64,000 bases of DNA from Candidatus Doudnabacteria bacterium (GTDB taxonomy: Bacteria > Patescibacteriota > Doudnabacteria > UBA920), in the NCBI GenBank assembly GCA_963768175.1, contig CAVYGQ010000001.1, positions 574,305-638,304 on the forward strand, given 5' to 3'. Shown one piece after another: positions 1 through 64,000 of this stretch. Positions within the stretch are counted from its first letter, which is position 1, and every line of letters begins with the position of its first letter. The translations under genes were made by a program, and so were the position numbers. The notes below the pieces were generated by a model. The model ran no database searches, had not been told where the DNA came from, and saw nothing but the letters and a program-made list of their open reading frames with translations.

Positions 1-370
1 CGTCACGCCCGTTATTGCCGCTCCTGAATGGAGAGTAGATTCCTGTATGGGTCGCCGTGCCTGTGGGGGGGTCTGACCTGGAGGCCGGAAAAGGCAATTG
101 TCCCCGTGGGACCAACAGTAGACGTGGCCGTCACGGTAATTGAAAACGTCGTAGCTGTGGTAGTGGGCCTGCGCCGGCTATAGCCAGAGTGCCTCCGCCG
201 CTCACTACAAAGGTCACCGGAGTAGTTGAGCTAAATTTCCCAGCCGGTTGGCAAGGTAAAAGAGATGTGCACGCCTTTTGCTATATCACCCGCCACGCCT
301 TCCACAATTTTGGGAGTACTCGCTGTGACGTTGCCAAGCCGGGGCGAGTTTATTTTTCAAACAACCCAAA

Positions 371-2884
371 CTACGTATGCGAATTCGCAGTGTTCGTCGG
401 GTAGTTGACTATGAATACCGTACCGCTGTCGGCGCCTGAGCTTACCGCACCGACCAAACCGGCATTGCCGTTGACATCGATGAAGGTAAACAGAGTCGCA
501 TAGCCCATACCCACCGACAATGAGTTCGATGAGTTGGAACCAGGGTTGGTGACAGGGACAACAATGTTGTAGGTCTTAGAAGTACCTGCGGCAATGTTGT
601 TGTCGGTGCTCATCGGGACATTAACTGTACCGATGGCAGCAAAGCTCTGGGAGCCCGCTACCTGGCCGGTGACCGAGTCAATTAATTGCAGGGTGCCGCT
701 GGCGGTAACGCCAGAGCTACCTGTAATATTGAACGGAATTTGGGTAACCTTTACATTACCGGCCGCGTTAGCAGCAATGGTAATGGATCCCACGGTAACA
801 CTACCAGTGGTCAAAGCGTTGCCCGAAGAAGCAAGCGTCAAAGTCGGGTAAGAACCCACCAGGTCAAAGTAGTTGGAGGAAGCTTCCACCGCTATGCCCG
901 AGCTCGGGAGATAGGTGGTGGTGCTGCCGGAAAGATACTTGACGCGGATCAGGTTCAAACGGAATTGCTGGTTGGTCGGAACGCCGTTCAGACCTACCGG
1001 GGCAAAGCTCGCGGTTACCGGGACATCAACACCGCTGTAATTGGCCGGGACAGGAATGCTCAAGCCGGTTACGGTGGAAGATGCGCCAACCATTGCAGCA
1101 GTTACGCCGCCTACTGTCACGTTGGTGATAGAGACGTTGGAACCGCTGGCGTTGGTGGTGTCAAAATCCAATTCCTGGATGGTCGCGCCGCCATTGCTGG
1201 CGGTAAAGTTAAACGTAGCGACAGGCTGGTTGGTGCCGCCGCCGATGACAAAGGAAGCCACCGGGGAGGAAGTCTGCGGGGTCGGGTTGTTAATGGTACC
1301 ATTGCCAATGACAATGTTCTGGCCAGACAGCGGAGAAGCTGAGCTGTACAGGTTTACTGCCTGGGCGCTGGTGGAACCAACACCGCTGCCATACAAGGTG
1401 GTTTTAATACCAACCGGGCTGGTGACATTGCTGATGTCAGCATAGACATCTACAGTGGCAGTCTGGTTCGCCGGAACGGTAAAGTTCACGGAGAAGGTAT
1501 TGCCTGAAGACGGGTTAACCGGGGTTGTGCCGTTCGGATAATCCGGAGTCACAATGTACAAGTTAGCCAAGCTGTTCGGAAGATTAGTCGGCGTAGTTGT
1601 ACCGGTCAAACCAACGGTCAAGCTGCTGACTCTTACACCATCGGCATTGGAAGCCTGAATGACATAAGAACCAATCTTTTGCTTAACGGCGTTGGAAGAC
1701 ACAGTCTGGTTGGAATACGCGGTATTCACAGCCAAAGTGCCAGTGCTGGTCGTAACGCTCTGGGAAGGACCAACATACTGGTTACCGACAACACTTACAC
1801 CGTTAGCACCGGTATAAGTCGAGCAAGGAGCGGATACTGTGCAAGCTGGAGTGAGAGTGTAAGAAACTACGCCCTGCAAAGAATTTACAGGAGTTATCAA
1901 ATCAGCTTCGACAGTCGCCAAGTTGGAAGAGGAAGATAGGGTAGAATCGCCTTTCACAGATACCGTAACGGTTGTACCGGCCGGGACTGTGAACAGATTG
2001 GTGGAACCGAAATTGTAGACATAGGTAACGGGTCCAGCAGCTGAAGAAGTGGTTAACACAGCGCTTTGGGAAGAGCCAACCTGGCCGCCGTTTACATAAA
2101 CGGACAAGTTGTTAAAACCTTCGCCGCTGGCTACCGTGGTAGAACCAGCGTTAGTGCCGGTATAATCCAACTCTACAGCCAGATTTTGCACTTTAACATC
2201 TTCACCATAAGCCTTAATAGTCCATTGGCCCAAAGCTACCTGCGAAGCGTTCTTTACGAACTGGGTCGCGGTAAAGGTCGGGTCGGACTGGACGGAAATG
2301 GTGCCGCTGTTAATGGTTGTCGGCGAGTTCGCCGGGGCAACTTGGAATATAGCTGCGCCAGACTGCCATGTCATCGGGACATTAACGCTGTAGTTAGTGT
2401 CGTAGAAGATGGCATCGGCTGCCTGCTGTAAGGTGAATTCAAAGTTGTAGGAAGTGCCGGCTACAATGTCGCCGTTTAAGGACAACGTGTGGCCGCCGGT
2501 GTTTAGAGTTACCGGGCTGCCGGTTAAGTCAAAGATAACAACATTGGAATTGCTGCCGCTGTTGCTAATGCTGGCTGTTGAGCCGACCTGGGCGCCGTCT
2601 ATCATCAATTTGAGATTTTGGATGGCGCTGGCAGAGACGGAACCAATTTGCTTAAAGGCAATGTACTTCATTAACACCGAGCGCTGGCCGACGTTAATGG
2701 TGTCGCTCCATAATGTGGCATTCATAGTGCCGGCATTGATGGTGGAACCGGGGCCGGTTACGCTGGAGTTACTTGTACCGCTCAATTGAACGGTGGCCAA
2801 GTTGTTAACCGCAGCAATCTGGAACAGGTTGCCGGAAATGGAAGTAGTCATCGGGGAGCCGTTGGCAACCGTGAAGGAAGCCAA
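371..2884 (-). CDS. large Thr/Ser/Gly/Asn/Val-rich repetitive surface (adhesin/S-layer-like) protein, C-terminal segment of a fragmented >1200-aa secreted protein
   Basis: 837-aa ORF with low-complexity beta-repeat composition. Its frame stays open upstream to about 2988 and overlaps the next ORF. Confidence 0.55.
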   Translation of the reverse strand: MASFTVANGSPMTTSISGNLFQIAAVNNLATVQLSGTSNSSVTGPGSTINAGTMNATLWSDTINVGQRSVLMKYIAFKQIGSVSASAIQNLKLMIDGAQVGSTASISNSGSNSNVVIFDLTGSPVTLNTGGHTLSLNGDIVAGTSYNFEFTLQQAADAIFYDTNYSVNVPMTWQSGAAIFQVAPANSPTTINSGTISVQSDPTFTATQFVKNASQVALGQWTIKAYGEDVKVQNLAVELDYTGTNAGSTTVASGEGFNNLSVYVNGGQVGSSQSAVLTTSSAAGPVTYVYNFGSTNLFTVPAGTTVTVSVKGDSTLSSSSNLATVEADLITPVNSLQGVVSYTLTPACTVSAPCSTYTGANGVSVVGNQYVGPSQSVTTSTGTLAVNTAYSNQTVSSNAVKQKIGSYVIQASNADGVRVSSLTVGLTGTTTPTNLPNSLANLYIVTPDYPNGTTPVNPSSGNTFSVNFTVPANQTATVDVYADISNVTSPVGIKTTLYGSGVGSTSAQAVNLYSSASPLSGQNIVIGNGTINNPTPQTSSPVASFVIGGGTNQPVATFNFTASNGGATIQELDFDTTNASGSNVSITNVTVGGVTAAMVGASSTVTGLSIPVPANYSGVDVPVTASFAPVGLNGVPTNQQFRLNLIRVKYLSGSTTTYLPSSGIAVEASSNYFDLVGSYPTLTLASSGNALTTGSVTVGSITIAANAAGNVKVTQIPFNITGSSGVTASGTLQLIDSVTGQVAGSQSFAAIGTVNVPMSTDNNIAAGTSKTYNIVVPVTNPGSNSSNSLSVGMGYATLFTFIDVNGNAGLVGAVSSGADSGTVFIVNYPTNTANSHT

Positions 2885-2930
2885 TTGCGCTCCGACAGTC
2901 TGGCCGGAAATTTGTGCCGCGACGTCAACT

Positions 2931-3854
2931 CTAACAGAAATTTCGGCGGAGCCGGATAACGGTAAACAAACCGTTGGAATTGGAGAAGCTTACCTTGCCG
3001 TTGGAGAACGTACCGGCATCGGTGATGCGGTTGTTGCCCATGTAAAGGTAAACGTTGTTTAAGCTGGTGTCAGCCGAAACGCCAATTCTGTTAACCACAA
3101 CTTGGGTAACAGTGCCGCTGCCGCTAAAGGCAAAATGGGCAATGTCAGCACCGACTTGTCCGGGGCTGTTGTTGCTGAGGCTGTTGGAAACCAAAGTTCC
3201 CGCAGCCGGGGTGTCGGAAGCCAAAGAGGCCGTGACGTTGCCGTTAACCACGGGGGTGCCGCAGTTAGAGGTGCAGCCTGGTTGTGCGGCTAACGCAGTC
3301 GGGCTAAGTTGTCCGGCTACGCGGGTGGCCATAACTCCGGTTTGGGTCATGGCTTGGTCGGCGGCGTTGGCCGGAACGACTTTGCCAAAGGAATAGCCCC
3401 AGGAATTGAAGGTCGCGACATCCGGAATACCGAGTAATCCGGAGTTGCCGACTAATTGCACGGTGCCTTTGTTGTTAACTAAGGTGCCGGGCAAATGAGC
3501 CGCGGTGGTGTTGTTAATCAGCACGCTACCGGAAGCCATCCAGGAGACATCTCCTGCCATGGAGTTGGTAAAGCTAAAGCCAAGGCCGGTAAAGACCGCG
3601 GCTGAAGTAAAGCCAAATTTTTGGCTATTGCTGATTTCGTAGCAGGTGCCTTTATCGGAGCCCCTGTCGGAGCAGATAATGGAACCGTCCTGCGGCGGGA
3701 TGAAGGAACCCTGCGGTAAAGCAAGGTCTTCAGCGCTGGCGGCGACTACCTGGCTCCAAGAATTGAAGCCATAGGAAAGGAACGCGCCGGCGGAAGTGTA
3801 GGCCTGTCGGTTGCCATTTGGCATAATCATCCAGACAGTTCCGGAGGAGCTCAA
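2931..3854 (-). CDS. middle segment of the same fragmented surface protein (different frame)
   Basis: 307-aa ORF with the same composition. It overlaps the signal-peptide ORF upstream and the 837-aa frame downstream. Confidence 0.45.
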   Translation of the reverse strand: MSSSGTVWMIMPNGNRQAYTSAGAFLSYGFNSWSQVVAASAEDLALPQGSFIPPQDGSIICSDRGSDKGTCYEISNSQKFGFTSAAVFTGLGFSFTNSMAGDVSWMASGSVLINNTTAAHLPGTLVNNKGTVQLVGNSGLLGIPDVATFNSWGYSFGKVVPANAADQAMTQTGVMATRVAGQLSPTALAAQPGCTSNCGTPVVNGNVTASLASDTPAAGTLVSNSLSNNSPGQVGADIAHFAFSGSGTVTQVVVNRIGVSADTSLNNVYLYMGNNRITDAGTFSNGKVSFSNSNGLFTVIRLRRNFC

Positions 3855-3972
3855 CGACGTTGGTTCCGGCAGCGTGTACCGCGGCGTGAGCCGCGAACGG
3901 AGCTGCCATGGCCAAAGTCATAGCGACCGCGGATCCTACAGCAAAGATTTTCTTTGCGACAGAATTTTGCAT
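3730..3972 (-). CDS. N-terminal signal-peptide segment of the fragmented surface protein
   Basis: MQNSVAKKIFAVGSAVAMTLAMAAPFAAHAAVHAAG is a classical Sec signal peptide. The frame changes near 3850. Confidence 0.4.
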   Translation of the reverse strand: MQNSVAKKIFAVGSAVAMTLAMAAPFAAHAAVHAAGTNVVELLRNCLDDYAKWQPTGLHFRRRVPFLWLQFLEPGSRRQR

Positions 3973-4672
3973 TTTTTAGTAAAACTCCTTTTTCCCGCGG
4001 GATTGATTATTCAATTGAGACAATCAATTTACCCGTACACCAATTCCCACACAACTGTGGAAATTTTAAATTGATGCGCCAACTGGATATCTTTAGAGAT
4101 ACTTTTATTGATACTCAATTGGTGTTCGGGTTTGTATCGCGGAAAAAAAATTAATTTTTTCATCATTCGCTTCAAACATTTCCGGCGCTCTAGAGATCAC
4201 CGTGATTTTTGGAGGATTGATGTTTATTGAAGCCTTACGGCTCTTAAACTTTTGCGCCATAAGATCGACCTTGAGCTATAAAATAGCCCCATACGGCTCG
4301 CTCAAAGCCATAGGGTTCAATAAAGAAAGCAACTCGGAAAATCGGAAGCTGATTTTCCGATATTCTGGTTTATCTGATTTTCCGAACTTACACAAAGGCA
4401 GACGGCATTTTAAATATATTGTTACAGCCGATCGCCTAAATCTGACTTTAGTAACTTTACATGCAAAAAGTCAGGAAAAGTTTATAAATTTCCGCTTTGT
4501 TTAAGCGTCAATTTTGCGTTTATAAACTTTTCCTGACTTTCTTAAACAGTAATGCATTTGTGCGTCATTTTGTGGATAAATAAGGATTATTGACTTAATT
4601 TAAAGTATTATAATATAAGCCGTGTTATTTGTCAAAAAGATTAGCCGGTAATTAATCGACATACTTCGCAGG

Positions 4673-4746
4673 TGGTCGGGCTGCTGGGAATCGAACCCAG
4701 TCTACCTGCTCCCAAAGCAGGCGTACTACCGGTATACTACAGCCCG
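4673..4746 (-). tRNA. tRNA-Pro (anticodon TGG)
   Basis: Reverse complement folds as a cloverleaf: acceptor CGGGCTG/CAGCCCG, anticodon stem CCTGC/GCAGG with loop TTTGGGA, T-loop GGTTCGATTCC, 3' CCA encoded. Confidence 0.8.
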
Positions 4747-4790
4747 TATTTCTCTGAAATTCTATCATTTCTGAGACTTTCCCACAACTA

Positions 4791-5537
4791 GAAGAGGTGT
4801 CCCCTCTTCCAGTTTAAATTTATGTTATAATCATACATAATATAGACATGCGCTACCGCGATTATAAAACTTTTGCGTCCGGGAACTATTACCATGTCTT
4901 TAACCGAGGTAATGGCAAAAACGATATTTATTTAAAATCCGAGGATTATAAAATTTTTATTTATCGTTTGAGAGAAAATCTTTTCCCCGTTACCGAATTA
5001 AAAACCGCCCAATCCAAATCGGAATTTAAATATAAAAGAAAATTGTTGCCTGACAATGCCTTTTCCCTTATCTGCTATTGCTTGATGCCCAACCATTTTC
5101 ACTTACTAATTAGACAAGATAGGGACGTTAAAGTCAGCAAGTTAATTCAAAAACTTTGTACCGGCTACGCGGTCTATTTCCAAAAAAAATACGACCATAC
5201 CGGCCATTTGTTCCAAGGAGCTTTTAAGGCTATTCATATTGAAAATGAAAGCTACTTAATGTGGCTTTCGGCTTATATTCATCAAAACCCTGCGGTCGCC
5301 GGTTTAGTAAAGAACCTTGAAGATTACCCATACAGCAGTTACTTGGATTACATCGGCAAAAGAAATGAAAACTTGTGTTCCAAAGATGTTATCCTGGACA
5401 AATTTAAAAGCCCGGACGATTATAAAAAATTTGTTGAAGATAGCGGAGAATTAATAAAACAACGAAAAGAAATAGAGTCTTTACTTTTAGACTAAGCGCA
5501 GAACAGGGGACACCTCTGGAAGAGGTGTCCCCTGTTC
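4791..5537 (+). mobile_element. REP-RAYT-REP unit: IS200/IS605-like HUH tyrosine transposase flanked by GAGGTGTCCCCTC-type palindromes
   Basis: Hairpin GAAGAGGTGTCCCCTCTTC at ~4791-4809. Perfect palindrome GAACAGGGGACACCTCTGGAAGAGGTGTCCCCTGTTC at ~5501-5537. Confidence 0.7.
4848..5495 (+). CDS. REP-associated tyrosine transposase (RAYT; IS200-like TnpA, HUH family)
   Basis: 215 aa with the HuH motif MPNHFHLLI and a downstream Tyr region typical of Transposase_17/RAYT. Flanked by REP hairpins. Confidence 0.75.
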   Translation: MRYRDYKTFASGNYYHVFNRGNGKNDIYLKSEDYKIFIYRLRENLFPVTELKTAQSKSEFKYKRKLLPDNAFSLICYCLMPNHFHLLIRQDRDVKVSKLIQKLCTGYAVYFQKKYDHTGHLFQGAFKAIHIENESYLMWLSAYIHQNPAVAGLVKNLEDYPYSSYLDYIGKRNENLCSKDVILDKFKSPDDYKKFVEDSGELIKQRKEIESLLLD

Positions 5538-5557
5538 CTTGCTGTCCTTTGTTTGTT

Positions 5558-6400
5558 TTAGGCTATCAGCGCATTCCAATCGTCAGCGAATTTTTCTGTG
5601 CCTTTGTCCGTAAGGTCATGGTGGATGTTATATCCCCGCCAGGGTTTGTTTAAATTTATTTCCTGATATGGCATTGGAGCTAACGCGGAATTTTGAAATT
5701 GGAAATTGGAAATTGGAAATTTCGCATCCGCCCACTTTTTTAGCACCTTCAGCGGCGCGGTAATAATATCCGCATCCAGCTCAATAGATCGCATAAAATG
5801 TTCCGTTGATCTTACCGAAGCAACCAAAACCTCAACGTGCTTGTCGCCGGGTTGATACATTTTTATAACATTCGCTATTAAGTCCATTCCATTCTCTCCT
5901 TTGTCATCCAAACGGCCGACAAACGGGGAAAGGAAGACATCGCCTTTTTTCGCTCCCCGCGTGGCGGCATAAACCGCCGCGGCCTGCTCCTGGCTGAAAA
6001 CCAACGTCATATTTACCCGCATACCCTCTTTTACGCTTATCTCGGCCGCCCTTAAACCCTCCGTAGTAGTCGGATATTTTATATGGGCGTTAGGAATCCA
6101 TTTAAAAAATTGCCTGCCTTGCTCCAACATTTGTTCGGCCGAGGTTTGTCTGTCAGCATAAACTTCTATGGAAACCGACCCTTGCGGAAGAAGCGACGAT
6201 ATTTCACCAACCACGCCTCGATAAAAATCCAGCAATTCTTGTTTGCTGAATTTTTTCCCCGCAGTCTGCGGATTTTTGGCAATAAGCGAAGGGTTGGTTG
6301 TTTGCCCATCCAAAAATCCTAAGCCAGACAAAGCCTCCCGCGTCTCCGCCGGATCGCCGCTGTCAAGGAAAATTTTTGTTTTTAATCCAATAAGTCTCAT
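5558..6400 (-). CDS. tal: transaldolase (Fsa/TalC-type)
   Basis: KIFLDSGDP...GQTTNPSLI transaldolase signature; 280 aa. Confidence 0.8.
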   Translation of the reverse strand: MRLIGLKTKIFLDSGDPAETREALSGLGFLDGQTTNPSLIAKNPQTAGKKFSKQELLDFYRGVVGEISSLLPQGSVSIEVYADRQTSAEQMLEQGRQFFKWIPNAHIKYPTTTEGLRAAEISVKEGMRVNMTLVFSQEQAAAVYAATRGAKKGDVFLSPFVGRLDDKGENGMDLIANVIKMYQPGDKHVEVLVASVRSTEHFMRSIELDADIITAPLKVLKKWADAKFPISNFQFQNSALAPMPYQEINLNKPWRGYNIHHDLTDKGTEKFADDWNALIA

Positions 6401-6426
6401 AAGCCTTATACGACGTGTACGTCTCG

Positions 6427-7125
6427 TCAGTTAAACAGGTGCTCCGGCAAGGTTTTTATATACTCATACGCCTCTTCGGCGGTCTCTACCAGATGGTAAA
6501 TATCCATGTCTGTTTCGTCAATAGCATGGTTTTTCTCATAGACTGTCTCCCAAATCCAATCAAGTAAAGGACCCCAAAATTCTTCGCTGATAAGCACAAT
6601 CGGCACGCGCCTGATTTTTTTTGTCTGGATTAGCGTAATCATTTCAAACAGTTCGTCCATCGTGCCAAAACCGCCGGGAAAAAATACGTAAATTTGCGAG
6701 GCGTATTCCAGCATGACCTTTCTGGTAAAGAAAAAACCAAAACCCTTGCTTTCCTTGACATATTGGTTGGTGCGCTGCTCAAAAGGCAGGCGGATATTTA
6801 TGCCGACTGATTTCCCTCCGGCCTCAAACGCGCCTTTGTTGGCCGCTTCCATAATGCCCGGGCCGCCGCCGGTCATTATGGCAAAACCGGCCTTGGAAAG
6901 CTTGTAAGCCAATCTTGTGGCGTCTTCATAAACCTTGGATTCCAGGCCGCTTCTGGCGCTGCCCATTATGCTTACGGCTTTTTTATACTTGCTTAAAAAA
7001 CCGAAGCCTTCGCTAAATTCCTCGTTAATACGGTCAAGCATTTTAGGCGAAACTTTTCTCGCCTTGCCGCGCCGGAACTTTTCAAAATGTTCGTTTGGTT
7101 TGAATTCGGGTTTTCTGGTTAGCAT
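6427..7125 (-). CDS. LOG family protein (TIGR00730; cytokinin riboside 5'-monophosphate phosphoribohydrolase-like)
   Basis: [16 protein letters not shown] and [12 protein letters not shown] motifs. Confidence 0.8.
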
Positions 7126-7158
7126 AGGTTCATATTAATATTTAAACATATTAACACC

Positions 7159-7214
7159 CCCAAAAATTCCTCGTCTTGTTAAGATGATAAAATGTTAAGA
7201 TGATAAAATGTTAA
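7159..7214. repeat. three tandem copies of the 16-mer GTTAAGATGATAAAAT
   Basis: Seen directly. A degenerate copy of the same motif lies at 63262-63318. Confidence 0.7.
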
Positions 7215-7246
7215 GATGATAAAATGATGGGTTAATTAATCTTGTG

Positions 7247-8275
7247 TTACTTCCCCTCCATCTCCTTCGTATATTGCCCCAATGTGGCTAGGCCGTTCAT
7301 TTTGGCGCGGTGCAGAAAAGCTTGTTGCGCGGCCGCGGCATTTTCCGCTTTGCCGTTCCAGATTTTTAGCGCGCTATCCTGCAGCGCGCGGCCATAAGAA
7401 AAGCTCAACTGCCAGGGCAATTCTCCTAAAAGATGCATGGCATTCAAATTTTCCGTTGCCTCAACTTCGCTCTGCCCGCCGGAAAGGAAAGCCTGCCCGG
7501 GCAAACCGTTAGGCAGTACTTTTTTAAAAAGCGCTACCGTGACCTCGGCAATTTGCGCAGCTGACAGTTTTTCCTCCGATTCTTTTCCCGGGATAACCAT
7601 ATTAGTTTTTAGAATCATGCCTTCCGGAACCACGCGTAAAGCCTGCAGTTCTTCAAACACGTAAGTCAAAGTTTTTTCACTGACTTCCGCACAACGGGCC
7701 GTACTGTGGTTGCCGTCCATCAGCACTTCCGGCTCCACCATAGGGACCAAGCCCGCCTGCTGGCAAGCCAAAGCGTAAGCGGCCAAAATTTTGGCATTTT
7801 GGCGGATGTTGCTCTTGGTGGGCAAATCTTTGCCGATGGTAATTACGGCCCGCCATTTGGCGAATTTCGCGCCCAAAATCACATATTCGGCCAGCCGCTT
7901 GGGCAAACCATCCAAACCTTTGGTCAATTTTTCTTCGGGCGATTCTTTAAAGCTTTCCGTGCCCAAATCCACCTTAATCCCCGGCAGTACCCCGGCCGCC
8001 TGCAATATGGAGATGAAACTCCGACCGTCTTTGGCAACTTGTCGGATGGTCTCGTCGTACATAATCGCACTGCTAATGTATTTGCCAATGTCGGGCGTGG
8101 TAAATAACATCTCCCGGTAAGACCGCCGGTAGGGTTCTTCGTTCGGCAAACCGATTTTCTCAAACCTTTTGCCAATGGTTCCCGTGCTCTCGTCCGCCGC
8201 CAAAATCCCCTTGCCCGGCGCGACCATGGCTTTGGCGATTTTGTTAAGTTCTTGGATTTTCGCTCGGTCTAACAT
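7247..8275 (-). CDS. fba: fructose-bisphosphate aldolase class I
   Basis: GILAADES Schiff-base aldolase class I signature; 342 aa. Confidence 0.8.
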   Translation of the reverse strand: MLDRAKIQELNKIAKAMVAPGKGILAADESTGTIGKRFEKIGLPNEEPYRRSYREMLFTTPDIGKYISSAIMYDETIRQVAKDGRSFISILQAAGVLPGIKVDLGTESFKESPEEKLTKGLDGLPKRLAEYVILGAKFAKWRAVITIGKDLPTKSNIRQNAKILAAYALACQQAGLVPMVEPEVLMDGNHSTARCAEVSEKTLTYVFEELQALRVVPEGMILKTNMVIPGKESEEKLSAAQIAEVTVALFKKVLPNGLPGQAFLSGGQSEVEATENLNAMHLLGELPWQLSFSYGRALQDSALKIWNGKAENAAAAQQAFLHRAKMNGLATLGQYTKEMEGK

Positions 8276-8305
8276 AAAAAGTTGAATTAATTTTTCAATA
8301 ATTCT

Positions 8306-8683
8306 TTAATCATTTATATTAACTCGGTATGCGCTCTCGTCAATAACTTCTATTAATAGCTCCTCTTCGCCTTTAGTCAGTTTGCGTTTTATGGCCTTTT
8401 CTATTTTATCAAAGAAAAAAAACGAAAGTTCAAAAAAAATATTCTTTTTCTCCAAAGTAAAACTCCTTAAGTTTAATCTGGCGGCTAAATCCTTTATTTG
8501 CCCATCGGTCAAAACCTCGGCGCTTTTTATTCCCCGAGCCCAGTCTTCTATAGCTTTGCCAACCGCGGACTCAACTTCCTTTCTCTCTTCTATTATTACC
8601 CTGGACGCCTGGGCTTGCTCCATAATTTCTTCCGGTTCGCGTCCTCCTTCTCTATGATGGTGCCAATGGCTGTTTTCTGCCAT
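8306..8683 (-). CDS. hypothetical protein
   Basis: 125-aa ORF, no recognised domain. Confidence 0.35.
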   Translation of the reverse strand: MAENSHWHHHREGGREPEEIMEQAQASRVIIEERKEVESAVGKAIEDWARGIKSAEVLTDGQIKDLAARLNLRSFTLEKKNIFFELSFFFFDKIEKAIKRKLTKGEEELLIEVIDESAYRVNIND

Positions 8684-8685
8684 AA

Positions 8686-9666
8686 TTATTTTTTTGAATG
8701 ATGATACGTTATTATGTATCTTACTGTCCCGCTCTGTCCGCGGATGACAATGGAATGCGTGATAATTTTACTATCTTGATACCGGACGCCTTGCAGCAAC
8801 GGGCCATCAATGACGCCGGTTGCGGTAAAGGTTAAAGTTTTTCCTTTGGCTAAATCGTTGACATTGTAAATTTTTGTAGTTGTCAAGCCAGCTTTTTTAA
8901 CTAACGATGCATGATGTTCGTCTTTGGGCTTAAAACGGCATAATAATTGCCCGCCGAGGATTTTTATTGCCACGCCCGCCAAAACCGCTTCCGCACTGGC
9001 ACCAATACCCATCAGCAAATCTATTCCGGACTCCGGCAGGCACGGCGCAATGCCGCCGGCCACGTCGCCGTCGGTAATTAAGCGCACGCGGGCGCCGGCT
9101 TTCCTAACCTCGCTAATGAGCTGCTCATGCCGCGGCCGGTCCAAAATGCACACGGTAATGTCGCCAACCTTTTTACCGAGCGCTTTGGCGGTATTTTTTA
9201 TATTAACCGATGTCGGCGCATCCAATTTAATAACTTTCGCGGCTTTGGGACCGGCCGCGATTTTTTCCATATAAGTGTCGGGGGCATTAAGCAAAGTTCC
9301 CTTAGCCCCGGCGGCAATGACGGTTATGGCGTTATAACGCCCATAAGCCACGCTATCGGTACACTCCAGCGGGTCTATGGCAAGATCCATGTGTGTTATT
9401 CTCCCCCTTGCAGAGGGGGAGCTAGAGGGGGTGGCTTTCCATCCGCGCCCGACTTTTTCCCCGTTATAAAGCTCGGCCGATTCGTCTTTGCTGCCTTCGC
9501 CGATTACCACGGTACCGGCAAAATCTATTTGGTTAAACCGGTCGCGCATTTCGTCCACGGCCGCGGCATCGGCCTTTTTAGCCTCGCCCTTGCCCACCCA
9601 CTTGGAAGCGGCAATCGCCGCCGCCTCGGTTACCCGCACAAATTCTAACGCTAAATTTCTGTCCAT
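8686..9666 (-). CDS. glpX: fructose-1,6-bisphosphatase class II (GlpX) carrying an in-frame palindromic insert
   Basis: MDRNLALEFVRVTEAAA...GEKVG...DPLE match GlpX. There are ~13 extra residues between EKVG and DPLE relative to E. coli GlpX, encoded by a CTCCCCC/GGGGGAG palindrome at ~9400-9434. Confidence 0.85.
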   Translation of the reverse strand: MDRNLALEFVRVTEAAAIAASKWVGKGEAKKADAAAVDEMRDRFNQIDFAGTVVIGEGSKDESAELYNGEKVGRGWKATPSSSPSARGRITHMDLAIDPLECTDSVAYGRYNAITVIAAGAKGTLLNAPDTYMEKIAAGPKAAKVIKLDAPTSVNIKNTAKALGKKVGDITVCILDRPRHEQLISEVRKAGARVRLITDGDVAGGIAPCLPESGIDLLMGIGASAEAVLAGVAIKILGGQLLCRFKPKDEHHASLVKKAGLTTTKIYNVNDLAKGKTLTFTATGVIDGPLLQGVRYQDSKIITHSIVIRGQSGTVRYIITYHHSKK

Positions 9667-9744
9667 AGGTTTTATTATATCAATGATTGCTTTAAATGCC
9701 TTATAACTTATTTTACCCTAAATCCCAAAATTTTCCAAAACGCC

Positions 9745-9788
9745 AAAAACAAAAATCACATTATTTAACGGCCGTTAAATAATGTGAT
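9745..9788 (-). terminator. rho-independent terminator of metK
   Basis: Perfect palindrome CACATTATTTAACGGCCGTTAAATAATGTG followed by a U-run on the minus strand. Confidence 0.6.
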
Positions 9789-9798
9789 TTTAAGCTGT

Positions 9799-10971
9799 TT
9801 ATTTCCTGGCTTTCGCCATTTTTTTTAGTTCTCTGATTTTATCCGTTTTCTCCCACGGGAATTTTACGTCAGTACGGCCAAAATGCCCGTAGGACGCGGT
9901 TTGTTCGTAAATCGGACGCTCCAGATTTAATTGTTTGATAATGTCGGCCGGTTTTAGCGGAAAGATTTCTTCCACGATTTTTTCCAAACGGTCATCGCTA
10001 ATCCTGCCGGTACCGTAAGTATCCACCATGGCGGAAACCGGTTTGGCCACGCCAATGGCGTAAGCCAGCTGCACCAGACATTTTTTCGCTAAACCCGACG
10101 CCACCACATTTTTGGCAATATAGCGCGCGGCATAAGCGGCGCTGCGGTCAACTTTGGTCACGCACTTGCCGCTAAAACATCCACCCCCGTGCGGCGCATA
10201 GCCGCCGTAAGTATCCACAATAATTTTGCGCCCGGTGAGCCCCGCGTCCGCTGGCGGCCCGCCCAGCACAAACCTGCCGGTGGAATTAATAAAAATCCTG
10301 ATATTTTTGTTAAACCACTTGCCGAGCACGGGCTTTATAACATATTGGGTAATTTCGCCGCGCAATTTTTCTGTGGTTACTTCTTCGGAATGATGCGCGG
10401 CGATGACGACCGTGGTAACTCTTCTTGGTTTTCCATTAACATACTCAATGCTGACTTGCGATTTGCCGTCCGGCCGCAAATACGGCAATTTTTTATTCTT
10501 GCGTACCTCGGCCAGCTTGCGGGTTAAGCCATGGGCCAAAGAGATTGGCAGCGGCATCAGCTCCTTGGTTTCGTCGCAGGCAAAACCGAACATTAACCCC
10601 TGGTCACCCGCGCCCTGTTCCTTAAACTCACCCTTGCCTTCGTCTACTCCTTGCGCGATATCAGGCGACTGTTCATGAAGCGTGCTAATGACACCGACAT
10701 CGGAAAAACAAAAACCGTATTCCGGCTTGTCGTAACCGATTTTTTTAAGCGTCCGCCTAACCACGCTTTGGATGTCCACATAAGCCTTGGTGCGCGCCTC
10801 GCCGCCCACAACTACCAAACCAGTGGTGGCAAAACATTCTATGCCGGCGTGCGCCTTTTTGTCCTGCCTAAGCATTTCATCGTACACGGCGTCGGAAATT
10901 TGGTCGCAAACTTTATCCGGATGCCCTTCGGTTACGGACTCGGAGGTAAAAACGTAGCTCTTTTTGATCAT
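9799..10971 (-). CDS. metK: S-adenosylmethionine synthetase
   Basis: [20 protein letters not shown] and GGGAFSGKD-like motifs; 390 aa. Confidence 0.95.
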
Positions 10972-11071
10972 TTGATCCTCTACTAAATACGAAAGAGACT
11001 AAATACTAAATCTGTCTTTTTTCGTATTTCGTTAATTTTAGTATTTCGTAGAAATTGCACGCTAGTGCAAT

Positions 11072-11335
11072 AAAAAACCGCCTATCGGCGGGTTGTAAAA
11101 TTATCTTCCCCGCTCGGGGCTAGAAGTAGCACCTTTCGTATGGGGGTCCCCAAAAATTAGGAGCGCAATTTCCGTAATGCTTTACGGAAATGAGCACGGA
11201 TTTTTGGGGAGAGGAGCAACTGCGGAGAGCTAAGTTTCCGATTTTTATCGGAACGAAAGCTCGAAGCAAGTTGCGACGAGGTTGCTGGCAGGTCATTGGG
11301 CTAGATCCCTCACTGCACTCTTGATAAATTATTTT
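11072..11335 (-). promoter_or_regulatory. SAM-I (S-box) riboswitch with a greatly enlarged P3 region and an intrinsic terminator, in the metK leader
   Basis: Minus-strand RNA contains TTATCAAGAGTGCAGTGAGGGATCTAGCCCAATGACCTGCCAGCAACC and GAAAGGTGCTACTTCTAG core motifs, a P4 hairpin CCCCGAGCGGGG, then the terminator CCGCCGATAGGCGGTTTTTT. Confidence 0.7.
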
Positions 11336-11456
11336 ACCCTGTTAAATGCCGTTACGGCCCTCGCCAAAGGCGAGGATTTAACAGGGTGAATTGTAAAGAC
11401 ATATTAAACTATCTTGAAATTTTTGTCAAAACAAGATAATATTCATTAGAGATTAT

Positions 11457-11520
11457 GCGGGTATCGTATAATGGCAAATCTGGAGCTTTCCAAGCTGATG
11501 CCGAGGGCTTGCCCCGTTAA
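11457..11520 (+). other. degenerate tRNA-like fragment
   Basis: GCGGGTATCGTATAATGG resembles the first 18 nt of the adjacent tRNA-Gly. No valid anticodon stem or T-arm follows. Confidence 0.2.
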
Positions 11521-11527
11521 ACTTTGT

Positions 11528-11601
11528 GCGGGATTAGTATAATGGTAGTACGGCACCCTTCCAAGGTGCATACGCCGGTTCGATTCCGGTATCCCGCTCC
11601 A
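11528..11601 (+). tRNA. tRNA-Gly (anticodon TCC)
   Basis: Acceptor GCGGGAT/ATCCCGC, anticodon stem GCACC/GGTGC with loop CTTCCAA, T-loop GGTTCGATTCC, CCA encoded. Confidence 0.85.
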
Positions 11602-11639
11602 ATGACTTTTGACTTTATAAGTAAAATTAATTTAAAGAC

Positions 11640-12470
11640 ATGAAGAAAATATTTTTGTTTCTACCCATTGTCGTTTTGTTAGCCGCTGGATGTAATTCGT
11701 CCCAACAGCCTTCCAGCCAAACTCCCTCAAAAGTCCCTGTTGTTAAGAATGTCGCACCAACGTCCATTCAAAAAAACAATTCCGGCTCCAACCTCAAAGT
11801 AACTATTTCCACTAGGCAACCGTTAACTATGAATCAAGATTCCTATGCTGAAATAAGTTTTGACATGCAACCGGTAACAGCAAATACAAAATATGCCTTC
11901 GTTGAAATGGGCAGCGTTCCCGGAATGATTTTTGAAGCCAACGCCTGTAATAACAACCCTGCTTGGAATAATCAAGGTGGCCAGGCTTCCTGTTTGTCAA
12001 CCTATAAAAATGATCCCAGCAACGCTTACAGTTTGGTGCTGGATGGGATTCCGAGCACAACAGGCGTATTTCCTTTTACTATTACGGCGACCGACCAATA
12101 CGGCAATAGCGCAACCCAAGAATTTAGTGTTACAGTAATCGGCCATGTTGCTATAACGAAAATTTATCCCTCGTCTGGTCCTGTGGGTACGGAAGTAACC
12201 ATTACTGGTACCGGATTTACATTTACTCCAAAAAATAACATTCTTATTAATTTTAATGGTTATTCCTATAATCTTTATGAGCAAAGTTCTCCCGACGGGC
12301 AGACCTTAAAATTTACCATTCCACAAACTCTTAGCAGGCCTTGCCCCGCGTCTAGTACTTTAGGTGATGGCTGTGGTTCAATAAATGTTACGCCTGGCGA
12401 TATCTTATCAATTGAAGCAGGGGTAACAAACGCCACAACCAATACAGCAAACTTTACTGTCACACCGTAA
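11640..12470 (+). CDS. lipoprotein with IPT/TIG-like domain
   Basis: Signal peptide plus lipobox LLAAGC. Ig-like segment ITKIYPSSGPVGTEVTITGTGF. Confidence 0.55.
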   Translation: MKKIFLFLPIVVLLAAGCNSSQQPSSQTPSKVPVVKNVAPTSIQKNNSGSNLKVTISTRQPLTMNQDSYAEISFDMQPVTANTKYAFVEMGSVPGMIFEANACNNNPAWNNQGGQASCLSTYKNDPSNAYSLVLDGIPSTTGVFPFTITATDQYGNSATQEFSVTVIGHVAITKIYPSSGPVGTEVTITGTGFTFTPKNNILINFNGYSYNLYEQSSPDGQTLKFTIPQTLSRPCPASSTLGDGCGSINVTPGDILSIEAGVTNATTNTANFTVTP

Positions 12471-12565
12471 TAAGTTTTTGGCAATTTCCGTCCGAACATC
12501 ATTCCATAGCCCGCTCCAGGTTTAACGGGGTAAAATTCCCCCTATAACCCGCTCCAAAAAAAGTT

Positions 12566-12595
12566 TAAAAGCCCCCAAGTGGGGGCTTTTTGGCA
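12566..12595. terminator. bidirectional intrinsic terminator
   Basis: AAAAGCCCCCAAGTGGGGGCTTTTTGG, a hairpin flanked by an A-run and a T-run, sitting between convergent genes. Confidence 0.6.
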
Positions 12596-12638
12596 TCCGT
12601 AGGCATCGGTAGATCCGCGTTCAATCCGTAAATCCGTG

Positions 12639-12923
12639 TTACTGCCTAAGCTTAACCGCTTCCTTAAAGGCCTCGCCGGCTTTGAACTTCGGGGTATTGA
12701 GCTCGGGAATAGTTATCTTCTGGGACGGGTTGCGGGGGTTAACGCCAATTCTGGAAGCGCGATGGCTTACGCTAAACTGCCCGAACCCGGAAATATTGAC
12801 TTTATCGCCGCCGCGGAGCACGTCGTAAATCATGCTAATTAAGGTATTGGTAAACCTCTCCGCCTCGGTATGGGTAATGCCCAATTTAGCGGCCAATTGC
12901 TCCGTTAATTGAAGCTTATTCAT
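12639..12923 (-). CDS. hup: DNA-binding protein HU
   Basis: 94 aa; MNKLQLTEQLAAKLGITHTEAERF...GFGQFSV matches the HU/IHF family. Confidence 0.9.
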   Translation of the reverse strand: MNKLQLTEQLAAKLGITHTEAERFTNTLISMIYDVLRGGDKVNISGFGQFSVSHRASRIGVNPRNPSQKITIPELNTPKFKAGEAFKEAVKLRQ

Positions 12924-13154
12924 AAATTTTCCTTCCTTTTCCGCCAGTCGTTCGAGACCCTGAAGGGTTCTCAGACCCTGAACGGGAGGCGGATCCCGCT
13001 TTGCGGGACTGTTTTAATTATTTATTGATGTTAGCTAACTAATTATACGTTAGTTAGCCAAAATTTGGTGCTTTATGCTTAAATCGGCATTATTTACCAA
13101 ATCTAATCATATTATAGACTAATTTCAACAAAAATTCCAGTTATGCCAATAAAA

Positions 13155-13200
13155 ATGAGGACTGTCCTTTTCCGGGCAACCCCTGGTTAAGGACAGTCCT
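13155..13200 (-). terminator. hairpin terminator downstream of the LTD-protein gene
   Basis: 13-bp inverted repeat GAGGACTGTCCTT...AAGGACAGTCCTC followed by a U-run on the minus strand. Confidence 0.5.
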
Positions 13201-13225
13201 CTGCCAAGTTTCTGTTCAGTTAAAA

Positions 13226-14137
13226 TTACTTTTTCGCCTTGGAAAACAAATACTTTTTGGCAATAAACAAAAGCGCTAAAAGCGCCGCCCCAGATAAAAT
13301 TAAATACTTTACCGCCCCCTGTTTGGCGTTTTGGCCCGGGTCGCTTTGCGTTGGGTAAGCAGGCTCCAAGTTTTGATTATCAGATGATAACGATACGGCA
13401 ACGGCTGTCGCCTCCCCCTCCACCTGCCCGGCGTCGGAGGCAGCCGCGGCAACAGCCGGCGCGGTTGTCGCGACTGGCAAATTTTTATTTGCCGCCGCTG
13501 TCTGTTGCGCTCCTGGATTATTTTTTATTACGGCATCCGTTTCCTGGCTGGCCTGGAAAGCCGCGGTTAAATCGTTCATCAAAGAGTTGTGCGGGTTTGA
13601 AGCGGCAATTGAATAATCCGATGAAGGCTGGTATAAATCTTTTCTGGTGAGCGATTGGTTGGCTCCGGGATTAACAATGGAGACATTTCTAAAACCGTTG
13701 CCGGTTTTCCCCCAGGAAATCTTATCAATAATTTTGCCCGTATTGTCCGCGCCAAAACGCAAAGCGATGCCCGTGTTGTCGGAAATGGTGGCCGAGCTTA
13801 CCACATCGGGCTTTACGGCAATTGTTACAAATCCGGAATTGGCCCACAAATAAAAACTCTTGGCCGGAATAAAAGTATCCTTGCTCCAGGATTTTACCAA
13901 AGTGTCGCTGTTGGCGCTGCCCGGGCGTTTGACCAAACGGCAACCTTTTAAACTAACCGGCGAAGAACTGGCGTTAAAAAATTCAATAAAATCATTGTCG
14001 GTATTATTTTTCCCGCCGGTAATTTGGACTTGGGAGATAAAAACGGATATTGGGACAACCGCATTGGCCAGGCAAAATTGCGGCAGAAATATTAGGATAA
14101 TAACCAAATATATTTTTGTTTTTGCCATTTTTGCCAT
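13226..14137 (-). CDS. secreted, membrane-anchored lamin-tail-domain (LTD)-like protein
   Basis: Signal peptide; LTD-like QVQITGG...DFIEFFNASSSPVSLKGCRL; Ala/Pro-rich linker; C-terminal TM anchor. Confidence 0.5.
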   Translation of the reverse strand: MAKMAKTKIYLVIILIFLPQFCLANAVVPISVFISQVQITGGKNNTDNDFIEFFNASSSPVSLKGCRLVKRPGSANSDTLVKSWSKDTFIPAKSFYLWANSGFVTIAVKPDVVSSATISDNTGIALRFGADNTGKIIDKISWGKTGNGFRNVSIVNPGANQSLTRKDLYQPSSDYSIAASNPHNSLMNDLTAAFQASQETDAVIKNNPGAQQTAAANKNLPVATTAPAVAAAASDAGQVEGEATAVAVSLSSDNQNLEPAYPTQSDPGQNAKQGAVKYLILSGAALLALLFIAKKYLFSKAKK

Positions 14138-14200
14138 AAGTTTTCCTATGAAGACGGTCTTCTGGGGCTGCCCCAGAAGACCGTCTTCAAACGCGATGTT

Positions 14201-14653
14201 CTATTTCTTATCTGCGTCATCAGTACCCGTCTGTATATCTGTGGCCTCAATTTCTTTATACAGCGTGCCTAAAACCCCGTTAACAAACTTGCCAGAGCTT
14301 TCCCCGCCAAAAGTCTTGGCCAGCTCCACGGCCTCGTTTATGGCCACTTTAGGCGGCACCTGCTTTAATATCATGAGCTCAAAAACGCCCAGGCGCAAAA
14401 CGTTGCGGTCCACCGGCGGGATTTGCTCCATGGGCCATTCAGGCGCGTGCTTGGTAATAATTTCGTCTATGGCCGAAAGGTTCTGCGCCACGCCGTTGGC
14501 CAATTCAAAAATAAAAACGGCATCGTCGCCGGCATCCGCAAATTCTTTTATGTGGGTTTTAACAATGCCTTTTAGCTCGCCACTTTGGCCGTTAAAATCC
14601 CACTCAAACAGCGACTGCAAAGCGATTGTTCTGGATAAATGCCGATTAGCCAT
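14201..14653 (-). CDS. nusB: transcription antitermination factor NusB
   Basis: RTIALQSLFEWDF and the C-terminal helical region match NusB. Confidence 0.85.
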   Translation of the reverse strand: MANRHLSRTIALQSLFEWDFNGQSGELKGIVKTHIKEFADAGDDAVFIFELANGVAQNLSAIDEIITKHAPEWPMEQIPPVDRNVLRLGVFELMILKQVPPKVAINEAVELAKTFGGESSGKFVNGVLGTLYKEIEATDIQTGTDDADKK

Positions 14654-14748
14654 AGGAAATTAAAAGTTTAAAATTCAAAGTTAAAAATAATAGAGTTTCT
14701 GCGGGGCAAAAACACCTAAATTTTACATTTTGATTTTTAAATTTTGCA

Positions 14749-14919
14749 TTATTTTGTAACTTTCCTGCCTTTGTAATATCCGCAATTCTTGCACGGCAAG
14801 TGCGGCATTGTGCTGCTTCCGCAATTTTTGCACGCGGCAAAAAAAATCTTTTTTAAAGCGTGGTGGCTGCGCCTTTGGTTGCGGCCACTGCGGGTTTTAT
14901 GTTTCTTTGGGACTCCCAT
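14749..14919 (-). CDS. rpmF: 50S ribosomal protein L32
   Basis: MGVPKKHKTRSGRNQRRSH...CKNCG...CKNCGYY is the L32 zinc-ribbon pattern. The track ORF begins at an upstream TTG; the ATG at 14919 is the likely start. Confidence 0.85.
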   Translation of the reverse strand: MGVPKKHKTRSGRNQRRSHHALKKIFFAACKNCGSSTMPHLPCKNCGYYKGRKVTK

Positions 14920-14968
14920 AATAATTTTTTCAAAATGCAAAAGTCAAAATGTAAAATTAATGCCCTTT

Positions 14969-15010
14969 CGGCGTCATCCTGAGTCCGCCTCCGGCGGACG
15001 AAGGATCTCT
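14969..15010. repeat. copy of the dispersed GTCATCCTGAG...GAAGGATC hairpin repeat family
   Basis: GGCGTCATCCTGAGTCCGCCTCCGGCGGACGAAGGATCTC. Relatives at 15092-15163, 28031-28068, 31909-32007, 52334-52475. Confidence 0.6.
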
Positions 15011-15091
15011 ACTTTTAAACTTCTGATTAATTAATGTTAAAGTGGGGTAATTATAACCAAAATCGCGGTTTTCGTCAATTCCTGTTCTTTT

Positions 15092-15163
15092 GTCATTGCG
15101 AGGAGTCAGACGACGAAGCAATCTGACGCCAATGGCGTCATCCCGAGTGCATCCGAGGGATCT
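15092..15163. repeat. composite repeat: GTCATTGCGAGGAG...CGAAGCAATC hairpin plus GGCGTCATCCCGAGTGCATCCGAGGGATC unit
   Basis: The first half matches one arm of the large palindrome at 32776-32870. The second half matches the 28031-28068 and 52334-52475 units. Confidence 0.6.
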
Positions 15164-15361
15164 TTTAATTAGATTGCCGCGTCCCGACAAGCCGGGACTC
15201 GCAATAACAGCGCTGACTCTCGTCAATCAGCCAACAAAAAATCCCTTCCAACCCTTGAAGGGGGTGGCAAGGTCGTGGCGATGGCGCGCACGACCTTGCC
15301 TGAGATGAATCTGACGAAGCCGCGACGACGGCGCGTGCGAACTCTACCCGGGATGCAATTT

Positions 15362-15811
15362 CTAATCCAGATCTCGGAGACGAGAATGCGGACGCGACCT
15401 CTTGGCCGATCTCGTCAACCAACCAGGATATCGTTGTCCTTGGGGGATTTCGAATCCCTGGTCGTGAAGCGGCCTGCCTTCGTAATGAGCGGGGTCGAGA
15501 AACCCCGAGGGCCGAATCGACGGCCAAACTTCCTCGTCGAACAGCATCTCAGAGGCTGCTGCCCGCAAACGACGGAGAAATTCCTCATCCGGATGCTTCT
15601 CCAACGGACGTAAGTCCGAAGCGTCAGCGGCTACCTCAGTCTTCGTGACTGAGTTAAGCCTATCTCTAAGGCTGTAGCCTTCAAGGACTCCTTCCCAGTA
15701 AACCGGGCTCTTGATATTCGTATCCGGTGTACCATTGGCACCGTCAGCGATGCCTTTTGAACGAAGCCGGTTCAGCAGGAGCAGAATCCTGATGATCTGA
15801 AACTCAAACAT
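15362..15811 (-). CDS. hypothetical protein in GC-rich island
   Basis: ORF with ribosome-binding site AAAGAGGGT 6 nt before ATG (MFEFQII...). No recognised domain. Confidence 0.4.
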   Translation of the reverse strand: MFEFQIIRILLLLNRLRSKGIADGANGTPDTNIKSPVYWEGVLEGYSLRDRLNSVTKTEVAADASDLRPLEKHPDEEFLRRLRAAASEMLFDEEVWPSIRPSGFLDPAHYEGRPLHDQGFEIPQGQRYPGWLTRSAKRSRPHSRLRDLD

Positions 15812-16227
15812 TTCTATACCCTCTTTCAACTTGGATTGAACTACAAACACTAATCTGCCCACAAAACCTTACGGGCAATTTACTGTCTGCAGTTTTCTCT
15901 ATTCTATTTTAAAATTGCTTTTAATAAAAGTGGATAACTCCCCCGTATTCGTGTCACCCGCCTAGACTCGACGTCTAGTCGAGGCTGGTTCGTGTGCCAT
16001 TCGTATATTAGTGTCGCTTCTTTTCTCCAACCCGCCTACGAGACAGGAATGCTGGCTTGGATAAAAATCGTAAGATTGTTATCCAAATCAGCCTCGTGGG
16101 CGGATTGCAGAAAAGAAATTTCTCACTATCCCCTTCTCCCTTAAGGGAGAAGGTGCCCGAAGGGCGGATGAGGGGGTTAAATTTAAGGTATGGCGAGGGG
16201 CGGTGGATCGATGCTCTGATCCTATTC

Positions 16228-16335
16228 CTATCCGCCCCTGCCTCGCCGATGTTGCCAGTAGTTCAGGAAGTCTTCAAAGAGCGGCTCCCCATATAGCACC
16301 CAAACTACGAGTGCCACTAACTCGGCAACTTTCAT
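16228..16335 (-). CDS. 35-aa hydrophobic peptide
   Basis: MKVAELVALVVWVLYGEPLFEDFLNYWQHRRGRGG. Ribosome-binding site GGAAAGGAGGAG 6 nt upstream. Start overlaps the upstream stop (TGAgATG). Confidence 0.4.
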   Translation of the reverse strand: MKVAELVALVVWVLYGEPLFEDFLNYWQHRRGRGG

Positions 16336-16336
16336 C

Positions 16337-16450
16337 TCACTCCTCCTTTCCACTCTTGGCCACACACCAGACTACAAAGATAATTACTATCAGCAGTCCG
16401 GCGGCGGCCACTAGCAGTGGCTTGATGTTCTGTGCCCACGCCTCAGGCAT
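16337..16450 (-). CDS. 37-aa single-TM peptide
   Basis: MPEAWAQNIKPLLVAAAGLLIVIIFVVWCVAKSGKEE. Ribosome-binding site TAAGGAGGAGGG 7 nt upstream. Confidence 0.4.
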   Translation of the reverse strand: MPEAWAQNIKPLLVAAAGLLIVIIFVVWCVAKSGKEE

Positions 16451-16466
16451 GGAATTTCCCTCCTCC

Positions 16467-16934
16467 TTAGTGACGTATCTCCAGATGACGTGGCCAGACA
16501 AACAGTAGCACCCAAACCACGTAAGCCATCGGACGATGGCTAACTACGAACCGCAGGATGCGCCACAGCTTGAGCCGCCTTCGGAGGCGCAAGCGGAGGA
16601 TGCAAAGAAATCTTAGGTTGTCTTTCCCCGCCAGCATTCTGGGGACCGCCCGGAGTTTTTCCCGGGCCTCTTCCTGGTCAATCAGATGGAAGAGATAACA
16701 CGCCGAGATCGCCCCCGCCGGAATCGGCCAGGAGAGGAGCAAGAGCAGGCGAAGCCTGCCGATGCCGCCGAAAAACTTCCCGCTCTTCTCGCCGTCGAAC
16801 AACTTGATGACGGCATTTACCAAAGCTCCCCAGCGAACAGCGTCGCGGATTTGGTTGGCGAGTTTGACAATCGCCCAACCGAGAATGATGGCCACACAGG
16901 CCACCATGAGAAACAACACGGGAAGATTGTTCAT
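16467..16934 (-). CDS. 155-aa membrane protein (2 TM, Arg-rich C-terminus)
   Basis: MNNLPVLFLMVACVAIILGW... Ribosome-binding site AAGGAGGGCGGG before ATG. ATGA overlap with the upstream ORF. Confidence 0.45.
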   Translation of the reverse strand: MNNLPVLFLMVACVAIILGWAIVKLANQIRDAVRWGALVNAVIKLFDGEKSGKFFGGIGRLRLLLLLSWPIPAGAISACYLFHLIDQEEAREKLRAVPRMLAGKDNLRFLCILRLRLRRRLKLWRILRFVVSHRPMAYVVWVLLFVWPRHLEIRH

Positions 16935-17176
16935 CCCGCCCTCCTTCGCCGCGCGGTCCAAAACCACACGACTAACGTCACTTCGATTACCCGCTTGAGC
17001 CAGCCGTACAAGCTGACCCTGTTGCGCAGCGGCGGGACCGCTTCCTGAAGCCTTCTTTTGTCCCACCACGCCGGAAACACAAATATGCCGTAAAGCACCG
17101 CCGCAAGGGCGAATGCTAAAATCAACCCGAGCCGCTCCGGCTCGGTGGCAAAACCTGGCGTGCCTACGTCTATCAT
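16931..17176 (-). CDS. 81-aa membrane protein
   Basis: MIDVGTPGFATEPERLGLILAFALAAVLYGIFVF... Ribosome-binding site AAGGAGGA. ATGA overlap with the upstream ORF. Confidence 0.45.
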   Translation of the reverse strand: MIDVGTPGFATEPERLGLILAFALAAVLYGIFVFPAWWDKRRLQEAVPPLRNRVSLYGWLKRVIEVTLVVWFWTARRRRAG

Positions 17177-17331
17177 CCGATCCTCCTTCGCATGGCCCAA
17201 TACCATACGCCAAGCGTGGCACCGGCGTATTGCAACGCCAAGCCAATGATGACGAAGAGCCGGTAGATAACCCGACAGAGGTCGCCGATGAACTCGGTGA
17301 CCGTATCTACCGTGTCATAGTCTCGTTGCAT
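17173..17331 (-). CDS. 52-aa membrane peptide
   Basis: MQRDYDTVDTVTEFIGDLCRVIYRLFVIIGLALQYAGATLGVWYWAMRRRIG. Ribosome-binding site GGAGGTGG. Confidence 0.4.
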   Translation of the reverse strand: MQRDYDTVDTVTEFIGDLCRVIYRLFVIIGLALQYAGATLGVWYWAMRRRIG

Positions 17332-17491
17332 TCTTACCACCTCCGAACCTATAAATTTACCCTGAACCCGAATCCGCCTGGGGCGGATGAGTGGTTTAGG
17401 GCTAACACTATTTAAAAATTTGCAGGTTTGGGAGTAGAAGTAAGGGGCGGCGGATATAAATGCACTATGAATGTCTTGCCGCCCCAAAAGG

Positions 17492-17674
17492 TTACTTGAC
17501 TAAGAACATTATTGCAGCTCCCACCAGGAAGCCGCCGACGATGGCAAGCAGCGCCATCGCCATGTTCTTTTGGCGGCGATCTTCTGCCGCCTTTCTCGCA
17601 GCCGCTTCGGCCGCGAGTTGCTCTTCCGTCATTGCCGGCCGAACCGGCAACGACCAGACATCAAATTCCTTCAT
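17492..17674 (-). CDS. 60-aa tail-anchored membrane peptide
   Basis: MKEFDVWSLPVRPAMTEEQLAAEAAARKAAEDRRQKNMAMALLAIVGGFLVGAAIMFLVK. Ribosome-binding site AAAGGAGGGG 3 nt upstream. Confidence 0.45.
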   Translation of the reverse strand: MKEFDVWSLPVRPAMTEEQLAAEAAARKAAEDRRQKNMAMALLAIVGGFLVGAAIMFLVK

Positions 17675-17995
17675 GTCCCCTCCTTTCTCTCGGGGAATCA
17701 AAACCCTAAAATCAAGATACTGATTCCCCGAGAGGCAATTGTGTTGTATATTTTACTTCTGTTTTTATCTTTTTTCAACCCCATTAGAAACTTTATAAAA
17801 GTTCGGTTTTATTTTATTCATTATTTTTATCGGCAAAGCATTTGTTTTCAGTAAACCAAAGTTTAGGAAGTTTCTAACGGGGTCAACCACCATTTTCCTC
17901 CTACAAAAAAATGGGGGAATAAAACTGGTCATTAAAATAAGATAACTCATTTAACGACCAAATTTCTTCCCCCATTATTTGTTCAAAACTTCGGT

Positions 17996-18032
17996 CACAT
18001 TAAATAACGGCCGTTATTTAATGTGATTTTTA
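17996..18032 (+). terminator. orphan plus-strand intrinsic terminator
   Basis: Perfect palindrome CACATTAAATAACGGCCGTTATTTAATGTG followed by ATTTTT. No plus-strand CDS lies upstream. Confidence 0.4.
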
Positions 18033-18221
18033 CTTCCACCATTGTGGGTCTTAAGGAAATAGGCCTAATCCCGCTCAGCGGGACAAAATGTTTTGCCCTC
18101 CTAAGGCCCACGATGGTGAAAACAATTTATGAAACTTACTAACTACCCCAGCACCAATTTTTACAATAAAGTTTTACGGCAAAGCGCTTTGGGTTTTATC
18201 AAGACGATTATACGATAACAA

Positions 18222-18262
18222 CGCCACCCGCCTTCGCTAAAGCTTCGGCGGGTTGTTTTTTG
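18222..18262 (+). terminator. plus-strand intrinsic terminator in a non-coding stretch
   Basis: CCCGCC...GGCGGG stem followed by TTGTTTTTT. Confidence 0.4.
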
Positions 18263-18649
18263 GGCTAAGCCCAAAAAACAACAAAAAACCGTACACTCAA
18301 TACAGGAGAATCAATAAAAAATTATTCTTGTATGCAGTATACGATTTTATCGCGCTCCCGATCCGGTTTAACGAAATCAGGAGCATGTATATCCGGCGCT
18401 AATTTTCTCAAATAAACCCTATCCATTTAAATGCCTAATTTTCTGGGAACATATTGCACAAAGCTTACTCAAGAAAATTAGCACCGGAGCGTATACCCAT
18501 TTGTCTCCTGTTAAAACAAACAGATAGCTATGGAATTTTTAAAGGTCACCACCTGTTACGATGATGACCTAATACTATACGCCTTTTTAGCTGCTTTGTC
18601 AAGAGTAAAAGATAAAAAAGCCAATTTTTGGCTTATTTAAGACTTTGTT

Positions 18650-19087
18650 TTATTTATTTTTCTTTGTAAATTCGTTGCTCAAAACAACAAACCTGTTATG
18701 GGCACCTTGAGTATCACCACGTTGCCAAAATAAAAGCATCTCTATAGTTCTCTGTCTTATACCGGGAAGTTTAAGATATGATTCTAATTTAGGCCTGTTG
18801 CGTGTATCAAATCTTTCGCCCTCCATATCCAAAAATTTAGCAATGTACTTATCAATCAAACCCTTCATTGTTGATAAAAACCAACCCTCTAATTCTTGCG
18901 TATCCCTTAAACCCAGCTCTTGGTTTTTTCTTTCCCATTCTTCTACAAAAGTTGGCTCGGAAAATAATATTTGACGATATAGCTCCCTTTCGTCACCGGA
19001 AAGCTTGTTTCCCGCGATTCTGTCTATAAATAAATATAGGTTTCCTAACCTCTTTGTCTCCGGGGGGACTTTGTCATAATTAGCCAT
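18650..19087 (-). CDS. hypothetical protein
   Basis: 145-aa ORF, no recognised domain. Confidence 0.4.
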   Translation of the reverse strand: MANYDKVPPETKRLGNLYLFIDRIAGNKLSGDERELYRQILFSEPTFVEEWERKNQELGLRDTQELEGWFLSTMKGLIDKYIAKFLDMEGERFDTRNRPKLESYLKLPGIRQRTIEMLLFWQRGDTQGAHNRFVVLSNEFTKKNK

Positions 19088-19143
19088 ATATAAAGATTAT
19101 GTTTATTATTTCCTACATTCTACCACAAAACGTAAAAACCTAT

Positions 19144-20817
19144 TTAGTAATCCATCCCGCCCATGCCTCCCATGCCGCCCGGCATACCGCCGGCAGGAGC
19201 CGAAGTCTTGGGCTCGGGCTTGTCTACCACAATGGCCTCGGTGGTAACTAAAGTAGAAGCGATGGATACGGCGTTTTCCAAAGCCAAACGAGTAACCTTT
19301 AACGGGTCAACAATCCCGGCTTTCATCATGTTTTCTACCATTCCGGTCTGCCAGTTCGCCTCGTCATATTTGGCAAAATCATAACCAGCATGAGGACCGC
19401 CGGTCTGGATAAAAGTAATAATACCGGTCGGCTCAACACCGCTGTTTTGGGCAATTTGCCTTAACGGCGCTTCCAGCGCGGCGCGGACGATTTTATAACC
19501 CATTCGGTGAGCGCCGCTGACTTTATTCATTTCTTTTTCCAACAACGGGACAATTTTTACTAAAGCCGCGCCGCCACCGGCCACAATTCCCTCTTCTACC
19601 GCCGCTTTGGTGGCATTAAGCGCGTCTTCAATTTTAAACTTCTTGACTTTCATTTCGGTTTCCGTAAACGCGCCGACTTTAATTACGCCCACGCCGCCGG
19701 CCAAACGGGCCATGCGTTCCTGCAGCTTTTCCTTGTCGTAATCCGAAGTAGAAGCCTTATATTCAGCTTTTATTTGGTTGACGCGGTCGTCTATTTTTCT
19801 CTTGTCGCCTGCGCCGCCGACAATGGTGGTAAACTCCTTGGTGGCAATAACTTTTCTGGCCTTGCCCAAATCCACCAATTCGGTTTTATCCAATTTCAAA
19901 CCTAAATCTTTGGTTATAACATTGCCGCCGGTTAATACGGCAATATCCTGAAGCATTTCTTTGCGCCTGTCGCCAAAACCCGGAGCCTTGACCGCCAAAA
20001 CGTTAAAGGTGCCGCGGATTTTATTGACCACAAAAGTGGCCAGAGCTTCGCCTTCAACTTCATCAGCAATTATGACCAAATCTTTTTTGCCGCTTTGTGC
20101 GACCTTTTCCAAAATCGGCAAAACGTCCTGGACAGAGGAAACCTTTTCGTCCGTAATTAAAATATAGGAATCTTCCCAGACGGCTTCCATACGTTCGGCG
20201 TTGGTGACCATGTAAGGATTTACAAAACCTTTGTCAAAACGCATGCCTTTAACCACTTCTTTTTCCAAACCCGTGGTCTGGCCTTCTTCCACGGTAATAA
20301 CCCCTTCGTGTCCGACCTCTTCCATGGCTTCGGCTATCAGTTTGCCGACTTCCGCGTCCAAAGAAGCAATGGTTGCGACCTGCTGGATTTCTTCTTTGTT
20401 TTTGACGTCCTTTTTGACTTTGGAAAGCTCGCTGACAACGAATTTAACCGCGTTGTCCATGCCTTTCTTAATTTCGTTGGCCTGGGTGCTGGCCAAAGCC
20501 GCGGCTTCAAAGGCCTCCTGAATCATTGTCTGGGCCAAAACCGTGGCCGTGGTCGTGCCGTCACCAGCAGCTTCGTTGGTCTTATTGGCCACTTCCTGAA
20601 TTAAGGATGCGCCTAGGTTCTCAAACTTGTCTTCCAGCTCAATTTCCTTGGCAACCGTGACGCCGTCGTCGGTAATGGTGGGGCTGCCAAAGCCTTTGTC
20701 TAAAATAACCGCCTTGCCGGTTGGGCCAAGCGTAACCCTAACCGCGTTAGCGGCCTTGTCTACGCCGGCTTTAATGGCCTGCTTGGCGTCAAAACCATAC
20801 TTGATAATTTTGCTCAT
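19144..20817 (-). CDS. groL: chaperonin GroEL
   Basis: 557 aa. Canonical GroEL N-terminus and GGM-repeat C-terminus ([15 protein letters not shown]). Confidence 0.95.
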
Positions 20818-20926
20818 ATTTTACTCCGTAAAATCTCTACTAAATACGAAAGAGTATTAAAGATACTAAAACTGACAAAACCTAATTTAGTATATTTCGT
20901 ATATTTTAGTATTTAGTAGAAAATAA

Positions 20927-21232
20927 TTATTCAATTAATGCTAAAATGTCGGAATCGTCCTTTTCTTTCCCGACGTATAAAATTTTATATTCCTCTTTTT
21001 TTCCTTTTTCATCAATCTCCACTTCTTCGCCGGCGTATTTGCCAAAGACCACGGTATCGCCCACTTTTAACCCGAGCGCGGCTATTTCACTGCCGTTGCC
21101 TAACTCCACAATTTTGCCTTGGGCTTTTTTTTCTTTGTCCGCCGTATCCGGCAAGACAATTCCGGACTTGGTTACTTCCTCGCTGGAAAGCTGTTTTACC
21201 AGTACACGGTTTCCTAAAGGTTTTACTTTCAT
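20927..21232 (-). CDS. groS: co-chaperonin GroES
   Basis: MKVKPLGNRVLVK...GKYAGEEVEIDEKG... Confidence 0.9.
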   Translation of the reverse strand: MKVKPLGNRVLVKQLSSEEVTKSGIVLPDTADKEKKAQGKIVELGNGSEIAALGLKVGDTVVFGKYAGEEVEIDEKGKKEEYKILYVGKEKDDSDILALIE

Positions 21233-21356
21233 AGATTACCTCTATATCTATCGTCATGTTGTAGCGTGCCCATTTATGGGCCTCTTAGATAGGTTGCCGA
21301 TAAATCGGCGCGCTACATAACGCGCGATAAAAATTAATTATTTTCGATTGTTTAGA

Positions 21357-21383
21357 TTATCACTCTTAGACTTTGAGTGCTAA
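21357..21383. promoter_or_regulatory. CIRCE operator (HrcA site) upstream of groES
   Basis: TTATCACTC-N9-GAGTGCTAA against the consensus TTAGCACTC-N9-GAGTGCTAA, one mismatch. About 125 nt upstream of the groES start. Confidence 0.7.
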
Positions 21384-21569
21384 AAGCATTTTATATCAAT
21401 AATAAGGCCTCTGTCAACCCCGTTAGAAGTCAAGCGCCAAAGGCGCTTGCCGATGCCCTTGGCGTCGGACTTCTAACGGGGTCAAGGGGAGTGATAAATA
21501 AAAAACCATGGCTCGTGCCAAGATATAATAGCATTATTTGAACTTAATTATCAACTGGCTTAACAATAG

Positions 21570-22484
21570 CTATCCCACAAAAAACTTAGCCAAAAGTTCC
21601 CGCTGTTTGCTTTGCGGATGGAACGAAAGTTCGTCTTCCAAAACCAAAATAAACTCTTCCCGGCGGATTTTGGGCAGCTGCCAGGAACGCAAGACCTTTT
21701 CCAACCAACGGCCAAATCCCCCGCTTAAGCTTTGTTCCAACGCCCGCTGCAGTCGGGAGGAATTTTTTATTTCCGACGGCATGGGTTCAAAATTAGGAAA
21801 AAACGTTTGTACCCACGCACGGTTTATTTGCTGGAATTCGGCGACGGTGCGGCCGTAAACCAAGGGCCGCAGTTTGGCGTACTCCCAAGCCGTATACAAA
21901 TTCCGCAGCTCCGTTACGGTTTTTACCCCGGCCAAATAATGATTTAAGCAAAACCGGCCGGCAATTTTTTTGCCGTGGCGGCGCAGGCCTAAAATTTGGA
22001 AATAAGCCGTAGCCGCGGTGCGCCCGAGCCATAAAAATTTCGGTTCTATTATAATTAACAAATCAATATCGGAATCGGGTTTTTGGACTCCCTGTGCCTG
22101 GCTGCCGGCCAGCGCCACTCCGCGCATAAAAGGCAAATATCTTAGGCCGCCGATAAATTTCCTGATGCGTCTTTCCCGCCCGATGCCATAAATGTAATTT
22201 GCCAGACGTTGTTCTATAATGCCGCTTCGCCCTTTTAAGCAATAAAAGCCGCTTTTTTGCTCCGTTTCATTTTGGCATTCTTCGTCAAAACACCTTAAGA
22301 CCTCATCAATACTAATTTTTTGATTATCATCCGCCGATTCACTAATTAATTCCCAACTGGTATTAATTTGACTTTTTAAAAATTGGGCATCGGCCAATAA
22401 AAATTTGTGCAATTCCAAAAGCGTTACAGGATAGTCCTGCAAATCAAAAAATTTTAAGGTAGATAAAATTCTCTGTTTTAGCAT
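21570..22484 (-). CDS. nucleotidyltransferase-fold protein
   Basis: GSQAQGVQKPDSDIDLLII is a pol-beta-type NTase motif; 304 aa. Confidence 0.5.
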   Translation of the reverse strand: MLKQRILSTLKFFDLQDYPVTLLELHKFLLADAQFLKSQINTSWELISESADDNQKISIDEVLRCFDEECQNETEQKSGFYCLKGRSGIIEQRLANYIYGIGRERRIRKFIGGLRYLPFMRGVALAGSQAQGVQKPDSDIDLLIIIEPKFLWLGRTAATAYFQILGLRRHGKKIAGRFCLNHYLAGVKTVTELRNLYTAWEYAKLRPLVYGRTVAEFQQINRAWVQTFFPNFEPMPSEIKNSSRLQRALEQSLSGGFGRWLEKVLRSWQLPKIRREEFILVLEDELSFHPQSKQRELLAKFFVG

Positions 22485-22521
22485 ATGTTGAGATAAAATG
22501 CTATCGCATTTTATGCTTACA

Positions 22522-22866
22522 CTATAGACCCAACTTGTCTAAAGTAATTTCTTCCCAATCGTCAAACCCTTCTGCTCTATATACCCGAAGCTTATGGAAA
22601 AATTCTGTTTCGGAAAATTTATACTGCGTTTGGGCGGATTGCCCGGCGCGGTGGCTGTACATTTCCTTTTTTTCCAAAACCACGGGGCGGTTTTCCCGGA
22701 CCAGCTTAAATTTCCCGGAAGGATTTTCAAAAATTAAGATATCCTGAGTGCCCTGCTTTATGGGTCCGTCCTGGGTGTCCATAATTAGATCTTCGTGGGT
22801 TAGCTTCACGTTTTTAAAATTTTTTTGCGCTATTTCCACTAATTGTTGCCATTTTTCTTCTATCAT
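22522..22866 (-). CDS. hypothetical protein
   Basis: 114-aa ORF. Confidence 0.35.
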   Translation of the reverse strand: MIEEKWQQLVEIAQKNFKNVKLTHEDLIMDTQDGPIKQGTQDILIFENPSGKFKLVRENRPVVLEKKEMYSHRAGQSAQTQYKFSETEFFHKLRVYRAEGFDDWEEITLDKLGL

Positions 22867-24367
22867 TGGCTTGCTCCTTTATTAGCGGGCAGAACTTTTA
22901 ATGCATCCGCTATGCTTTGGACTTTTTTTAGAACTTCATCTTCATCAATTGTTAATAGCTTCCCGTCCTCCATAACCAATTGCCCGTTAATTATTGAATC
23001 AACCACATCTCCCCCGCTGGTATTATAGACCAAAGTGGAATAAATGTCGTAGCCGGCTTTTTGTAAATCAACAACAATCATGTCCGCCTGTTTGCCGGTC
23101 TCCAGGGAACCGATTTGGCTATCCAGCCCCAAAATTTTGGCTCCATTGATGGTAGCCATACGGACAATTTCCTCGGGGTCTATGGTTTTGCCGTCAGCAC
23201 AAAATTTTTGTCCGGCCGTGCCCGCCTCGACTCTGCGTCGTTGTAGCCGTGGCCGAGTTCGACCTGTCTCGCCTCGTCAAAACCTACATCCGAACCGAGG
23301 CGGGCGCGAGGCGGGCAATTCAAATGCCCGTTTGCGGCAAAACGCATTTGCGCAAACATGTCCAAGTTACTGCTCGGCTCGCCGTCGGTACCAAAAGCCA
23401 CCGTAATATTTTTGTCCAGCATAGCCGGGGCCGGTGTCAGCGGTGTAGATAAATTATATTCGCTTATTGGGTTAAACGATACGCCGACGTTGGGATACTG
23501 CGCTAGCTCGCTGATTTCGTCATCGGTCAGGTCCACGGCGTGGGCTAAAACAATTTTATTGCGCAGTAGCCCGGCCTGTGTTATTAACCCAAGCGGAGTA
23601 AGATTATATTTGGCCAAAGAATCCGCCCTCGCCTGAGCATCTTCCTCAAAATGGATGTGAATAAGAAAATTTTTGGCTAAGGCGTAATCGGAAATTTGAC
23701 GCAATTCAGCCGCGGTATAATCCAAAAGCGGGTTCGGCGCCAGGGAAAAACCGATAAGCGAATTGTTTTGGTTTTGCTTTACAATACCATCGTTAAAGGT
23801 AATTTGGCCATTTTGCTCGGTGGTTGGGATCCTTAACACGGTCCGCATCCCGGAAACCTCCGTGGCCGAAGCGGCCTGTTCTGGGGAAAAATACATATCG
23901 TTAAAAACGGTGGTACCGCTTTTAATCATTTTGTCTTCGGCCAAAAGCGTCCCCCAATACACGTCGTCGGGAGTTATACGCGACTCTAATACCGACATAG
24001 TGTTTAGCCACGGCTCCAGCGCTTCCCCGCTGCCCAAGCCGGTTAGCAAAGTCATAGCGGAATGCGCGTGGGTGTTTACCAGGCCGGGCATAACTAACTT
24101 GCCACTCACATTAATGATTTTTGACGCCCTGATGCCGGCCGGAGCCGTGCCCTCTCCCAAAGCGATGATTTTCCCGTCTTTTATTTCAACCCATCCCGGA
24201 TTATAAATATCGGAGTGCGCGTCCATGGTTAAAACTTCGGCGTTGGTGATAAGAATGTCCGCCGTGTAATTATTTTTTATGGCTGGCTGATGAGAACTAA
24301 AATGCCAAAATAAAAAACCGGCAACAACAAACAAAAGTAAAACGGAAAAAACTACCTTTTTTCGCAC
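22863..24367 (-). pseudogene. metal-dependent amidohydrolase (MtaD / guanine-deaminase-like) split into two frames by a GC-rich palindromic insertion
   Basis: N-terminal ORF 23180-24367 carries PGLVNTHAHS. C-terminal ORF 22863-23159 carries ATINGAKILGL...GKQADMIVVDL. A ~100-bp GC-rich palindromic element at ~23196-23300 separates the frames. Confidence 0.55.
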
Positions 24368-24402
24368 TGTTAAAATGTTTAGATACTTAAAAGTCTAAAT
24401 GA

Positions 24403-24645
24403 TTACTGTAAACCCTGAAGCGGCGCAATATAAGCGCTGTTTAAACTACTTAAAGCAAAAGGCAAAATAAACAAAGCAGCCAAGAGCGGCAACACTACCA
24501 AAATAAGAGTAATGTATAACTGCCATTTCATGTAATTCTTGGTCTTGCGGGTGTTCTCATAAATTGCGAGCAGCATTTCGTCGGTGGTGGGTTTTGGAAC
24601 TTCACTTGTTGTTGGCGCGGGCACTGGAGTTGTGTTGTTTTCCAT
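24403..24645 (-). CDS. small membrane protein
   Basis: 80 aa, C-terminal TM helix. Confidence 0.35.
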   Translation of the reverse strand: MENNTTPVPAPTTSEVPKPTTDEMLLAIYENTRKTKNYMKWQLYITLILVVLPLLAALFILPFALSSLNSAYIAPLQGLQ

Positions 24646-24654
24646 ATAGATTTT

Positions 24655-24897
24655 TTAATTTTTTGGGGATGCTACTCCAAAACGAAATGTATCTTTTTCA
24701 AAAAATTGATTTTTATAAGTGCAATATAGTTCTGGGGGTAAACTTTTCGTTTGACCTTGGGTAATTTTCCCACCCATTTCAACACATTCTTTATAACTGT
24801 TTGGCGTTCTTAAACCAAAAGTCCATCGGATAGGGGCAAAAAAGTACCAACATATCAGTACCACCAAGACAGGCAAAATAATTATTGATTTTTTCAT
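24655..24897 (-). CDS. small secreted Cys-containing protein (DUF333-like)
   Basis: Signal peptide; CVEMGG...YC pattern. Confidence 0.35.
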   Translation of the reverse strand: MKKSIIILPVLVVLICWYFFAPIRWTFGLRTPNSYKECVEMGGKITQGQTKSLPPELYCTYKNQFFEKDTFRFGVASPKN

Positions 24898-24978
24898 TAT
24901 AATTCCTTTCTAAGATTATTGTAGCATATTGTAGCTTGCCCATTTATGGGCTTCTTAAAAAGCCGATAAATCGGCACA

Positions 24979-25911
24979 CTACACTTGGCACTTGGGACAA
25001 AAACTCCCTGTCCTTCCGCCTATTTTAGTTGCCTCGATGATACTGCCACATTTTTTGCACTTCTGCCCTTTGCGGCCGTAAACAAAATGGAACTTCCCCA
25101 TTTGCCCCCAGCTGCCGTCAGTGCGCACAAAGTCGCCGACACTGGATCCTTTGGCTTTTATAGCTTTAATAAGCACAAGCTTTATCCATTTATATATGGC
25201 TAATAATTCTTTGCCGCTCAACGATGAAACCTTACGCGTTGGCCTGACGCCGGCGTGGAATAAAATTTCATCGGAGTAAATATTGCCGATGCCCGCCACA
25301 AAATGGCTGTCCATAAGCAGTTGCTTAATGGAAATTTTTCTCTTGTTGACTTTTCGCGCGGCCGCGCGAAAAGTCAACAAGGTATATTTTTTATCCAACG
25401 GCTCGGGACCGTATTCCTGCAATTCTCTGACTCGATCAAGCTCGCTCTCGCGCACTAACTTTAAGTAGCCGAATTTCCGAATGTCGTTGAAATAAAGATG
25501 GCTACCGTCTGTAAATGTAAAAACCACGTGCGTATGTTTGGAAGGCAAAAGTTCCAGCGGCGCCGTCAGCTTATTTAGTAATCGAAACTTTCCGCCAGTT
25601 CTTTTCCGTAAAGCTTTGTCCTCAAAAATAAACTGCCCGGTCATTTTAAGGTGGGCCAGCATAAAAAACGGACCCGAAAGATTGAATATCAACAACTTCG
25701 CCCGACGCTTAACCGATATAATTTTTTTTCCTTTTAGTAAACTTATAAACTTATCAGCCGACCGCTTATCGGCTTTCCTGATATTACTGGCGACTCCCGG
25801 GCCGACGGCAACCATTTTTGGCGCGTTAACCACAACCGATTTTATTGTCCGGTTTTTTAATTTGCGGTTAAGCTCGCCGGCGATAGTTTGGACTTCGGGA
25901 AGTTCAGGCAT
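24979..25911 (-). CDS. fpg: formamidopyrimidine-DNA glycosylase
   Basis: MPELPEVQTIAGEL N-terminus, H2TH region, C-terminal CKKCG...CPKCQ zinc finger. Confidence 0.85.
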   Translation of the reverse strand: MPELPEVQTIAGELNRKLKNRTIKSVVVNAPKMVAVGPGVASNIRKADKRSADKFISLLKGKKIISVKRRAKLLIFNLSGPFFMLAHLKMTGQFIFEDKALRKRTGGKFRLLNKLTAPLELLPSKHTHVVFTFTDGSHLYFNDIRKFGYLKLVRESELDRVRELQEYGPEPLDKKYTLLTFRAAARKVNKRKISIKQLLMDSHFVAGIGNIYSDEILFHAGVRPTRKVSSLSGKELLAIYKWIKLVLIKAIKAKGSSVGDFVRTDGSWGQMGKFHFVYGRKGQKCKKCGSIIEATKIGGRTGSFCPKCQV

Positions 25912-26020
25912 AAGGTTAATGACAAAAATTAAAAAAATGACATAAATGACAAAATTTTAAATTAAACCGCGGAGCTATTTTTATTATTTTTGCTCATTTT
26001 TGTCATTTTTGTTCATTTCC
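25912..26020. repeat. inverted-repeat element with AATGACAAAAAT / ATTTTTGTCATT arms in the fpg 5' region
   Basis: A second, larger copy lies at 52915-53090 at the HIT gene 5' end. Contains TGGTATAAT-type -10 boxes on both strands. Confidence 0.55.
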
Positions 26021-26062
26021 ATTATACCATCAAAAACCCAGGCATGATATAATTAATAAACC

Positions 26063-27577
26063 ATGAAACAATTCCCCGATTTCCTAAAATCAATCCCGCA
26101 TAAATTCAGCCCTAAAGAAGAGCAGATTTTAAAGCATGCCTATGAATTTGCCTACAAAGCCCACGAGGGACAAAAGCGCAAAAACGGCGACACATATTTT
26201 TTACATCCCCGGGAAGCAGCAGTAATTTTAGGGCAAATTTTCCCAGATCCCTCCACTTTAGCCGCAACCCTTTTGCACGACGTGCCCGAAGATACCAGTA
26301 TTTCTTTGGATAAACTGGAAGAGGAATTCGGCCCGGAAATCGCGCACCTAATTGACGGCGTCACCCAGCTAGGACAGGTACGGATGAAGGACAGCAAAGA
26401 CAAATTTTACGTGGAAAATCTGCGCAAATTGTTTATCGCCACCAGCCAGGACATCCGCGTTATACTAATCAAGCTGGCCGACCGCATCCACAACATGCGC
26501 ACCATTGAATTTATTCCTCCGGAAAAACAACTCAAGGTTGCGGGTGAAACTCTGGAAATTTACGCGCCCATTGCCGCCCGCCTGGGCATTGGCAATTGGA
26601 AAGACGAACTGGAAGATTTGTCCTTTAAAATTGTTTACCCCAAAGAGTACGAGGATACCAAAAAGCTTCTGGCCGAGGAGCTAAAGAGCCGCGAAGAAAG
26701 CGTCAAAGAAATGGAAAAAATGCTTAACCATACTTTGCGCACCGAGGGCATTAAATATTTAGAAATTAACGGACGCGTAAAACGCCTATATTCGCTGTTC
26801 AGGAAAATGCAAAAATATCAAAACGACATAACCAAAATCCACGATATAATCGCGCTGAGGATTATCACCAAATCCACCGCCGACTGCTACGCGGCTTTGG
26901 GCATAATCCACAAACACTTCCAGCCGCTGCCCGGACGGATTAAAGATTACATTGCCACCCCCAAGCCCAACGGCTACCAAAGCCTGCACACCACCGTATT
27001 CAATAAGGAAGGCAAGACTTTTGAAATCCAAATCCGAACCGACCTAATGCACGAGGAGGCCGAGCGCGGGGTAGCCGCGCACTGGTTTTACGCCGAAGAG
27101 GGCAAACCAGAAGCCATAGGCAGGGTGCAGGCCAACTGGATTAAAGAGCTGCAAAGCTGGCAGGAAGAAACCCAAAATCCCGAAGAATTTTTGGAAAGCC
27201 TGAAAATCGATTTTTTCCGCGACCGGATTTTTGTCTTTACCCCCAAAGGCGACATTAAAGATTTGCCGGCCGGCGCCAGCGTCATAGATTTTGCCTTTGC
27301 CGTGCACACCGACTTGGGCTACCACATGATGGGCGCTAAAATTAACGGCAAAATGAAAAGTATTTATGACGAGCTGGATAACGAAGACACCGTGGAAATT
27401 ATCAAGACCAAAAAAGAAGCGGTCATTTCCCGCGACTGGCTCAAAGCCGCCAAGACCCACAGCGCGCGCAACCGCATCCGCCACTACCTGCACGAGCACG
27501 ACAAAGGCATTTTTGACCGGATTAAGGAATTAAAACTCAAAGATTTCTCTCTGCCGAAGTTTTTTAGGAAGAAATAG
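26063..27577 (+). CDS. rel: short bifunctional (p)ppGpp synthetase/hydrolase (RelA/SpoT homolog: HD + synthetase + TGS)
   Basis: HD motif LLHDVPEDT; synthetase region ALRIITKS...GYQSLHTTV; TGS-like GAKINGK. 504 aa, no ACT domain. Confidence 0.8.
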   Translation: MKQFPDFLKSIPHKFSPKEEQILKHAYEFAYKAHEGQKRKNGDTYFLHPREAAVILGQIFPDPSTLAATLLHDVPEDTSISLDKLEEEFGPEIAHLIDGVTQLGQVRMKDSKDKFYVENLRKLFIATSQDIRVILIKLADRIHNMRTIEFIPPEKQLKVAGETLEIYAPIAARLGIGNWKDELEDLSFKIVYPKEYEDTKKLLAEELKSREESVKEMEKMLNHTLRTEGIKYLEINGRVKRLYSLFRKMQKYQNDITKIHDIIALRIITKSTADCYAALGIIHKHFQPLPGRIKDYIATPKPNGYQSLHTTVFNKEGKTFEIQIRTDLMHEEAERGVAAHWFYAEEGKPEAIGRVQANWIKELQSWQEETQNPEEFLESLKIDFFRDRIFVFTPKGDIKDLPAGASVIDFAFAVHTDLGYHMMGAKINGKMKSIYDELDNEDTVEIIKTKKEAVISRDWLKAAKTHSARNRIRHYLHEHDKGIFDRIKELKLKDFSLPKFFRKK

Positions 27578-27621
27578 CGACACTAATACACGAATTGCAC
27601 ACGAATGACACGAATACAAAG

Positions 27622-27658
27622 ATGCCCATTGCGTTGCGCAATGGGCATCTTTGTATAA
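27622..27658. terminator. bidirectional intrinsic terminator
   Basis: Perfect hairpin AAAGATGCCCATTGCGTTGCGCAATGGGCATCTTT between convergent genes. Confidence 0.6.
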
Positions 27659-27665
27659 TAGCAAT

Positions 27666-27869
27666 CTATTCCGGTTTCTTTTCCGGATCTTCCATCCTAG
27701 ATTTCATTCTTTTGTTTAAATAGGCCTCCACTCTCGCCAATTGTTGCCATGCCTCAGGATTAGCGTCAGTAGCTAACCTTAGCAATTTAATAATTTCTAT
27801 TGCCTGTTCATCATTTGTGATCTCCGGGTCGCCAAATTTAGTTTCTCGTGGCTGTTTTAGCCCCTCCAT
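27666..27869 (-). CDS. hypothetical small protein
   Basis: 67-aa ORF. Confidence 0.3.
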   Translation of the reverse strand: MEGLKQPRETKFGDPEITNDEQAIEIIKLLRLATDANPEAWQQLARVEAYLNKRMKSRMEDPEKKPE

Positions 27870-28124
27870 TTTCTGTCAATATATTCCTGCTCTCCGGGTT
27901 CCATAAATTTTCCTTTCTAAATTTACTTTTTTATCGCCTTTATACTATATTACTCTCTCTATGCTTGTCAAAAATTAAAAAAACTCCCCATTTGGGAAGT
28001 TTCTGTTAAGGTCATTATTGCTCAGTTAAGAGATCCTTCGCTCGGATGCACTCGCTCAGGATGACGCCGAGGTATGGAGTTTACAGCGTGTAATCCGCGT
28101 AAATATCCGCGTGTAATCCGCGGT

Positions 28125-28616
28125 TTAATACGCTATTGTATGCTTGGTATAGCCAGGCTTGTGATCAAGTAACTCCGATGGAGCAAACCAGACGGCAATC
28201 TCGGCCGCGGCTTCTTCAGGGCTGCCGGAGGCGTGAACTAAATTATACACGCCCATTTTTTTGCTGTCGGCGTGCTTAAACGAAACATGGGAAAAGTCGC
28301 CGCGGATGGTTCCGGGAGCGGCGGCCTTTGGCTCCGTTGGCCCCACCATTTTGCGCACAATTTCCACGGCTTCCACGCCTTCCAAACAAAGCGCGACAAC
28401 CGGACCGGACATGAGCATTTCTATCATTAAGTCCCTCACATGCTGGCCGCGTCTTTTGGCCAAGTCTTCGGTATAATGTTTTGCTGCATGCTCTTTTCCC
28501 GGCAAAAGCATTTTAAGGCCGGCAATTTTTAAACCCACGCGCTCAAAACGCGCTGTTATTTCACCCACCAAGCCGCGGTCAACGGCATCGGGTTTTAAAA
28601 GCACTAGTGTTCGTTC
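28125..28616 (-). CDS. ndk: nucleoside diphosphate kinase
   Basis: MERTLVLLKPDAV...NLVHASGS. Likely start at the internal Met. Confidence 0.9.
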   Translation of the reverse strand, partial: ERTLVLLKPDAVDRGLVGEITARFERVGLKIAGLKMLLPGKEHAAKHYTEDLAKRRGQHVRDLMIEMLMSGPVVALCLEGVEAVEIVRKMVGPTEPKAAAPGTIRGDFSHVSFKHADSKKMGVYNLVHASGSPEEAAAEIAVWFAPSELLDHKPGYTKHTIAY

Positions 28617-28696
28617 CATAAGAATGGTTGTAAGTTGCAAGTTAGTAAGCAGTAAGTAACTTGGAACTTACAACTCTACAACTTACAACTGGTTAA

Positions 28697-29467
28697 TTAT
28701 TTTATGATTTTAACTGACTCCATAACCACAGGCGTTTTGGGAGTACCGTCAGTCGGGCCCATTACCGGAGTAATTGGGACCTGGCCGATTTCATCAACCA
28801 CATCCTGCCCGGCAATAACTTTTCCAAAAATTGTATAGTTGTGGGGCAGATTGTTGTCGGCCAGCATAATAAAGAACTGGCTGCCGTTGGTATTAGGACC
28901 GCTGTTGGCCATAGCCAGGACTCCTTTAAGATATCCTGCTTGGTAAGACGGCGTGTCTGGATTCAGCTCGTCCGCAAACGGCTTGCCAAAAGCGCTTTGT
29001 CCGCCGGTGCCGTTGCCGTTTGGGTCTCCGCCTTGGATAACAAAGCCCGCTGCCACGCGGTGGAAAGTCAGGCAGTCATAATATCCGGAATCGGTTAAAC
29101 GCAAAAAATTCTGCGCCGCCAAAGGCGCGTCTTTATCGTAGAGCTGCACGGTAATGCTGCCGAAATCTTTTACGTTAATTTGTACTTCCCTATTGGCGAT
29201 GTTTATTTTGGCGTTTGACGTTAATTTGCTTTGGCTAAAATCCCTGATGCATCCGGAAGTTGCCGGCGGCTGGGCGGGCGTGGTTGAAGCGACCGTTTCG
29301 GCCGGCTGGCTGCTTTGGGCTACTGCCGGCTGCTGCTGGGTATTGTTTTGGGCCACGGGAGCCGGAATTACCAAAGGCTTTGTCTGCTGCCAGTAAAAAT
29401 ACCATGATAAAGCGGCGCCGACTGCGATTATTAAGACGATAACTAAAACTAAGGTTTTATTGCTCAT
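28697..29467 (-). CDS. ppiB: peptidyl-prolyl cis-trans isomerase (cyclophilin type) with N-terminal TM anchor
   Basis: FHRVAAGFVIQGGDP...GSQFFI. Confidence 0.85.
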   Translation of the reverse strand: MSNKTLVLVIVLIIAVGAALSWYFYWQQTKPLVIPAPVAQNNTQQQPAVAQSSQPAETVASTTPAQPPATSGCIRDFSQSKLTSNAKINIANREVQINVKDFGSITVQLYDKDAPLAAQNFLRLTDSGYYDCLTFHRVAAGFVIQGGDPNGNGTGGQSAFGKPFADELNPDTPSYQAGYLKGVLAMANSGPNTNGSQFFIMLADNNLPHNYTIFGKVIAGQDVVDEIGQVPITPVMGPTDGTPKTPVVMESVKIIK

Positions 29468-29502
29468 TCTTTATATGATTAGTTAATTCTTTGATTATTT
29501 TA

Positions 29503-30954
29503 TCATACCGCGGCATTTAATTCAACCGGCGCGGATTTTTTGTTTGCGAGGTATCTTAACACAAAATAAATCCCAAAAACTCCCCCGATTAAGGCCCAGA
29601 ATATCCAGGCCGAAATTTGGAAATTCAGGAAGCTTAAAGGCAAGCCGGCAAAAAATGATGTGACTTTTAAAATGTAAAGCAGTAGCCAGTTGGCCACCAC
29701 GGCAAAGCCAGGACCAGCAAAAGGCAAAGCGGATAAAAAGCCAAACAGCATGGCCAAAGGCAAAACCGGCATAATTAAAACATTGACTATCGGCGCCGAA
29801 AAGCTCAACACGCCGAAGTCCAGCAAAATTATGGGCAAAGTGGAAAGCACGGCGGCCAGGGTAATAAGGAACAATTTTTTGGCGCCGAAAATTTCCGGTA
29901 TTTTTGGCGTCAACTGGTTAAAAACCGGTAAAAAATAAACAATGCCCAAAGTCGCGGCAAATGACAGCTGGAAGCCCACGTCCCAAAACAGAATTTTTGG
30001 GTTAATAACCAACATAACCAAAGCGGCAAAAAACAGCGCCGGCACTATGGAATACTGCCGGCCAATATTTAAGGCAATCAAGAGCAAAAAGCCCATTATG
30101 GCGGCGCGCACTACCGAGGACGGAGCGCCGGTAATAATCACGAAAGCAAAGACCGCGGCAATTGTCAACCAAAAAACCGCGCGCCTGCCCAAATAAAACG
30201 CGAGAGCGGTTAAAAGCGAAACAATAATTGTCACCTTATATCCGTCTACGGCAATAATGTGCGAGGCGCCGGTTTCGCTAAAATCGCTGACCACCGACTG
30301 CGGCAACATACCCTTTTGTCCGGTCAAGATGGCCAAAAGCAGGCTGCGCTGCGGCTCCTCTAACAATTCGGCTATTTTGCCGCTAAAATCGTCTTTGATT
30401 TTTAACAAAAAATATTTTACCGGATTAAGCCGCCGGCTTTTTAAAATCAAAATTTTTGGATAGCTCATAACCGCGTAAATATTAAAACGCTCCAAATATT
30501 TTTGATAGTCAAAATCGCCGTAATTTTTGGGCTGCCCGGGTTTGCCTTCCACCACCACCCAATCGCCGTAAAAAAATTTCTGCGTCAAAGGCGCGGTAAT
30601 CAAAATATTTTGGCTAAAGCCGTTGGGCGTAAAAGTTATTAACTGCTCACTGCTTCTTACGTCCACGTCCTCGGTTATATATCCTTCCATCTGTTGTTTA
30701 TTGTCCAAAAGATTTTGATATTCATTTGGCGCCATGGATGCCCCGAGCCTTAAAGCGCCAAGCCCCGCGCAAAATAAAAACAGCGCCGCAAGTGCGCTTT
30801 TGTTATTTTGGCCGAAAAAGAAAACGGCAAAGCCCGCCGCGCAAACAGCCAAAAAGATATCTAAGGCGTCAGCCGGAATATTAAATTTTGAGGCAATTAA
30901 TACGCCTGCCGCAAAACTTATGGCTATGCCAATAAACACTCTGCTCTTGTACAT
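29503..30954 (-). CDS. comEC: ComEC/Rec2 family competence protein (no beta-lactamase domain)
   Basis: DUF4131-like N-terminus. Competence-domain motifs LLLAILTGQKG and SGASHIIAVDGYKVTI. Multiple TM helices. Confidence 0.75.
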   Translation of the reverse strand: MYKSRVFIGIAISFAAGVLIASKFNIPADALDIFLAVCAAGFAVFFFGQNNKSALAALFLFCAGLGALRLGASMAPNEYQNLLDNKQQMEGYITEDVDVRSSEQLITFTPNGFSQNILITAPLTQKFFYGDWVVVEGKPGQPKNYGDFDYQKYLERFNIYAVMSYPKILILKSRRLNPVKYFLLKIKDDFSGKIAELLEEPQRSLLLAILTGQKGMLPQSVVSDFSETGASHIIAVDGYKVTIIVSLLTALAFYLGRRAVFWLTIAAVFAFVIITGAPSSVVRAAIMGFLLLIALNIGRQYSIVPALFFAALVMLVINPKILFWDVGFQLSFAATLGIVYFLPVFNQLTPKIPEIFGAKKLFLITLAAVLSTLPIILLDFGVLSFSAPIVNVLIMPVLPLAMLFGFLSALPFAGPGFAVVANWLLLYILKVTSFFAGLPLSFLNFQISAWIFWALIGGVFGIYFVLRYLANKKSAPVELNAAV

Positions 30955-30962
30955 TTCGTGGG

Positions 30963-31000
30963 TTGTTGATTTTTTGCGCGGCCGCGCAAAAAATCAACAA
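30963..31000. repeat. 38-bp perfect palindrome TTGTTGATTTTTTGCGCGGCCGCGCAAAAAATCAACAA
   Basis: Immediately upstream of the comEC start. A near-identical palindrome lies inside fpg at 25343-25380. Confidence 0.7.
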
Positions 31001-31002
31001 AA

Positions 31003-31224
31003 TTAAATTCTTATTTTTAACACTTTTTGTTTGGATTTCCCGCCGCGAACTAAAATGACTTTGGATTTGCTTACTCTAAAATACTCCGCCAGAGCTTCCA
31101 CTACCGTTTTGTTGGCCTTGCCTTCAAGCGGCGGCTGGCTAACATAAACGTGCAGGGTGCCAGATAGATCTTTTTCAACCCTGTGCTTTTTGGAACTTGG
31201 ATGAACAATTACGCTGATTTTCAT
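31003..31224 (-). CDS. DUF167 (YggU) family protein
   Basis: 73 aa; LEGKANKTVVEALAEYF...VRGGKSKQK pattern. Confidence 0.7.
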   Translation of the reverse strand: MKISVIVHPSSKKHRVEKDLSGTLHVYVSQPPLEGKANKTVVEALAEYFRVSKSKVILVRGGKSKQKVLKIRI

Positions 31225-31688
31225 CGTAATTTGTCCTTATATTTTTCTAAAAAGAACGGCAATTGGGAATGTTTCAACTCCGGCAAATTATCTAACTTAA
31301 ACCAGCCAATTTCGTCAAACTTATGCGGCTCGCCGTTTTTGGCCTGCCTTGGGTCAACCAAGACTTTAAAATCTAGGCTCACCCAATGGGTCGGCCGACC
31401 TAGGTGGCTACGGTGCACGTCACGGAACCCCAAAAACTCAAAACTTAAGACATCCGCGCAATATTCTTCCTTGATTTCCTTGCGCAAAGTATTTTCCGCC
31501 GTGTCGCCAAACTCCAAACCGCCGGCGCCGCAATCCCAGGCTCCGTGTTCATCCCGGGCTTGTTTGCCTCTCTTTTGCATTAAAAAATTTCCTTTGCCGT
31601 CGTGGCAAAAATAAACTACGGAAACGCCGATGAAATCTACGCCTTTACGTAGTGGCTGCAAGGGCGCGCTGTTTGTTTGATTTTGCAT
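31221..31688 (-). CDS. NUDIX hydrolase
   Basis: Nudix box GGLEFGDTAENTLRKEIKEE. Start probably the internal Met. Confidence 0.7.
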   Translation of the reverse strand: MQNQTNSAPLQPLRKGVDFIGVSVVYFCHDGKGNFLMQKRGKQARDEHGAWDCGAGGLEFGDTAENTLRKEIKEEYCADVLSFEFLGFRDVHRSHLGRPTHWVSLDFKVLVDPRQAKNGEPHKFDEIGWFKLDNLPELKHSQLPFFLEKYKDKLR

Positions 31689-32268
31689 ATAAGACAAATT
31701 GATATGCGCCAAAAAGCGCAACCGTATATCCTAAATCCCCAAACAAGGTGCCGCGGAAAAACGGCAGGCCGTTAACGTACGCCGCCATAATCCCGATTAA
31801 ATTATGGCTATATGAGCCGTAAAAAAAGGCAAAGTTGGTAACCAAAAAGAATATGGCCGATGAAAGCAAGGACGAGCCGATGATTTTTGCCCACTTCACA
31901 ACGGCGTCATCCTGAGCCCATCCAAAGAAAATTCCCAGCGGGCGAAGGAACTCTTTCTTAGATTGAGATTCTTCAGCCTCAGATGCATTCGGCTTCAGAA
32001 TGACGCCATTGGTAGCAGACTTTTTAATCCACAGCCCAAACAACACACCAACCAAATGCGAAGCGTAAACCGCAACCATTAGCGGCCAGGCAAAAAACCC
32101 CAAAAATATATCGCTAATAAATCTCACGGCTAAAGTCAGGCCGACTGATTTTTTCCAGCCCAAATTCGCCGCGCTAAAAATCGCCAAAGCCGTTATGGGG
32201 GCGGCGTTGGGCATATGGGGGATAAATCTGGCGGCTATTGCCGCTATAATCAAAAAGTAGATAATCAT
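31645..32268 (-). CDS. polytopic membrane protein carrying an in-frame inverted-repeat-bounded insert
   Basis: 207 aa, 5-6 TM helices. The segment 31909-32007 is bounded by GGCGTCATCCTGAGCCC / GGCTTCAGAATGACGCC inverted repeats. Confidence 0.45.
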   Translation of the reverse strand: MIIYFLIIAAIAARFIPHMPNAAPITALAIFSAANLGWKKSVGLTLAVRFISDIFLGFFAWPLMVAVYASHLVGVLFGLWIKKSATNGVILKPNASEAEESQSKKEFLRPLGIFFGWAQDDAVVKWAKIIGSSLLSSAIFFLVTNFAFFYGSYSHNLIGIMAAYVNGLPFFRGTLFGDLGYTVALFGAYQFVLYAKSNKQRALAATT

Positions 32269-32270
32269 CT

Positions 32271-32726
32271 TTATTCTCCTGAAGCGCTAATTAAATTTAA
32301 TTTCCATTCAATTTTATCGCCAGCTTTTAAAATATATGACGACGCGCCCACATTGCTGGATTTGCCGCTTACGAAAAATTCCCAGTAATGTTTGCTGTCA
32401 GGTTTTACACCGTCAATTGATAAAACCATTTCGCCGATGCCGGAATAACTTTTGGTTTCAACTTTATGGTCATTTTTCAAAAGCTGGATGGCCGTTTCGC
32501 CTGTAACAATAACATCGCTGGGCTTGTTTAAATTAGAACCGTCTACTGTTTGGGTTACGGTCAAGCTTTGGGTTTGCGGAGTGGCTGGCGGATTGATAAT
32601 CGTCGACTGGGTAGTTTGCTGCAAAGCGGCCGGCTGATTATTTACTTGCGGCTGGGTCTGGTTGCATGCCGCTGCTAACAAAAAAAACGCCGCTGGCAAT
32701 AAAATAGTTTTTACTGATTTTTTCAT
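32271..32726 (-). CDS. DUF4430-like lipoprotein (transcobalamin-like fold)
   Basis: Lipobox LAAAC. C-terminal SYSGIGEMVLSIDGVKPDSKHYWEFFVSGK...GDKIEWKL. Confidence 0.5.
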   Translation of the reverse strand: MKKSVKTILLPAAFFLLAAACNQTQPQVNNQPAALQQTTQSTIINPPATPQTQSLTVTQTVDGSNLNKPSDVIVTGETAIQLLKNDHKVETKSYSGIGEMVLSIDGVKPDSKHYWEFFVSGKSSNVGASSYILKAGDKIEWKLNLISASGE

Positions 32727-32775
32727 ACCTTCTGATTTTACCGAGTTAATTGTTAATCGTCAATCGTTTGTTTCT

Positions 32776-32870
32776 GTCATTGCGAGCGGAGCGAAGCAAT
32801 CTTTACTTTACTTTACTTTGTTTGATAGATTGCTTCGTCGTCCCGATAAGTCAGGTCTCCTCGCAATGAC
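32776..32870. repeat. ~95-bp palindromic element GTCATTGCGAG...CGAAGCAATC...GATTGCTTCG...CTCGCAATGAC
   Basis: Perfect 11-bp outer and 10-bp inner inverted repeats with a central TTTACTx3 repeat. Relative of the 15092-15123 hairpin. Confidence 0.7.
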
Positions 32871-32871
32871 A

Positions 32872-33504
32872 TCAATAGTCTATCCCCTTTTGGGCAAGTA
32901 TGCCCTTATAATACGGATGCTGAATCATTTTCATTTCGGTTACCAAATCGCAGAGTTTTAAGATTTTCGGGAACTTGTTGTGGCCGGTCAAAACCAGATG
33001 CATTAATTTCGGCTTGATGTTTATTAAATCTATAATATCCCGCTCTTCTATTAGTCCGACTTCCAAGGCGAAAATAATTTCATCAAGGATAACTAGATCA
33101 TAATCGCCCGAAGCAATAATCTCCCGCGCCCGTTCTATTCCTTTTAGCGCCTGGCGGATATGGCTGTCTTTTTCTTTTTTGTCGCCCAAAATGCCCACAA
33201 AGCCAAGGCCGACTTGTTCGTTTTCTATATTACCGATAGACGACGGATAGCTGATGCTATCAAAAAAATTTATTTCCGAAGATACCGGCCATTCGCCTTC
33301 TTTAACCCTGTCATCCGACCGATTGGCAGCTTTAACGAATTGCAAAATAAAAACATTTTTTCCGTCCCCCGCCGCCCGCACCGCCATACCCATTGCCGCC
33401 GTAGTCTTGCCTTTGCCCGCGCCTATGTAGCAAATCACCAGCCCCTTAGGCTCGTCGGAGAATGAAGTGGGTATTTTTAATTTTTGCTTTTTACCTTTAC
33501 CCAT
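32872..33504 (-). CDS. cobO: cob(I)yrinic acid a,c-diamide / cob(I)alamin adenosyltransferase
   Basis: P-loop GAGKGKTTAA; YDLVILDEI; LVLTGH. Confidence 0.8.
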   Translation of the reverse strand: MGKGKKQKLKIPTSFSDEPKGLVICYIGAGKGKTTAAMGMAVRAAGDGKNVFILQFVKAANRSDDRVKEGEWPVSSEINFFDSISYPSSIGNIENEQVGLGFVGILGDKKEKDSHIRQALKGIERAREIIASGDYDLVILDEIIFALEVGLIEERDIIDLINIKPKLMHLVLTGHNKFPKILKLCDLVTEMKMIQHPYYKGILAQKGIDY

Positions 33505-33505
33505 A

Positions 33506-34243
33506 TTACCTTTCCACTACCAATAAAGTAAAAGCTTTATACTCGGCTATCTTTTGCCAAAACTCCTGCCCTAGTTTTTGAACGCCTTCTGGTGTCGGGG
33601 ATAAATCTTTCCAAGTAACCTTGGTAAATCCCGAATCGCTGATAGCCCGCTCATAAACGACCTTGGAAAATTGATTCACTACTGCGGTAATTTGAGTTTT
33701 TTGCGTGGCAGGATCCAAAAATTCTATCTGAATTCCACCATCATCTAAACGGGTTATCCTGCGATTTGGCACTCCCCCTGCTACAAATTCTCCCACAGGA
33801 TTCAAGGTAACGGAAACAAACTTCCCCTGCGGCGCCAGGTTCCTATTGGCAGTTTCAAAAAATACTTTTAAGTGCCCTTCATTTTCCGCGTAAGGCAAAA
33901 CCATATTTGATACTGCGACATCAAATGGCCCAGCGCCAAAATCTTCCGGCTCTGATACCACAAAGTGTAACTTGTCGCCCAGACACGCTTTAAGGCTAGA
34001 TTGCTTGGCGTGTGCTATTAAATTCTCCGATTTATCAAAACCGACCACTTCGGCAGCCCCACTTTTTGCCAACAATTCGGCAAAGATCCCATCACCGCAT
34101 CCAATATCCAAAATGCGCCTACCGTTTACGTCTCCGAGTTCGCGCATCAAACTGGGATATTGCAAATAATTCCTAAGCGAATCCTTAACGATAAAGTTAG
34201 AATATTCCCGACTGGCTATATTAAACTCCCTAATATTACTCAT
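33506..34243 (-). CDS. class I SAM-dependent methyltransferase
   Basis: SAM-binding motif ILDIGCGDG. Confidence 0.7.
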   Translation of the reverse strand: MSNIREFNIASREYSNFIVKDSLRNYLQYPSLMRELGDVNGRRILDIGCGDGIFAELLAKSGAAEVVGFDKSENLIAHAKQSSLKACLGDKLHFVVSEPEDFGAGPFDVAVSNMVLPYAENEGHLKVFFETANRNLAPQGKFVSVTLNPVGEFVAGGVPNRRITRLDDGGIQIEFLDPATQKTQITAVVNQFSKVVYERAISDSGFTKVTWKDLSPTPEGVQKLGQEFWQKIAEYKAFTLLVVER

Positions 34244-34385
34244 ACTTTTCAGGCGGCAGCTGTTGTGCCGCCGCCTTTACGATAAATTTCTATTAATTTC
34301 GCGAGTCAACCGAAGGGTGACGAGCATATTTCCATTAATTTCCAGCAAAATTTGACCCTTCGACAAGCTCAGGGATCAAATTTTG

Positions 34386-37061
34386 CTAACCACACTTAGA
34401 GTACCCGCAAACCTCACACTTCATGCAGCCTTCGGCCAAAAGCATCATGCTCGAGCAGGAAGGGCAGACCGGAGCATTGCCTAGATTGGCGATGGAAACT
34501 TTTTGCGTTTTTTTGTAGGTTAGGTGCCCGTTGGTTTTTATTTTGTCTTCACTGATGGTTTCTACTATCTTTTCATCAGTCTTTATTACAATTTCTTCTT
34601 TAGCCACTGCGGGTAAGTCCGATGGAGTGACTGGTAGATCTAAAGTAAGCTGCTTATCATTCCTTTTAATGTGCTTTTCCAGAATCTTCGCAATCGCGTC
34701 AGGCAAACTAAAGACCACGCCGCCGTCGGAAAAAGAAACATCCGGCCCGCGAATACCTTTTAGCTGAGAAATAATTTCTTCTATAGCCACGTTAGACCTA
34801 AGCGCCAGAGATATCATCCTGGTAATGGCCTCGGTTTGGGCGCTAAAAAAGCCGCCGGCTTTGCCCATGGCCGCGAAAACCTCAAACGGGCCCTGGCCGT
34901 CTTCATTTACGGTTACATACAAATTGCCATAAGCGGTATTCATTTTATAGGTAATCCCCTGCATAGCATCCGGACGTGTTCTGGGGGCCAATTTAATCTG
35001 CACGTTGTCACCGGAAACCGACATAACTTCTTTGGGACTTAAGGCAACTTGCGCTGCCTTACCGGCAGCGGCGGCATCCTGTTTTGCCACAACCTGATCT
35101 GAAGCATCTTTTCCAAGCTTGGTATGGTCGGTTGCCAAAATCTGCTCATCGCGCGAGCCATCGCGATAAATAGTTCCGCCCTTGCAACCCAAATCGTACA
35201 TTAAAGTATAAAGCTGTTTGGTTTGTTCAATAGTGTAATCGGAAGGCGCGTTGCAGGTTTTGGAAATGGCGCTGTCCGTCCAGCGCTGGACCGCGGCCTG
35301 GACCTTTACGTGCTCTTCGGGCATCAGCTCCATGGCGGTGGTAAAATATTCCGGCAAATCCTGTCCGGGATGCTTGTTCAAAAAGTCTGCGGCCAGCTTG
35401 ATTTTTTCCTCGTGCACGCCAAGACGGCTCTTGCGGAAATACGTCCAGGAAAAAAACGGTTCAATGCCGGTTGAGGTACCAACCATTGTCCCCACGGTTC
35501 CCGTCGGCGCCTGGGTCAAAATGGTCACGTTGCGGATGCCGTATTTTAAAACCAAATCGCGGATGTAAGCGGGCATAGCCTGCATGTAGCCGGATTGTAA
35601 AAATTTTTCGGCGTCAAACTTTTCAAAGGCGCCTTTTTCGCGCGCCAGCTCCACGGAAGTTTCGTAAGCCGTAACGGCAATAAACTGGTAAAGTTTGTCT
35701 ATAAATTCCACGGCCTCGGCACTGCCATATTTTATGCCTTTGTGGATCATCATCTCGGCCAAGCCAATGGTGCCCATGCCGACCCGGCGCTCGGATATTT
35801 GCTGATTTTTATTCTCATCAAAAAAGTACGGCGTGGCGTCTATAACGTTGTCCTGGAAGCGCACGGCATATTGCACGGTCTGTTTTAATTCATTCCATAA
35901 TACCTCGCCCGTGTCTTTGTCGATATGCTTAGATAAATTCACATGACCCAAATTGCATACGCCCCAGGCCGGCAAAGGCTGTTCGCCGCAGGGGTTGGTA
36001 CAGGGCAAATCGGCGTAATAATGGGAATTGCTATAGTAATTGGCGCGGTCTATGAAATACATTCCCGGTTCGGCGCTTGAGTGGGCCGAAGCGATAATGT
36101 TGTCCCAAATATCTGCGGCGCGCACAGTTTTGTGCTTAATGACTTTTCCGCCCAACTCCTGCCAGCGCTTAATGTTGCCGTCCCAATGCTCCGCGTAAAG
36201 CGGATCGGTGGTGTCGGGGAAAATTAAATCCCAAGGCTTGTCGTTTTTAACCGCATCCATAAAATCATCGGTAATAGCGACGGAAATATTGGCGTTGGTG
36301 ATTTTCCCGGCTTCTTTTTTGGAATTGATAAAATCTATCACATCCGGGTGCCAGCAATTTAAAATAAGCATCAGCGCTCCCCGGCGGCTGCCGCCCTGCT
36401 CAATCAAGCCGGTCACAAAACTATAAAGGGATGCCCAGGATACGGAACCGCTGCTCCTACCGTTGACGCCTCTGACATAAGCATAGCGGGGACGCAAAGA
36501 AGAAACATTAATACCCACTCCGCCGCCGCGCGACATAATTTCCGCCATTTGCCCCAGCGTTTCAAAAATCCCCTGGCGGCTGTCTTTGGGCGAAGGAATA
36601 ACGTAGCAGTTATAAAAAGTCAGGTTCTGCCCGGTCCCCGCGCCGGTAAAAATTCTTCCGGCCGGGACATACTTCCAATCATCCATAAGTCGGCGAAATT
36701 TTTCTTCCCATTCAATTTTTTTCTCCGCTGTTTTTTCCACACTGGAAATATGTTTGGCAATCCTATCAAACATTTGTTCCGGCATAAGCTCCAGCGGCTT
36801 GTCCACATGCTCAATAGTCCGGTATTCAATTTGGCCATCGCGCATGCGCACGCTGACCTCGCGGGTTTCCGGGCTCAGACTTTCAATAACTCCGATTTCC
36901 CGCTGGCCGGTTTTGGGGTTAACCAGAACTACCACCGTGTCGCCCACAGCCAAAGTTTCGCGCTTAATATCCTTAACCGCATAACGGTCCAAAAATATTT
37001 TTTCGCCCAATTCTGACAAAGCATTTTTTTCCCTCTCCTGGAGATTGACCTTGGATTGCAT
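34386..37061 (-). CDS. nrdJ: ribonucleotide reductase class II (adenosylcobalamin-dependent)
   Basis: 891 aa. Motifs GGGVGINVSSLRP and CNLG; C-terminal zinc ribbon CPSC...CMKCEVCG. Confidence 0.9.
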   Translation of the reverse strand: MQSKVNLQEREKNALSELGEKIFLDRYAVKDIKRETLAVGDTVVVLVNPKTGQREIGVIESLSPETREVSVRMRDGQIEYRTIEHVDKPLELMPEQMFDRIAKHISSVEKTAEKKIEWEEKFRRLMDDWKYVPAGRIFTGAGTGQNLTFYNCYVIPSPKDSRQGIFETLGQMAEIMSRGGGVGINVSSLRPRYAYVRGVNGRSSGSVSWASLYSFVTGLIEQGGSRRGALMLILNCWHPDVIDFINSKKEAGKITNANISVAITDDFMDAVKNDKPWDLIFPDTTDPLYAEHWDGNIKRWQELGGKVIKHKTVRAADIWDNIIASAHSSAEPGMYFIDRANYYSNSHYYADLPCTNPCGEQPLPAWGVCNLGHVNLSKHIDKDTGEVLWNELKQTVQYAVRFQDNVIDATPYFFDENKNQQISERRVGMGTIGLAEMMIHKGIKYGSAEAVEFIDKLYQFIAVTAYETSVELAREKGAFEKFDAEKFLQSGYMQAMPAYIRDLVLKYGIRNVTILTQAPTGTVGTMVGTSTGIEPFFSWTYFRKSRLGVHEEKIKLAADFLNKHPGQDLPEYFTTAMELMPEEHVKVQAAVQRWTDSAISKTCNAPSDYTIEQTKQLYTLMYDLGCKGGTIYRDGSRDEQILATDHTKLGKDASDQVVAKQDAAAAGKAAQVALSPKEVMSVSGDNVQIKLAPRTRPDAMQGITYKMNTAYGNLYVTVNEDGQGPFEVFAAMGKAGGFFSAQTEAITRMISLALRSNVAIEEIISQLKGIRGPDVSFSDGGVVFSLPDAIAKILEKHIKRNDKQLTLDLPVTPSDLPAVAKEEIVIKTDEKIVETISEDKIKTNGHLTYKKTQKVSIANLGNAPVCPSCSSMMLLAEGCMKCEVCGYSKCG

Positions 37062-37084
37062 AATTTTAGCTGTTATTAGTTATT

Positions 37085-37245
37085 TGATTTTAATATTGTT
37101 CAAAATTCTAAATTCTAAAACCTAAAATCTAAACAAATAATAAATTCTAAAATACAAAATATAAACCAGACACTAATCTATTTAAAATTTATTTTTTATA
37201 ATTTAGGATTTGTTTAGTTTTTAGAATTTAGGCTTTAGAGTTTCT
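37085..37245. repeat. AT-rich inverted-repeat element (CTAAAATCTAAACAAAT ... ATTTGTTTAGTTTTTAG)
   Basis: Copies at 51243-51400 and 57685-57835. Confidence 0.6.
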
Positions 37246-37687
37246 TAAGCTCTTCCTTAAATTCATCCACATCTTCAAACTGCCTGTAGACTGCGGCAAA
37301 ACGGATATAGGCAACCTTATTGACTTTTTTAATTTTCTTCATGACTATTTCACCAATTTCCAAGCTGCTTATTTCCCCGTCTTTGGCCTTTTTCTGGATT
37401 TCTATTTCTATGGATGACAGTAACTTATGCAAAGTTTCGTCGGTATGAGGGAGCTTCTCAAACGGCCTTCTTATAGCGGTCTCTAGCTTTTCTTTGGAAA
37501 ACATTTGCTTGCTGCCGTCTTTCTTAATAACCGTTAAATCCAAAATCTCTATTTCTTCGTAAGTGGAAAACCTAAAATTGCATTTCTCGCACTCCCGCCG
37601 TCTGCGGATAGCGTTGGCGTCGTCGTCGTCCACCGGACGGCTGTCCAAAACTTTTGTGTCTTCAAATTGGCAATTGGGACAACGCAT
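37235..37687 (-). CDS. nrdR: transcriptional repressor NrdR
   Basis: MRCPNCQ...CEKC zinc ribbon plus ATP-cone. Confidence 0.9.
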   Translation of the reverse strand: MRCPNCQFEDTKVLDSRPVDDDDANAIRRRRECEKCNFRFSTYEEIEILDLTVIKKDGSKQMFSKEKLETAIRRPFEKLPHTDETLHKLLSSIEIEIQKKAKDGEISSLEIGEIVMKKIKKVNKVAYIRFAAVYRQFEDVDEFKEELKKL

Positions 37688-38086
37688 ACTTTTTAATCTT
37701 AACGATAAACTTAAATTAAAAATGGAAATCTACTAATTTATTGGAATTTAGCGAAGCTTTAACAACTCCTGCAAAGCAGGTATCTTTGGAAACTATGCAA
37801 AAGCCTTTATTTTGTACGTTTTTTGATTTTTGGCTTTTTTGTGTTTTTATTTGTATTTCCCCGATTAGGCGTTTTCCACTATATATAGTGGCTACCTTTA
37901 TTATTATAATACCATATATAGTTTTTTTCAATACCCCAAAAAGCCTAACATTTTTAAAAAGTCAGGCGCAGGCCGGGGAGATATCCACAAATTTTTTCAA
38001 AATTTTCTCTATCATCTAAAAAAAGCTTCCGGGGGCACATCCGGAAGCTTTTTAAAATGAAATTGTATTTTCCTAATTCCCGTTTC

Positions 38087-38566
38087 CTAATTATTTGATC
38101 CCATTAGCAATGAGAAAAGCCCTAAACCCCCTCCCGATGCGGCCGGGTAATATTTGCTGATTATCACTTCCGTAGAAGCTCCTGCTACTTGCGGCCGAGC
38201 TGTATAGACGTTTTGCGTTCCCAAGCCCAGATAGTTTGATATCTGCGAGCCAGCTCCCTGGCCAATGAAGGCCAAGTTATCCGCAGCTAAAGCATATCCC
38301 GGGGCTTCCGGCCGAATTAGCTGGGCGTAAACAAACTTGCTATAGCTATTTGAGACTTTATCTAAAACAGCCATAACCTTTGCCGGCCCTAAGGTATCCG
38401 GAATAGGGCTGTAGACCTGCGTGAAACTGGCGTTGCTTACGGTTATGGCAAACATAAACGACATTGAAACGAGCGCCACCCCAAGCAGGCTTAAAACTTT
38501 TGCCGGTGTTTCTTCAGTCATAATGATTAATTTTGAAATTCCATTCTCTAGTTTACCCAGCACCAC
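38087..38566 (-). CDS. hypothetical membrane-anchored protein
   Basis: N-terminal TM then Ser/Ala/Gly-rich domain. Confidence 0.4.
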   Translation of the reverse strand: MVLGKLENGISKLIIMTEETPAKVLSLLGVALVSMSFMFAITVSNASFTQVYSPIPDTLGPAKVMAVLDKVSNSYSKFVYAQLIRPEAPGYALAADNLAFIGQGAGSQISNYLGLGTQNVYTARPQVAGASTEVIISKYYPAASGGGLGLFSLLMGSNN

Positions 38567-38856
38567 TTTTTAACGCACTGTTTTTTACTAAAACAACAAT
38601 ATGCCGTTTCTTTTTTATTATATAAGTAGGCATTTTGTGTCAAAAAGTGGTGCTGGGTTAATCCGCTCCCCAATTGAAAGAGCCGATGTTAATGGAATTC
38701 CCTGTTATTTTCTGCCAGAGGCGGATCCGCTTTCGGCGGAAATTGTTTTTTGTTTTAGTTCTAACTTTTGTTTCTTTTGAGTCAAGTATTTCCGCCTCTG
38801 TTTCAGAGGCGATCGACCATGAAACACCTTACTGATATATTATAGCACAAAATAAA

Positions 38857-38887
38857 AAATTCCGCAAGGGGCGGAATTTTTTTACAA
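38857..38887. terminator. hairpin terminator downstream of ftsZ
   Basis: AATTCCGCAAGGGGCGGAATT flanked by A/T runs. Confidence 0.5.
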
Positions 38888-38888
38888 G

Positions 38889-40085
38889 CTACTTCATTTT
38901 CTTTCTAATAAACGCAGGGATGTCCAGCTCGTCTTCATTATTTTCCGAAGGCTGGGGCTGGGGATTGACGATTTCTATAGGCGGGACGGGTTTGGGATTA
39001 AACATCGGCTTGCGGAATTCCGGCGGAGACATTACCGGGGGGGTAGCGGCTTTTGGCTCCTGGATTTTCGGCTTCCTGGATTCATCGTTTAAAACCATAG
39101 CCGCTGGCGTAACCCTTTTGCTACTTTCGTCAAAGCCCGTGGCAATAACCGTAATGCGCACTTCGTCGCTCATGGATTCGTCTATAACCGCGCCGAATTT
39201 GACTTTGGCGTCAGGATCTATATTCTTGGTAATAACCTTGGCGGCTTCGTCTATTTCAAACATGCCCAAGGAACTGCCACCCGTAATGTTAAACAATACA
39301 CCTTTGGCACCGTCTATGGTCATCTCCAGCAAAGGAGAACTAATGGCCGCTCTGGCCGCTTCCTGGGCGCGGTTTTCGCCCGAGGCACGCCCAATACCCA
39401 TTAAGGCGGTACCAGCATCCATCATAATGCTTTTGACGTCGGCAAAGTCGGCATTAACAATGCCATGAGTGGTAATTAAATCGGAAATCCCGGCAATCCC
39501 TTGGCGAAGAACCTCGTCCACGGTTTTGAAAGCATCCACCAAAGAAGTTTTTTTATCTATAATCTGTAAAATCCGATCATTGTGAATGGAAATTATGGCA
39601 TCTACCTTATCTTTTAAGTTATCATAGCCGGTCTCGGCAATTTCTTTTCTCTTGCTGCCTTCAAAAGTAAAAGGCTTGGTAACCACCGCTACGGTTAGAA
39701 CAGATTTGTTCTTGGCCAGCTCCGCCACAATTGGCGCGGCTCCCGTGCCGGTGCCGCCGCCTAGACCGCAGGTAATAAAAATCATATCCGCGTTGTCTAT
39801 AACCTCTTCCAGATCTTCCACGCTCTCTTCGGCCGCCTGCCTGCCCAAATCCGGGTTCATACCGCTACCTAAGCCTTTGGTTGTGCCTTTGCCAATATGG
39901 ACTTTGCGGTCGGCCTGGTTGTTGTGCAAAGCCTGGGCATCGGTATTTATTGAAATGAATTCCACACCCTTTATGCCCAGCTGGGTCATGCGGTTAACGG
40001 CGTTAGTGCCCGAGCCGCCGATGCCCAAAACCTTAATCCTGGCGAAAGTCTCAATTTTGGGTTTGACTTCCATAAATTTTTTCAT
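38889..40085 (-). CDS. ftsZ: cell division GTPase FtsZ
   Basis: [25 protein letters not shown]-terminal DIPAFIRKK peptide. Likely start MKKFMEV. Confidence 0.95.
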
Positions 40086-40301
40086 AGTCTCTGACTTCAG
40101 AATAATAGATAAAAAAAATAAAATCAAGCGCCGGACAACTTATACTGCCTTTTGCGATTGATTTTTGTTTTAACCGCTGTTTTGGCGGTGGTTTTTGCTT
40201 CAAAATGATTATAGCATAACCACGTTATAAGACAAATAATCTATAAATAAAAAAGACCTTTTTAGGTCAAAATTCGGTTGATGGGGCGAAGAAAAAAACA
40301 A

Positions 40302-40336
40302 ATTTAAAAACCCCGTTCCGTTGAACCGGGTTTTTA
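40302..40336. terminator. hairpin AAAAACCCCGTTCCGTTGAACCGGGTTTTT
   Basis: Downstream of the 40472-41674 gene. Confidence 0.4.
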
Positions 40337-40471
40337 AATTGACGGGGAGAGCAGACATGGGCAGTCTGACTCTCCTCGTTGGAGCCCTGCAGCGGGTCGT
40401 TCTATTGGTTGTGTTCTCGGGAAAGATAGGCATTTGGTTCCTCCTAGACCAAATCATCTAGAGCCTAAGAA

Positions 40472-41674
40472 CTACTTGCGAAGACGGATGAATCGGAAAG
40501 ATCGGTTGAAGTGGCTAAAGCCAGCTCCGTGGTAGCCGACAAACCATCCCCCATAATACCAACCAAGGACATACACTTCACGTCCGCTGTCCTCGCTCAA
40601 CGCAATGGTGCGTGGCAGGAGGATAACAACTCCGCCCTTATCAATGTCTGTTCTAAGGTCTGGCGGTATAATGTTCTTACCCTCTTTTTCGGCATCAAGC
40701 ACTAATTTACCGAGGCCAAGACTCCCGATGGCTCCTACCTCTTTTGCTCGTTTAAACATTGTATCGCTGTCAATCGAGTTTTCATCTCCCCGCACCGGGC
40801 AGTATGAAAAGTCAAGATTGGCGAGATTAACACTACTTTCTAGGTCATCAGTTAAGATCTGATGCCCCTTTGCTAGGAGACCGGTGTCTTGGGCACGAAG
40901 CGGTCTGACGATGTTGCCGCCTTGTCTTTCTGTGCTGTTGACTTGTTTCCCTTGTTCCCGAGCTCTCGCCTGTTCGGCAGCCAGTCGTTCCGCCAGTTCT
41001 CTGGCCTTTTGCTCCGCTTCACTATTTCTCTGCTCCAGTTCGGCCTTCTGGCGTTCCAGGTCCTTGGTTCTTTGCTCCAGCTCCGACCTTTGCCGTTGCT
41101 GTTCCAGTTCTTTCTCTCTGGCTTTTTGTTCCTCTTGTTCCCTGATTCTTTGTTGCTCCTCATCTTTGAGCTTCTGTTGCTCCAGCTCTTTCGCCTTTTG
41201 TTCATCCATTTGTTGGATGACCTCCGGCGTGAGTGGAAGAAGCTGGGTGCCGTAGCGAGGGTGAAACTTGTAACCCAAGGGCAGCAGTTCAATCCTGTCG
41301 TCCTGGGCTTTGTAGTAGCGGTACATCGCTTGGCCGGTCATGGGGTTGAAGTAGTGGCCTTGTTTGGGCTGAGCGAGGAAGTACATAATCACCAGCCAGC
41401 TGGAAACGGCCGAGGCGATGATTATTACCTTCTTGGTGGTCCGCCTAAAAAACAGCGCGGACAGGAAGGTGGGGATGAGCAGCATGGTGACCACGGTCAG
41501 CCAGAGGCTGATTGCCCCGTTTAAGGTGTCGGGCAGACCAGCCATGTTTTGGAGGTTTCCGAAGAACCAGGAGTAGATACCCCAGGCCATCAGCAGGTCC
41601 AGCAGCCGGAAAGTCAGGAAAGCACCGGCTGCCAAGGTACCGTAAAACAACCCGCGCTTGACTATGCGGTTCAT
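40472..41674 (-). CDS. multi-TM membrane protein with E/Q/K/R-rich coiled coil and unique C-terminal domain (paralog A)
   Basis: 400 aa. N-terminal ~190 aa is homologous to the 46880-48283 product (YRYYKAQDDRIELLPLGYKFHPRYG vs YRYYKADNGRIELFPLAQKYHRRYG). ELEQQ-type heptads follow. Confidence 0.5.
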   Translation of the reverse strand: MNRIVKRGLFYGTLAAGAFLTFRLLDLLMAWGIYSWFFGNLQNMAGLPDTLNGAISLWLTVVTMLLIPTFLSALFFRRTTKKVIIIASAVSSWLVIMYFLAQPKQGHYFNPMTGQAMYRYYKAQDDRIELLPLGYKFHPRYGTQLLPLTPEVIQQMDEQKAKELEQQKLKDEEQQRIREQEEQKAREKELEQQRQRSELEQRTKDLERQKAELEQRNSEAEQKARELAERLAAEQARAREQGKQVNSTERQGGNIVRPLRAQDTGLLAKGHQILTDDLESSVNLANLDFSYCPVRGDENSIDSDTMFKRAKEVGAIGSLGLGKLVLDAEKEGKNIIPPDLRTDIDKGGVVILLPRTIALSEDSGREVYVLGWYYGGWFVGYHGAGFSHFNRSFRFIRLRK

Positions 41675-41808
41675 TGAGCGTTCCTCTTTCTGTTTGTGGA
41701 ATGTGCTACATCAAGCTTTCGCTTGACTTAATATCATATTCCAACAAAAAAGAGCTGCCAATGACCTCAAAACAAAAAAACGCTTTTTTTATACCTATTT
41801 ATTAAATT

Positions 41809-42150
41809 TCAAACCTTATTATTTTTTCGGCTCATAACTGTCTTTAAAAACTCATGCTCCTTTAAAAATGCGTCTTCCAATGCTTCCGCAAAACCGGGAA
41901 TCTCCGCCGTAATCCGGGTAATCTTCTCTTCCGCAGTTTTTGGATCTTTTAATGCTTCCTGAATTTGTAATTTTTGTTCCGGCGTTGCCATCATTATCAT
42001 GGTATCCAAAACCACATTTTGGTAACGTTCCGAAAGCATGACAAGAGCTTTTTGTTTTTCTTGTTCCGGCAAGTTGTCCAAATTCAAATCCGCCAAAAGC
42101 TCTTTGACTTCGCCTTGCGCATCGGGTTTCCTATTTTTTTGCGTGTCCAT
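41809..42150 (-). CDS. hypothetical protein
   Basis: 113-aa ORF 18 nt downstream of the 970-aa gene. Confidence 0.4.
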   Translation of the reverse strand: MDTQKNRKPDAQGEVKELLADLNLDNLPEQEKQKALVMLSERYQNVVLDTMIMMATPEQKLQIQEALKDPKTAEEKITRITAEIPGFAEALEDAFLKEHEFLKTVMSRKNNKV

Positions 42151-42167
42151 AAGTTAAGTTAGTTATT

Positions 42168-45080
42168 TTATTTTGCTCTCGCTTCCGTCCTTAATTCCGC
42201 GCTGGCAATGTTGCTGGCTTTTTCAAAATATTTTGGCTTTATCCGCTTTAAGCCTTCCATAACTGTTTTCAGATGTTCCGCGTCCTGCTCTTTTTGCCCG
42301 CCCTCTTTTTTTGCCTGCCTGACAGCCGTAATAAAAATTTTATAAATTTGAACTAGCGGGCCAAGAGCTGCGGCTGGATCTTTGTCAATTTCGGGTTTTG
42401 TTTTTTTATAATCTTGTCGTGACAATAATTCCAAAATCTCGTCAATTTGCGAATCGGACAGCAAATTTTTGGCTCTTATTTCCTGCCAAACCTGGCTAGT
42501 CGGATTTAGATATTTCGCCCAGGCTTCTTTGTTGACGCCCAAAGCTCCGGCCTCGGTTTCCAAGGGGTTTTGCTCTTTTGCCGGAGTTTCCAGTTTAACC
42601 TCGGTCTGGATTTTGAGAAACAAGCCCGGTGCTAATTGTCCAAGCTCGTCCAACAAACTACCTGCCTTATCTTTTTCCCTACTAGACAAAACAGTTTTAT
42701 ATAACTCTTTCAATATTTCTATGCTGCCAGATGCGTTATACTTCTCAAAACCTATAATTAAACTGCGTCTGAACTTTTCCGCATCTCTTTCGCCAAAAAG
42801 CGCATTAACCGGACCGCCTGATTTTTCCATTATCAAAAACCATTTATTCAACCTCTGGGTCGGCTTGTTGCCGTTCTCTTCAACTTTTTCGGGTGTAACA
42901 ATTTTTAGCCTGAAAGCCAATGCGCACAAATCCCTCTGCCAACCTTCCAGATTGGGAATTTTGTTGGCCGCTTCCCTTGTCCGCGCTTCATCGGACAAAA
43001 CGACGACTGGTTCTGGCTTAGAAATATTTATCCCAAGATTTATTTCCCCTATATTTAAAGATATAGGAGCTTTAGACTTTTGACGATGCGACCAAATTTT
43101 GCCGTACAATTTTGCCGTTTCCTCTACCGGCGTATTAATGACTTTGGCAATGGGTTTGGCTGCTTTCTCGGCAGTACGCCTAATACGTTCAACCACACCT
43201 CCGCCACCGCCTCCACCGCCTCCACCGCCCCCGCCCGATCCTCCCCCGCCGGCGGTCATTAAAGTTTCTACGGATGAATTTCTTTTTTTATGCAAAACAT
43301 AAGCCGCGCCAAGCGATGAAAGTGCAAGAATTGCCGCCCCAGTCGCTATTACTTTACGCTCTTGCTCATCGGCAGCCAACTGCTCCGCAGTCGGCTTAAC
43401 GGCTTCATGGGCCGCAACGGCAGCGGCATTAGCGCCGGTTTCCGCCGCGTGCTGCGCTCCGGTCTGGGCCGCGGCTTTTATTACCTGCCCTGTTGCCTCA
43501 TGGGCAACGGCAGCAGCCTGTTTTAAGGTTTCCTCTAAAACCGGTACATGCACGCCGTTGGCTTCGGCAATTTTATACAATGCCTCGGCATGATGAAGTT
43601 CAAAGCCCGACTGCATATGGATATCCGGAATGTTTCCATGGATATGATGAAATCCCGGAAAATCGGCCAAACCGTGATGCGCCGTAATTTCAACACTGTT
43701 AAGCGCGGACAGCTGTTTTGTACCTTCATTTATTAATTGGTTACTGGGATGCTGGACGCCATGAGCCACATACCATTCTTTGACCGAATCCCAAACTGTC
43801 TTTTTCATCTGGATTTTCAAATCCACCGCCGCTTGCTGCACAGATTCGTGCGCGGATTTGACGGCTTCGCCAATCGCTCCATGGTTGGCGGCAACAACTT
43901 CCGCATGCCTGCTTATGATTTCTTGAGCCGCTCCGGCGGCATGATGCGCGCCAGTGGCCAAATCCACAATAGCGCCAGCTATCGCTCCGCCAACCGCTCC
44001 GGCCAAAGCCCCATACAAAGCGGCTTTGGCAATCTTGCTTTTATCCTTAGTTAAACCGTATCGCTTTAAGATTTTTTCCAGTTCCAAAAAGGTTTCCTGG
44101 TTTGTCCGTGTTTCCGTACCCGAAAAAGTAGCGCCATGAGCAGGCGCAGCTGTATGGCCATGAGCCTCATGCGTCTGAGCGACAGACACTGGTGCGGTCG
44201 CGTGAGTTGCCGTTTCCGTAGACTGCGAAGGAGGCTGCAACCAAAAACTATCGCGCAAAGCCAAAACTTTTTGTAAACGATTTGCGCCTTCCAAATTCAG
44301 CCATTCTTTCTTTTTTACCAAAACCGCCAAATCCTGCAACTGCCGGTATAAATCAACTTCCTCATTAACCTTGGTTTCCAAACCGTGCTGGTGCAAAGCC
44401 TCGGTGATTGCGATATACCGTTCCACCTGCGCCAACGGCGTTAAATTACTGGCATCTGCCAAAAGCTGCTTATAGGTATCCAAAGATGTAAAACGTTTCT
44501 TTTGTCTATGGCTTTCTCTGGCATATTCCCAAGTTCCTCCAACCGCGGCACCGGCCAAAGCGCCCGCACCAATAGTACCAAAATCAAGAAGTCTTTTTGC
44601 CCCCTCACGCACCACATATCCGGCTACGATTTTGGCCGCCACTCCTCCCGCCGCCAAACCGGCGCCGGATCCCCATTTGGCCGACTGCCAAAACCTGACT
44701 TTTTTCCCAAAAACTTTTTCTTCTTTCACCCGTCTGGTTATTTCTCCCGCATTTTGCCTCACCACCCTTTGCTGCTCGGGTGGTAATTGCTGCGTAGCGG
44801 TATCAACCGCCTGCTCAACCGGATCCCCGGCTTGGGCTTCGGTTTGTCTTTCGGGACCTGCTTCATGATTCTGTCCGGCCTGCCCCTGTTCTTGTGCGCG
44901 CACTCCCCCAGCTGCTACCGCGGGTGCGGCGGATTCAGGAGTTGCCGCAGCGGGCGCTTGGCCGTTTTCCGACGGTAAAGAATCCAAATCTCTGCGCAAT
45001 GCGGCGTTGGCATCAGGAGCTGTTTCGGTAAGCCCGTTATGATGTCTTTCTGCCATAAAATCAAATAAAATATTTCGCAT
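42168..45080 (-). CDS. 970-aa hypothetical protein with glycine-zipper segments, His-rich region and a 17-residue poly-Gly linker
   Basis: Glycine-zipper ALYGALAGAVGGAIAGAIVDLATGA; His-rich HHGLADFPGFHHIHGNIPDIH; linker TAGGGGSGGGGGGGGGGGGGVV. No recognisable catalytic domain. Confidence 0.5.
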   Translation of the reverse strand: MRNILFDFMAERHHNGLTETAPDANAALRRDLDSLPSENGQAPAAATPESAAPAVAAGGVRAQEQGQAGQNHEAGPERQTEAQAGDPVEQAVDTATQQLPPEQQRVVRQNAGEITRRVKEEKVFGKKVRFWQSAKWGSGAGLAAGGVAAKIVAGYVVREGAKRLLDFGTIGAGALAGAAVGGTWEYARESHRQKKRFTSLDTYKQLLADASNLTPLAQVERYIAITEALHQHGLETKVNEEVDLYRQLQDLAVLVKKKEWLNLEGANRLQKVLALRDSFWLQPPSQSTETATHATAPVSVAQTHEAHGHTAAPAHGATFSGTETRTNQETFLELEKILKRYGLTKDKSKIAKAALYGALAGAVGGAIAGAIVDLATGAHHAAGAAQEIISRHAEVVAANHGAIGEAVKSAHESVQQAAVDLKIQMKKTVWDSVKEWYVAHGVQHPSNQLINEGTKQLSALNSVEITAHHGLADFPGFHHIHGNIPDIHMQSGFELHHAEALYKIAEANGVHVPVLEETLKQAAAVAHEATGQVIKAAAQTGAQHAAETGANAAAVAAHEAVKPTAEQLAADEQERKVIATGAAILALSSLGAAYVLHKKRNSSVETLMTAGGGGSGGGGGGGGGGGGGVVERIRRTAEKAAKPIAKVINTPVEETAKLYGKIWSHRQKSKAPISLNIGEINLGINISKPEPVVVLSDEARTREAANKIPNLEGWQRDLCALAFRLKIVTPEKVEENGNKPTQRLNKWFLIMEKSGGPVNALFGERDAEKFRRSLIIGFEKYNASGSIEILKELYKTVLSSREKDKAGSLLDELGQLAPGLFLKIQTEVKLETPAKEQNPLETEAGALGVNKEAWAKYLNPTSQVWQEIRAKNLLSDSQIDEILELLSRQDYKKTKPEIDKDPAAALGPLVQIYKIFITAVRQAKKEGGQKEQDAEHLKTVMEGLKRIKPKYFEKASNIASAELRTEARAK

Positions 45081-45112
45081 ATATTATAGTATTTTTCCCT
45101 TAAAAATGCAAA

Positions 45113-45140
45113 AAACCGAAAGATAAACTTTCGGCTTTGC
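45113..45140 (-). terminator. intrinsic terminator downstream of the 45375-46424 gene
   Basis: CCGAAAGTTTATCTTTCGG hairpin followed by a U-run on the minus strand. Confidence 0.45.
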
Positions 45141-45374
45141 GAACCTTTGCGCCCAATTGCGCAAAAGCTTTACTTCATTTGATGCGTTTGATGTGTTAGC
45201 TTCGCGTGCCGCCATACTCCGCAGCAGTGGGTTTCATTCGGCCCCTTTCGGGACTTCCACATCATCCGTTACAACTGGTTACAACAACCTCTTCCCGCGC
45301 AGCATATGCTATCTTGCTACGCTTGGACAAGGGCACTGCCACCCGGTCAATACCTTCGGCCGGGAGTTACTGCT

Positions 45375-46424
45375 CTAGCTAGTCACCACCGGCGGCTCCC
45401 CTTCGGGATGCTCGATGGCGGCAGCCGGCTCAGCGGCCACTTCCGCAGGCAGCTCGCCCTCTTGGGGCGGCTGTTCAACCGCGGGAGCCGGTTCGGGAGC
45501 CGGTTCCTCGGCCACAGGGGCCGGAGGTTCGGGAGTTCCGCCACCATTCCGCTTCCGTGCCTTCAAAAGCACACGGGCCAATGCCTGATTGGCCGAAATG
45601 TTTTCCGGCGTGTCCGGCAGTTCGGTGGTGGGTTTCGGTTCGGCCGCGGCTGGCGCAGCATTGGCTTCTTCAACGTGAGCTTCTTCAGCCGCGGGAGCGG
45701 CAGCGGGGACTTCAACGTGCTCTACAGCCAAATCGGTCAGGTCGGGCGCGGGAGCCGGGTCTTCATGGTGTTCTTCTGCAGCGGAAACCTCTTCAGCCGG
45801 AGGGACGGGCGGCACTTCTAGGCCAAGACTTCCATCATCTGGGAGCTGCCTACGGCGCCAGCCGATGAAATAACCGATAGGGCCGACAAGTAGGAACAGG
45901 AGCGCCCAGAGCGGGAAGTGATTCTTGTCCTGCTCTTTCTTCAGGTCGTCCTGCGCCGTCTTGAGAGCGGCTTCGGCTCTGTCCGCGCGAGCGCTGGCAG
46001 CAATGAGGGCCTTGTTGAGCTCATCAATCCTGCCTTGCTGGTCAATACACGGCGGGCCATTGGTCGTGGCTGACCGGGAGATAGCCCCCGGGGTGCAGCC
46101 TTTGGACGGGCCAAACTTCGCCTGCTCCGCCGCGATGAACGCGACGTAGGCGGCGCGGTCAGGCCGCGCGTCAGACGGCAGATAGAGCGTCTTGTCCGTC
46201 ATAGTCCGCACCTCATCGGGGCGGATGACGGAACCGTTCTTGTGCTGCAGCTGCGGCACAAGGAAATGCGAGTGCCCGGCGGCTTTGAGAGCCGCACCGG
46301 GTCCGCAGTTGGCCGTCGGAACCGTGAGCAGGTCCGTGGCCATTACAGGTGCCACCGCAAGCATCGTCGCAAAAAAAACCGCGAACGGCTGCCCGAAGCG
46401 CCTTAACATCATCTGAAGAATCAT
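45375..46424 (-). CDS. secreted protein with central TM helix and Ala/Pro/Glu-rich disordered C-terminal tail
   Basis: Ribosome-binding site AGGAGGAG before MILQMMLRRFGQPFAVFFATMLAVAPVMA signal peptide. TM helix FPLWALLFLLVGPIGYFIGW. C-terminal (A/P/E)n. Confidence 0.5.
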   Translation of the reverse strand: MILQMMLRRFGQPFAVFFATMLAVAPVMATDLLTVPTANCGPGAALKAAGHSHFLVPQLQHKNGSVIRPDEVRTMTDKTLYLPSDARPDRAAYVAFIAAEQAKFGPSKGCTPGAISRSATTNGPPCIDQQGRIDELNKALIAASARADRAEAALKTAQDDLKKEQDKNHFPLWALLFLLVGPIGYFIGWRRRQLPDDGSLGLEVPPVPPAEEVSAAEEHHEDPAPAPDLTDLAVEHVEVPAAAPAAEEAHVEEANAAPAAAEPKPTTELPDTPENISANQALARVLLKARKRNGGGTPEPPAPVAEEPAPEPAPAVEQPPQEGELPAEVAAEPAAAIEHPEGEPPVVTS

Positions 46425-46560
46425 CTCACTCCTCCTAGAGCGTGCATGAGTGGCGAGACCCCCACCCAAGCTCTGGAATGTACTGCCAGTCTCGTTAACG
46501 GCTACTATTATTTATATAACAGCCACAAACGAGGCCAAAAGTTGCGTTTGATTTTTGGAT

Positions 46561-46598
46561 ATATATTATAACAAAAAATCCGTCTCTTGTCAATAGCC
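46561..46598 (-). promoter_or_regulatory. consensus sigma70-type promoter (TTGACA-17-TATAAT) for the 45375-46424 gene
   Basis: Minus strand reads TTGACAagagacggattttttgtTATAAT. Confidence 0.5.
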
Positions 46599-46636
46599 AT
46601 ATCCTCTATAAAAATGAGGCTTGACTGTACGGTTTA

Positions 46637-46800
46637 TTAAATGTTCCTCTTTCTCTATTTTCAATCAAGGTTGTCCAGCCGAAGCCGGATCTGTCCACTT
46701 TCCTTTTGGGAAACTGGGCATATTGAGCTTCGTTGTAAAGATTTAAAATGGTGATGAGGGAAGAAGGAACAGCAGGTCTTTCTTCCCCCACGGTTGAACG
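46637..46800. repeat. copy 1 of a ~160-bp repeat (AAGGTTGTCCAGCCGAAGCCGGATCTGTCCACTTTCCTTTTGGGAAA...CCCCCACGGTTGA)
   Basis: About 90% identical to 48284-48440. Confidence 0.7.
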
Positions 46801-46879
46801 GTTTGTAAACAGGCGATCAGATCGTTAGCTTTTCCGGCCATACCAGACAGGCTAATAGAGTTTGTCATAGTCTTGGAGT

Positions 46880-48283
46880 TCATGACCACGTCCCCCTAAG
46901 GCTGATGCGCACTGGCTCAAACTGGCAATGGTGGAAGGTCAGGCCAGTTAGTCCCGGGCTAAGCGGACCGAAAGTGTATTGGACAGTGTAACGGTTCTTA
47001 AGTTTCCGGCAGGGAAATCGTTTACCATTTTTTACAACGACTTCGTCGTAGTATCCGCTGTCGGCAACTACCGGGTAATACTTACCGTCACTGCCAAACA
47101 ATTTGGTCCGTTTGTTGGGGTCGCCGGTTGTCGAGAAGAGATAGTTACCATCGGTACGATATCCGTTCCCAAATTGATGCGAAATGAACCAGGCTGTTAC
47201 AATCGTCTGGGACTTACTGGCTTCCACACTCTCTACCTGCATCAGGATGTCGTCGTCTTGAGAGCTTACTTGGTCGCTGGCTTGGCCGTAAGTGATGGAA
47301 ACCAACTGGTCAGACAGATGGTAATCTTTGGGTCTCATCAAGTAGGAAGGTGTCGCCTGAGGCTTTTTTACAAATGGCCAGCCTCGAGGCCAAATATCAT
47401 GCATAAGCCCGTAAAGGTAAATCGCGCCTAGACCACAGAAAACTACAGCGCCAAGACACATCAGAGTGACAACCTTTGCTCCACTACTTATTTCATCAGC
47501 CTTGCGTTCTAGGTCCCTAGTCTTCTGCTGCAGCTCTGACCGTAGCTGTTCTGATTCTTTGGCTTTCTGGTCAGCCAGCTCCTTGGCTTTCTGTTCCAGC
47601 TCGGCTTTTTGTTGTTCCAGGTCCTTGTTTTTCTGCTCCAGCTCAGACCTCTGCCGTTGCCGTTCCAGCTCTTGTTCTCTGGCTTTCTGTTCCATTAGTT
47701 CCCTGGCTTTTTGTTCTTCCTTGTCCTTGGCCTCTTGCTTGTCCAGCTCCTTGGAGATCACCGTGGTAAGCAGGGGAAGCTCCACGCCATAGCGCCGGTG
47801 ATACTTCTGGGCCAAGGGGAATAGCTCAATCCTACCGTTGTCAGCCTTGTAGTAACGGTACATAGGCTGGCCAAGACGGGAAAAGTGCTCCCCTTCCCTG
47901 GGTTGGGACAAAAAGTACATCCCAACCATAACAACCGAGAGTGAGGCGCAAAGAACCAGCGCCTTCTTAAAGGTGTACCGGAAGAAGATCAGCGAAATTG
48001 CCACGGGCAGGAGCAGGACAGCGGCCACGGTCAGCCAAATGCTGATCGCACCGGTAAGCAGGTCGCCCAACCCGGCAATTTCCTGAACCTTCTGGAAGAT
48101 TGTGCTGAACATCCAGCCGACCATGATCAGGCGGCTGAGCCAGAACACGATGGGGACGCAAAGGATGCCGATAACAACAGCACCCCAAAAACCCACACGG
48201 CCAAGACGCCTTACGAGCCTGACGGCACCGTAAAAAGCGCCTAACAAAACCACGACAAGGACAATCCATGCGTAGTTGTTCAT
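46880..48283 (-). CDS. multi-TM membrane protein with E/Q/K-rich coiled coil, fifth TM and unique C-terminal domain (paralog B)
   Basis: 467 aa. N-terminal region and coiled coil homologous to paralog A; divergent C-terminus. Confidence 0.5.
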   Translation of the reverse strand: MNNYAWIVLVVVLLGAFYGAVRLVRRLGRVGFWGAVVIGILCVPIVFWLSRLIMVGWMFSTIFQKVQEIAGLGDLLTGAISIWLTVAAVLLLPVAISLIFFRYTFKKALVLCASLSVVMVGMYFLSQPREGEHFSRLGQPMYRYYKADNGRIELFPLAQKYHRRYGVELPLLTTVISKELDKQEAKDKEEQKARELMEQKAREQELERQRQRSELEQKNKDLEQQKAELEQKAKELADQKAKESEQLRSELQQKTRDLERKADEISSGAKVVTLMCLGAVVFCGLGAIYLYGLMHDIWPRGWPFVKKPQATPSYLMRPKDYHLSDQLVSITYGQASDQVSSQDDDILMQVESVEASKSQTIVTAWFISHQFGNGYRTDGNYLFSTTGDPNKRTKLFGSDGKYYPVVADSGYYDEVVVKNGKRFPCRKLKNRYTVQYTFGPLSPGLTGLTFHHCQFEPVRISLRGTWS

Positions 48284-48440
48284 TTAAGGTTCCTCTTTCC
48301 ACTTTTCAAGGTTGTCCAGCCGAAGCCGGATCTGTCCACTTTCCTTTTGGGAAAATGTTCATATTGAGCTTCGTTGTAAAAATTAAATGGTGGTGAGGGA
48401 AGAGAGGCTAAGAAACAACCCCCTTCCCCCACGGTTGAGC
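48284..48440. repeat. copy 2 of the ~160-bp repeat, forming the 5' leader of paralog B
   Basis: Begins at the start codon and ribosome-binding site of the 46880-48283 gene. Confidence 0.7.
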
Positions 48441-48507
48441 CTCCATGCGGAGGGCTGTGGTTGGTGACCGGGCGCGATAGAGTTTCATCGCATCGGCCGG
48501 AAGACAG

Positions 48508-48693
48508 TCAGCGCACCTTGGCCGTGACCAACTTTCGCTGGACGGCGAAGACCAGCACCAGGCCGATGAGGTTGAGGACGACGCCGATGAAAAACCACCC
48601 CACCGGGTCCCGTCCTTTGGTTTTCGCAACCCAGGCGGCGACTACGCCGAACAGGATGCAGGTAACCACGTACAATGCGTAAGTACTTGGCAT
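48508..48693 (-). CDS. 61-aa two-TM small membrane protein
   Basis: MPSTYALYVVTCILFGVVAAWVAKTKGRDPVGWFFIGVVLNLIGLVLVFAVQRK. Confidence 0.35.
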   Translation of the reverse strand: MPSTYALYVVTCILFGVVAAWVAKTKGRDPVGWFFIGVVLNLIGLVLVFAVQRKLVTAKVR

Positions 48694-49035
48694 TGAGTTT
48701 ATCCTCTTTCTCTTTCTGAACGTACCGGCTTTAAGGCCGGCTCTGCCCGTATTCCGATGGAATCCGAACATAGTAAGCCCTAAATGTCAAAAATATGGCA
48801 ACCTTTAGTGGACTAATTATAGTATGCCAGAAAATAGCTCTTGTCAATAACGATTATTGGACAATTATCAATCCTAAAATCAAAAAAAACCGAACTATTT
48901 TCAAATAAAAAAGAATGGTCAAAAGAAAAACAGCAGGACGGTGAAGGTAAATACACTTCACGCACCTGCTGTTTAAAAGACTCCCCCCATCGGTGTTCCA
49001 ATTTTGTACGAAACATGAAGGTGAAAAACCCCTAC

Positions 49036-49875
49036 CTACTTGAACAAGCCACGGAGCCAGCTCGGCAGGCTGTCCACCCACCGTGACAATGGGCTGAAAC
49101 CTACCAGTCCCAAGTAGTTGTCTACTTGGTCGTGCGGCAGATTCAGCAAGAAGTCCAACTGCCGGACGTCGCCTTGCAGTTTGTCCTGCACCGCTTGCCA
49201 GAACTGCGGGGCTTTGACTGGGCCAAGATGCTTGAGGTAGGCCTGGACTTTCGGGTTCAGCTCCGGGTCTTGAGCGACCTGCGAAATCAGCAAGGGATCA
49301 GGCTCTGGCCGCTTGGCTTTGTCCGTATTTGCCGGAACGATGTTAGCGAGAAGGTCTAATTCTCGAGAATCGCCTTTCACCATTTCTTCCAGCATGCCGT
49401 CACCGATGCTGGCAACGACCTGGTGGAAGGAGCTCCTCTGTTCTAGGGTCAGAGCAGTGTACCATGCCAGAAATTGTTGACGTTTCTGCGCGTCCTGGAC
49501 GTTTTGTAGCACTGCCTGGACTCGCTGGATTTGCTGCAGGTCTTGGGCCAGAATCTGGGTATTGCGTTGTTTCCTCGTGGATTCCGACTTCTGTTCCTCA
49601 CGGAGGACAACCAGGACTTCCTGTATTACTAAATCCTGGAATTGTTGGAAGGCTGAGTGCCCTCTGAATTTGAGAGTAAACCTGGAAAGCACTTGTCTGG
49701 CGAATTCCAAGTCTTCCTCGTGGTCCAGCAACAGTTGCCTGATGTCTGACGGCAATTGTCTGGTTAGCGCCAAGGCCAAGGGTCTCTTAAACCGGTTGGA
49801 AGCCCAGTCGCTGAAATTTCCGGGTGGCTCTACCCTTTCCCGTACTCCATTCTTTTCATGGGGTGGAGTATGCAT
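49036..49875 (-). CDS. hypothetical Gln/Leu-rich alpha-helical protein
   Basis: 279-aa ORF, no recognised domain. Confidence 0.4.
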   Translation of the reverse strand: MHTPPHEKNGVRERVEPPGNFSDWASNRFKRPLALALTRQLPSDIRQLLLDHEEDLEFARQVLSRFTLKFRGHSAFQQFQDLVIQEVLVVLREEQKSESTRKQRNTQILAQDLQQIQRVQAVLQNVQDAQKRQQFLAWYTALTLEQRSSFHQVVASIGDGMLEEMVKGDSRELDLLANIVPANTDKAKRPEPDPLLISQVAQDPELNPKVQAYLKHLGPVKAPQFWQAVQDKLQGDVRQLDFLLNLPHDQVDNYLGLVGFSPLSRWVDSLPSWLRGLFK

Positions 49876-49975
49876 AACCCCTCCTTTCTAATCTAGGCTA
49901 ACTTTACACCATATCAAAAAACCCGCTTCTAGTCAAGAGAAACGGATTCTTATATTTGTCTTATTTAAAACTTTT

Positions 49976-51223
49976 TTACGGCAAAAACGATTTAAACCAC
50001 TTTCTTACCTTAGCCACGCTTTGGTTGCTTAAGATTCTTTTAATCGCGTCTCCCAAGCTCGCGCCGGAAGGGGAAGCATATTTGTTGCCCCATAAAACCA
50101 ATCCCGCGGCCGTGGCAAAACAGGGATCGTTGACCCGGTCAATAATTGTCGTGACATTTTCCGGCCGGCCCAAAACAGAAGGCAGGCGCAGATGCTTTTT
50201 GGAAAACTCCACCACGCCCGGCAAATTGGCGCCGCCGCCGGTTAAGACAATGCCAGCCGGCAGTTTGCCGTCGCGCTGGATTTTTTTTAGCTCGCTGTTA
50301 ACATAAGCAAAAATTTCCTCCAGCCGCGCTTCAATAATTTCCACCACATATCCGCGTATTGTTGCCTGGTCCTCGTTTTTGTCCAGGCGGGACAAATCTA
50401 TTTCCTCGTTTTTATCCACGGCTTTAAGGTCGCAGTGGCCAAATTGCAGTTTAACTTTTTCCGCGGTTTCAATACTGCACCGCAGGCCAATGGCAATATC
50501 GTTGGTAATGTGGCTGCAGCCCAAGGGCAAAACCGCGGTGTGCAGCAAATCCCCTTCCTCATAAACCGCCATTCCGGTGGTGCCGGCGCCCAAATCCACT
50601 ACGCAGACGCCCAAATCTTTTTGGCGTTTTTTTAACACGCTCTCGGCCGCGGCGCAAGGAGCCAAGACTAAATCTTCTATTTCCAAACCGGCCTGCATAA
50701 TGGCTTTGGTCAGATTTTTTACAAACGGCACGCCGGCTTGGACGATAATCGTGTCCACTTCCAAGCGGATACCGCTCATGCCTAAAGGATCTTTAATGCC
50801 GGTTTGGCCGTCTAAGGTAAAGCTTTTGGGGAAAACATGCAGGACTTCCTTATTGCTGGGAATGGAGATGGCCTGGCTGGCGTCTATGCAGCGGATAATG
50901 TCGTTCTCGGAAATTTCCCCGTCGGCGCGGGAAACGGCAATTACGCCGTGGGACTGCAGCGAGGAAATATGGTTGCCGCCCACCGAAACATTGGCCGAAA
51001 CCACTGGCACTCCGGTCATGCGCTCAACTTTTTCCAGGCCCGAGGATATTGCCGAGACCGCTTCTTCTATGTCCACAATTACGCCGCGGCGCATGCCAAA
51101 ACTGGGCGCTTCGCCGGCGCCGATAATGCTAAAACTGCCAGTTTCCCTATCCAGCTTGGCCTGCACCACGCGCACACTGGCCGTACCTACGTCCACTCCA
51201 ACGATATATCGTTCCTTCGCCAT
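49976..51223 (-). CDS. ftsA: cell division protein FtsA
   Basis: Actin-fold motifs VGVDVGT, VVDLGAGTT, LTGGGANLPG. Confidence 0.9.
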   Translation of the reverse strand: MAKERYIVGVDVGTASVRVVQAKLDRETGSFSIIGAGEAPSFGMRRGVIVDIEEAVSAISSGLEKVERMTGVPVVSANVSVGGNHISSLQSHGVIAVSRADGEISENDIIRCIDASQAISIPSNKEVLHVFPKSFTLDGQTGIKDPLGMSGIRLEVDTIIVQAGVPFVKNLTKAIMQAGLEIEDLVLAPCAAAESVLKKRQKDLGVCVVDLGAGTTGMAVYEEGDLLHTAVLPLGCSHITNDIAIGLRCSIETAEKVKLQFGHCDLKAVDKNEEIDLSRLDKNEDQATIRGYVVEIIEARLEEIFAYVNSELKKIQRDGKLPAGIVLTGGGANLPGVVEFSKKHLRLPSVLGRPENVTTIIDRVNDPCFATAAGLVLWGNKYASPSGASLGDAIKRILSNQSVAKVRKWFKSFLP

Positions 51224-51242
51224 AACTTTTTGTTTCGAAAGT

Positions 51243-51400
51243 TTAGTAAAAAATAAGTACCTATTTGCAAAACCCTAAAATCTAAACCTCTAAATACTAA
51301 ACAAATCGCAAATCTTAAAATATAAACTTGCCCCGTTTAAAATTTTAGCCCCAGTTTATAATTTAGAATTTGTTTAGAGTTTAGTTTTTAGAATTTAGTA
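51243..51400. repeat. AT-rich inverted-repeat element, CTAAACAAAT family copy 2
   Basis: CTAAAATCTAAACCTCTAAATACTAAACAAAT...AATTTAGAATTTGTTTAGAGTTTAG. Confidence 0.6.
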
Positions 51401-51401
51401 T

Positions 51402-51884
51402 TTACTTGAGCCGCTCCTTGAGTAGCTTTGCCATTAAAGCACCGTCCGCATTTTGGCCGACTTTGCCTTTTAACTGCCCCATAGCCTTGCCGAAATCCGC
51501 GGCGGTAAAACTGTTTCGCGCGATTATTTCATCTATTGTTTTTAAAATATCCGCTTCCGACATCTGCTGGGGCAAATAGCCTTCCAAAATTTTGGCTTCG
51601 GCCAACTCTTTTTCCGCCATCTCGCTCCGCCCGCCGGCCATAAAACCTTCCACGGCTTCTTTGCGGCGCTTGATTTCCGATTTCACCAAAGCGATAATCT
51701 CATTTTCTGTTAATTCTTTCTTGCCGGGACTTGTTTGGGATCCTTCACTTCGCTTGGGACGGCCTGCGGCCGTTTTTTCGTTTTGCAACCGAGTCTTTAA
51801 ACCGCGCAAAGTGTCTGTGGCAAGCTGGTTTCTTGCCTTCATTGCCGCGGTTAAATCGGATTCTATTTGGGATAAAGAAAGCAT
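51402..51884 (-). CDS. GatB/YqeY domain protein carrying an in-frame repeat-element insert
   Basis: YqeY family. Segment AAGRPKRSEGSQTSPGKKE is encoded by GTCCCAAGCGAAGTGAAGGATCCCAAACAAGTCCCGGC, a member of the GTCCCGAGCG...GAAGGATCC family. Confidence 0.7.
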   Translation of the reverse strand: MLSLSQIESDLTAAMKARNQLATDTLRGLKTRLQNEKTAAGRPKRSEGSQTSPGKKELTENEIIALVKSEIKRRKEAVEGFMAGGRSEMAEKELAEAKILEGYLPQQMSEADILKTIDEIIARNSFTAADFGKAMGQLKGKVGQNADGALMAKLLKERLK

Positions 51885-51928
51885 GAAGAAATAAAAATTT
51901 AAAAATCAAAGTGCAAAACGATGCTTCA

Positions 51929-51977
51929 GCATCGTCCCGAACGTTAGTGAAGGATCCCTCGCTTCGCTCGGGACGGC
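51929..51977. repeat. GTCCCGAACG...GAAGGATCCCTCGCTTCGCTCGGGAC hairpin repeat
   Basis: Outer inverted repeat CGTCCCGAACG / CGCTCGGGACG. Relatives at 52950-53025 and inside yqeY. Confidence 0.6.
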
Positions 51978-52022
51978 ATAAATGCCGTTGTTAATTTTGA
52001 TATTTACATTTTAAATTATTTT

Positions 52023-52271
52023 TTACCTCCGTCCATATCTCTTAGTCGGAACTAATTTGCCCATTTTCTTTAACTCTTCCTTTTGGGCTTTTATCTGGCT
52101 GCGCCTGCGCGCCGCCACTTTTTGCAAATTTCTGGACTTGGGCGGCTCAAAAAAACGGATTTTGCGGGCGCGAATAAGCACGCCGCTTTGTTGGATTTTG
52201 CGGTTAAATCGGCGCAATAAACTATCAAAAGATTCGTTGTCTTTTTTCTTAACTTCTACCAATGCGTTCAC
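52023..52271 (-). CDS. rpsU: 30S ribosomal protein S21
   Basis: 82 aa; FDSLLRRFNRKIQQSGVL...RRRSQIKAQKEELKK. Confidence 0.85.
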   Translation of the reverse strand: MNALVEVKKKDNESFDSLLRRFNRKIQQSGVLIRARKIRFFEPPKSRNLQKVAARRRSQIKAQKEELKKMGKLVPTKRYGRR

Positions 52272-52333
52272 TCTCCTTTCGCACTTTAAGTTATTTTGAT
52301 TATAACAAGATTAATTATTTTTGGCAAACAAAT

Positions 52334-52475
52334 TGGCGCCATCCTGAGCCCGAATGCATCTGCCTTTCGACTTTGCTCAAGACACCCTGAGCGTAGCCGA
52401 ATGGGTGAGGGCGAAGGATCTCATCAAAGGTTAAGAGATCCTTCGGTCGGATGCACTCCCTCAGGATGACGCTGA
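52334..52475. repeat. two inverted copies of the GGCGYCATCCTGAGCCCGAATGCATC...GAAGGATCTC repeat
   Basis: GGCGCCATCCTGAGCCCGAATGCATCTGCC...GAGGGCGAAGGATCTC and AGAGATCCTTCGGTCGGATGCACTCCCTCAGGATGACGC. Confidence 0.65.
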
Positions 52476-52576
52476 TGGTTAACTGATAATTAAACCAACT
52501 ATTAATATAATACAATAAAAATTACTATAACCTTGTTTTGTTATAGTTATTAATTATGAATTATTGTTATCTTCCC

Positions 52577-52912
52577 CTACTCTTCCATCAGCTTGCCGCC
52601 CAAAAGATGCAGATGCAGGTGCGGAATTACCTGGCCGCCATCTCTGCCAACGTTAAAAATCAGCTTATAGCCTGTTTCGCCAACGCCATACTTTATAGCC
52701 ATATTTTTGGCCACTACCACCATTTCGCCAACTAAAGGCTCGTCCACAGCTTCGGTGTGGGTAATGCTTAAAATATGCTTTTTGGGCACAATCAGCAAAT
52801 GCACCGGCGCTTTAGGCAAGATGTCCTTAATGACAATTAAACGCTCATTCTCAAAAAGGATTTGGGATTCAATGGTGCGGTTAATAATGTTACAAAATAC
52901 GCAATCGTCCAT
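52577..52912 (-). CDS. HIT family hydrolase
   Basis: Histidine triad HLHLHLL. Confidence 0.85.
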   Translation of the reverse strand: MDDCVFCNIINRTIESQILFENERLIVIKDILPKAPVHLLIVPKKHILSITHTEAVDEPLVGEMVVVAKNMAIKYGVGETGYKLIFNVGRDGGQVIPHLHLHLLGGKLMEE

Positions 52913-52914
52913 AA

Positions 52915-53090
52915 ATTTAATGACAAAAATTAAAAAATTAAATAAATGACAAAAACGGCAGTTTGCTGCCGTCCCGAACGGAGTGAGGGATCCCTCAACT
53001 TCGTTTCGGGACGATAGCTATTAATATAAAAATAAGGTTTATCGTTTTTATTATTTTTGCTCAATTTTGTCATTTTTGCTCATTATTTAA
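52915..53090. repeat. TGACAAAAAT inverted-repeat element (copy 2) with a nested GTCCCGAACGGAGTGAGGGATCCCTC...TTCGGGAC repeat
   Basis: Arms TAATGACAAAAATTAAAAAATTAAATAAATGACAAAA and TTTTTGCTCAATTTTGTCATTTTTGCTCATT. The 25912-26020 copy lacks the nested element. Confidence 0.6.
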
Positions 53091-53091
53091 G

Positions 53092-54394
53092 CTATCTTCC
53101 CAGCCTCTTCTTGACCTCTGATACTATTTTATCATAAGATATGATTTCCTGCATCCCGCTCTTTACATCCCGCAATATCACCATTTCTTCCATGGCCTCC
53201 TTCTGCCCCATAATTAAGGCTATGGGAGCATGAAAACTTTCCGCCTGCTTTAACTGGTTCTTGACTTCCGACGTTGCCGAAGTGGTCGTAAACGGAAATT
53301 TTTTCCGCTGTTAAATCACGGAAGAGGCGCAAAGCCTTTTTCGCGGCCAACTCGCCGAGCGGGACCAAAAAAACATCATTACTCTGTTTTTGGCTGACAA
53401 CGGTCCTGGAGTTTTCCAAAAGTTCATGGATTTTGGACAAACTGCCCACAAAACCAAAACAGCAGTAATTTTTGCCGCACAAATTTTGCATCAAGCTATC
53501 GTGATAGCCTCCCTCGCCCAAAATTATGGTCTCGCCTTTGAGCTTGGATTTAATAACCAAATTGGTTTTGCCCGATCCATCAGGACCGACGTAAAGCGGG
53601 TTCAACTGGTAAGGCACGCCCAGTTCGTCTAAAGCCTCCAAAATATTGGTAAAATGTTTGCGCGATTCCTCATCCAAAAAATCCAAAACTGTTGGCGCTT
53701 CCGAAAATAAGGCCTGACAATCTAAATTGCCGCAGCGGAACACATTTAACACCCTGCCCTGCAAATGCTCGTTGCAATTATCGCAAAGCTGATACTTTTT
53801 AGCCACCAAATAATCCTGCAAAGTTTGGCTGTAAGCCAACTGGCAGTCCTCCTTGCCAAGAGAATTAATTTCCAACACGCTGTCTTTTAAGCCTAAGCCT
53901 AGCAAAAATTCCCAAACCGAACCGATAACCTGGGCTTCAGTTAAGTGGTTAAACTGGCCAAAAACCTCGAAATTGAACTGGTAATCGGAAACTAAATTTT
54001 CGTTTTCATCGCGCTTGACCGTAAATCCCGAAGCAGCCCATTTGCTTAACGGGGATTTTTCATAAACCTTGCGCTGATAATAAGCCCGAAGCAGCCCAGG
54101 CAAAAAGTCGCCGCGGATAACGGCCTGATCCTGTTTTCTGATTTGTACCGAAAGGAAATTCTTAAGGAGTTTGGGGTTGGTCTTATAAAAATTTTCATAG
54201 AGCCGGAGGTCTTCTAATAAAGGCGTTTCCACTTTTTCAAAGCCATAAATTCTGGAAAGCTTGGTAAAACGCCTTAAAATCGCGTCCCACAAAATGTCGG
54301 TTTCGCCGACTATGTCTTCCAGAAAATCCAAACTTTGGACTTTTTTGGGAGAATACCCGGCCGCCGTACTCTGATTTTTTTTTGGTCTGCCCAT
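53092..54394 (-). CDS. hisS: histidyl-tRNA synthetase-like class II aaRS with an apparent frameshift at an A-run near 53292
   Basis: Motifs IRGDFLPGLLRAYY, ILGEGGYHDSLMQNL, FGFVGSLSKIHELL. The HisRS-like anticodon-binding C-terminus (FHAPIALIMGQKEAMEEMVILRDVKSGMQEIISYD) continues in another frame down to ~53092. Confidence 0.55.
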
Positions 54395-54479
54395 AAGAAA
54401 TATCTGCTATCTTTAATCCTTCATCCTTTACCTCTATACCATCAAGGATAAAAGATAAAGGATAAATGATACTTATTGG

Positions 54480-55127
54480 CTAATATGTCGGCGTGCGGGA
54501 AATCCCAAAATCGCTGAAAGGGAAAACTTTCAACCAAACTTTGCCGATTATTAGGTCGCGCGGCAAAATCCCCCAGACCCTAGAGTCCGAGCTGGCCGTG
54601 CGGTTATCGCCCAAAACAAAATATTCATCGCTGCCGAGGGGATTTTGCATTGACTGCCCCAAAGTTTCCACGCCGGCAAGAATATATGGTTCGCGCAATT
54701 TCAAGCCCTGCGGGTACTGGCTATTAAAAATATATACACTGCCATCGGATTGTGCCTTCGGATCACAATTCTGGTTAAAACACACCTTCTCCCCCGGGAG
54801 GCCGATGACTCTTTTTATAAAAAACTGTGACGGGTCTTTGGGAAAACGCAAAACTATGACATCGCCCCGCTGGGGATTGCCGAACGCGTAAGTCAACCGA
54901 TTAACTATTAAGTAATCATCGTCATGGAAATTCGGAAGCATGGAAGAGCCGGAAACCACAAAAGGTTCAGCTACAAAAGTTCGGAACGGGATGATAATTA
55001 CCAAGGCAATAACTAAGATTTTGACCAAATCCCAAATAAAAGCCCCAATGGCATGCCAAGAAGAACCGTTGTTTTGGCCTTCCTGATTTTTGTTTTGACT
55101 TTCGCCTGCCCCGTTAAAATTTACCAT
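54480..55127 (-). CDS. lepB: signal peptidase I
   Basis: SGSSMLP, KRVIGLPGE, VLGDNRTASSDSR boxes. Confidence 0.85.
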   Translation of the reverse strand: MVNFNGAGESQNKNQEGQNNGSSWHAIGAFIWDLVKILVIALVIIIPFRTFVAEPFVVSGSSMLPNFHDDDYLIVNRLTYAFGNPQRGDVIVLRFPKDPSQFFIKRVIGLPGEKVCFNQNCDPKAQSDGSVYIFNSQYPQGLKLREPYILAGVETLGQSMQNPLGSDEYFVLGDNRTASSDSRVWGILPRDLIIGKVWLKVFPFSDFGISRTPTY

Positions 55128-55486
55128 ATTTTTTGATAACTTGATTGTTTATGATAGACATCCCATCCACTAAAACCTTTTTGCTTTAACTTCTAACGAG
55201 GTTCATAAAAAATTAATTTAGAGATTATATAAGGTTATTTTACCCCCACACCAAAATATGTAAAGTCAAAATTGTTCAATAATGATGAGCAGGATGATTA
55301 TAAATGAGCGGTAAAAATTATGCAAACCCTCGTTTTTGTGTGGGGGTGTAGGGATATTTTAAGATTGGTCAAGGGGCATGCCGATAGTATGGAACTCGCC
55401 CCGTCATCCGACGGGGCGCCCTATCGAATGATAGGGCGAACCTGCGACCTTTGCAATGCTTGCCCCGTTAAATTATTATTCGGATT

Positions 55487-55520
55487 TCTGGTGGACGCGA
55501 CAGGACTCGGACCGGTGACC
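55487..55520 (-). other. degenerate duplicate of the tRNA-Val 3' half (AGGTCACCGGTCCGAGTCCTGTCGCGTCCACCA)
   Basis: Similar to the variable loop/T-arm/acceptor 3' strand/CCA of the adjacent tRNA-Val, but the T-stem no longer pairs. Confidence 0.3.
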
Positions 55521-55539
55521 TTTTTCACCCCGTCACCTA

Positions 55540-55616
55540 TGGTGGACAATACTGGACTCGAACCAGTGACCTCTGCAATGTGAATGCAGCGCTCTAACCA
55601 GCTGAGCTAATTGTCC
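55540..55616 (-). tRNA. tRNA-Val (anticodon CAC)
   Basis: GGACAAT...ATTGTCC acceptor, D-arm GCTCAGCTGGTTAGAGC, anticodon stem CTGCA/TGCAG with loop TTCACAT, T-loop GGTTCGAGTCC, CCA encoded. Confidence 0.75.
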
Positions 55617-56103
55617 ATGCATAGGTGACGGGGCGGGTGTGAATCAAACGCTCTAACTTCACCCCGTCCCAATTCCCTTAACTAACCAGTCTTCAAATGA
55701 TATAAATTGCTACAAAGATAATCTTGTCGCAAAAAAATAATTTATGGGAATTGGGACGGGGCAAGGCTGAGCTAAATGCCCAAAATTCAGATATTTTCCG
55801 TATGCTGCGTAAAATATACCACCATTTTAGGCTTAATTGCAAGCCCTTGCAAAGCCAAAAAGACTTTTTGTGCAACACAAAGAGTCTTTTTGGCCACTCT
55901 TTGGCCACAAGGCTTAACTATTTGAGGTTTTTCAGCTATAATTACAAGTAATCCTGCAATAAAAGCCTGTTGCCGAATGGGCTTTTAAAACGAAATTTGA
56001 AAATTTTGAGGCAGTCGGGCAAAATAAATTTTGATGTTTACCTGAAAGGTAAACTGAAAAATTTTTTTGGGCGAATGACCAAAATTTTAGAATTGCGGTC
56101 AAA

Positions 56104-57681
56104 ATGCCATTCGGCAACAGGCTCCATCATACTATGCCGAATCTCGATTCCATTAACCCAAAAAAACCTTCCCTGCCGCCCAAAATTATAATTTCCGCGG
56201 TTCCCAACAAACCCAGGCAGGCCAGCCTGCTTGGGCGGGGGCAAAAAAAATCCGGTAGAAGAATTTTAAAAAAGGTTCTTTTGTCCGTGGTCTGTTTGAT
56301 TGTAATTTTAAGCGCAATCGTACTGGTAAGGGCGGGCAATTTATCGCAAAAAATTTTTGTCGGCCAAAAAACCACTTTTTTTGGCAAAATTGTAGATTTG
56401 ATTAGGGGTGGCGGGGACAACGGCCAGCTTATCGGCGAAGATTTGGGGCAGATTAATGTTTTGCTTTTGGGTATAGGCGGAGAAGGGCACGACGGCCCTT
56501 ACTTAACGGACACGATGATTCTGGCGCAAATCCGCCCGGACATCGGTGAAGTTACCCTGACCTCCATCCCCCGCGACTATTGGTCCGACATGCCCCAAGG
56601 CGGCCAGGATAAAATTAACTCCGCCTTTGCTTACGGGCTTGGTGAGAATATGGACTGGGACCAGGCAGGCTTATATTCCCGCGAGGTGGCGCAAAACCTT
56701 ACCGGATTGCAAATCCCCTATTTTGCCGTTATGGATTTTTCGGGGTTTGAAAAAGCCGTGGACCAGGTGGGTGGTTTGGATGTTACCGTTGACCGCACCT
56801 TTACCGACTCGCAGTACCCCGACAGCGGCACCGGCTATCTGCCCCCGATTACTTTTACCGCCGGCCCCCAGCATATGGATGGCACCCGGGCGCTGGAGTT
56901 TGTGCGCTCGCGCCACGCCGCGGGAATTGAAGGCGGTGATTTTGCCCGCAGCCTGCGCCAGCAAAAAATTATAGACGCCTTCAAGCAAAAAGCCTTAAGC
57001 GGCAACCTTATAAGCAACGCCAGTAATTTAAATTCTTTGCTGGGGATTTTTGCCGACCACTTCCACATCAATATGACGCCTTCGGAAATTTACCGGGTTT
57101 ACACCTTAACCAAAGACAAAAATATGCAAACGCTGTCTTTAAGTTTGGATCCGGATACGGGCCTTATTTGCCCCGAAATTTTGGCAAGCAACGGAGCCTA
57201 TGTGCTTACCCCCTGCCCGGGCAAAAGCATAGAGGATGTCCAAAACTTTTTCAAGAACAGTTTCAGCATCGGAAAGCTGAAATCGGAACAAAGCACCGTC
57301 TGGCTGGCCAGCTCGACCGGCAACAAGGAGGCTTACAATACGGCTTTTCGGCAGCTCACCGACGCAGGGCTAATGGTTTACCAGCTTTCTTACAGTAATG
57401 ACAATTTGCCGCAAACTATTGTCTATCAGGTTAACCCCAAACCCGCCACTACGGAGTTCATAAAAAATACCCTAAACGCGACCGAGGTAACTTTGCCGCC
57501 GCCCGACGTAACGGTCACCAAAACAAAAGTAGACGTAATTATAGTGCTGGGCCAAAACGCGCCAGTTGAGCCCGCGCCCGCTCCTTACGTTGCGCCGCCG
57601 GCAAAAGAGCCGAGCACGACCACAAGCACCTTGGACAGTACTGCTTCAACAACCACGAAGGCTTCCACAACAATGCCTTAA
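56104..57681 (+). CDS. LytR-CpsA-Psr (LCP) family cell-envelope protein
   Basis: N-terminal TM. LCP motifs LLLGIGGEGHDGPYLTDTMIL, SIPRD, RSRH. Ser/Thr/Pro-rich tail. Confidence 0.8.
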   Translation: MPFGNRLHHTMPNLDSINPKKPSLPPKIIISAVPNKPRQASLLGRGQKKSGRRILKKVLLSVVCLIVILSAIVLVRAGNLSQKIFVGQKTTFFGKIVDLIRGGGDNGQLIGEDLGQINVLLLGIGGEGHDGPYLTDTMILAQIRPDIGEVTLTSIPRDYWSDMPQGGQDKINSAFAYGLGENMDWDQAGLYSREVAQNLTGLQIPYFAVMDFSGFEKAVDQVGGLDVTVDRTFTDSQYPDSGTGYLPPITFTAGPQHMDGTRALEFVRSRHAAGIEGGDFARSLRQQKIIDAFKQKALSGNLISNASNLNSLLGIFADHFHINMTPSEIYRVYTLTKDKNMQTLSLSLDPDTGLICPEILASNGAYVLTPCPGKSIEDVQNFFKNSFSIGKLKSEQSTVWLASSTGNKEAYNTAFRQLTDAGLMVYQLSYSNDNLPQTIVYQVNPKPATTEFIKNTLNATEVTLPPPDVTVTKTKVDVIIVLGQNAPVEPAPAPYVAPPAKEPSTTTSTLDSTASTTTKASTTMP

Positions 57682-57684
57682 AAA

Positions 57685-57835
57685 AGTAAAGTCTAAATTC
57701 TAAACCTCTAAAAACTAAACAAATACCCAAAATCTAAAATACCAAAAGTTTAAACCGTTTAAAAATTTGGAGATTTAAACTTTGTTTAGCATTTAGATTT
57801 TAGTGTTTAATTTTTTATCAAAAATCGCAAAAAAC
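57685..57835. repeat. AT-rich inverted-repeat element, CTAAACAAAT family copy 3
   Basis: TCTAAATTCTAAACCTCTAAAAACTAAACAAAT...CTTTGTTTAGCATTTAGATTTTAG. Confidence 0.6.
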
Positions 57836-57858
57836 TTTTTATTTAAAACGTTAACGAA

Positions 57859-59286
57859 ATGAATAAAACTTTACCTATCGTGGCAATTGTCGGCCAGCCG
57901 AACGCCGGAAAATCCAGCCTGCTGAATAAAATCGCTAAGCGGCCGCTGGCCATAACTTCCGACGTGGCCGGAACCACGCGTGACCGCCAATACGCGGACA
58001 CTTCGTGGAACGGCGTTGATTTTACTTTGGTGGATACCGCGGGCCTGTCTTTAAACCCGGGCAGCGAGCTGGAATTAAGCTTGCTCAAACAAATTCAAAT
58101 CGCGTTGGATGAGGCCGACGCCATAATTTTGGTTGCCGATGGTAAGCAACCGGCCAGGGCAATTGACCAGAATATTTTAAAAAAATTCCGGCAGATAAAA
58201 AAACCGGTTATGCTGGCAATAAACAAACTGGACGGCTCTGCTTTGTGGAATGAAAAAATCGCGGAATTCAGCTCTTTGGGCATAAAAAATCTTTTTCCGG
58301 TAAGCGCACTTAACGGCCGGGGGGTCGGCGATTTGCTGGATTGTCTAACCGATCTTTTAAAAACCCACGCGCCTGAAAGCAGAGGTGTCCCCTCTGCTGC
58401 AGAGGGGACACCTCTGCCAGAAAAGTCGATCGCCGTCTCCATTGTCGGCAAACCCAACGTGGGCAAATCCAGCATCTTTAACAAAATTCTAAAAGAAGAG
58501 CGCGTTGTGGTCTCTCCCCTCCCGGGTACTACCCGCACGGCCATAGACAGCCAAATAAAAATTGGCGGGGTTGATTATACTTTTATAGACACCGCGGGCC
58601 TAAAGAAAAAAGAGTTCCGGCAGGAGCAGCCGGACATTTTTGCCGGCTTCCAAAGCTTTAAATCCATACGGCGCAGCGATATTTGTTTTTTTGTTATTGA
58701 CACCTCCGAGGAAATTACCAAACAGGACCAGCGCGTGGCCCAAGAAATTATCGCTATGCAAAAAGGCTGTATAATCTTAGCCAATAAATGCGACCTGCTG
58801 TCTCCTTCCCTCCCCCCTGGGGGGAGGGTTAGGGAGGGGGTACAAAAAAAAGATGTGATCGGCAAACCCAACGATAATCAATACCAAAATATCCGCGACT
58901 ACATAAGCCACCACTTCCCGTTCTTATGGATGTGCCCTTTGTTTTTTGTTTCCGGCCTCACGGGAGAAGGCTTAAAAGAAGCTGTTGATACCATCAAACC
59001 GATTTGGGAGCGCCGCCATAAAACAGTTGACGCCGAAGCGTTAAAATCATTTTTGAAAACGGTTCTAGAAAAAAATCCGCCCAAACTTTTGCGCGACCAA
59101 AAAAAACCAAAAGTCATTGGCCTCAGGCAAATCGCCACCAACCCCCCGATGTTTGAACTCCTCGTCAACCACCCCGCAGCCATTTCCAACCAATTCCGCA
59201 AATTTTTAGAAAACTCTATAACCAAATATCTGGACTTCTACGGCACGCCGATAACTCTAAGGCTCCGCGGCAAAGACAAAACATAA
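57859..59286 (+). CDS. der: ribosome-biogenesis GTPase Der (EngA) with two in-frame palindromic inserts
   Basis: Two GTPase domains (GQPNAGKSSLLN; GKPNVGKSSIFN) plus KH-like C-terminus. Inserts at ~58379-58418 (REP palindrome) and ~58808-58840 (CCCTCCCCCC/GGGGGGAGGG). Confidence 0.9.
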   Translation: MNKTLPIVAIVGQPNAGKSSLLNKIAKRPLAITSDVAGTTRDRQYADTSWNGVDFTLVDTAGLSLNPGSELELSLLKQIQIALDEADAIILVADGKQPARAIDQNILKKFRQIKKPVMLAINKLDGSALWNEKIAEFSSLGIKNLFPVSALNGRGVGDLLDCLTDLLKTHAPESRGVPSAAEGTPLPEKSIAVSIVGKPNVGKSSIFNKILKEERVVVSPLPGTTRTAIDSQIKIGGVDYTFIDTAGLKKKEFRQEQPDIFAGFQSFKSIRRSDICFFVIDTSEEITKQDQRVAQEIIAMQKGCIILANKCDLLSPSLPPGGRVREGVQKKDVIGKPNDNQYQNIRDYISHHFPFLWMCPLFFVSGLTGEGLKEAVDTIKPIWERRHKTVDAEALKSFLKTVLEKNPPKLLRDQKKPKVIGLRQIATNPPMFELLVNHPAAISNQFRKFLENSITKYLDFYGTPITLRLRGKDKT

Positions 59287-59417
59287 ACTTTATAAAAATA
59301 GCCGCTCTGTCATCAGGCAAAGCGGTTATTTTATTTCCCTCCCATTATCAGACGTACTTGGAACAGTAGATTGAAACAATTTAGCACAAAAAATTTTGTA
59401 ATCATCCTTCTAAGTTA

Positions 59418-60413
59418 TTAAGGTTTCTTTTCAGGATACTTTTTATAGAATTCATTTTCAATCATTTGTACTCTTGAACTAAGACTGTCTTTAATAGCTA
59501 TGCTTGGAATTATATTATTTAACAATTGGCTTGCAGCATCATCGGTAAGATAGTTTTTCCAATATAATAAACCAAGACGGTATTTCTGATTTTGATTCCG
59601 ATAAGAATAAACCAACAATGTTACATTGGGGTTATTAGCTCCCATCCCGATAAAATTTAACTTATCAAGTTCGGTTGTATCGGTTTTTTGTAATGTTTCA
59701 GTACCTTGTATAACAGTATCCCATATTGCCTTGCTTGAATCGCCTGTTTGGACACTATATACATAATCGTTCCAATCATCAAAAGAAGCTTGTGAATTAT
59801 ATACTGACAAGGAAAGAATAACCGGTGCCTGTTTATATCCTCCCGCATCATTAAACATAGCCCTCTGGAGATAAAAAGAATACACAAATTTGTCTTTTAT
59901 GGGTTCCACTCCATAAAAATTAGCAATAGATTTTTCCGAGTCCCAGACAAAAGACTTGGGAACTTTAATATCTGCCAAGCCATCAAGATTATAAGAATTA
60001 AAAATTTTATCATCTTGAGCAACTAACTCGCTACTCCGTAAATCTTTCCATAACCCAAATAAAGCAAAAACTATACACAAGCACAATAATAGCAGTAAAG
60101 GTGAAATTCCCCATCCTACATTCCGTTTTATCCAAATAAAAACAATTGCTAAAATAGCAACTATCGGATAACTAAATAAAGGGTATATAAATCCTTTTTG
60201 TAAATTATTGGTTCCTGCCAAGCCGCCGAACAAAGGTGTTAAAACAGCAAAATACATCCACATTATCAATGTTATAATTATAGCGATTGTAAACCAAATA
60301 GGCATTTTAATTGAGGTCATTTTATTAATTATTTTAATTTTACTTATATTATAGCACTTTTTTGTGATTTTTAAATATCTGCTATAATTCCCACTATGAA
60401 GAAAAGCCCTCAT
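59418..60413 (-). CDS. AT-rich hypothetical membrane protein
   Basis: 4 TM helices then Asn/Ser/Tyr-rich domain. Noticeably lower GC than neighbours. True start probably the internal MTSIK. Confidence 0.4.
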   Translation of the reverse strand: MRAFLHSGNYSRYLKITKKCYNISKIKIINKMTSIKMPIWFTIAIIITLIMWMYFAVLTPLFGGLAGTNNLQKGFIYPLFSYPIVAILAIVFIWIKRNVGWGISPLLLLLCLCIVFALFGLWKDLRSSELVAQDDKIFNSYNLDGLADIKVPKSFVWDSEKSIANFYGVEPIKDKFVYSFYLQRAMFNDAGGYKQAPVILSLSVYNSQASFDDWNDYVYSVQTGDSSKAIWDTVIQGTETLQKTDTTELDKLNFIGMGANNPNVTLLVYSYRNQNQKYRLGLLYWKNYLTDDAASQLLNNIIPSIAIKDSLSSRVQMIENEFYKKYPEKKP

Positions 60414-60959
60414 TTGCCTTCCCTGCCTTTGACTGCCGGATTTGTAGAACGGCGGATATACTTAATCCGCGGGCAAAAAATAATGCTTGACAGCGATTTA
60501 GCGGGGTTATATCAGGTTCCAACTAAAGTTTTCAATCAAGGAGTTAGGCGAAACCTTAGCCGGTTTCCCGGTGATTTTATGTTTCAGCTAACTGCTAAAG
60601 AGGCTTTATTTCTAAGGTCACAATCTGTGACCTTAGAAAAAGGCCGCGGCCGATACTCCAAATATGCCCCGCTGGCTTTTACCGAACAAGGCGTGGCCAT
60701 GCTTTCGTCCGTCTTAAACAGCGAACGCGCGGTGCAGGTTAATATCGCGATTATACGAGCCTTTGTCCGACTTAGGCAGATATTGTCAACGCACAAAGAT
60801 ATTGTCACGGAAATAAATAAACTTAAAAAGGAACAACGATATCAGCGCGGGGATATTAAAAAAATTTTCAAGATTATAGAGGCGCTTCTTACGCCCCGTA
60901 AACCAAAGCTAATCCCTCTTCCTTCTAAACAACGGCCAATCGGCTTTCGCACAAATTGA
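60396..60959 (+). CDS. ORF6N/KilA-N-like DNA-binding domain protein
   Basis: ERRIYLIRGQKIMLDSDLAGLYQVPTKVFNQGVRRNLSRFPGDFMFQLT matches the ORF6N family common in phage and mobile regions. Confidence 0.6.
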   Translation: MKKSPHLPSLPLTAGFVERRIYLIRGQKIMLDSDLAGLYQVPTKVFNQGVRRNLSRFPGDFMFQLTAKEALFLRSQSVTLEKGRGRYSKYAPLAFTEQGVAMLSSVLNSERAVQVNIAIIRAFVRLRQILSTHKDIVTEINKLKKEQRYQRGDIKKIFKIIEALLTPRKPKLIPLPSKQRPIGFRTN

Positions 60960-61030
60960 TATTAGGCTTTCTGAACAAACTAATTAGCGTTAAGATCCGC
61001 GTAGCTGATCCGCGTTAAGATCGGCGGCAT

Positions 61031-61609
61031 ATGAAACTAATTGTCGGTTTGGGAAATCCCGGGGAGAAATATAAAAATACCCGCCACAACGCGGGGTTTA
61101 TGGCTTTAGATTACCTCTTAAGCTTTGACGGCTTTATGGACGCCAAACCCGGCCACGAATTCAAGTCGGATATTTTCTCCTGGTCTAATAAGATCCCGAG
61201 CGGAGTCGAGGGACAAAATTCCAGCGGCGAAAAAATATTATTCGTTAAACCGCAGACTTACATGAACGACAGCGGCCAGGCGTTAAAAGTTATTTGCAAT
61301 TTTTATAAATTGGATTTAAGCAAGGACCTATTGGTTATCCACGACGATACCGATTTGCCCCTTGGCGAAATCCGGATAACCAATTCGTCCTCATCCGCCG
61401 GACACAACGGCGTCCAAAGCATTATAGATAACATCGGCACGCAGGACTTTAACCGCGTACGCATAGGCGTAGACACCAGGCAATCGCGGGACGATATGCC
61501 GACCGAAGCTTATGTCCTGCAAAATTTTACGGACATTGAGCAAAAAAAACTCCGGGAAGAAGTGCTGCCGAAAGTTGAAACTGAAATTAAAAAATTTATC
61601 CGAGGATAA
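61031..61609 (+). CDS. pth: peptidyl-tRNA hydrolase
   Basis: MKLIVGLGNPGEKYKNTRHNAGF. Confidence 0.9.
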   Translation: MKLIVGLGNPGEKYKNTRHNAGFMALDYLLSFDGFMDAKPGHEFKSDIFSWSNKIPSGVEGQNSSGEKILFVKPQTYMNDSGQALKVICNFYKLDLSKDLLVIHDDTDLPLGEIRITNSSSSAGHNGVQSIIDNIGTQDFNRVRIGVDTRQSRDDMPTEAYVLQNFTDIEQKKLREEVLPKVETEIKKFIRG

Positions 61610-61621
61610 TAATAACAAAAA

Positions 61622-61640
61622 ACGCCCGAAGGCGCTTACT
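61622..61640 (-). terminator. minus-strand intrinsic terminator (GCGCCTTCGGGCGTTTTTTG)
   Basis: Hairpin plus U6 on the minus strand at the edge of a 480-bp non-coding region. No minus-strand CDS lies upstream. Confidence 0.45.
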
Positions 61641-62100
61641 TTATAGTTCCGAGCGGATCTGGCTTTGCCAGGCCGCGAGGAAACTTCTCCGAAAAATTTG
61701 GGTTCCCTAAATTTCTGAAAGAAATTAAAGGGTCCCAAATAGATAGGATTTCTGCCGAAGGCAGAAATGGTTGGAAAGAAAAAACTGGTAAGTTTTGTCT
61801 TTCCAAAATGTTTTTGCACCCACTACCCTACCTGCAAGTGAAAGGCCGCAAACAATCGTCTACAAACCTTTACTTAATGTTTGAACCGATAATAGGAGGG
61901 ATGATACCGGCTCTCGCGACTTGCAAATAGGATAGTAGATACAAAAAAACCTCCCCTTTTTTTTATTTTTGATTTATGTATTATTGTACTCCTTTCTCTG
62001 GATTTTGTCAAGCTTTATGTCAGCTCGCCCTAAACTGGAATTTGATGACTAGTTCAGGGAGCAAAGCAACTGGCATAGAACAAGCTCTTTTACCCATTTT

Positions 62101-63201
62101 ATGCAGGAAATCAGCGATTCCTTTTATCTACATGGTTTAAATCTATTGCCCCAGTTCGGGCCCGCGCGGCTTGCCATTTTGTCCACACATTTTGATAGTT
62201 TTAAGGACGCTTTTTTGGCAACGGAAAATCAGCTTGTTTTAGCCGGCATAGATCCGGAAATAGCCAAAAACTTTTTGGCTTTGCGCGAAAAAATAAATCT
62301 TGAGGGAGAAGCGGAAAAGCTGGACAAAGAGCAAATAAAAATTTTAACCTTTCGGGATAAAAATTATCCCAAACTACTTTTGGAAATTCCAAAATCCCCG
62401 CCCATCCTTTACTATAAAGGACAAATGGACTCGGCCGATGAGCTGTGCGTGGCCGTAGTCGGCACCAGGATGATGAGCAATTACGGCCGGACGGTCACTC
62501 CCTTTTTGGTGGAACCGCTGGTAGATTTAGGCTGCGTCATAGTTTCCGGCATGGCTTTTGGCGTGGACTCATGCGCCCACGAAGTAGCGGTAAAAAAAGG
62601 CCGGCGCACCATTGCGGTTTTGGGCGGCGGTTTGGATGAAAGAAGTTTATATCCCAAACACCACGCCTTATTGGCAAAAGAAATTATAGACAACGGCGGC
62701 GCCTTGATTTCCGAATATCCAACCGGCACGCCGAATTTTAAACAAAACTTTGTGGCGCGTAACCGGATTATTTCCGGCTTGTGCGTGGCAACGTTAATCG
62801 TGGAGTGTGATTTGCAAAGCGGCACACTGATTACCGCCAAACACGCGCTGGACCAAAACCGCAGCGTGTACGCCGTACCGGGCCCGATTTACGCGACAAC
62901 CAGCCAAGGCCCGAACAATTTAATTAAAATGGGAGCCAAGCTGATAACCGAAGCCAACGATATTCTGGACGATTTAAACTTAAAAGCCCTGCCCGAGCAG
63001 CAAGCGGCCAAGGCAACGTTTGGCGATACCAAAGAAGAATCCGTGTTATTAAAACTTCTAAATTTTGAACCAATTATCATCAACGAGCTGATAAAACAAT
63101 CGGGGCTGGAAGCCTCGGCCGTGACTTCGGCTTTGACTTTTTTGGAAATGAAGGGTAAAGTAAGGAATTTGGGAGGGCAGCAGTATGTGCTGGCAAGATA
63201 G
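62101..63201 (+). CDS. dprA: DNA processing protein DprA (Smf)
   Basis: Rossmann-like DprA core VVGTRMMSNYG...GMAFGVDSCAHE...LISEYPTGT plus C-terminal winged-helix-like domain. Confidence 0.85.
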   Translation: MQEISDSFYLHGLNLLPQFGPARLAILSTHFDSFKDAFLATENQLVLAGIDPEIAKNFLALREKINLEGEAEKLDKEQIKILTFRDKNYPKLLLEIPKSPPILYYKGQMDSADELCVAVVGTRMMSNYGRTVTPFLVEPLVDLGCVIVSGMAFGVDSCAHEVAVKKGRRTIAVLGGGLDERSLYPKHHALLAKEIIDNGGALISEYPTGTPNFKQNFVARNRIISGLCVATLIVECDLQSGTLITAKHALDQNRSVYAVPGPIYATTSQGPNNLIKMGAKLITEANDILDDLNLKALPEQQAAKATFGDTKEESVLLKLLNFEPIIINELIKQSGLEASAVTSALTFLEMKGKVRNLGGQQYVLAR

Positions 63202-63261
63202 CAAAAGTCATATTACCATTTTATCATACTAACATTCTAACATTTTAACATGCATAGCGAA

Positions 63262-63318
63262 AGCAGATACAGGCATGATAAGATGATAAAATGATAGGAT
63301 GTTAAGATGTTAAAATGA
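63262..63318. repeat. degenerate tandem AAGATGATAAAATG-type repeat
   Basis: GATAAGATGATAAAATGATAGGATGTTAAGATGTTAAAATGATA; relative of 7159-7214. Confidence 0.5.
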
Positions 63319-63322
63319 TACT

Positions 63323-64000
63323 ATGCCTAAACACTGGAAAATCGCAGCTCCCGTTTTTGCAATCATCGTGGTAATCACGGCTGTGGCATACTACAAATCC
63401 CCTAGCTTGTTTGGCCGGCGCACCTCCCTGACCAAAATGCCCGATACCTCCGGCGGCAGCCTGCAAAGTTACTTAGACTTGGCGCAAAGTTTAAACCCGC
63501 GCGGCACCAATGCCACCACTTCCGTGACCTTTTTGGCCGTGGGCGACATTATGCTTAGCCGAAACGTAGCCATGACAAGTTTTAAAGCTCTGGATGTCGA
63601 TCTGCCATTCCGGCAGATGGCAGACGCTCTTCAGTCTACGAATTTTAATTTTGCCAATTTGGAAAGTCCGTTTTACCCGGCTGAACATCCGTGCATTGCG
63701 AGCGGCACCGAAGGAATCGTCGGCGGACATTCTATGATATTTGGAGCGCCATGCAATATGGTCCATGGCCTAGTTGATTTTAATTTTAAAATTTTAAATC
63801 TTGCCAATAACCATGCTTTTGACCAAGGCCTAGCGGGCGTGGATATCACCCGATCAACTCTAGATGATTTAGGTCTTACCCACGAGGGCACCGGAGACAA
63901 TCTTGATGAAGCCTGGACGCCGGCAATTGCAACTGCCAACGGCATTAAGATTTGTTTTGTCGGCGCTTCATACGCTTCCGTAAATGACGGCGGGAAAACC
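63323..64000 (+). CDS. CapA/PgsA-family metallophosphatase (poly-gamma-glutamate/capsule biosynthesis-like), 3'-truncated by window end
   Basis: Open frame from ATG 63323 to the window end (226 codons). N-terminal TM; VGDIMLSR...LANNHAFDQG motifs. Confidence 0.6.
   Translation, partial: MPKHWKIAAPVFAIIVVITAVAYYKSPSLFGRRTSLTKMPDTSGGSLQSYLDLAQSLNPRGTNATTSVTFLAVGDIMLSRNVAMTSFKALDVDLPFRQMADALQSTNFNFANLESPFYPAEHPCIASGTEGIVGGHSMIFGAPCNMVHGLVDFNFKILNLANNHAFDQGLAGVDITRSTLDDLGLTHEGTGDNLDEAWTPAIATANGIKICFVGASYASVNDGGKT

Follow-up and report, generated by a model that had tools for sequence, protein, structure and literature searches.

A three-arm repeat of class II intrastrand-triplex design in frame in glpX of a Candidatus Doudnabacteria genome

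Four classes of intrastrand-triplex motif have been defined, of which class II runs from a pyrimidine arm through a purine arm to a reverse-Hoogsteen arm; in its ITxF definition the stem measures 6–15 nt, the first loop 1–6 nt, and the third arm holds at most one mismatch (Holder et al. 2015, PMC4666352). BoxC/PIT repeats belong to this class and, under the name TM_ECO, form an abundant G/C-rich element of E. coli, with the consensus CCCTCNCCC N3-6 GGGNGAGGG N3 GGGNGAGGG and a second loop of TTA or CCG (PMC4666352). Their occurrence in E. coli and other Proteobacteria is attributed to Hoyne et al. 2000, as relayed in PMC4666352. The isolated TM_ECO strand forms a stable triplex in vitro, the triplex went undetected in E. 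coli in vivo, and neither a function nor a mover is known, with no transposase link in E. coli (PMC4666352). The same work ties TM_ECO to local sequence instability, describes it as “always located intergenically” in E. coli MG1655, and states that RNA is unable to form triplexes of the purine motif (PMC4666352).

Selfish repeats lying in frame in genes have also been described, i.e., Rickettsia palindromic elements (RPEs) and intragenic REPs, REPs being palindromes defined by a conserved terminal GTAG or CGTC (Di Nocera et al. 2013, PMC3733652). These are short structured repeats that sit in frame in housekeeping genes, are translated, and occupy tolerant sites that are polymorphic between relatives (PMC3733652).

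We analyzed a 64-kb stretch of DNA from a Candidatus Doudnabacteria genome (the window), in which a G/C-rich element of 32 bases with three arms lies in frame in glpX, 3.2 kb from a RAYT-like transposase gene, while a sister element (der-2) lies in frame in der. glpX is an essential gene of sugar metabolism. The features are as follows, in window positions.

4848–5495: RAYT-like Y1 (HUH) transposase ORF (Pfam Y1_Tnp, E 1.4e-11)
8686–9666, minus strand: glpX, class II fructose-1,6-bisphosphatase, intact, 326 aa (Pfam FBPase_glpX)
9394–9441, minus strand: extra coding segment of glpX, codons W76–T91, net +13 against short-loop orthologues, boundaries approximate
9401–9408, plus strand: arm 1 (Y), homopyrimidine CTCCCCCT, 8 nt, pairing 8/8 with arm 2
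9409–9413, plus strand: loop 1, TGCAG, 5 nt
9414–9421, plus strand: arm 2 (R), homopurine AGGGGGAG, Watson–Crick partner of arm 1
9422–9424, plus strand: loop 2, CTA, 3 nt
9425–9432, plus strand: arm 3 (RH), GAGGGGGT, mirror of arm 2, reverse-Hoogsteen-type
57859–59286, plus strand: der ORF, 475 aa
58808–58841, plus strand: der-2 element CCCTCCCCCC t GGGGGGAGGG tta GGGAGGGGGT, in frame in der

Read directly from the window, positions 9400–9434 of the plus strand are TCTCCCCCTTGCAGAGGGGGAGCTAGAGGGGGTGG, exactly as quoted in an earlier note on this DNA, and the element proper (9401–9432) is CTCCCCCT-tgcag-AGGGGGAG-cta-GAGGGGGT. That note had called the element a palindrome; what it had missed is that the third arm, placed after the 3-nt loop, mirrors the purine arm (one A faces a T) and is neither a direct nor an inverted copy of it. 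All eight triplets that arm 3 would make are of allowed types (G.GC, A.AT, T.AT), and a single strand of the element could, by these pairing rules, form a hairpin whose major groove takes up the third arm. The hairpin of arms 1 and 2 is predicted on both strands (ViennaRNA, a hairpin-only model), and an 8-bp G/C hairpin is possible in the glpX mRNA strand. Hairpin energies did not discriminate the element from composition-preserving shuffles (z −0.8 to −2.0), because shuffled C-run/G-run sequences fold too. The tetranucleotides CTAG in glpX and TTAG in der-2 each comprise the second loop and the first G of arm 3, and are out of frame in both genes. H-DNA shares with this design the mirror symmetry of a homopurine tract and identical triplet chemistry; it is, however, formed from duplex mirror repeats under supercoiling, whereas here an extra inverted arm means that one strand supplies all three strands.

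The identical glpX gene and element occur in a Logan assembly (L081), possibly built from the same reads as the source of the window. An orthologous in-frame element was found in four other metagenome or genome assemblies, and the element is therefore no assembly artefact. Its DNA-level orthologues at loci L082, L083, and L001 all keep loop 1 as CTGCA on the coding strand, and at two of them (L083 and L001) T:A:A has become C:G:G, the three arms having changed together at matching positions.

The same plan of arm, spacer, and third arm recurs in der, as the earlier note had stated, the full sequence at 58808–58841 being CCCTCCCCCCTGGGGGGAGGGTTAGGGAGGGGGT. This sister element has 10/10 pairs around a 1-nt first loop and 9/10 allowed triplets, and is translated as SLPPGGRVREGV from Der residue 317. 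The two copies had been placed in one family, and the shared plan upholds this; they are nonetheless unlike in arm length, arm sequence, and loop, and are therefore family members rather than recent copies of each other. The nearest Der relatives (76–87% identity) carry an insert of the same type at the der-2 site (S-L/P-S-P-M-Q-R-G-G-R-V-R-E-G), whereas more distant ones are without it and have an unrelated linker there. We rejected a G-quadruplex as the basis of the design: der-2 has four G3 tracts, but these are absent from the glpX copy and from most family members, and a quadruplex would leave the position-specific A/T mirror pattern unexplained.

With 8/8 pairs, a 5-nt loop, and 8/8 triplets in glpX, and 10/10 pairs, a 1-nt loop, and 9/10 triplets in der-2, both elements are, by their sequences, of class II intrastrand-triplex design and variants outside the strict TM_ECO consensus, the arms of the glpX copy being 8 nt long and of different sequence and the third arm of der-2, GGGAGGGGG, not fitting. 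Both copies lie in frame in ORFs, of 326 and 475 aa, where TM_ECO is intergenic. The likeness to BoxC/PIT/TM_ECO covers the order of parts (C-rich arm at the 5′ end, first loop, complementary G-rich arm, second loop of 3 nt that is often TTA, and mirror arm of G/A/T), the size (32–37 nt), and the occurrence singly or as inverted pairs whose presence varies among close relatives. The differences are that the window arms CTCCCCCT and CCCTCCCCCC fall outside the strict consensus, that the host belongs to the Patescibacteria/CPR and is not a proteobacterium, and that about half of the copies here are in frame in conserved genes. Exact fits to the TM_ECO consensus were found as in-gene copies in the tal gene of L001 (10493–10525) and the glpX gene of L084. 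The L001 transaldolase element, CCCTCTCCC cct GGGAGAGGG tca GGGTGAGGG, is 89–92% identical to E. coli BoxC sites in 4544 of 5426 genomes, for example that of the holC-pepA spacer (CCCTCTCCC ctta GGGAGAGGG tta GGGTGAGGG). No sequence match to the glpX copy was found in the E. coli genomes searched, and der-2 gave a weak 85% match in 100 genomes.

We next turn to how far these patterns exceed chance. The CTCCCCC heptamer alone is unenriched in the window (13 found vs 7.7 expected). The window holds four pyrimidine-first G/C-rich hairpins with a stem of at least 8, and two complete three-arm motifs, neither of which appeared once in 100 dinucleotide-preserving block shuffles; a chance origin of the motif in the window is excluded. 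The comparison was extended to 2.09 Mb, i.e., the window plus fetched loci, mostly from related Patescibacteria, although several loci are not from close relatives and several elements are orthologous to each other and not independent. This set contains 47 pyrimidine-first hairpins and 25 three-arm motifs, compared with ~1 hairpin and ~0.1 motifs in each shuffle. In 25 of the 47 hairpins a third arm follows in which no more than one triplet is disallowed, and the background chance of a mirror arm at a random place is 8e-4. Fifteen of the 25 three-arm motifs fit the mirror model exclusively and 10, with a symmetric arm, do not tell the models apart; none fits a direct-repeat model alone, and we rejected a third arm that is a direct repeat or an alternative Watson–Crick partner of arm 1. 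The second loop measures 3 nt in 21 of these 25. Polarity is biased among hairpins (47 pyrimidine-first vs 14 purine-first) and strict among motifs (25 class II vs 0 class I).

Overall, the mirror relation is kept over at least 17 different arm sequences. This co-variation of three arms argues, at the level of sequence, that the three-arm fold is maintained, and descent from a few master copies could partly account for it. We infer that these elements may take up the triplex fold in vivo.

At the protein level, the earlier note had claimed that GlpX carries, in frame, ~13 residues more than its E. coli counterpart. BLASTP of E. coli K-12 GlpX against the window GlpX agrees, with a single gap of 13 residues that corresponds exactly to WKATPSSSPSARG (positions 76–88), and the comparison with M. 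tuberculosis GlpX (6ayy; HMMER) yields the identical 13-residue excess. The peptide around the insert reads ...EKVGRGWKATPSSSPSARGRITHMDLAIDPLE, with T79–R89 encoded by the triplex core, and all conserved segments of GlpX, catalytic ones included, are present. In an AlphaFold2 model that drew on 59 homologues, pLDDT averages 81.7 and falls below 50 at residues 81–88, i.e., the insert core, which is consistent with a flexible loop ahead of the conserved DLAIDPLE strand. The insert is probably translated as a disordered stretch rich in Pro/Ser/Gly/Arg, and its site, before DLAIDPLE, is a variable, putative surface loop where the extra residues may be neutral for the enzyme.

Reading the segment as an insertion predicts shorter loops in orthologues, and among the 120 closest GlpX proteins listed (72–100% identity), 70 indeed have an insert-free loop of 7–8 residues, x-G-K-G-P-x. 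The other 50 carry inserts from several repeat families: about 18 are of a Pro/Ser...Arg/Gly type, in which pyrimidine-purine hairpins or triplex motifs are translated, another 13 of an “ADKSARY” type, and 19 of other kinds. At L086, “ADKSARY” is encoded by a classical REP with the GTAG tag (opposite strand, GTAGCGTGCCGATttATCGGC). True GTAG-tagged REPs, a different family, are found at this GlpX loop in other genomes, and membership among them, valid for those “ADKSARY” inserts, was ruled out for the glpX element, which has no GTAG/CGTC end tag, its CTAG (TTAG in der-2) sitting between arms 2 and 3. In a crude neighbour-joining tree of GlpX with the loop left out, filled and empty alleles are interspersed, and the window GlpX is sister to an insert-free protein. 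Nearly all filled alleles begin with G-W-K/R/N, whatever the inserted family; this common start hints that the loop was either entered once, long ago, with the inserted sequence turning over afterwards, or is preferred as a target, and speaks less for many independent insertions.

The earlier note had also proposed a mobile family that tolerates insertion into coding DNA. Elements of this class are indeed found in relatives at many unrelated sites, coding and non-coding. Named homologues come from Candidatus Doudnabacteria or “Patescibacteria group” MAGs, the host being an uncultured member of the Patescibacteria (CPR). Besides the two window copies, 25 further elements of this design were found in ~2 Mb, and about half of the 27 motifs listed lie inside long ORFs, hosted by glpX, der, tal, and tkt; those outside long ORFs are intergenic and often form inverted pairs, as in E. 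coli. Density is two copies in the 64-kb window and 2–4 per 20-kb locus in relatives. Similar lineage-specific inserts occur in transaldolase, transketolase, aldolase, and MetK of relatives, and the tal linker, which in the window holds 7-nt tandem repeats (5696–5719), carries triplex motifs in relatives. L223 has two near-identical copies at unrelated sites, and so does L281, where those at 2692 and 16239 have identical arms and loop. In L085, a composite element of ~60 nt is common to tkt and glpX and shares ~45 non-palindromic bases, its non-palindromic ends being conserved and the nested hairpin variable. Such near-identical copies in other genomes, together with presence and absence in close relatives, suggest by sequence comparison that the element may be mobile. 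No target-site duplication or terminal inverted repeats were visible at the repeated copies, and no transposase linked to the triplex motif was found in the fetched loci.

Taken together, we consider it somewhat probable that the glpX element is a dispersed, selfish or neutral, structure-constrained repeat retained in a permissive GlpX loop, where it would do nothing specific for GlpX. It belongs to a dispersed repeat class common in this Patescibacteria lineage, both in intergenic DNA and in recurrent permissive loops (those of GlpX, Der, transaldolase, and transketolase). A trans-acting activity would copy the repeat to new sites, probably via single-stranded DNA, and in coding DNA the repeat would survive only where both the reading frame and the protein fold tolerate it. 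The missing transposition signature, and the failure of Holder et al. (PMC4666352) to observe a triplex in vivo or a function, count against this reading. So do the departure of both window copies from the strict TM_ECO consensus, the lack of an E. coli match for the glpX copy, the common G-W-K/R/N start of filled loops, and the chance that a few master copies underlie part of the three-arm co-variation.

The gene at 4848–5495 offers a candidate for the moving activity, and the element could be of REP/REPIN type, its folded strand recognised by this RAYT-like enzyme and cut and pasted at the replication fork. The sole NCBIfam match of the ORF is indeed REP-associated tyrosine transposase, but at 56 bits this lies below the cut-off of 80. 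The gene is single-copy, syntenic beside tRNA-Pro in the window, L208, and L086, and, like RAYTs, flanked by hairpins (4786–4814 and 5501–5537; core AGAGGTGTCCCCTCT); this core also forms inverted doublets elsewhere, including one inside der (58379–58417), much as the triplex motifs often form inverted pairs, like REPINs, and intragenic REPs have precedent (PMC3733652). These cognate hairpins (GGGGACACCTCT) are nonetheless a different family from the triplex motif, purine-first and with no mirror arm. A genome search with the RAYT-like protein returned 80 Patescibacteria loci (best 89% identical), and no listed triplex motif adjoins the RAYT homologue in any of them, the nearest lying ~800 nt off (L211); the arrangement of a REPtron, in which the same repeat flanks its cognate RAYT gene, is thus not seen for the triplex motif. 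REPs in general are simple imperfect palindromes with a GTAG/CGTC end tag, cognate RAYT genes, and no mirror third arm, the glpX element is without such a tag, and E. coli BoxC is linked to no transposase (PMC4666352). As for RPEs, in-frame insertion into functional protein-coding genes is a behaviour shared with the glpX element, with no similarity of sequence or size expected: RPEs are longer, unrelated in sequence, and have no mirror third arm. Because the flanking hairpins differ and adjacency is absent in 80 loci, we give mobilisation by this RAYT low weight and consider it unlikely.

The element could also have arisen locally, with no copying from elsewhere: at a stalled fork, slippage or a switch of template within a loop tolerant of length change would create the repeat, and templated repair within the element would keep its arms complementary. 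The same protein loops are hypervariable in length with other low-complexity DNA, as in the tal linker, the glpX and der copies of the window are not closely similar, and Holder et al. link such motifs to local instability (PMC4666352). Template switching, however, yields inverted repeats and not mirror repeats with A-to-T substitutions, and near-identical copies, loops included, at unrelated sites of one genome (L281; tkt and glpX in L085) speak against it, as does an in-gene copy (L001) that is ~90% identical to E. coli BoxC. We regard this origin as improbable.

The persistence of all three arms through triple compensatory change among four glpX orthologues could instead reflect selection for glpX expression, with the structure pausing ribosomes, affecting mRNA stability, or pausing replication or transcription, and the mRNA strand can form the 8-bp hairpin. 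This is doubtful to a high degree, given that 58% of the close GlpX orthologues listed are insert-free, that others carry unrelated repeat families in the same loop, and that the same motif class occurs in unrelated genes and in intergenic DNA; moreover, the purine-motif strand is the glpX antisense, and RNA does not form purine-motif triplexes (PMC4666352). Least credible, and very improbable, is that the extra peptide is an adaptive feature of GlpX (an interaction, regulatory, or anchoring loop) and the DNA symmetry incidental, since in-frame retention in several species and the Trp nearly always at the start of filled loops are set against a DNA symmetry far beyond chance, low model confidence in the insert (AlphaFold2), sister taxa that differ in having it, and highly diverse insert peptides that track the DNA repeat families.

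Returning to the selfish or neutral repeat, a stronger version can be formulated for the lineage as a whole: the BoxC-like class II triplex repeats of Patescibacteria would form an active family under selection for their structure and would repeatedly colonise the same loops of essential genes. We consider this possible but less likely than not. To our knowledge, some thirty years of work on BoxC/PIT in E. coli have brought no function, mover, or in vivo evidence of a triplex, and we know of no enzyme shown since the 1990s to move BoxC-type elements. If the stronger version were true, the co-variation over at least 17 arm variants, the class II-only polarity, and the fixed 3-nt loop would be the first comparative in vivo evidence for a recognised triple-helical fold, and the in-frame copies would offer a natural setting in which to look for the enzyme that mobilises such elements.

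In the literature on CPR bacteria, we found nothing specific on such inserts, and we likewise found no description of the combination seen here, i.e., triplex repeats in Patescibacteria, in frame in recurrent enzyme loops, with many arm variants that obey the rule. A repeat class known in E. coli from intergenic DNA only also settles in tolerant loops of conserved proteins, and the BoxC design recurs in a very distant, genome-reduced lineage, with so many arm sequences obeying the triplet rules that this is hard to explain without a constraint on the three-arm fold. The siting in frame in highly conserved enzymes means that gains, losses, and exact boundaries can be read on a well-aligned protein background. 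Triplex and REP-type inserts in the same loops account for many lineage-specific Pro/Ser/Gly/Arg-rich loops in CPR proteins, and annotation, alignment, and phylogeny need to take such inserts into account, as does any judgement of apparent frameshifts.

Beyond the named genomes, a metagenome search with GlpX returned mostly distant relatives, about eight of the matches listed being at least 70% identical. A loose form of the pattern, CCCCC N1-7 GGGGGRG N5-9 GGGGGT, had at least 120 matches, in apparently unrelated viral contigs.

The 39-nt perfect inverted doublet within der is a REPIN-like element (i.e., an inverted pair of palindromic repeats of the kind tied to RAYT transposases) inside coding sequence, and its core is that of the hairpins flanking the RAYT-like gene of the window:

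RAYT-like gene and elements with its core
4848-5495, + strand: RAYT-like Y1 (IS200-type) transposase gene, adjoining tRNA-Pro
4786-4814 and 5501-5537: RAYT-flank hairpins, common core AGAGGTGTCCCCTCT
58379-58417, + strand: doublet within der, GCAGAGGTGTCCCCTCTGC t GCAGAGGGGACACCTCTGC

The doublet is in frame and located in the Der inter-domain linker, where its core peptide, GVPSAAEGTPL, reads identically from either strand. It belongs to a separate family from the triplex motif, the BoxC/PIT-type repeat present in glpX and der. The RAYT-like gene is single-copy, with synteny kept in the relatives L208 and L086, across which the flanking hairpin shows compensatory changes.

The variable GlpX loop that carries the triplex motif in the window is filled by a GTAG-tagged REP (“ADKSARY”) in other genomes, i.e., in L086 (3879-3962), in L003, where another element is nested inside the REP loop, and in L208, where extra sequence accompanies the REP. 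Among the best 120 homologues listed, nearly every filled allele starts with G-W-K/R/N, whatever repeat family is inserted; in empty alleles the sequence is G-K-G-P. The Trp codon near the start of filled loops falls outside the repeated element.

Further features of the window
371-2884 and 2931-3854, both - strand: neighbouring ORFs of 837 aa and 307 aa
5696-5719, - strand: 7-nt tandem repeat in tal (coding strand TTTCCAA x3), transaldolase C-terminal linker
9752-9791 and 17995-18026; 25342-25381 and 30963-31000; 14147-14191; 27614-27656: long palindromes, perfect or near-perfect, 32-45 nt, mostly intergenic
11098-11330, - strand: SAM riboswitch (Rfam RF00162, 51 bits) upstream of metK (9799-10971)
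16130-16155: pyrimidine-first hairpin

At the tal linker site, triplex motifs are found in L001, L208 and L085, and L207 carries another 7-nt repeat, unlike TTTCCAA. The aldolase gene fba of L085 (7309-8476) was called as two overlapping ORFs, with two pyrimidine-purine hairpins inserted (7601-7664) precisely where the call divides; the gene may be frameshifted or a pseudogene, or the repeat may have been misassembled.

By sequence, the long palindromes make up at least two families (TCACATTAxxTAACGG|CCGTTA... and TTGTTGAyTTTTyGCGCGG|CCGCGC...) and may be operators, terminators or additional repeat families. The pyrimidine-first hairpin lies inside a stretch of elevated G+C (about 15000-17900), in which neither a convincing long ORF nor an Rfam match was found. 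Finally, the 837-aa and 307-aa ORFs jointly match one protein of 1185-1342 aa per relative (L001, L207, L208 and L085), and the gene covering both appears to be split in the window genome.

Follow-up and report, generated by a model that had tools for sequence, protein, structure and literature searches.

In the 64 kb stretch of genomic DNA analysed here (the window), six small ORFs follow each other closely on the minus strand, and we consider it probable that they represent a resident, fast-diversifying operon of co-translated membrane microproteins on a Doudnabacteria-like CPR chromosome, possibly with a role in envelope conflict. The host is a Doudnabacteria-like CPR (Patescibacteria) bacterium with a genome of 949 kb. 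CPR bacteria have tiny genomes with many genes of no known function, and these genomes are usually tightly packed. Within the conserved groES-groEL…rpmF-nusB block, the microprotein operon occupies a variable gap, with groEL/groES, rpmF, nusB and orphan genes as neighbours, and the gene order fpg … groES-groEL-[gap]-rpmF-nusB-LTD is kept among relatives. An exact look-up of RpmF returned no record. Positions 16146-18024 are matched exactly by an independent Logan contig (L001); an assembly chimera was rejected, since this contig crosses the upstream junction and the flanks are common to relatives. No flanking direct repeats were found around the island in a repeat scan.

Six small ORFs and their start signals

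All six minus-strand ORFs listed in the earlier note are present, with the lengths given there. ORF1 (17492-17674, 60 aa) has a charged, soluble N-terminal part followed by a predicted C-terminal transmembrane helix of the tail-anchored type, and is preceded by the ribosome-binding site AAAGGAGGGG. ORF2 (17173-17331, 52 aa, ribosome-binding site GGAGGTGG) has an acidic N-terminus, one transmembrane helix and an RRRIG tail, while ORF3 (16931-17176, 81 aa), which is specific to the window, comprises two hydrophobic helices and an RRRRAG tail and has an ATGA overlap at each end. ORF4 (16467-16934) is the longest with 155 aa and a net charge of +16; its features are a transmembrane helix near the N-terminus, another hydrophobic region and a stretch rich in Arg. 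ORF5 (16337-16450, 37 aa, ribosome-binding site AAGGAGGAGGG), again specific to the window, has one transmembrane helix, and ORF6 (16228-16335, 35 aa) has a short hydrophobic helix and an RRGRGG tail. A hydrophobic segment is found in 6/6 ORFs; that of ORF6 comprises only about 15-17 residues, so that its status as a transmembrane helix is marginal. The short peptides have unbroken hydrophobic stretches of 15-28 residues and a net charge of 0 to +1 (+6 in ORF3), and among the tandem peptides in the 35-60 aa range several combine a hydrophobic character with the presence of Trp.

The strong ribosome-binding sites and the three coupled junctions reported before were both recovered: GGAGG or AGGAGG is located 3-11 nt upstream of the ATG in all six ORFs, ORF2/3 and ORF3/4 are joined by ATGA overlaps, and ORF5/6 by TGAnATG. 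The minus strand of the 64 kb window contains 15 AGGAGG sites, six of them within the 1.45 kb of the operon. Across the window GGAGG-N3-11-ATG was counted 20 times, where shuffled sequence leads one to expect 12.2, and six GGAGG-ATG starts on one strand within 1.45 kb have a Poisson probability of about 9e-9. Elsewhere in the window Shine-Dalgarno sites are nearly absent, with the full AGGAGG in just 1 of 49 other genes, so the polycistron was rightly called unusual, at least for this genome. The anti-Shine-Dalgarno is missing in about half of Parcubacteria 16S sequences (PMC9297842).

The island had also been described as GC-rich. The G+C content of the operon is indeed raised (0.566, where host genes average 0.456; z=2.5), as is GC3 (0.68 versus 0.50 for the host, z=2.4), but other GC-richer stretches exist in the window, with values of 0.52-0.58 also at 1-4 kb and 45-46 kb. 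A possible cause of the raised values in the operon is frequent recombination at the locus, by way of GC-biased gene conversion. The two junctions of ORF3 are 19-nt repeats with 84% identity (repeat D4), the C-terminus of ORF3 is similar to that of ORF2, and the ribosome-binding site and start region of ORF5 are duplicated in ORF6 (repeat D9). Gene number apparently shifts by duplication of such ribosome-binding-site or junction segments, ORF3 and ORF5 being the putative extra copies here.

Putative promoter, hairpins and other non-coding elements

A promoter scan yielded a sigma-70-like site for the operon on the minus strand (17750-17778; TTGAAA, 17 nt spacer, TAAAAT). The surrounding block, 17782-17742, is 95% identical to positions 7214-7255 of L085, the only close relative that gives true orthologues (found in four samples with identical sequence). 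Directly before the ORF1 ribosome-binding site, the 5' UTR contains a minus-strand stem-loop (17687-17734) with perfect 14-nt arms (repeat I14; -32.2 kcal/mol, z -5.1), and L085 has a hairpin of other sequence in the same place (z -5.8). The 3' end of the operon is marked by a long minus-strand stem-loop of ~100 nt (16017-16118; -53.5 kcal/mol, z -8.0). Positions 8563-8664 of L085 fold like it (z -5.2) with G·U-compatible changes, and its 5' arm is also found at L009 1710-1743. At both ends of the operon the hairpins are alike in fold in the window and L085. A further GC-rich hairpin lies 3' of ORF1 (17444-17485, minus strand), where alignment shows the stem to be kept in L085 (fold z -2.7 and -2.9); it is a possible attenuator or mRNA stabiliser.

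A REP-like miniature element at 16119-16177 (minus strand) is an insertion relative to L085 and L009, both of which have no element at this position. It shows 87-94% identity over 45-59 nt to Rhizobium, Shinella and Aeromonas replicons; a second, partial copy lies at 17381-17398. When the island was compared with plasmids by blastn, this REP-like element (55 nt) was the sole match. The hairpin-rich spacer upstream of the operon contains, at 18282-18392 on the minus strand, the conserved hairpin and intrinsic terminator of an unclassified structured RNA, with a promoter-like site for the region at 18602-18574. The sequence is 79-90% identical in L085, L009, L089 and L092, and the consensus shows two hairpins followed by a U-run and two invariant CUCCU motifs. 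The consensus contains no double compensatory changes, and Rfam gave no family match for this RNA.

The separate downstream gene of the earlier note, said to encode 150 aa and to have its own ribosome-binding site, is present as ORF7 (15362-15811, minus strand), but encodes a soluble protein of 149 aa and has only a weak site (AAGAGGG). It counts as a gene apart, is variable and has a conserved leader to itself. A homologue with 49% identity (P0003) lies upstream of rpmF-nusB in L002, while the closer relative L085 has an unrelated 148-aa ORF between the ORF7-type leader and the terminator. The conserved terminator block 3' of ORF7 (15221-15309, minus strand, with a terminator-like site at 15262-15243) is 86% identical to L085 9255-9344 and 77% to L002 542-627. 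A word-indexed protein search with ORF7 returned one homologue. No match was obtained with its alignment in a metagenome scan, in a PDB profile search or by tblastn against phage records; a metagenome scan with the pattern VYWEGVLEG gave a single chance match in a glyoxalase-like gene. An assignment to YceD/DUF177 was rejected for lack of a Pfam match, and the AlphaFold model of ORF7, with a pLDDT of 41, was too poor to be used.

The same locus in related genomes

The earlier note would have been refuted by a lack of conservation of all the small ORFs; this is not what is seen, as ORF1 and ORF4 have orthologues at the same locus in L085. The ORF1 orthologue (L085 7370-7561) shows 53% identity and has the same ribosome-binding site. 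For ORF4, the sole true homologue among 1.84 billion representative proteins was P0004 (E 2.9e-7, 50% identity over residues 53-112), which is located at this very locus in L085. The position of ORF2 is taken by a 55-aa ORF (L085 7724-7891) of similar topology, in which the ribosome-binding site and the sequence 5' of the ORF are the same but the protein shows no detectable sequence similarity. The 3' end of ORF6 and the sequence following its stop codon align with a 53-aa ORF at L085 8322-8483, whereas ORF3 is absent and ORF5 has no separate counterpart. The non-coding blocks flanking the operon are 78-90% identical in L085, and the Shine-Dalgarno sites are conserved.

In the comparison of the window with L085, dN/dS was 0.32 for ORF1 and 0.59 for ORF4 with dN of 0.55-0.67, values from one pair with dS near saturation; the selection estimates rest on this pair because L085 alone gives true orthologues. 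Housekeeping genes in the same comparison show dN of 0.04-0.09 and dS of 0.5-0.9, so that the microproteins diverge about 10 times faster than the housekeeping proteins. Differences at codon positions 1/2/3 amount to 40/32/50, and in the ORF4 core positions 1 and 3 are nearly equal with 24 and 23 differences. The hydrophobic helices persist where sequence identity is gone. A dN/dS of 0.3-0.6 is indicative of weak constraint by purifying selection.

Small membrane ORF clusters with Shine-Dalgarno sites, often overlapping, occupy the same gap in the more distant relatives L009, L092, L003 and L005, without detectable sequence similarity to the operon of the window. Profile comparisons of ORF4 with a three-helix ORF of L003 and of ORF1 with a 60-aa ORF of L092 found no homology. 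The gap in L089 holds just one such ORF, of 148 aa and with several helices, and in the close relatives L006, L007 and L008 it contains other genes (a LysM protein, a transpeptidase-like protein) and no microprotein cluster. In a scan of about 60 loci with rpmF adjoining nusB, the density of such ORFs reached 1.1-2.4 per kb in the gap versus 0-0.1 elsewhere in the same loci. The comparison with relatives shows the pattern of vertical inheritance for the locus, its putative promoter and its predicted RNA hairpins. Horizontal transfer, which had been suggested, is not supported as a recent event, because relatives with a housekeeping dS of 0.5-0.9 carry operon, promoter and RNA hairpins at this position too, with groEL on one side and rpmF on the other.

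Database searches and comparison with known systems

Searches of Pfam, PHROGs, PADLOC and NCBIfam gave no significant match for ORF1-7 or a neighbouring 145-aa ORF; the PHROG matches were sub-significant only and concerned families of unknown function or the 'moron' category. Against 50,697 phage records no match was found with the island (blastn) or ORF4 (tblastn), and four IMG/VR scans (ORF3, ORF4, ORF4 alignment, ORF1 alignment) were likewise empty. ORF4 returned itself alone in a word-indexed protein search and nothing in a PDB profile search, and its AlphaFold model was likewise not usable (pLDDT 46). A lipoprotein signal in ORF4 was rejected, as the basic n-region is absent and the Cys is not kept in P0004.

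Several known arrangements resemble the operon in part. With phage holin/lysis cassettes it shares small proteins of 1-3 transmembrane helices, basic C-terminal tails, overlaps and strong ribosome-binding sites; in contrast to these it has no endolysin or spanin, no phage context and no holin match in Pfam or PHROG, and it occupies a conserved chromosomal locus across species. The proposed holin-like set thus found no backing, viral matches being absent as well. The structural block of inoviruses (g7p, g9p, g8p, g6p) also consists of coupled, tiny hydrophobic proteins with acidic N- and basic C-termini (best seen in ORF2), followed by a hairpin-rich non-coding region. Unlike such a block, the operon has no ssDNA-binding gene, Zot/pI ATPase, replication initiator or viral homologues, its position is chromosomally fixed and its promoter is host-type. 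An inovirus prophage was rejected since no pI/Zot-type ATPase or rolling-circle replication protein was found at 13-25 kb of the window, either as ORF or by Pfam/PHROG. Type I toxins (Hok, Ldr, Ibs, TisB, Fst) are likewise membrane peptides in the 35-60 aa range that can occur as tandem copies beside highly structured RNA; the operon differs in that its six coupled ORFs, some of them of 81 and 155 aa, are predicted to be transcribed together and have Shine-Dalgarno sites that are strong and open, and no antisense RNA gene or Rfam antitoxin match was detected. The sole plus-strand promoter-like site (16356-16384) lies inside ORF5, which L085 lacks.

The pneumococcal blp bacteriocin-immunity region is a variable bacteriocin/immunity-type locus between conserved genes. 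Like such loci, the operon combines conserved flanks and regulatory framing with cassette-like, small, fast-changing ORFs, many of them membrane proteins of 1-4 helices, and its gene content varies between close relatives. Unlike them, it has no double-glycine peptides and no ABC transporter, peptidase, two-component or pheromone genes, its ORFs overlap and are translationally coupled, and none has detectable family membership.

Other origins were rejected as well. Integron cassettes would require attC sites, for which the overlaps and the spacings of 1-16 nt between the ORFs leave no space, and no integrase lies nearby. For a type IV pilin/pseudopilin operon the prepilin motif G/FTLxE was found in 0/6 sequences and no pilin match in Pfam, and for a DGR-type mechanism the locus has no reverse transcriptase or template/variable repeat pair. 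Nor are the ORFs fragments of one broken large gene, as each has its own ribosome-binding site and ATG, the separate ORFs and sites are kept in L085, and no larger homologue in one piece emerged when ORF4 was run through a full HMMER search.

Alternative explanations

That the cluster is what remains of, or was domesticated from, a membrane module of a phage or other mobile element (a holin/antiholin, superinfection-exclusion or structural set), integrated long ago at a hotspot 3' of groEL and the conserved RNA gene, appears unlikely. The high GC3, strong Shine-Dalgarno sites in a genome rarely using them, small overlapping membrane ORFs with basic tails, a variable slot with unrelated genes in different relatives, the inserted REP-like elements and a weak, sub-threshold SieB match in an analogous L003 ORF would all fit. 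However, the island and its immediate surroundings contain no gene for an integrase, endolysin, capsid, Zot-type ATPase or replication protein, the PHROG, PADLOC, phage and IMG/VR searches gave no significant match, flanking direct repeats are lacking, and the conservation of promoter and RNA flanks in relatives argues for long residence. It is quite unlikely, too, that the ORFs are proto-genes or decaying genes of little or no function, held open by GC-rich DNA in a recombination-prone gap while their ribosome-binding sites persist by descent. Such a view would account for the very fast divergence, the gain or loss of ORF3 and ORF5, an ORF2 unrecognisable in L085 and a replaced ORF7, for a dN/dS of up to 0.59 with near-equal rates at ORF4 codon positions 1 and 3, and for the almost complete lack of homologues in collections of 5.8 billion or 1.84 billion proteins. 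It is at odds with six GGAGG-ATG starts on one strand (P about 1e-8), with Shine-Dalgarno sites, starts, frames and helices kept in L085 at ~45% nucleotide divergence, with a dN/dS below 1 and with the same architecture in at least 5 related genomes. Moreover, 1.5 kb of junk under a conserved promoter is not to be expected in a genome of 949 kb, given the packing usual in CPR bacteria.

Secreted or membrane-damaging peptides directed against competitors or the host cell, either a leaderless multi-peptide bacteriocin or a type I-like toxin set, are very unlikely. The tandem, Trp-containing hydrophobic peptides of 35-60 aa with their strong ribosome-binding sites are reminiscent of such sets, and the same slot in L092 holds two genes of the Rce1/CPBP type, a family often tied to bacteriocin immunity. 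Yet the low net charge and the uninterrupted hydrophobic stretches of transmembrane length differ from cationic amphipathic helices, the small ORFs have no double-glycine leader motif, and no ABC transporter, C39 peptidase or immunity genes lie between groEL and nusB. Bacteriocin or toxin family matches are absent, and no conserved antisense RNA or promoter of type I systems was detected for the co-oriented, coupled ORFs; the multi-peptide bacteriocin considered earlier is accordingly not favoured. That the plus strand (e.g. 16686-17048) or neither strand codes, with the minus-strand ORFs as mere shadows, is barely credible. The plus-strand ORF shows GC1/2/3 of 0.68/0.45/0.64, but this is expected because it is the mirror frame of a coding region. 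In 15200-17750 AGGAGG occurs six times on the minus strand and never on the plus strand, translations of plus-strand ORFs are polar and of low complexity and have no ribosome-binding sites, and L085 keeps ORF1 and ORF4 of the minus strand and not the plus-strand ORFs. The minus strand is therefore the coding one, and the possibility of plus-strand coding raised before is not borne out.

Proposed function and significance

Returning to the preferred reading of a resident microprotein operon, transcription would begin at the conserved sigma-70-like promoter (17778-17750) and yield an mRNA with the 5' stem-loop at its start and the long 3' stem-loop (16118-16017) at its end. Six small proteins would be translated from it, each starting on a strong Shine-Dalgarno site, and the start/stop overlaps are predicted to couple translation of ORF2-3-4 and of ORF5-6. 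Judged from hydropathy, the products may be membrane microproteins of the tail-anchored, single-pass or two- to three-helix type whose cytoplasmic tails are basic, and which most likely co-insert in the cell membrane and function there as a small hetero-oligomer. Subunits of a membrane complex, as put forward earlier, would fit the translational coupling, while the fast turnover argues against a core housekeeping complex. As the most tentative step, this turnover pattern suggests an accessory envelope function under diversifying pressure; candidate roles would be immunity or exclusion against phages or membrane-active toxins, or an interface with the host cell.

A bolder and rather doubtful extension would ascribe to a Doudnabacteria-like CPR clade an 'expression slot' 3' of groEL, framed by the conserved RNA, the promoter and the 5' and 3' stem-loops, whose Shine-Dalgarno-dependent membrane microprotein genes are copied, exchanged and diversified at a much higher pace than the rest of the genome, varying the envelope for defence, immunity or the host interface. 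Translation led by Shine-Dalgarno sites would then mark a special gene class in a genome otherwise poor in such sites, and the CUCCU-bearing RNA might regulate the sites of the slot.

Small membrane proteins are the least understood part of such genomes and are often written off as annotation noise. The locus is a concrete and testable case: by several independent criteria its microprotein ORFs are genuine, and they turn over about 10 times faster than core genes despite their link to a conserved promoter and RNA framework. The strong Shine-Dalgarno sites found here, against their near absence elsewhere, bear on translation start in Parcubacteria. As weakly selected proto-genes, the ORFs would usefully illustrate how genes arise and disappear in a reduced genome; should their turnover stem from conflict with phages, competitors or the host cell, the locus would point to selection on the envelope of an episymbiont.

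Six coupled ORFs on the minus strand

The minus strand carries six ORFs between 16228 and 17674 (ORF1 to ORF6; 60, 52, 81, 155, 37 and 35 aa), as described in an earlier note made from the sequence alone, and these are followed by a separate gene of 149 aa (ORF7, 15811-15362). All six start with ATG, preceded at 3-11 nt by GGAGG or AGGAGG, and each encodes a hydrophobic segment, which is short in ORF6; insertion of the products into the membrane would be expected. The three tight junctions of the earlier note were recovered as ATGA overlaps at ORF2/ORF3 and ORF3/ORF4 and as TGAnATG at ORF5/ORF6, and the ORF5 ribosome-binding site overlaps the ORF4 stop codon. The whole window has 15 AGGAGG sites on its minus strand, six of which fall in this island, and none was found on the island's plus strand. 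The pattern GGAGG-N3-11-ATG was counted 20 times across the window, where shuffled sequences gave an expectation of 12.2, and the Poisson probability of six on one strand within 1.45 kb is about 9e-9. Among 49 other likely genes of the window the full AGGAGG is present in one, with five of six positions matched in four more, and most have A/T-rich leaders. A survey found the anti-Shine-Dalgarno motif in only 48% of Parcubacteria 16S rRNAs (PMC9297842).

The source contig is 949 kb long. Relatives of its NusB are Patescibacteria/Parcubacteria MAGs, and 'Candidatus Doudnabacteria' is among the 118 members of the 90% GroES cluster, three of which were examined. The island is located between two housekeeping neighbors, groES-groEL (19144-21232) and rpmF-nusB (14201-14940); the gene order fpg … groES-groEL, gap, rpmF-nusB-LTD is kept in relatives, with a gap of 1.2 to 4.4 kb that differs in content. 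GC and GC3 of the island amount to 0.566 and 0.68, where the host's genes average 0.456 and 0.50 (z ~2.5), and above-average GC was also noted in other stretches of the window. The raised GC3 could stem from biased gene conversion linked to recombination or from repeated acquisition. Codon-position GC of the ORFs is coding-like, but cannot separate the strands, as an identical pattern appears in the mirror frame.

Homologues and evolutionary rates

Curated families gave no match to any of the ORFs, and phage records, IMG/VR and the PDB were likewise without a match. When ORF4 was run with HMMER in full against 1.84 billion representative proteins, a single true homologue was recovered, P0004 (136 aa, E 2.9e-7), with 50% identity to ORF4 residues 53-112; a second match was dismissed as a repeat-protein artefact. 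P0004 is encoded on L085, a 23.6-kb JGI contig with identical copies in three other samples. Judging from amino-acid identities of 88% for NusB, 94% for GroEL and 96% for GroES, L085 comes from an organism closely related to that of the window, and its gene order is the same. The orthology comparison rests on this one close orthologous locus. Its gap holds an ORF1 orthologue (63 aa, 53% identity) with an identical AAAGGAGGGG site, the ORF4 orthologue and a 53-aa ORF whose 3' end can be aligned to ORF6. At the position of ORF2 there is a 55-aa ORF that shares with ORF2 the upstream sequence, the ribosome-binding site and the layout of acidic N-terminus and transmembrane segment, but no recognizable sequence similarity. 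No counterparts of ORF3 and ORF5 were found in L085. The junctions of both are short direct repeats (D4, D9) of ribosome-binding-site/start segments and the C-terminus of ORF3 is similar to that of ORF2, which suggests that ORF3 and ORF5 were gained through local duplication.

Between the window and L085, housekeeping genes show dN of 0.04-0.09, dS of 0.5-0.9 and dN/dS of 0.05-0.19, compared to 0.55, 1.7 and 0.32 for ORF1 and 0.67, 1.1 and 0.59 for ORF4. Pooling of all alignable blocks gave 40, 32 and 50 differences at codon positions 1, 2 and 3. The operon proteins thus evolve at about ten times the rate of core proteins, with purifying selection acting weakly on them. Even where identity is lost, the ORFs retain their hydrophobic helices, their starts and ribosome-binding sites, and their open frames. 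The non-coding flanks are better conserved than the ORFs, with 95% identity to L085 in the promoter block (17782-17742) and 90%, 78% and 86% in the blocks 18640-18491, 16121-15840 and 15309-15221, respectively.

Predicted transcription unit and non-coding elements

In the direction of the minus strand the unit begins with a putative sigma-70-like promoter (17778-17750, a sequence signal) and a 5' stem-loop (17734-17687), found at the same position in L085 with a different sequence, followed by ORF1, a conserved GC-rich hairpin (17485-17444), the coupled ORF2-ORF3-ORF4, ORF5, ORF6 and a 100-nt stem-loop (16118-16017). The latter has an identical fold in L085, where the changes are G·U-compatible, and is partly present in L009, the locus of a more distant relative. 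From these signals the operon is predicted to be transcribed and translated.

L085 and L009 lack the two REP-like insertions at 16177-16119 and ~17398-17381. The element at 16119-16177 (CTCATCCGCCCTTCGGGCACCTTCTCCCTTAAGGGAGAAGG, 55 nt) has 87-94% matches in replicons of Rhizobium, Shinella and Aeromonas, and the copy at 17381-17398, inside the ORF1-ORF2 spacer, is partial; the presence of such an element in a CPR genome is odd. The hairpin-rich spacer beyond 17700 (wider 17904-18640) is conserved non-coding sequence. On its minus strand, 18282-18392 comprises a hairpin of ~110 nt plus an intrinsic terminator, 79-90% identical in L085, L009, L089 and L092 (the last two also from more distant relatives), with two invariant CUCCU motifs and a promoter-like site upstream (18602-18574). 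The candidate transcript of 301 nt has a folding z of -11.5; no Rfam family matched the element, and no double compensatory changes were seen among five sequences. We regard it as a candidate new small RNA adjoining the operon. A perfect palindrome of 36 nt with a T-run after it (TCACATTAAATAACGGCCGTTATTTAATGTGATTTT), probably a bidirectional terminator, is present at 17995-18030 and 9751-9791. The independent Logan contig L001, which matches part of the window, ends with this palindrome on one side and with the REP-like element (16119-16177) on the other. A dispersed intergenic repeat family (…GATCCTTCG…GGATGCACTC…CAGGATGACGCC…) occurs at 14966-15163, 28025-28070, 31980-32019 and 52334-52475 and includes the two copies that the earlier note had seen next to the island.

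The same slot in more distant relatives

L009 carries six overlapping transmembrane ORFs of 35-53 aa that have GGAGG sites and are enclosed by the same pair of conserved non-coding blocks; similarity to the window's cluster is marginal and confined to the last ORF of each (E 0.03). L092 (Doudnabacteria GCA_016218585.1) has ORFs of the same style with 53, 49, 60, 39 and 80 aa, the 60-aa one being a tail-anchored protein with the AAAGGAGGGG site in front. Larger Shine-Dalgarno-bearing sets, in which transmembrane microproteins are mixed with small soluble proteins, were found in L003 and L005, and two ORF pairs between these loci are detectably related. In L089 the gap contains just one such ORF, a multi-helix one of 148 aa with a GGAGG site. 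In a scan of ~60 loci with rpmF adjoining nusB, the density of such ORFs upstream of rpmF was 1.1-2.4 per kb in L009, L003, L005 and L085 and 0-0.1 per kb elsewhere in these loci; the feature was absent from L006, L007 and L008. The architecture therefore recurs at the slot, while the sequences have either been replaced or have diverged past recognition.

The groEL-rpmF gap of several relatives contains envelope-related genes (L092 14723-16362, L006 7894-9405, L007 7859-9085, L003 6139-6933), namely a LysM protein, a putative transpeptidase-like protein assigned by eye, a DUF5715 protein and a pair of Rce1/CPBP-type intramembrane proteases. This suggests that the slot generally gathers envelope functions.

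A homologue of ORF7 in L002, the locus of a more distant relative, is 49% identical and located directly upstream of rpmF-nusB. The closer relative L085 has an unrelated ORF of the same size (148 aa) framed by the conserved leader and terminator that also enclose ORF7 (window 15362-15905 compared to L085 8560-9344), which looks like a cassette replacement, and L009 has no gene at this position. ORF7 is thus a second variable gene, framed separately.

Other features of the window

The genes ftsA (49976-51223) and ftsZ (38889-40127), ordinarily neighbors, are parted by ~10 kb of GC-richer orphan genes (40472-49875), several of which carry Shine-Dalgarno sites. Two of these orphans (40472-41674 and 46880-48283) are coiled-coil paralogues, and another, with a GC of 0.63, encodes a 349-aa signal-peptide protein. 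A SAM riboswitch above the Rfam gathering score (11098-11330, minus strand) lies upstream of metK (9799-10971).

Interpretation of the locus

The reading best supported by the evidence is that of a resident operon encoding co-translated membrane microproteins and occupying a conserved slot with fast turnover. Ribosome-binding sites, starts and comparative data settle the minus strand as the coding one; coding by the plus strand, the alternative raised in the earlier note, finds neither signals nor conservation there. Against a domesticated membrane module of a mobile element or phage stand the lack of hallmark genes and of viral homologues and the long residence. Were the ORFs weakly selected proto-genes, the conservation of starts, ribosome-binding sites, frames and helices would be hard to explain, as would the recurrence of the architecture in relatives. 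Bacteriocin or toxin peptides fit neither in charge, nor in hydrophobicity pattern, nor in context.

Among known systems, the locus comes closest in its working to variable loci of small membrane proteins with conserved flanks, of which bacteriocin-immunity regions are an example. Superficially it looks like a holin cassette, a set of type I toxins or the coat-gene block of an inovirus. It lacks the defining features of the bacteriocin, holin and inovirus systems; as to type I toxins, no Rfam antitoxin family matched, and the sole plus-strand promoter-like site (16356-16384) lies in ORF5, which L085 lacks. The locus was therefore assigned to no family. The confidence of structure models was too low for fold comparison. 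The products of the resident operon may co-assemble and may have an accessory role in the envelope or in conflict. The description that fits the locus best is that of a hypervariable, lineage-specific operon for small membrane proteins, unusual in that it would rely on Shine-Dalgarno sites in a genome seldom using them, in that its flanks are more conserved than its coding sequence, and in that its gene number appears to be altered through junction duplication.

Follow-up and report, generated by a model that had tools for sequence, protein, structure and literature searches.

The gene for a DUF6580 membrane protein in the window (the whole stretch of DNA that was analysed, 64 kb of a ~949-kb contig) very probably carries an in-frame dimer of a non-autonomous, CGTC-tagged, REP-like palindromic repeat, which landed in the DNA for a loop of the protein and is tolerated there rather than needed. 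Such a dimer within a gene, which resembles the Rickettsia palindromic elements (RPEs), is a known phenomenon, here in a phylum for which no report of it was found, and the recurrence of insertions at one and the same loop is the interesting part of the observation and worth a follow-up. According to our explanation, the dimer would have inserted into the DNA for the loop between TM helices 4 and 5 of the DUF6580 protein. Since the 105-bp dimer is free of stop codons in the frame that it occupies, the gene would stay open and the element would be translated, giving about 35 mostly unstructured residues in the only variable loop of the protein, which is probably cytoplasmic. Small hairpin repeats would be in high flux in these genomes, and selection would keep only those insertions that have a length of 3n, that are stop-free and that lie in permissive loops.

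The intragenic element comprises positions 31903-32007, that is 105 bp or 35 codons, and corresponds to G88-A122 of the 207-aa product, in frame and without stop codons. The net gain of the host protein amounts to 37-38 residues when compared to the nearest insert-free orthologues (169-170 aa). In the initial annotation, the element had been placed at 31909-32007 with about 33 in-frame residues; the end and the reading frame agree with our analysis, whereas the start lies 6 nt too far to the right and the number of residues is somewhat too low. The motif GGCGTCATCCTGAGCCC starts at 31903 and its imperfect inverted complement ends at 32007, and the two terminal motifs that had been quoted are both present, the second as an (imperfect) inverted complement of the first. 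A repeat finder detected an inverted repeat with 17-nt arms at 31899-31915 and 31995-32011 that are 88% complementary and, based on this inverted repeat and on the fold, the whole palindromic element including its outer closing stem extends over 31899..32011. What had been described as one element bounded by inverted repeats is indeed so bounded, but unit alignment revealed that it is made of two complete inverted repeat units of the GGCGTCAT...GAAGGATCTC family with their tags outermost. This dimer nature, the kinship with CGTC-tagged REPs and RPEs, and the recurrent use of the loop as an insertion site across the clade go beyond what had been noticed before.

Unit 1 (31903..31953, plus strand, 51 nt), which was delimited by alignment with intergenic units and reads EFLRPLGIFFGWAQDDA on the mRNA strand, starts with the tag GGCGTC and ends in the tail CTC; between them lie the stem ATCC.../...GGAA, which is degenerate, and an enlarged apical region. 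Unit 1 can be aligned with the intergenic units both at its GGCGTCATCCTGAGC head and at its GGCGAAGGAxCTC tail. A spacer of 11 nt (tttcttagatt; 31954..31964), defined from the sequence and the unit alignment, separates it from unit 2 (31965..32007, minus strand, 43 nt, GGCGTCATTCTGAAGCCGAATGCATCTGAGGCTGAAGAATCTC), which was delimited by alignment with family units and has the sequence GVILKPNASEAEES. The DNA of unit 2 is 96% identical to its counterpart in the orthologue from genome L047 and is closely similar to an intergenic dimer at 3426-3513 in genome L049. In the mRNA sense, the whole element folds with -48.4 kcal/mol (z = -5.0), and its GC content of 0.50 is slightly above the 0.46 of the remaining gene. 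Scanning the whole window with Rfam at gathering thresholds led to the detection of 3 tRNAs and a SAM riboswitch and of no RNA family over the repeat, and a literature search with the sequence strings of the repeat yielded nothing relevant.

Related repeats are dispersed over the window. The 15-mer GGCGTCATCCTGAGC, when up to 3 mismatches were allowed, occurred 8 times in the 64-kb window compared to 0.93 times in shuffled sequences, and 0 of 100 shuffles reached 8 occurrences. One of these matches, at 48571, is probably due to chance. By motif search and unit alignment, intergenic single family units were located at 14970..15009 (plus strand), which folds at -11.2 kcal/mol (z = -3.4), and at 28029..28068 (minus strand). 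Unit alignment also defined, at 52335..52473, an intergenic dimer that belongs to the family of the intragenic element; its tags point outward in the same layout as in the intragenic dimer, its right unit occupies 52434-52473 on the minus strand, and its left unit holds a nested insertion. Unit comparison distinguished a sister family, (T)GTCATTGCGAG...GAAGCAATC, of which one dimer (32773..32873) lies between the genes for the DUF4430 protein and BtuR and is missing from the orthologous 34-bp spacer of L049. Another intergenic dimer of the GTCATTGCGAG family was found at 15089..15209; its halves enclose a nested GGCGTCATCCCGAG unit (15134-15163). The intergenic family copies to which the initial annotation had pointed are therefore real (14970, 15134, 28029-28068 on the minus strand, and 52335). 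Altogether, the 64 kb of the ~949-kb contig contain 4 dimers and 2 singlets, with one dimer being intragenic and all others intergenic.

The units start with (G)GCGTC in 6/7 family members and with GGCGCC in the remaining one, and with TGTC in the sister family. They are built of a 5-bp stem, followed by a GA/GA(A) internal loop and then by a variable apical hairpin or loop that measures 10-60 nt, and they end in a 3' tail of 3 nt, which is CTC, CTT or CTG. Between subfamilies, the two sides of the stem show covariation (ATCCT/AGGAT, ATCCC/GGGAT, ATTCT/AGAAT and ATTGC/GCAAT). With the exception of the unit at 14970, single units fold no better than shuffled sequences, and the structural argument is therefore founded on stem covariation and on the fold of the dimer.

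The host gene (31645..32268, minus strand) encodes a DUF6580 membrane protein of 207 aa, which matches Pfam PF20221 (E = 7e-34) with 117.8 bits versus a cut-off of 27, and hence above the gathering score, in two stretches that are interrupted by the insert. Upstream genes of the same operon, both on the minus strand, encode a DUF4430 protein (32271..32726; Pfam PF14478, E = 5e-16) and a BtuR/CobO corrinoid adenosyltransferase (32872..33504; Pfam PF02572, E = 1e-52), and a NUDIX gene comes next. The order of the operon genes in the region of DUF6580, DUF4430 and BtuR is kept in the relatives L047 and L049. A literature search on DUF6580 yielded nothing relevant. In an AlphaFold model of the host protein, built with 120 homologues (mean pLDDT 85.7), the insert residues 88-122 form a low-pLDDT loop between the helices 61-86 and 118-148. 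When averaged over blocks of 10 residues, pLDDT is about 51 in the blocks spanning residues 91-120 and 74 in the block 81-90, and reaches 90 or more in most blocks flanking the insert and in most of the core. The top Foldseek matches were the structures 8c7p and 8ovv of the vitamin-B12 transporter BtuM (E = 0.1-0.2, TM-score 0.49-0.60, probability 0.99-1.0); other ECF S components, namely FolT, ThiT, BioY and RibU, ranked next. With its predicted BtuM/ECF-S-like fold, the host is probably a corrinoid-uptake transporter similar to S components. S components have six helices, and their N- and C-termini are both intracellular. The insert-bearing loop is bordered by Lys and Arg (WIKKS...KWAK), and these borders together with the six-helix, termini-inside topology of S components place the insert in the TM4-TM5 loop, which probably faces the cytoplasm.

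Among the homologues, P0007 from L049 shows the highest core identity (80%) to the host protein, and it has the canonical 10-residue loop WIKKSGNHRWAK and no insert. L049 is syntenic with the window over ~20 kb, and its FtsZ and RNR are 92% and 94% identical, respectively. The DNA of the empty site in L049 reads ATA AAA AAG AGC GGA AAC CAT|CGC TGG, compared to ATT AAA AAG TCT GCT ACC AAT [GGC GTC ATT ... GAT GAC GCC] GTT GTG AAG TGG at the filled site in the window. A near-identical dimer, GTCATTCTGAAGCC...GGCTGAAGAATCTC...TTCAGAATGAC, is present in L049 in the spacer that follows ftsZ, a position without a dimer in the window, and the whole intragenic element aligns with intergenic dimers, including the one of L049. 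Occupancy of orthologous sites thus differs between close relatives, as would be expected for mobile DNA. The more distant homologues all have loops of 8-12 residues, and for this reason the empty state is regarded as ancestral. Other predictions of the initial annotation are borne out by these comparisons: an insertion within the coding sequence (in the orthologue alignment, the nearest relatives lack exactly this segment), a kinship with the intergenic repeats (the inserted DNA aligns unit for unit with intergenic family copies) and a polytopic membrane protein as the host (in the AlphaFold model, two transmembrane helices flank the insert, which forms a loop of low confidence). No orthologue has the same residues without homology to the repeat. 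The same insert, and with it the same repeat DNA, occurs in P0002/L047 and P0003/L050 and in part in P0005, and the window, L047 and L050 have common extra flanking residues (TN...xV[K/R]W) that are missing at the empty site. The insert may have been gained once and then lost, it may have been gained independently, or recombination may have been involved, the closest relative of the window being empty.

Codon comparisons indicate different histories for the insert and for its surroundings. Between the window and L047, the core contains 68 identical, 53 synonymous and 41 non-synonymous codons (nucleotide identity 0.72) and the insert 22 identical, 1 synonymous and 12 non-synonymous codons (nucleotide identity 0.80), while the respective numbers for unit 2 (31965-32007) are 13, 1 and 1, at a nucleotide identity of 0.956. 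Similarly, between L047 and L050 we counted 47 identical, 52 synonymous and 63 non-synonymous codons in the core (nucleotide identity 0.64), and 24 identical, 2 synonymous and 9 non-synonymous codons in the insert (nucleotide identity 0.85). Because the codon differences within the insert are almost all non-synonymous and its nucleotide identity is higher than that of the core, the evolution of the insert is not that of a peptide under purifying selection. Judged from these sequence comparisons, it is either younger than the divergence of the genes, or its nucleotide sequence has been homogenised by re-insertion, gene conversion or structural constraint.

We also compared 120 homologues, mostly from Doudnabacteria and other Patescibacteria, with regard to the insertion site. 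A loop of exactly 10 residues (consensus WIKxSxNHRWxK) is present in 54/120 and an enlarged loop in 61/120, and at no other internal position of these 120 proteins was an insert of 5 aa or more found. Loop inserts of 17-62 residues occur in 19-20 of the 45 species-representative genomes that have the full gene, and they belong to at least 7 unrelated sequence classes of GC-rich hairpin repeats. These include GTCAT-type dimers, encoding the peptides VIPSASEGSL...KGFFSRMRSFG, VIPEATSA and similar ones, a ACCACCCC-type with the peptide PLLGRRG...SAELSSFSRRSTPRSGG, the classes TSLSLGGTRDISPQEGR, SPxEGR and KREG...KEGAGGVN, and the class AGPRP, which resembles the GTAG-headed REP flanking RayT genes in L049 and L020; other inserts are unclassified. 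The GC content of the inserts (0.44-0.68) compares with 0.32-0.53 in the host genes, and most of the other orthologues with an insert show a far greater GC excess than the one in the window. The median z of insert folding is -4.0 versus -0.16 for control segments from the same genes. In 20/20 inserts examined the length is a multiple of 3, and in 20/20 the host frame is stop-free, compared to only 6/20 and 3/20 for the other two forward frames. On a poorly resolved neighbour-joining tree of the 160-residue core, the insert classes are interleaved and the root state is empty; the 35 state changes on this tree are an upper estimate and not a count. Besides complete elements, a mosaic insert (P0005 when compared to P0003) and a half-element or partial remnant (P0106) were observed. 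When the insert of each orthologue was searched against its own 10-20-kb flanks by BLAST and k-mers, a weakly sensitive procedure, long matches were obtained in L007 only (56 nt at 95% and 61 nt at 89%) and nothing at most single loci; pooled 13-16-mers of the inserts were enriched in the flanks when compared to core-gene controls (p ~1e-5 to 1e-7).

In-frame repeats are also found in other genes of the clade. A search of 1.84 billion representative proteins with a profile of the insert peptide revealed the same dimer peptide, in frame, in the Mur_ligase_C domain of MurF (P0121, P0122), in YchF (P0123) and in the OB domain of RecJ (P0125), all of them proteins from other metagenomic genomes and not from the genome of the window. 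In the loci fetched, other hairpin repeats are present in frame in BtuR after residue 86 (7/43 genomes), in Fpg after residue 79 (5/27 genomes), and in RNR, ComEC and one more gene. The DUF6580 loop, with about 40-45%, is the site most often occupied among those observed.

As to the mobilisation of the element, no Y1 transposase or RayT was found in the window, and the site syntenic with the RayT gene of L049 is empty in the window. In Patescibacteria, Y1 transposases similar to RayT are common: a search at E <= 1e-10 gave 4,736 homologues, several of which are annotated as RayT, and none of the best 120 is located on the contig of the window (949,077 bp). The RayT genes of L049 and L020 are flanked by GTAG REPs and not by CGTC REPs. 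No direct duplication of the target site flanks any of the 6 copies, which is less readily reconciled with a classical MITE mechanism than with a hairpin-based mobilisation of a single strand, and no conserved target motif was found at the intergenic copies. The element would have spread with the help of a single-strand, hairpin-recognising enzyme supplied in trans, be it RayT-like or other, and nucleotide homogeneity would then be due to recent transposition, or to gene conversion with other copies as donors. Frame statistics suggest that the insert is translated, and it is presumably close to selective neutrality.

Random insertion and selection may not fully explain an occupancy of ~45% at a target of ~30 bp. 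Integration might be targeted, with the DNA of loop L4 (TGG ATH AAR AAN ... AAY CAY CGN TGG NNN AAA ATY) being a preferred landing site for hairpin repeats or, in a variant, with a first palindrome in this DNA attracting others by nesting or replacement. Recurrence would then be a matter of target choice and not only of selection, which is compatible with our main explanation and adds a mechanism to it; we consider such targeting possible, if on balance unlikely. It would account for the occupation of one loop in 19-20/45 genomes and 61/120 homologues by at least 7 unrelated classes, for different inserts in closely related proteins, for the mosaics (P0005 versus P0003) and the nested units at 15089-15209 and 52335-52422, for the single codon phase in which all GTCAT-type inserts begin, (V/A/S/T)-I-(P/L), and for inserts that between lineages are far more alike than the surrounding gene. 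However, the GTCAT unit begins at a variable distance from the conserved Trp (5 to 8 codons downstream of it), the intergenic copies are devoid of a conserved target motif or duplication, and selection alone would fix the phase, since most inserts have stops in the other frames. Moreover, the recurrent sites in BtuR (7/43) and Fpg (5/27) fit a high flux combined with permissive loops. Somewhat less likely again is that the DNA of loop L4 constitutes a genuine hotspot, at which several unrelated hairpin families, among them the CGTC-tagged REPs with no known transposase, home to the site or to a palindrome lodged in it and replace one another quickly.

A beneficial role of the insert, which might be kept as an mRNA hairpin that makes the transcript more stable or causes a translational pause between helices 4 and 5, or as a cytoplasmic linker that modulates the transporter, seems improbable to us. 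The strong mRNA fold (-48.4 kcal/mol, z = -5.0), which has its equivalents in the inserts of other orthologues, the conserved synonymous sites and the high occupancy of the loop are what such a role would lead one to expect, but the peptides are unrelated between classes and vary in length (17-62 residues), there is no insert at all in half of the orthologues, among them the closest one, the differences within the insert are almost all non-synonymous, so that the peptide is not under purifying selection, and partial remnants such as P0106 suggest decay. We attach hardly any weight to the view that the segment is an old, vertically inherited extension of the loop with a coincidental or secondary likeness to intergenic repeats, since our data contradict it. 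Although the insert and the residues flanking it are common to three orthologues, the closest relative and the outgroups have no insert, the insert shows a higher nucleotide identity than the gene, with hardly any synonymous change, its GC content of 0.50 is above the 0.46 of the rest of the gene, if only slightly, with a much larger excess in most of the other orthologues that have an insert, and there is homology, unit for unit, with intergenic copies in the genome of the window and in L049. It is equally hard to believe that the element remains untranslated, because it is skipped by translational bypass or RNA excision or because the gene is inactivated. Its terminal closing stem joins both flanks, superficially like in bypass elements; DNA that is skipped or dead, however, needs neither a 3n length nor a stop-free host frame, both of which were found in 20/20 inserts with stops in most of the other frames, and the invariant residues of the family are all retained in the host proteins. 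Translational bypass or excision was rejected on these frame and stop statistics.

Palindromic elements of Rickettsia, among them RPE-4 and RPE-6 of R. conorii, are reportedly the subject of work by Ogata et al. from 2000 and 2002. As for RPE-type elements, the repeat studied here is located inside an intact ORF, in frame, stop-free, at a loop, and absent from orthologues. Further similarities are the dispersal of short palindromes in a small genome and their in-frame presence in unrelated genes at fold-compatible positions, with probable translation into additional peptide, the CGTC terminal tag, and dimers that encode 20-35 residues, which is a likeness in features of the elements. In contrast, the host belongs to the Patescibacteria (Doudnabacteria-like) and thus to another phylum, the units are built differently (an AT-first stem of 5 bp, then a GA/GA internal loop and an apical part that varies), and one loop has been hit by many families across orthologues. 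We know of no description of such a multi-family insertion at one loop for RPEs.

In-frame fusions of RPEs are described in a review on MITEs (PMC10969869), and the superfamily of CGTC-tagged REPs was defined by Di Nocera, De Gregorio & Rocco 2013 (PMC3733652). Its members have an unpaired CGTC tag (with TGTC and CCTC as allowed variants), a stem that opens with A-T and T-A pairs and runs uninterrupted over 8-9 bp, a loop of 4-5 nt and a short 3' tail CCA; they form mostly inverted dimers, are mostly intergenic with occasional intragenic copies, lack a dedicated transposase, and take in the in-frame RPE-4 and RPE-6 of R. conorii and dRS3 of Neisseria (PMC3733652). The units in the 64-kb window share with them the tag, the AT-first stem, the arrangement as inverted dimers, the mainly intergenic dispersal and the lack of a known dedicated transposase. 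They differ in their stem, which consists of 5 bp plus an internal loop and an apical region of 10-60 nt and not of 8-9 bp. A 3' tail of 3 nt is present, but it is CTC, CTT or CTG when compared to the published CCA. To our knowledge, there is no report of this superfamily from the candidate phyla radiation, and our literature search on Patescibacteria and palindromic insertion yielded nothing on the topic.

REPINs are mobilised by RAYT (Bertels & Rainey 2011, PMC3116915; PMC3337134), and the element resembles them in having two inverted REP units (51 and 43 nt) with an 11-nt spacer that form one hairpin of ~100 nt, in singlets that look like decayed dimers, and in the occurrence of RayT-like genes in the clade. 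However, REPINs have a GTAG-type head, their RAYT is flanked by the same REPs and they are described as extragenic, whereas the head is CGTC here, it is GTAG REPs that lie beside the RayT genes seen in relatives, and no cognate, CGTC-flanked RAYT is present in the window. The enterobacterial sequences RU/ERIC (PMC2759123) and other in-frame MITEs (PMC10969869) are likewise small and non-autonomous, have open frames and are occasionally intragenic, but they are of the TIR/TSD type with 100-170 bp, and the element described here has inverted ends and no target-site duplication.

In-frame palindromic selfish DNA, a textbook oddity of Rickettsia, is thus encountered in Patescibacteria, another lineage with small genomes, at high frequency and with many families. 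For annotation, it explains the heterogeneity in length and the odd low-complexity segments (VIPSASEGSL, PLLGRRG, SPxEGR) of proteins from the candidate phyla radiation, and it calls for caution against taking such segments as functional motifs. As the locus unites many independent events at one site, the target choice, turnover and homogenisation of CGTC-type REPs can be studied there. If the hotspot were genuine, the locus would be a natural reporter for the mobilisation and target choice of CGTC REPs and of hairpin repeats in the candidate phyla radiation, and repeat flux would be a major source of protein-loop innovation in reduced genomes.

In related genomes, other genes too contain in-frame hairpin repeats at fixed positions; these are GC-rich and belong to the AACCTCTCCC...CCCTCCCC...GGGGAGGG type. 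Of 43 genomes, 7 have such a repeat in the gene for BtuR, where it follows residue 86, for example at 8718-8786 of L026 and at 8824-8892 of L020 (L-numbers denote fetched loci of related genomes). In the gene for Fpg the repeat follows residue 79 and is present in 5 of 27 genomes, as at 9445-9504 of L003 and 16411-16467 of L025. Another hairpin repeat lies within RNR (163-222 of L012), and a further in-frame copy was located at 19743-19847 of L010. The profile of the DUF6580 insert peptide weakly matched P0127, a protein of 1124 aa from the representative library; in it a repeat with STILRPRPAEQEESL is arrayed about 15 times in tandem, and this is probably unrelated low-complexity sequence rather than a CGTC element.

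Two dimers of classic GTAG-headed REPs, each formed by GTAGCGTGCCCATTTATGGGC and its inverted partner, are present in the window at 21261-21316 and 24931-24982, and the genome therefore contains palindromic repeats of both the GTAG and the CGTC type. Genes for a RayT-like Y1 transposase were encountered in relatives, at 17758-18237 of L049, the closest syntenic relative (Pfam Y1_Tnp, E = 5e-7), and at 18716-19195 of L020, and in both loci inverted GTAG REPs (GGTAGCGGAGGCCACCGGCCTCC in L049) stand on both sides of the gene. At the syntenic position of the window (22484-22522) the transposase is absent and the two neighbouring genes abut. Perfect or near-perfect palindromes at 9752-9791, 17995-18026, 25342-25381 and 30963-31000 (examples CTTGTTGACTTTTCGCGCGGCCGCGCGAAAAGTCAACAAG and AAAATCACATTATTTAACGGCCGTTAAATAATGTGATTTT) constitute additional families, which resemble either bidirectional terminators or a repeat family of another kind.

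In the mechanical ORF list the NUDIX gene begins with TTG at 31721, so that it shares 77 nt (31645-31721) with the 3' end of the DUF6580 gene. Since the NUDIX gene as called in L047, a relative with the same insert, overlaps by only 8 nt, the true start in the window is probably located further downstream.

An insertion was also detected in an RNA element, a SAM riboswitch on the minus strand (11098-11330; Rfam RF00162, 51.4 bits), where 134 nt replace the 5-nt apical loop of the model and form two long hairpins, gcaacttgc...gcagttgc and ccccaaaaat...atttttgggg. No further copies of this insert were found in the window, and it may represent the RNA counterpart of the insertion in the DUF6580 coding loop.

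Follow-up and report, generated by a model that had tools for sequence, protein, structure and literature searches.

We think it probable that the 9.8 kb lying between ftsA and ftsZ in this genome constitute a flexible genomic island of the replacement type that is specific to one lineage, encodes envelope proteins and is neither a classical mobile element nor an extension of the division operon. The window, i.e. the whole stretch of DNA that was analysed, is 64,000 nucleotides long; the seven ORFs, the terminators and the leader cassettes described below are, like the two flanking genes, on the minus strand. Judged by their sequences, the genes on either side are genuine orthologs of ftsA and ftsZ. 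The upstream core flank, ftsA (49976-51223), matched TIGR01174 above cut-off (1.3e-111) as well as the Pfam FtsA and SHS2_FTSA models, and the downstream core flank, ftsZ (38889-40085), matched TIGR00065 above cut-off (2.2e-121). The FtsA protein is 90-91% identical (aa) to those of the related genomes L001 and L002, and FtsZ is 93% identical to those of L043 and L044. A preliminary description of this DNA, made from the sequence alone, had reported that the two genes are split by about 9.8 kb on the same strand, and this was borne out. The co-orientation and the positions of the intervening genes also stood, but there are seven ORFs and not six (the description itself had listed seven). They were said to encode proteins of unknown function, and none of the seven ORFs scored above the Pfam, NCBIfam, PHROG or PADLOC thresholds. 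The region is no assembly chimera, because independent Logan assemblies of run ERR10755942 reproduced p467 plus its flanks at 100% identity, and likewise the p970-p113 segment.

Comparison with related genomes showed that the spacing is indeed unusual. In about 45 relatives, which are the more distant ones and come from genomes and metagenomes, the gene pair abuts with gaps of 6-210 bp. In the FtsA clade of the window, every genome with enough sequence at the junction to be judged has an island there, from 2.5 to more than 10 kb in size, the one exception being L007. The island-bearing genomes group as a single clade in the FtsA tree, with the island-free L007 inside it, and the island has been kept at this single locus despite FtsA identity falling to about 73%. 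The contents differ: the genes p364-p970-p113 (module A) are found in the window, L001, L045 and L050; a DUF5663 protein combined with an unrelated giant protein (module B) in L002, L003, L016, L044 and L104; and a third gene set (module C) in L005/L046. Island contents are non-homologous even at 90-91% FtsA identity, L002 with its module B being 91% identical to the window. As markers of a hotspot, MNT/HEPN toxin-antitoxin pairs are present in the islands of L001, L049, L081 and L088.

A fixed locus between conserved core genes, which holds non-homologous cassettes in close relatives, is what we found here, and it is a trait shared with replacement-type flexible islands such as the O-antigen and glycosylation islands of marine bacteria, which encode cell-surface structures. 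The lack of dedicated mobility genes is also shared; the products here are predicted to be envelope or surface proteins, to which TM segments, a signal peptide and the extracytoplasmic domains of a few family members point. The island described here differs in its site, the ftsA-ftsZ junction of the division cluster, and in its cargo of orphan membrane and coiled-coil proteins, which takes the place of glycosyltransferases or S-layer genes; it must be noted that the variation is seen here between species-level genomes and not within a population, the level at which replacement islands characteristically vary. A cell-wall-associated island of the replacement type has been described in Haloquadratum walsbyi (PMC4535781).

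The island is punctuated by predicted transcription signals. The ftsA gene is followed by a terminator hairpin with a U6 tract (49905-49950; fold -14.8 kcal/mol, z = -3.95), and the predicted promoter of the first island gene is interlaced with it, having its -35 element (TTGACT) in the loop of the terminator and its -10 element (TATGGT) past the U-tract. The same arrangement occurs behind ftsA in L001, L002 and L004, with different stem sequences. Upstream of p467 there is a leader cassette (copy 1, 48284-48440), which comprises the terminator hairpin of the preceding unit (-26.8 kcal/mol, z = -4.5) and the p467 5' region. Repeat comparison revealed a second copy at 46619-46800, joined to the decayed start of a third paralog, in which the ATG has become ATA and about six codons remain; the two copies share an 82-nt core with 94% identity, and the independent contig L114 terminates within both of them. 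A consensus promoter for p364 is predicted at 46593-46565, and its region (46595-46449) is 78% identical to that of L001. Behind p364 an intrinsic terminator is predicted (45112-45138; about -15.7 kcal/mol, z = -2.9), just past which there is a promoter-like site for p970 (45112-45083). The segment 40208-40340 contains the predicted p400 terminator (40340-40301, inverted repeat I2, -19 kcal/mol) and ftsZ's own promoter (40235-40208), consisting of TTGTCT, a 16-nt spacer and the extended -10 element TGcTATAAT. L007 and L026, which lack the island, also have the TGCTATAAT element before ftsZ. With hairpin and U-tract terminators predicted after ftsA, p87, p467, p364 and p400, the island units appear to be separated from each other by terminators and promoters, and the ftsZ promoter to be retained. 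Of the suggestion of envelope or division proteins co-transcribed with ftsAZ, only the envelope location is supported; the terminators, and an ftsZ extended -10 element like that of island-free genomes, speak against co-transcription.

The comparison shows that in the common ancestor of one subclade of Doudnabacteria-like bacteria, members of the ultra-small Patescibacteria, DNA came to sit in the junction, downstream of the ftsA terminator and upstream of the ftsZ promoter. Because both division genes retained their transcription signals, the junction tolerates cargo. The pattern of exchange, duplication and deletion that the cargo has undergone since then is apparent from the comparison of the islands; these changes may have come about through homologous recombination, for which the highly conserved flanks, ftsA and ftsZ, would serve as anchors, with internal repeats such as the duplicated p467/p400 leader cassette possibly acting as further anchors. 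The present cargo of the window comprises a trio conserved in the clade but evolving very fast, the genome-specific p279 and p87, two intact paralogs and one relic. Diversification of the exposed protein parts would probably be driven by contacts with host or partner cells, with the cell wall or with phages.

The trio p364-p970-p113 recurs in L001, L045 and L050 with an identity of only about 25-40%. Its first gene, p364 (45375-46469, probable start around 46424), has homologs in these three genomes and in L005/L046. The predicted product, probably a secreted single-pass protein, consists of a signal peptide, a Cys-containing N-terminal domain, a short coiled coil, one transmembrane (TM) segment (residues 185-203) and an Ala/Pro/Glu-rich tail. 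The second gene, p970 (42168-45080), encodes a putative giant membrane protein, for which a family alignment could be made with the relatives in L001, L045 and L050 (24-26% identity; jackhmmer E values 1e-188 to 1e-243). It starts with a disordered N-terminus, followed by two Gly-zipper segments and a conserved His-rich block (TVWD...HGV.HPS..INE...GHH..DF.GFHH.H), beyond which come a TM segment and a poly-Gly tract, and its C-terminal half is helical; searches of Pfam, the PDB and a word index returned no homolog. Its partner p113 (41809-42150) is a small helical protein, about 40% identical to its L001 ortholog. There was no direct Pfam match between p113 and DUF5663 (PF18908) at E <= 1, and alignment by hhalign gave a probability of only 56% (E = 1e-4). 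By jackhmmer, p113 was joined to PF18908-positive proteins of L002, L003, L016 and L104 (1e-23 to 1e-31) and of L069 (4e-5). On the grounds of this transitive homology in the same genomic position we classify p113 as a divergent DUF5663 protein: it resembles this group of small patescibacterial proteins in size, helical character and location beside a giant protein, and differs from it in entering the family by iterative search only. We found no paper mentioning DUF5663 in the literature searched. The divergence of the trio is fast: compared with the L001 orthologs, identity is 24-26% for p970 and about 40% for p113, although FtsA is 90% identical.

The genes p467 (46880-48283; product identical to P0010) and p400 (40472-41674) are, as had been proposed, paralogs with different C-termini: the N-terminal 236 amino acids are 50% identical and the C-termini are unrelated. 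In p400 a 3-TM anchor, one repeat and a coiled coil precede the C-terminal domain. In p467 an additional N-terminal TM segment precedes the 3-TM anchor; a single 55-aa repeat, about 90 aa of coiled coil, an unusual extra TM segment (271-289) and a beta-rich C-terminal domain come next. The C-terminal domain of p400 is common to P0004 and P0009 only, and P0004 carries it without the anchor, i.e. it has been reused in another architecture. The place of p400 in the window is taken by F28-F29-F36 in L001, L045 and L050. The two proteins belong to a family of 420 cluster representatives (E <= 1e-3), which has no existing name, and of which several paralogs are present per genome, plus a decayed copy. 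In its members the 3-TM anchor is followed by 55-aa beta repeats, one to six in number, and a charged stalk of coiled coil leads to a C-terminal head that is hypervariable. The module formed by the anchor and the 55-aa repeats matched no Pfam or NCBIfam model, nor was an analogue found in the PDB. The N-module of p400 was modelled by AlphaFold2 with a pLDDT of 87 and its C-terminal domain with 36.6; none of the island proteins gave a confident fold.

The p467/p400 family looks like a group of envelope or cell-surface proteins with diversifying exposed parts. Going by hydrophobicity, by the positive-inside rule and by a few co-occurring domains, the stalk and the head would be outside the cell: a few family members bear SLT, SH3_3, NPCBM, LprI, YARHG or Ig-like C-terminal domains, which include extracytoplasmic types. 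If this topology holds, the C-terminal domain of p467 would be cytoplasmic, given its extra TM segment; a hydrophobic segment after the N-module occurs in only 7/122 family members. In architecture only, the family can be compared with TolA and the streptococcal M protein, which likewise combine a membrane or wall anchor, a charged helical stalk and a terminal interaction domain, the tip being hypervariable in the M protein as well. It differs from both by its unique anchor, the 3-TM module with 55-aa beta repeats, and the LPXTG-anchored M protein has the opposite orientation. Matches to the TolA model TIGR02794 were sub-threshold and confined to the charged helix of a few members; p467 and p400 scored 9.6 and 11.4 bits, far under the cut-off of 59.45.

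The remaining two genes are adjacent to ftsA. The first, p279 (49036-49875), encodes a Q/L-rich protein predicted to be soluble, with neither a TM segment nor a signal peptide; it had no family or PDB match, no homolog among 114 related loci and no viral relative. The second, p87 (48508-48771), codes for a small membrane protein with two predicted TM segments (residues 31-49 and 59-77), whose sole match was a weak one, to the small phage membrane protein PHROG 8436 (4e-6), and which had no homolog in the related loci. By sequence comparison p279, p87, p467 and p400 are specific to the window's genome. Signal peptide or TM segments are thus predicted in p364, p87 and p970, besides the p467/p400 family.

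The island had been described as a possible horizontally acquired cassette. This is correct insofar as the junction is a site of cassette turnover, with non-homologous contents at 90-91% FtsA identity, but the island is old and clade-specific, it shares its core trio with L001, L045 and L050, and it has no integrase, att site, viral relative or clear compositional anomaly. We therefore consider it very improbable that the block is a mobile element (prophage remnant, ICE or cassette borne by a transposon) that integrated recently. Such an event would agree with the interruption of a highly conserved gene pair, with the toxin-antitoxin pairs and the duplicated ftsA 3' end inside the L001 island and with the T4SS-pilin-domain gene that the L045 and L046 islands contain. 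The greater GC-richness reported for parts of the insert also fits, but we could confirm it for the p364 region only (0.62-0.63, compared with 0.48-0.53 for ftsZ and ftsA); p970 (0.49) and p113 (0.41) are not GC-richer. Against a recent integration, the island genes stay inside the spread of the window's other genes in their synonymous codon usage, and diverged relatives share the core trio and its promoter at the same locus. None of the island ORFs matched an integrase, transposase, recombinase or phage structural gene in Pfam, NCBIfam or PHROGs, the island borders have no direct repeats or tRNA (the nearest tRNA is at 55540), and p970, p279 and the N-module had no viral relatives among 2.9 million viral contigs. 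No defence signature was found in the island. The likeness of the paralogs to polymorphic effectors, pointed out in the preliminary description, is real at the level of architecture: the N-module is detectable in 1740/1770 pairs of family members and the last 120 aa in 31/1770. It could mean that p467, p400 and possibly p970 are toxins or effectors, whose N-terminal anchor delivers interchangeable toxic C-domains to competitor or host cells. Like CdiA, Rhs, LXG and MafB, the family has a constant N-terminus, swappable C-domains (across 420 representatives, and with the reuse in P0004), paralogs and decayed copies, and one member bears an SLT lytic transglycosylase domain. We nevertheless consider this function unlikely. 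In contrast to those toxins, the family has no toxin domain, immunity gene, secretion-system association or junction motif. Neither p467 and p400 nor 122 family members yielded a recognised toxin domain, the known domains being of binding, cell-wall or inhibitor types, and neither P0004 nor P0009 conserves the candidate Cys/His residues of the p400 C-domain. No small immunity-like gene is directly downstream of p400 (followed by the terminator and ftsZ), p467 (followed by the relic and p364) or P0002 (followed by a peptidase M16 gene), and there is no secretion-system neighbour within the window.

A replacement island remains our preferred reading, but the locus could also have a functional tie to division and not just be a permissive site, as its long retention, the DUF5663 gene upstream of ftsZ and an FtsZ-like protein may indicate. 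In its full form, the proposal would be a lineage-specific division or cell-pole apparatus, in which p970, its DUF5663 partner and p364 act with FtsA and FtsZ at the septum or the new pole and are kept in place for co-regulation. It would be consistent with the single origin of the island and its maintenance at the locus across the clade, with the fact that the commonest island content is a giant protein paired with a DUF5663 protein, in a type A or a type B version, with a DUF5663-like gene often found immediately upstream of ftsZ (L059, L061, L067, L069), and with the divergent FtsZ-like gene inside the L005/L046 sister island. We regard such an apparatus as rather unlikely: L007, inside the clade, and all outgroups divide without the island, the contents are non-homologous between close relatives and diverge to an extreme degree that is atypical of divisome parts, and predicted terminators set every unit apart from ftsA and ftsZ. 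Pfam and NCBIfam models of ZapA, SepF, EzrA, DivIVA, FtsQ, FtsL, FtsB and MapZ had no match above threshold in the island, and divisome models gave sub-threshold coiled-coil noise only (e.g. MapZ, E = 0.48). Rather unlikely, too, is the idea that p970, the DUF5663 partner and p364 form an envelope organelle at the division site or the new pole, to which the 3-TM family contributes interchangeable partner-recognition tips. If true, this would be an envelope organelle of a new kind, perhaps one for attachment or contact, in cells that are ultra-small and probably episymbiotic. In one sister genome a divergent FtsZ-like protein would join the set.

The adjacency of ftsA and ftsZ is among the most conserved gene pairings in bacteria. 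The window derives from a genome of the Patescibacteria (candidate phyla radiation) that is closely related to Candidatus Doudnabacteria. In the window ftsA (49976-51223, minus strand; TIGR01174, 1.3e-111) and ftsZ (38889-40085, minus strand; TIGR00065, 2.2e-121) are, as the preliminary description had proposed, split by a same-strand insertion, which contains seven ORFs named here by their length in amino acids. The minus-strand order between 34 and 55 kb is hisS, HIT, rpsU, yqeY, ftsA, p279, p87, p467, p364, p970, p113, p400, ftsZ, p159, nrdR and RNR. Independent Logan contigs (run ERR10755942) contain p467 and its flanks at 100% identity and also reproduce p970-p113, thus the island is genuine sequence and not an assembly chimera. 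These short-read contigs terminate exactly within the internal repeats of the island.

The spacing of the two genes was compared in loci surrounding homologs of FtsA (39, from genomes) and of FtsZ (70, from metagenomes). The gap was 6-210 bp in about 45 loci containing both genes. In a neighbour-joining tree of FtsA a single clade comprised the window and the related loci L001-L007, L016 and L054; the gap was 2.5 kb in L004, 3.3 kb in L054 and more than 10 kb in L001, L002, L003, L005 and L016, the sequence of L006 was too short for a gap call, and in L007 the two genes abut (186 bp). Among the metagenome loci, too, those closest to the window in FtsZ had no ftsA next to it. From this distribution the island is old and specific to the clade rather than a private insertion. 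Literature searches found no report of a split ftsA-ftsZ pair in Patescibacteria. Enlarged gaps were also observed in unrelated Patescibacteria lineages, 7.1 kb in L035 (Spechtbacterales) and 0.8-1.0 kb in L092, L095 and L099, thus the junction may be permissive beyond the clade of the window.

What the island carries changes from genome to genome. All-against-all clustering of the ORFs of 27 loci yielded three recurrent modules. Module A (p364, p970, p113 and the ORF families F28, F29 and F36) occurs in L001, L045 and L050; its first three genes are present in the window, where p400 takes the place of F28-F29-F36. Module B consists of a small DUF5663 protein (matching PF18908 at 9e-7 to 2e-8) and a giant protein of 490-1985 aa (family F5). 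Both genes are present in L002, L003, L016 and L104, and the giant protein in L044, L051, L070, L075 and L081; in L069 a 918-aa protein and a DUF5663 gene immediately precede ftsZ. The orphan family DUF5663, on which literature searches found nothing, is hereby linked to a recurring genomic partner, a giant membrane protein. The giant protein of family F5 shows no relation to p970 beyond a Gly-zipper segment of 24 columns. L005 and L046 carry yet another gene set, module C. Within the clade, two metagenome-assembled relatives with FtsA proteins 90 and 91% identical to that of the window, L001 (CAZQFQ010000012) and L002 (PLYC01000026, labelled Doudnabacteria), carry module A and module B, respectively. 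Even within module A the orthologs have diverged extremely (24-26% identity for p970, about 40% for p113), whereas the promoter region of p364 retained 78% DNA identity. No homolog of p279 or p87 was found in any related locus, and among the loci the p467/p400 family was matched only in its own contigs and in those of a further member, P0002.

MNT/HEPN toxin-antitoxin pairs lie within the islands of L001, L049, L081 and L088, in the last three adjoining ftsZ. In L001 (11318-12405) an MNT/HEPN-like pair directly follows ftsA; behind it the 3' end of ftsA recurs (the last ~115 bp, 74% identical) together with the ftsA terminator-promoter element. This duplication has the appearance of a recombination footprint; insertions of this type are typical of recombination hotspots. 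At the ftsZ-proximal edge of two islands a secreted protein of 377-411 aa is encoded on the opposite strand (L046:8519-9652 and L045:112-1347, both minus); the L046 copy has a C-terminal T4SS_pilin domain (PF18895, 2.9e-8) and the L045 protein belongs to the same family, F46.

The preliminary description had pointed to a pair of paralogs with different C-termini, and indeed p467 and p400 are 50% identical over the first ~236 residues and share nothing beyond. An exhaustive profile search with this conserved N-terminal module retrieved 420 cluster representatives at E <= 1e-3, 146 of them at E <= 1e-10. Among these P0010 is identical to p467. P0009 matches p400 at 54% identity along the entire protein, and since its contig and that of p467 have equal recorded lengths (949,077 bp), both are probably encoded by one genome, P0009 being an additional paralog. 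The order of elements in the family is three TM helices (modelled by AlphaFold2 from 40 sequences with a pLDDT of 87.4), one to six tandem beta-rich repeats of ~55 aa with the consensus FNP.TG....Y....DG.I.LFPLGY..HP..G..L.P.T, a charged coiled coil and a C-terminal domain. The C-termini are hypervariable: when 60 members were compared in all pairs, the N-terminal module matched in 1740 of 1770 comparisons and the last 120 residues in 31. Where the C-terminal domain could be recognized (YARHG, NPCBM, SLT, LprI, SH3_3, Ig-like or HEAT), it was mostly of an extracytoplasmic, glycan- or cell-wall-related type. Positive charge is found at the N-terminus and in the loop between TM2 and TM3, which would place the repeats, the stalk and the head outside the cell. 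P0002 is encoded among housekeeping genes far from ftsAZ, thus the family is not tied to division.

The C-terminal domain of p467 is a recurrent type with 14 aligned members. A resemblance to Ig-like domains of the DUF4352 type was not borne out by Pfam, which gave only weak DUF5643 and Ig hints. The C-terminal domain of p400 is shared by just two other proteins, P0009 and P0004, the latter 217 aa long and lacking the anchor. Its AlphaFold2 model, built from two sequences, was unusable (pLDDT 36.6), and a suspected Cys/His catalytic dyad was rejected because neither residue is conserved.

None of the seven ORFs exceeded the threshold of a Pfam, NCBIfam, PHROGs or PADLOC model, all hits being sub-threshold coiled-coil or low-complexity noise (e.g. 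ZorA, JetC, TolA, tape-measure proteins). PDB sequence searches with p279, p364, the p970 family profile, the p467 C-terminal domain and its 14-member profile gave nothing significant. A word-indexed search with full-length p970 returned no match, the query probably being swamped by low-complexity words.

Predicted transcription signals delimit the island. Immediately 3' of ftsA there is a hairpin followed by U6, with a TTGAC(A/T) -35 element within the loop and a -10 hexamer after the U-tract. This arrangement is kept in the window, L001, L002 and L004 with differing stem sequences; the RNAalifold consensus missed the terminator because of indels, whereas single-sequence folding recovered it. 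At the other end, ftsZ is preceded by a predicted promoter (TTGTCT, 16 nt, TGcTATAAT), and the TGCTATAAT element is also found before ftsZ in the island-free loci L007 and L026. The insertion therefore has the terminator of ftsA on one side and the promoter of ftsZ on the other. Terminator-like hairpins also follow p87 (-26.8 kcal/mol), p467, p364 and p400 (-19 kcal/mol). The suggested co-transcription of the island with ftsAZ was therefore not supported: nothing points to a single ftsA-island-ftsZ transcript, and predicted terminators and promoters intervene. An Rfam scan of the island gave no match.

A cassette of ~150 nt, consisting of a terminator and a 5' leader, lies upstream of p467 (48284-48440) and again at 46619-46800, with an 82-nt core 94% identical between the copies. 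After the second of these come a decayed start (ATG to ATA) and about six codons resembling the start of p400, the remnant of a third paralog. This remnant directly adjoins the conserved promoter of p364, and the contact marks the border between genome-specific and clade-conserved DNA. The two copies do not form a template/variable pair of a diversity-generating retroelement, as their mismatches show no adenine specificity and the neighbourhood lacks a reverse transcriptase.

The best-supported interpretation is a flexible genomic island of the replacement type that encodes envelope or surface proteins and is located at a permissive site between independently transcribed core genes. Homologous recombination, acting in the conserved flanks and in the repeats inside the island, would turn over its content, and its proteins would serve at the envelope or cell surface. 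The proposal of a horizontally acquired cassette holds in part: close relatives do have non-homologous content, but the island is old and clade-specific and has no mobile-element genes. Pfam, NCBIfam and PHROGs searches detected no integrase, transposase or phage structural protein in it, its borders have no tRNA or att-like repeats, and no relatives of p970, p279 or the N-terminal module of p467/p400 were found on viral contigs. GC3 is 0.43-0.73 in the island and 0.49-0.60 in the neighbouring core genes, and the codon-usage comparison proposed in the preliminary description placed the island genes inside the spread of the window as a whole (for their length, p467 and p400 are rather high, while p970 is typical). 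All this argues against a mobile element. The lack of PADLOC matches speaks against a defence system. The resemblance to polymorphic effectors did not extend to a recognizable toxin-immunity system, as there is no toxin domain and no immunity ORF downstream, and the residues considered for catalysis lack conservation. Nor is the island made up of known divisome accessory proteins, to judge from the Pfam and NCBIfam scans.

A functional link to division is the main rival. The island has long been retained at a single locus, and in several contigs DUF5663-like genes lie immediately upstream of ftsZ. Moreover, the L005/L046 island encodes a divergent 580-aa protein of the FtsZ/tubulin superfamily (L046:1681-3423, plus strand, equivalent to L005:14487-16229), so that the junction there holds a second tubulin-like gene, with a phmmer E-value of 1e-5 to B. 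subtilis FtsZ structures, a Pfam Tubulin E-value of 0.003 and a signature-like motif, GQGGTGLGAGP. Against such a link, L007 and every outgroup do without the island, its content is non-homologous among close relatives, its proteins are extremely divergent, and a predicted terminator closes every unit. That each division gene has its own terminator and promoter would explain why the lineage tolerates the flexible island at this site.

Flexible islands with variable surface proteins are a known kind of feature; new here are its position within the ftsA-ftsZ pair, its persistence across the clade and the protein families. An entire lineage of Patescibacteria has long tolerated a cassette-swapping island within a conserved gene pair, and the cargo defines families for which no Pfam or NCBIfam model exists, namely the p970 family and the 420-representative family with three TM helices, 55-aa repeats, coiled coil and variable head. 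In organisms thought to live attached to other cells, exposed proteins that evolve fast are the prime candidates for recognizing hosts or evading phages. The junction is an easily found site, which can be bracketed by PCR, for studying surface-protein diversity.

Some observations concern the surroundings of the island. Directly 3' of ftsZ the window encodes p159 (38087-38566, minus strand), a membrane-anchored orphan protein conserved in almost every relative, some without the island among them (L007, L026, L085-L087); as a candidate lineage-wide partner of ftsZ it outranks the island genes. Several relatives, L050 (9880-10236), L047 (4112-4477) and L069 (4682-5011), have immediately downstream of ftsZ a 23S-rRNA-intervening-sequence/bAvd-like four-helix-bundle gene (PF05635 at 4e-37 and PF22296 at 9e-11 in L050) that the window lacks. 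Proteins of the bAvd type are companions of diversity-generating retroelements, but a reverse transcriptase was not seen. In hisS (53132-54394, minus strand) there is an apparent frameshift at about codon 376, near 53270: the tail of the annotated frame is not conserved, whereas the alternative frame gives the conserved HisRS C-terminus (VKNQLKQAESFHAP...KKRLGR*) seen in L001 and L002. It is either a sequencing error or a true frameshift. A 331-aa membrane-protein gene (59418-60413, minus strand; GC 0.32, GC3 0.27) is, the 86-codon p87 excepted, the strongest codon-usage outlier of the window, far more deviant than the larger island genes, and may be foreign. An ordinary SAM riboswitch (RF00162, 51.4 bits; 11098-11330, minus strand) lies upstream of the SAM synthetase gene (9799-10971).
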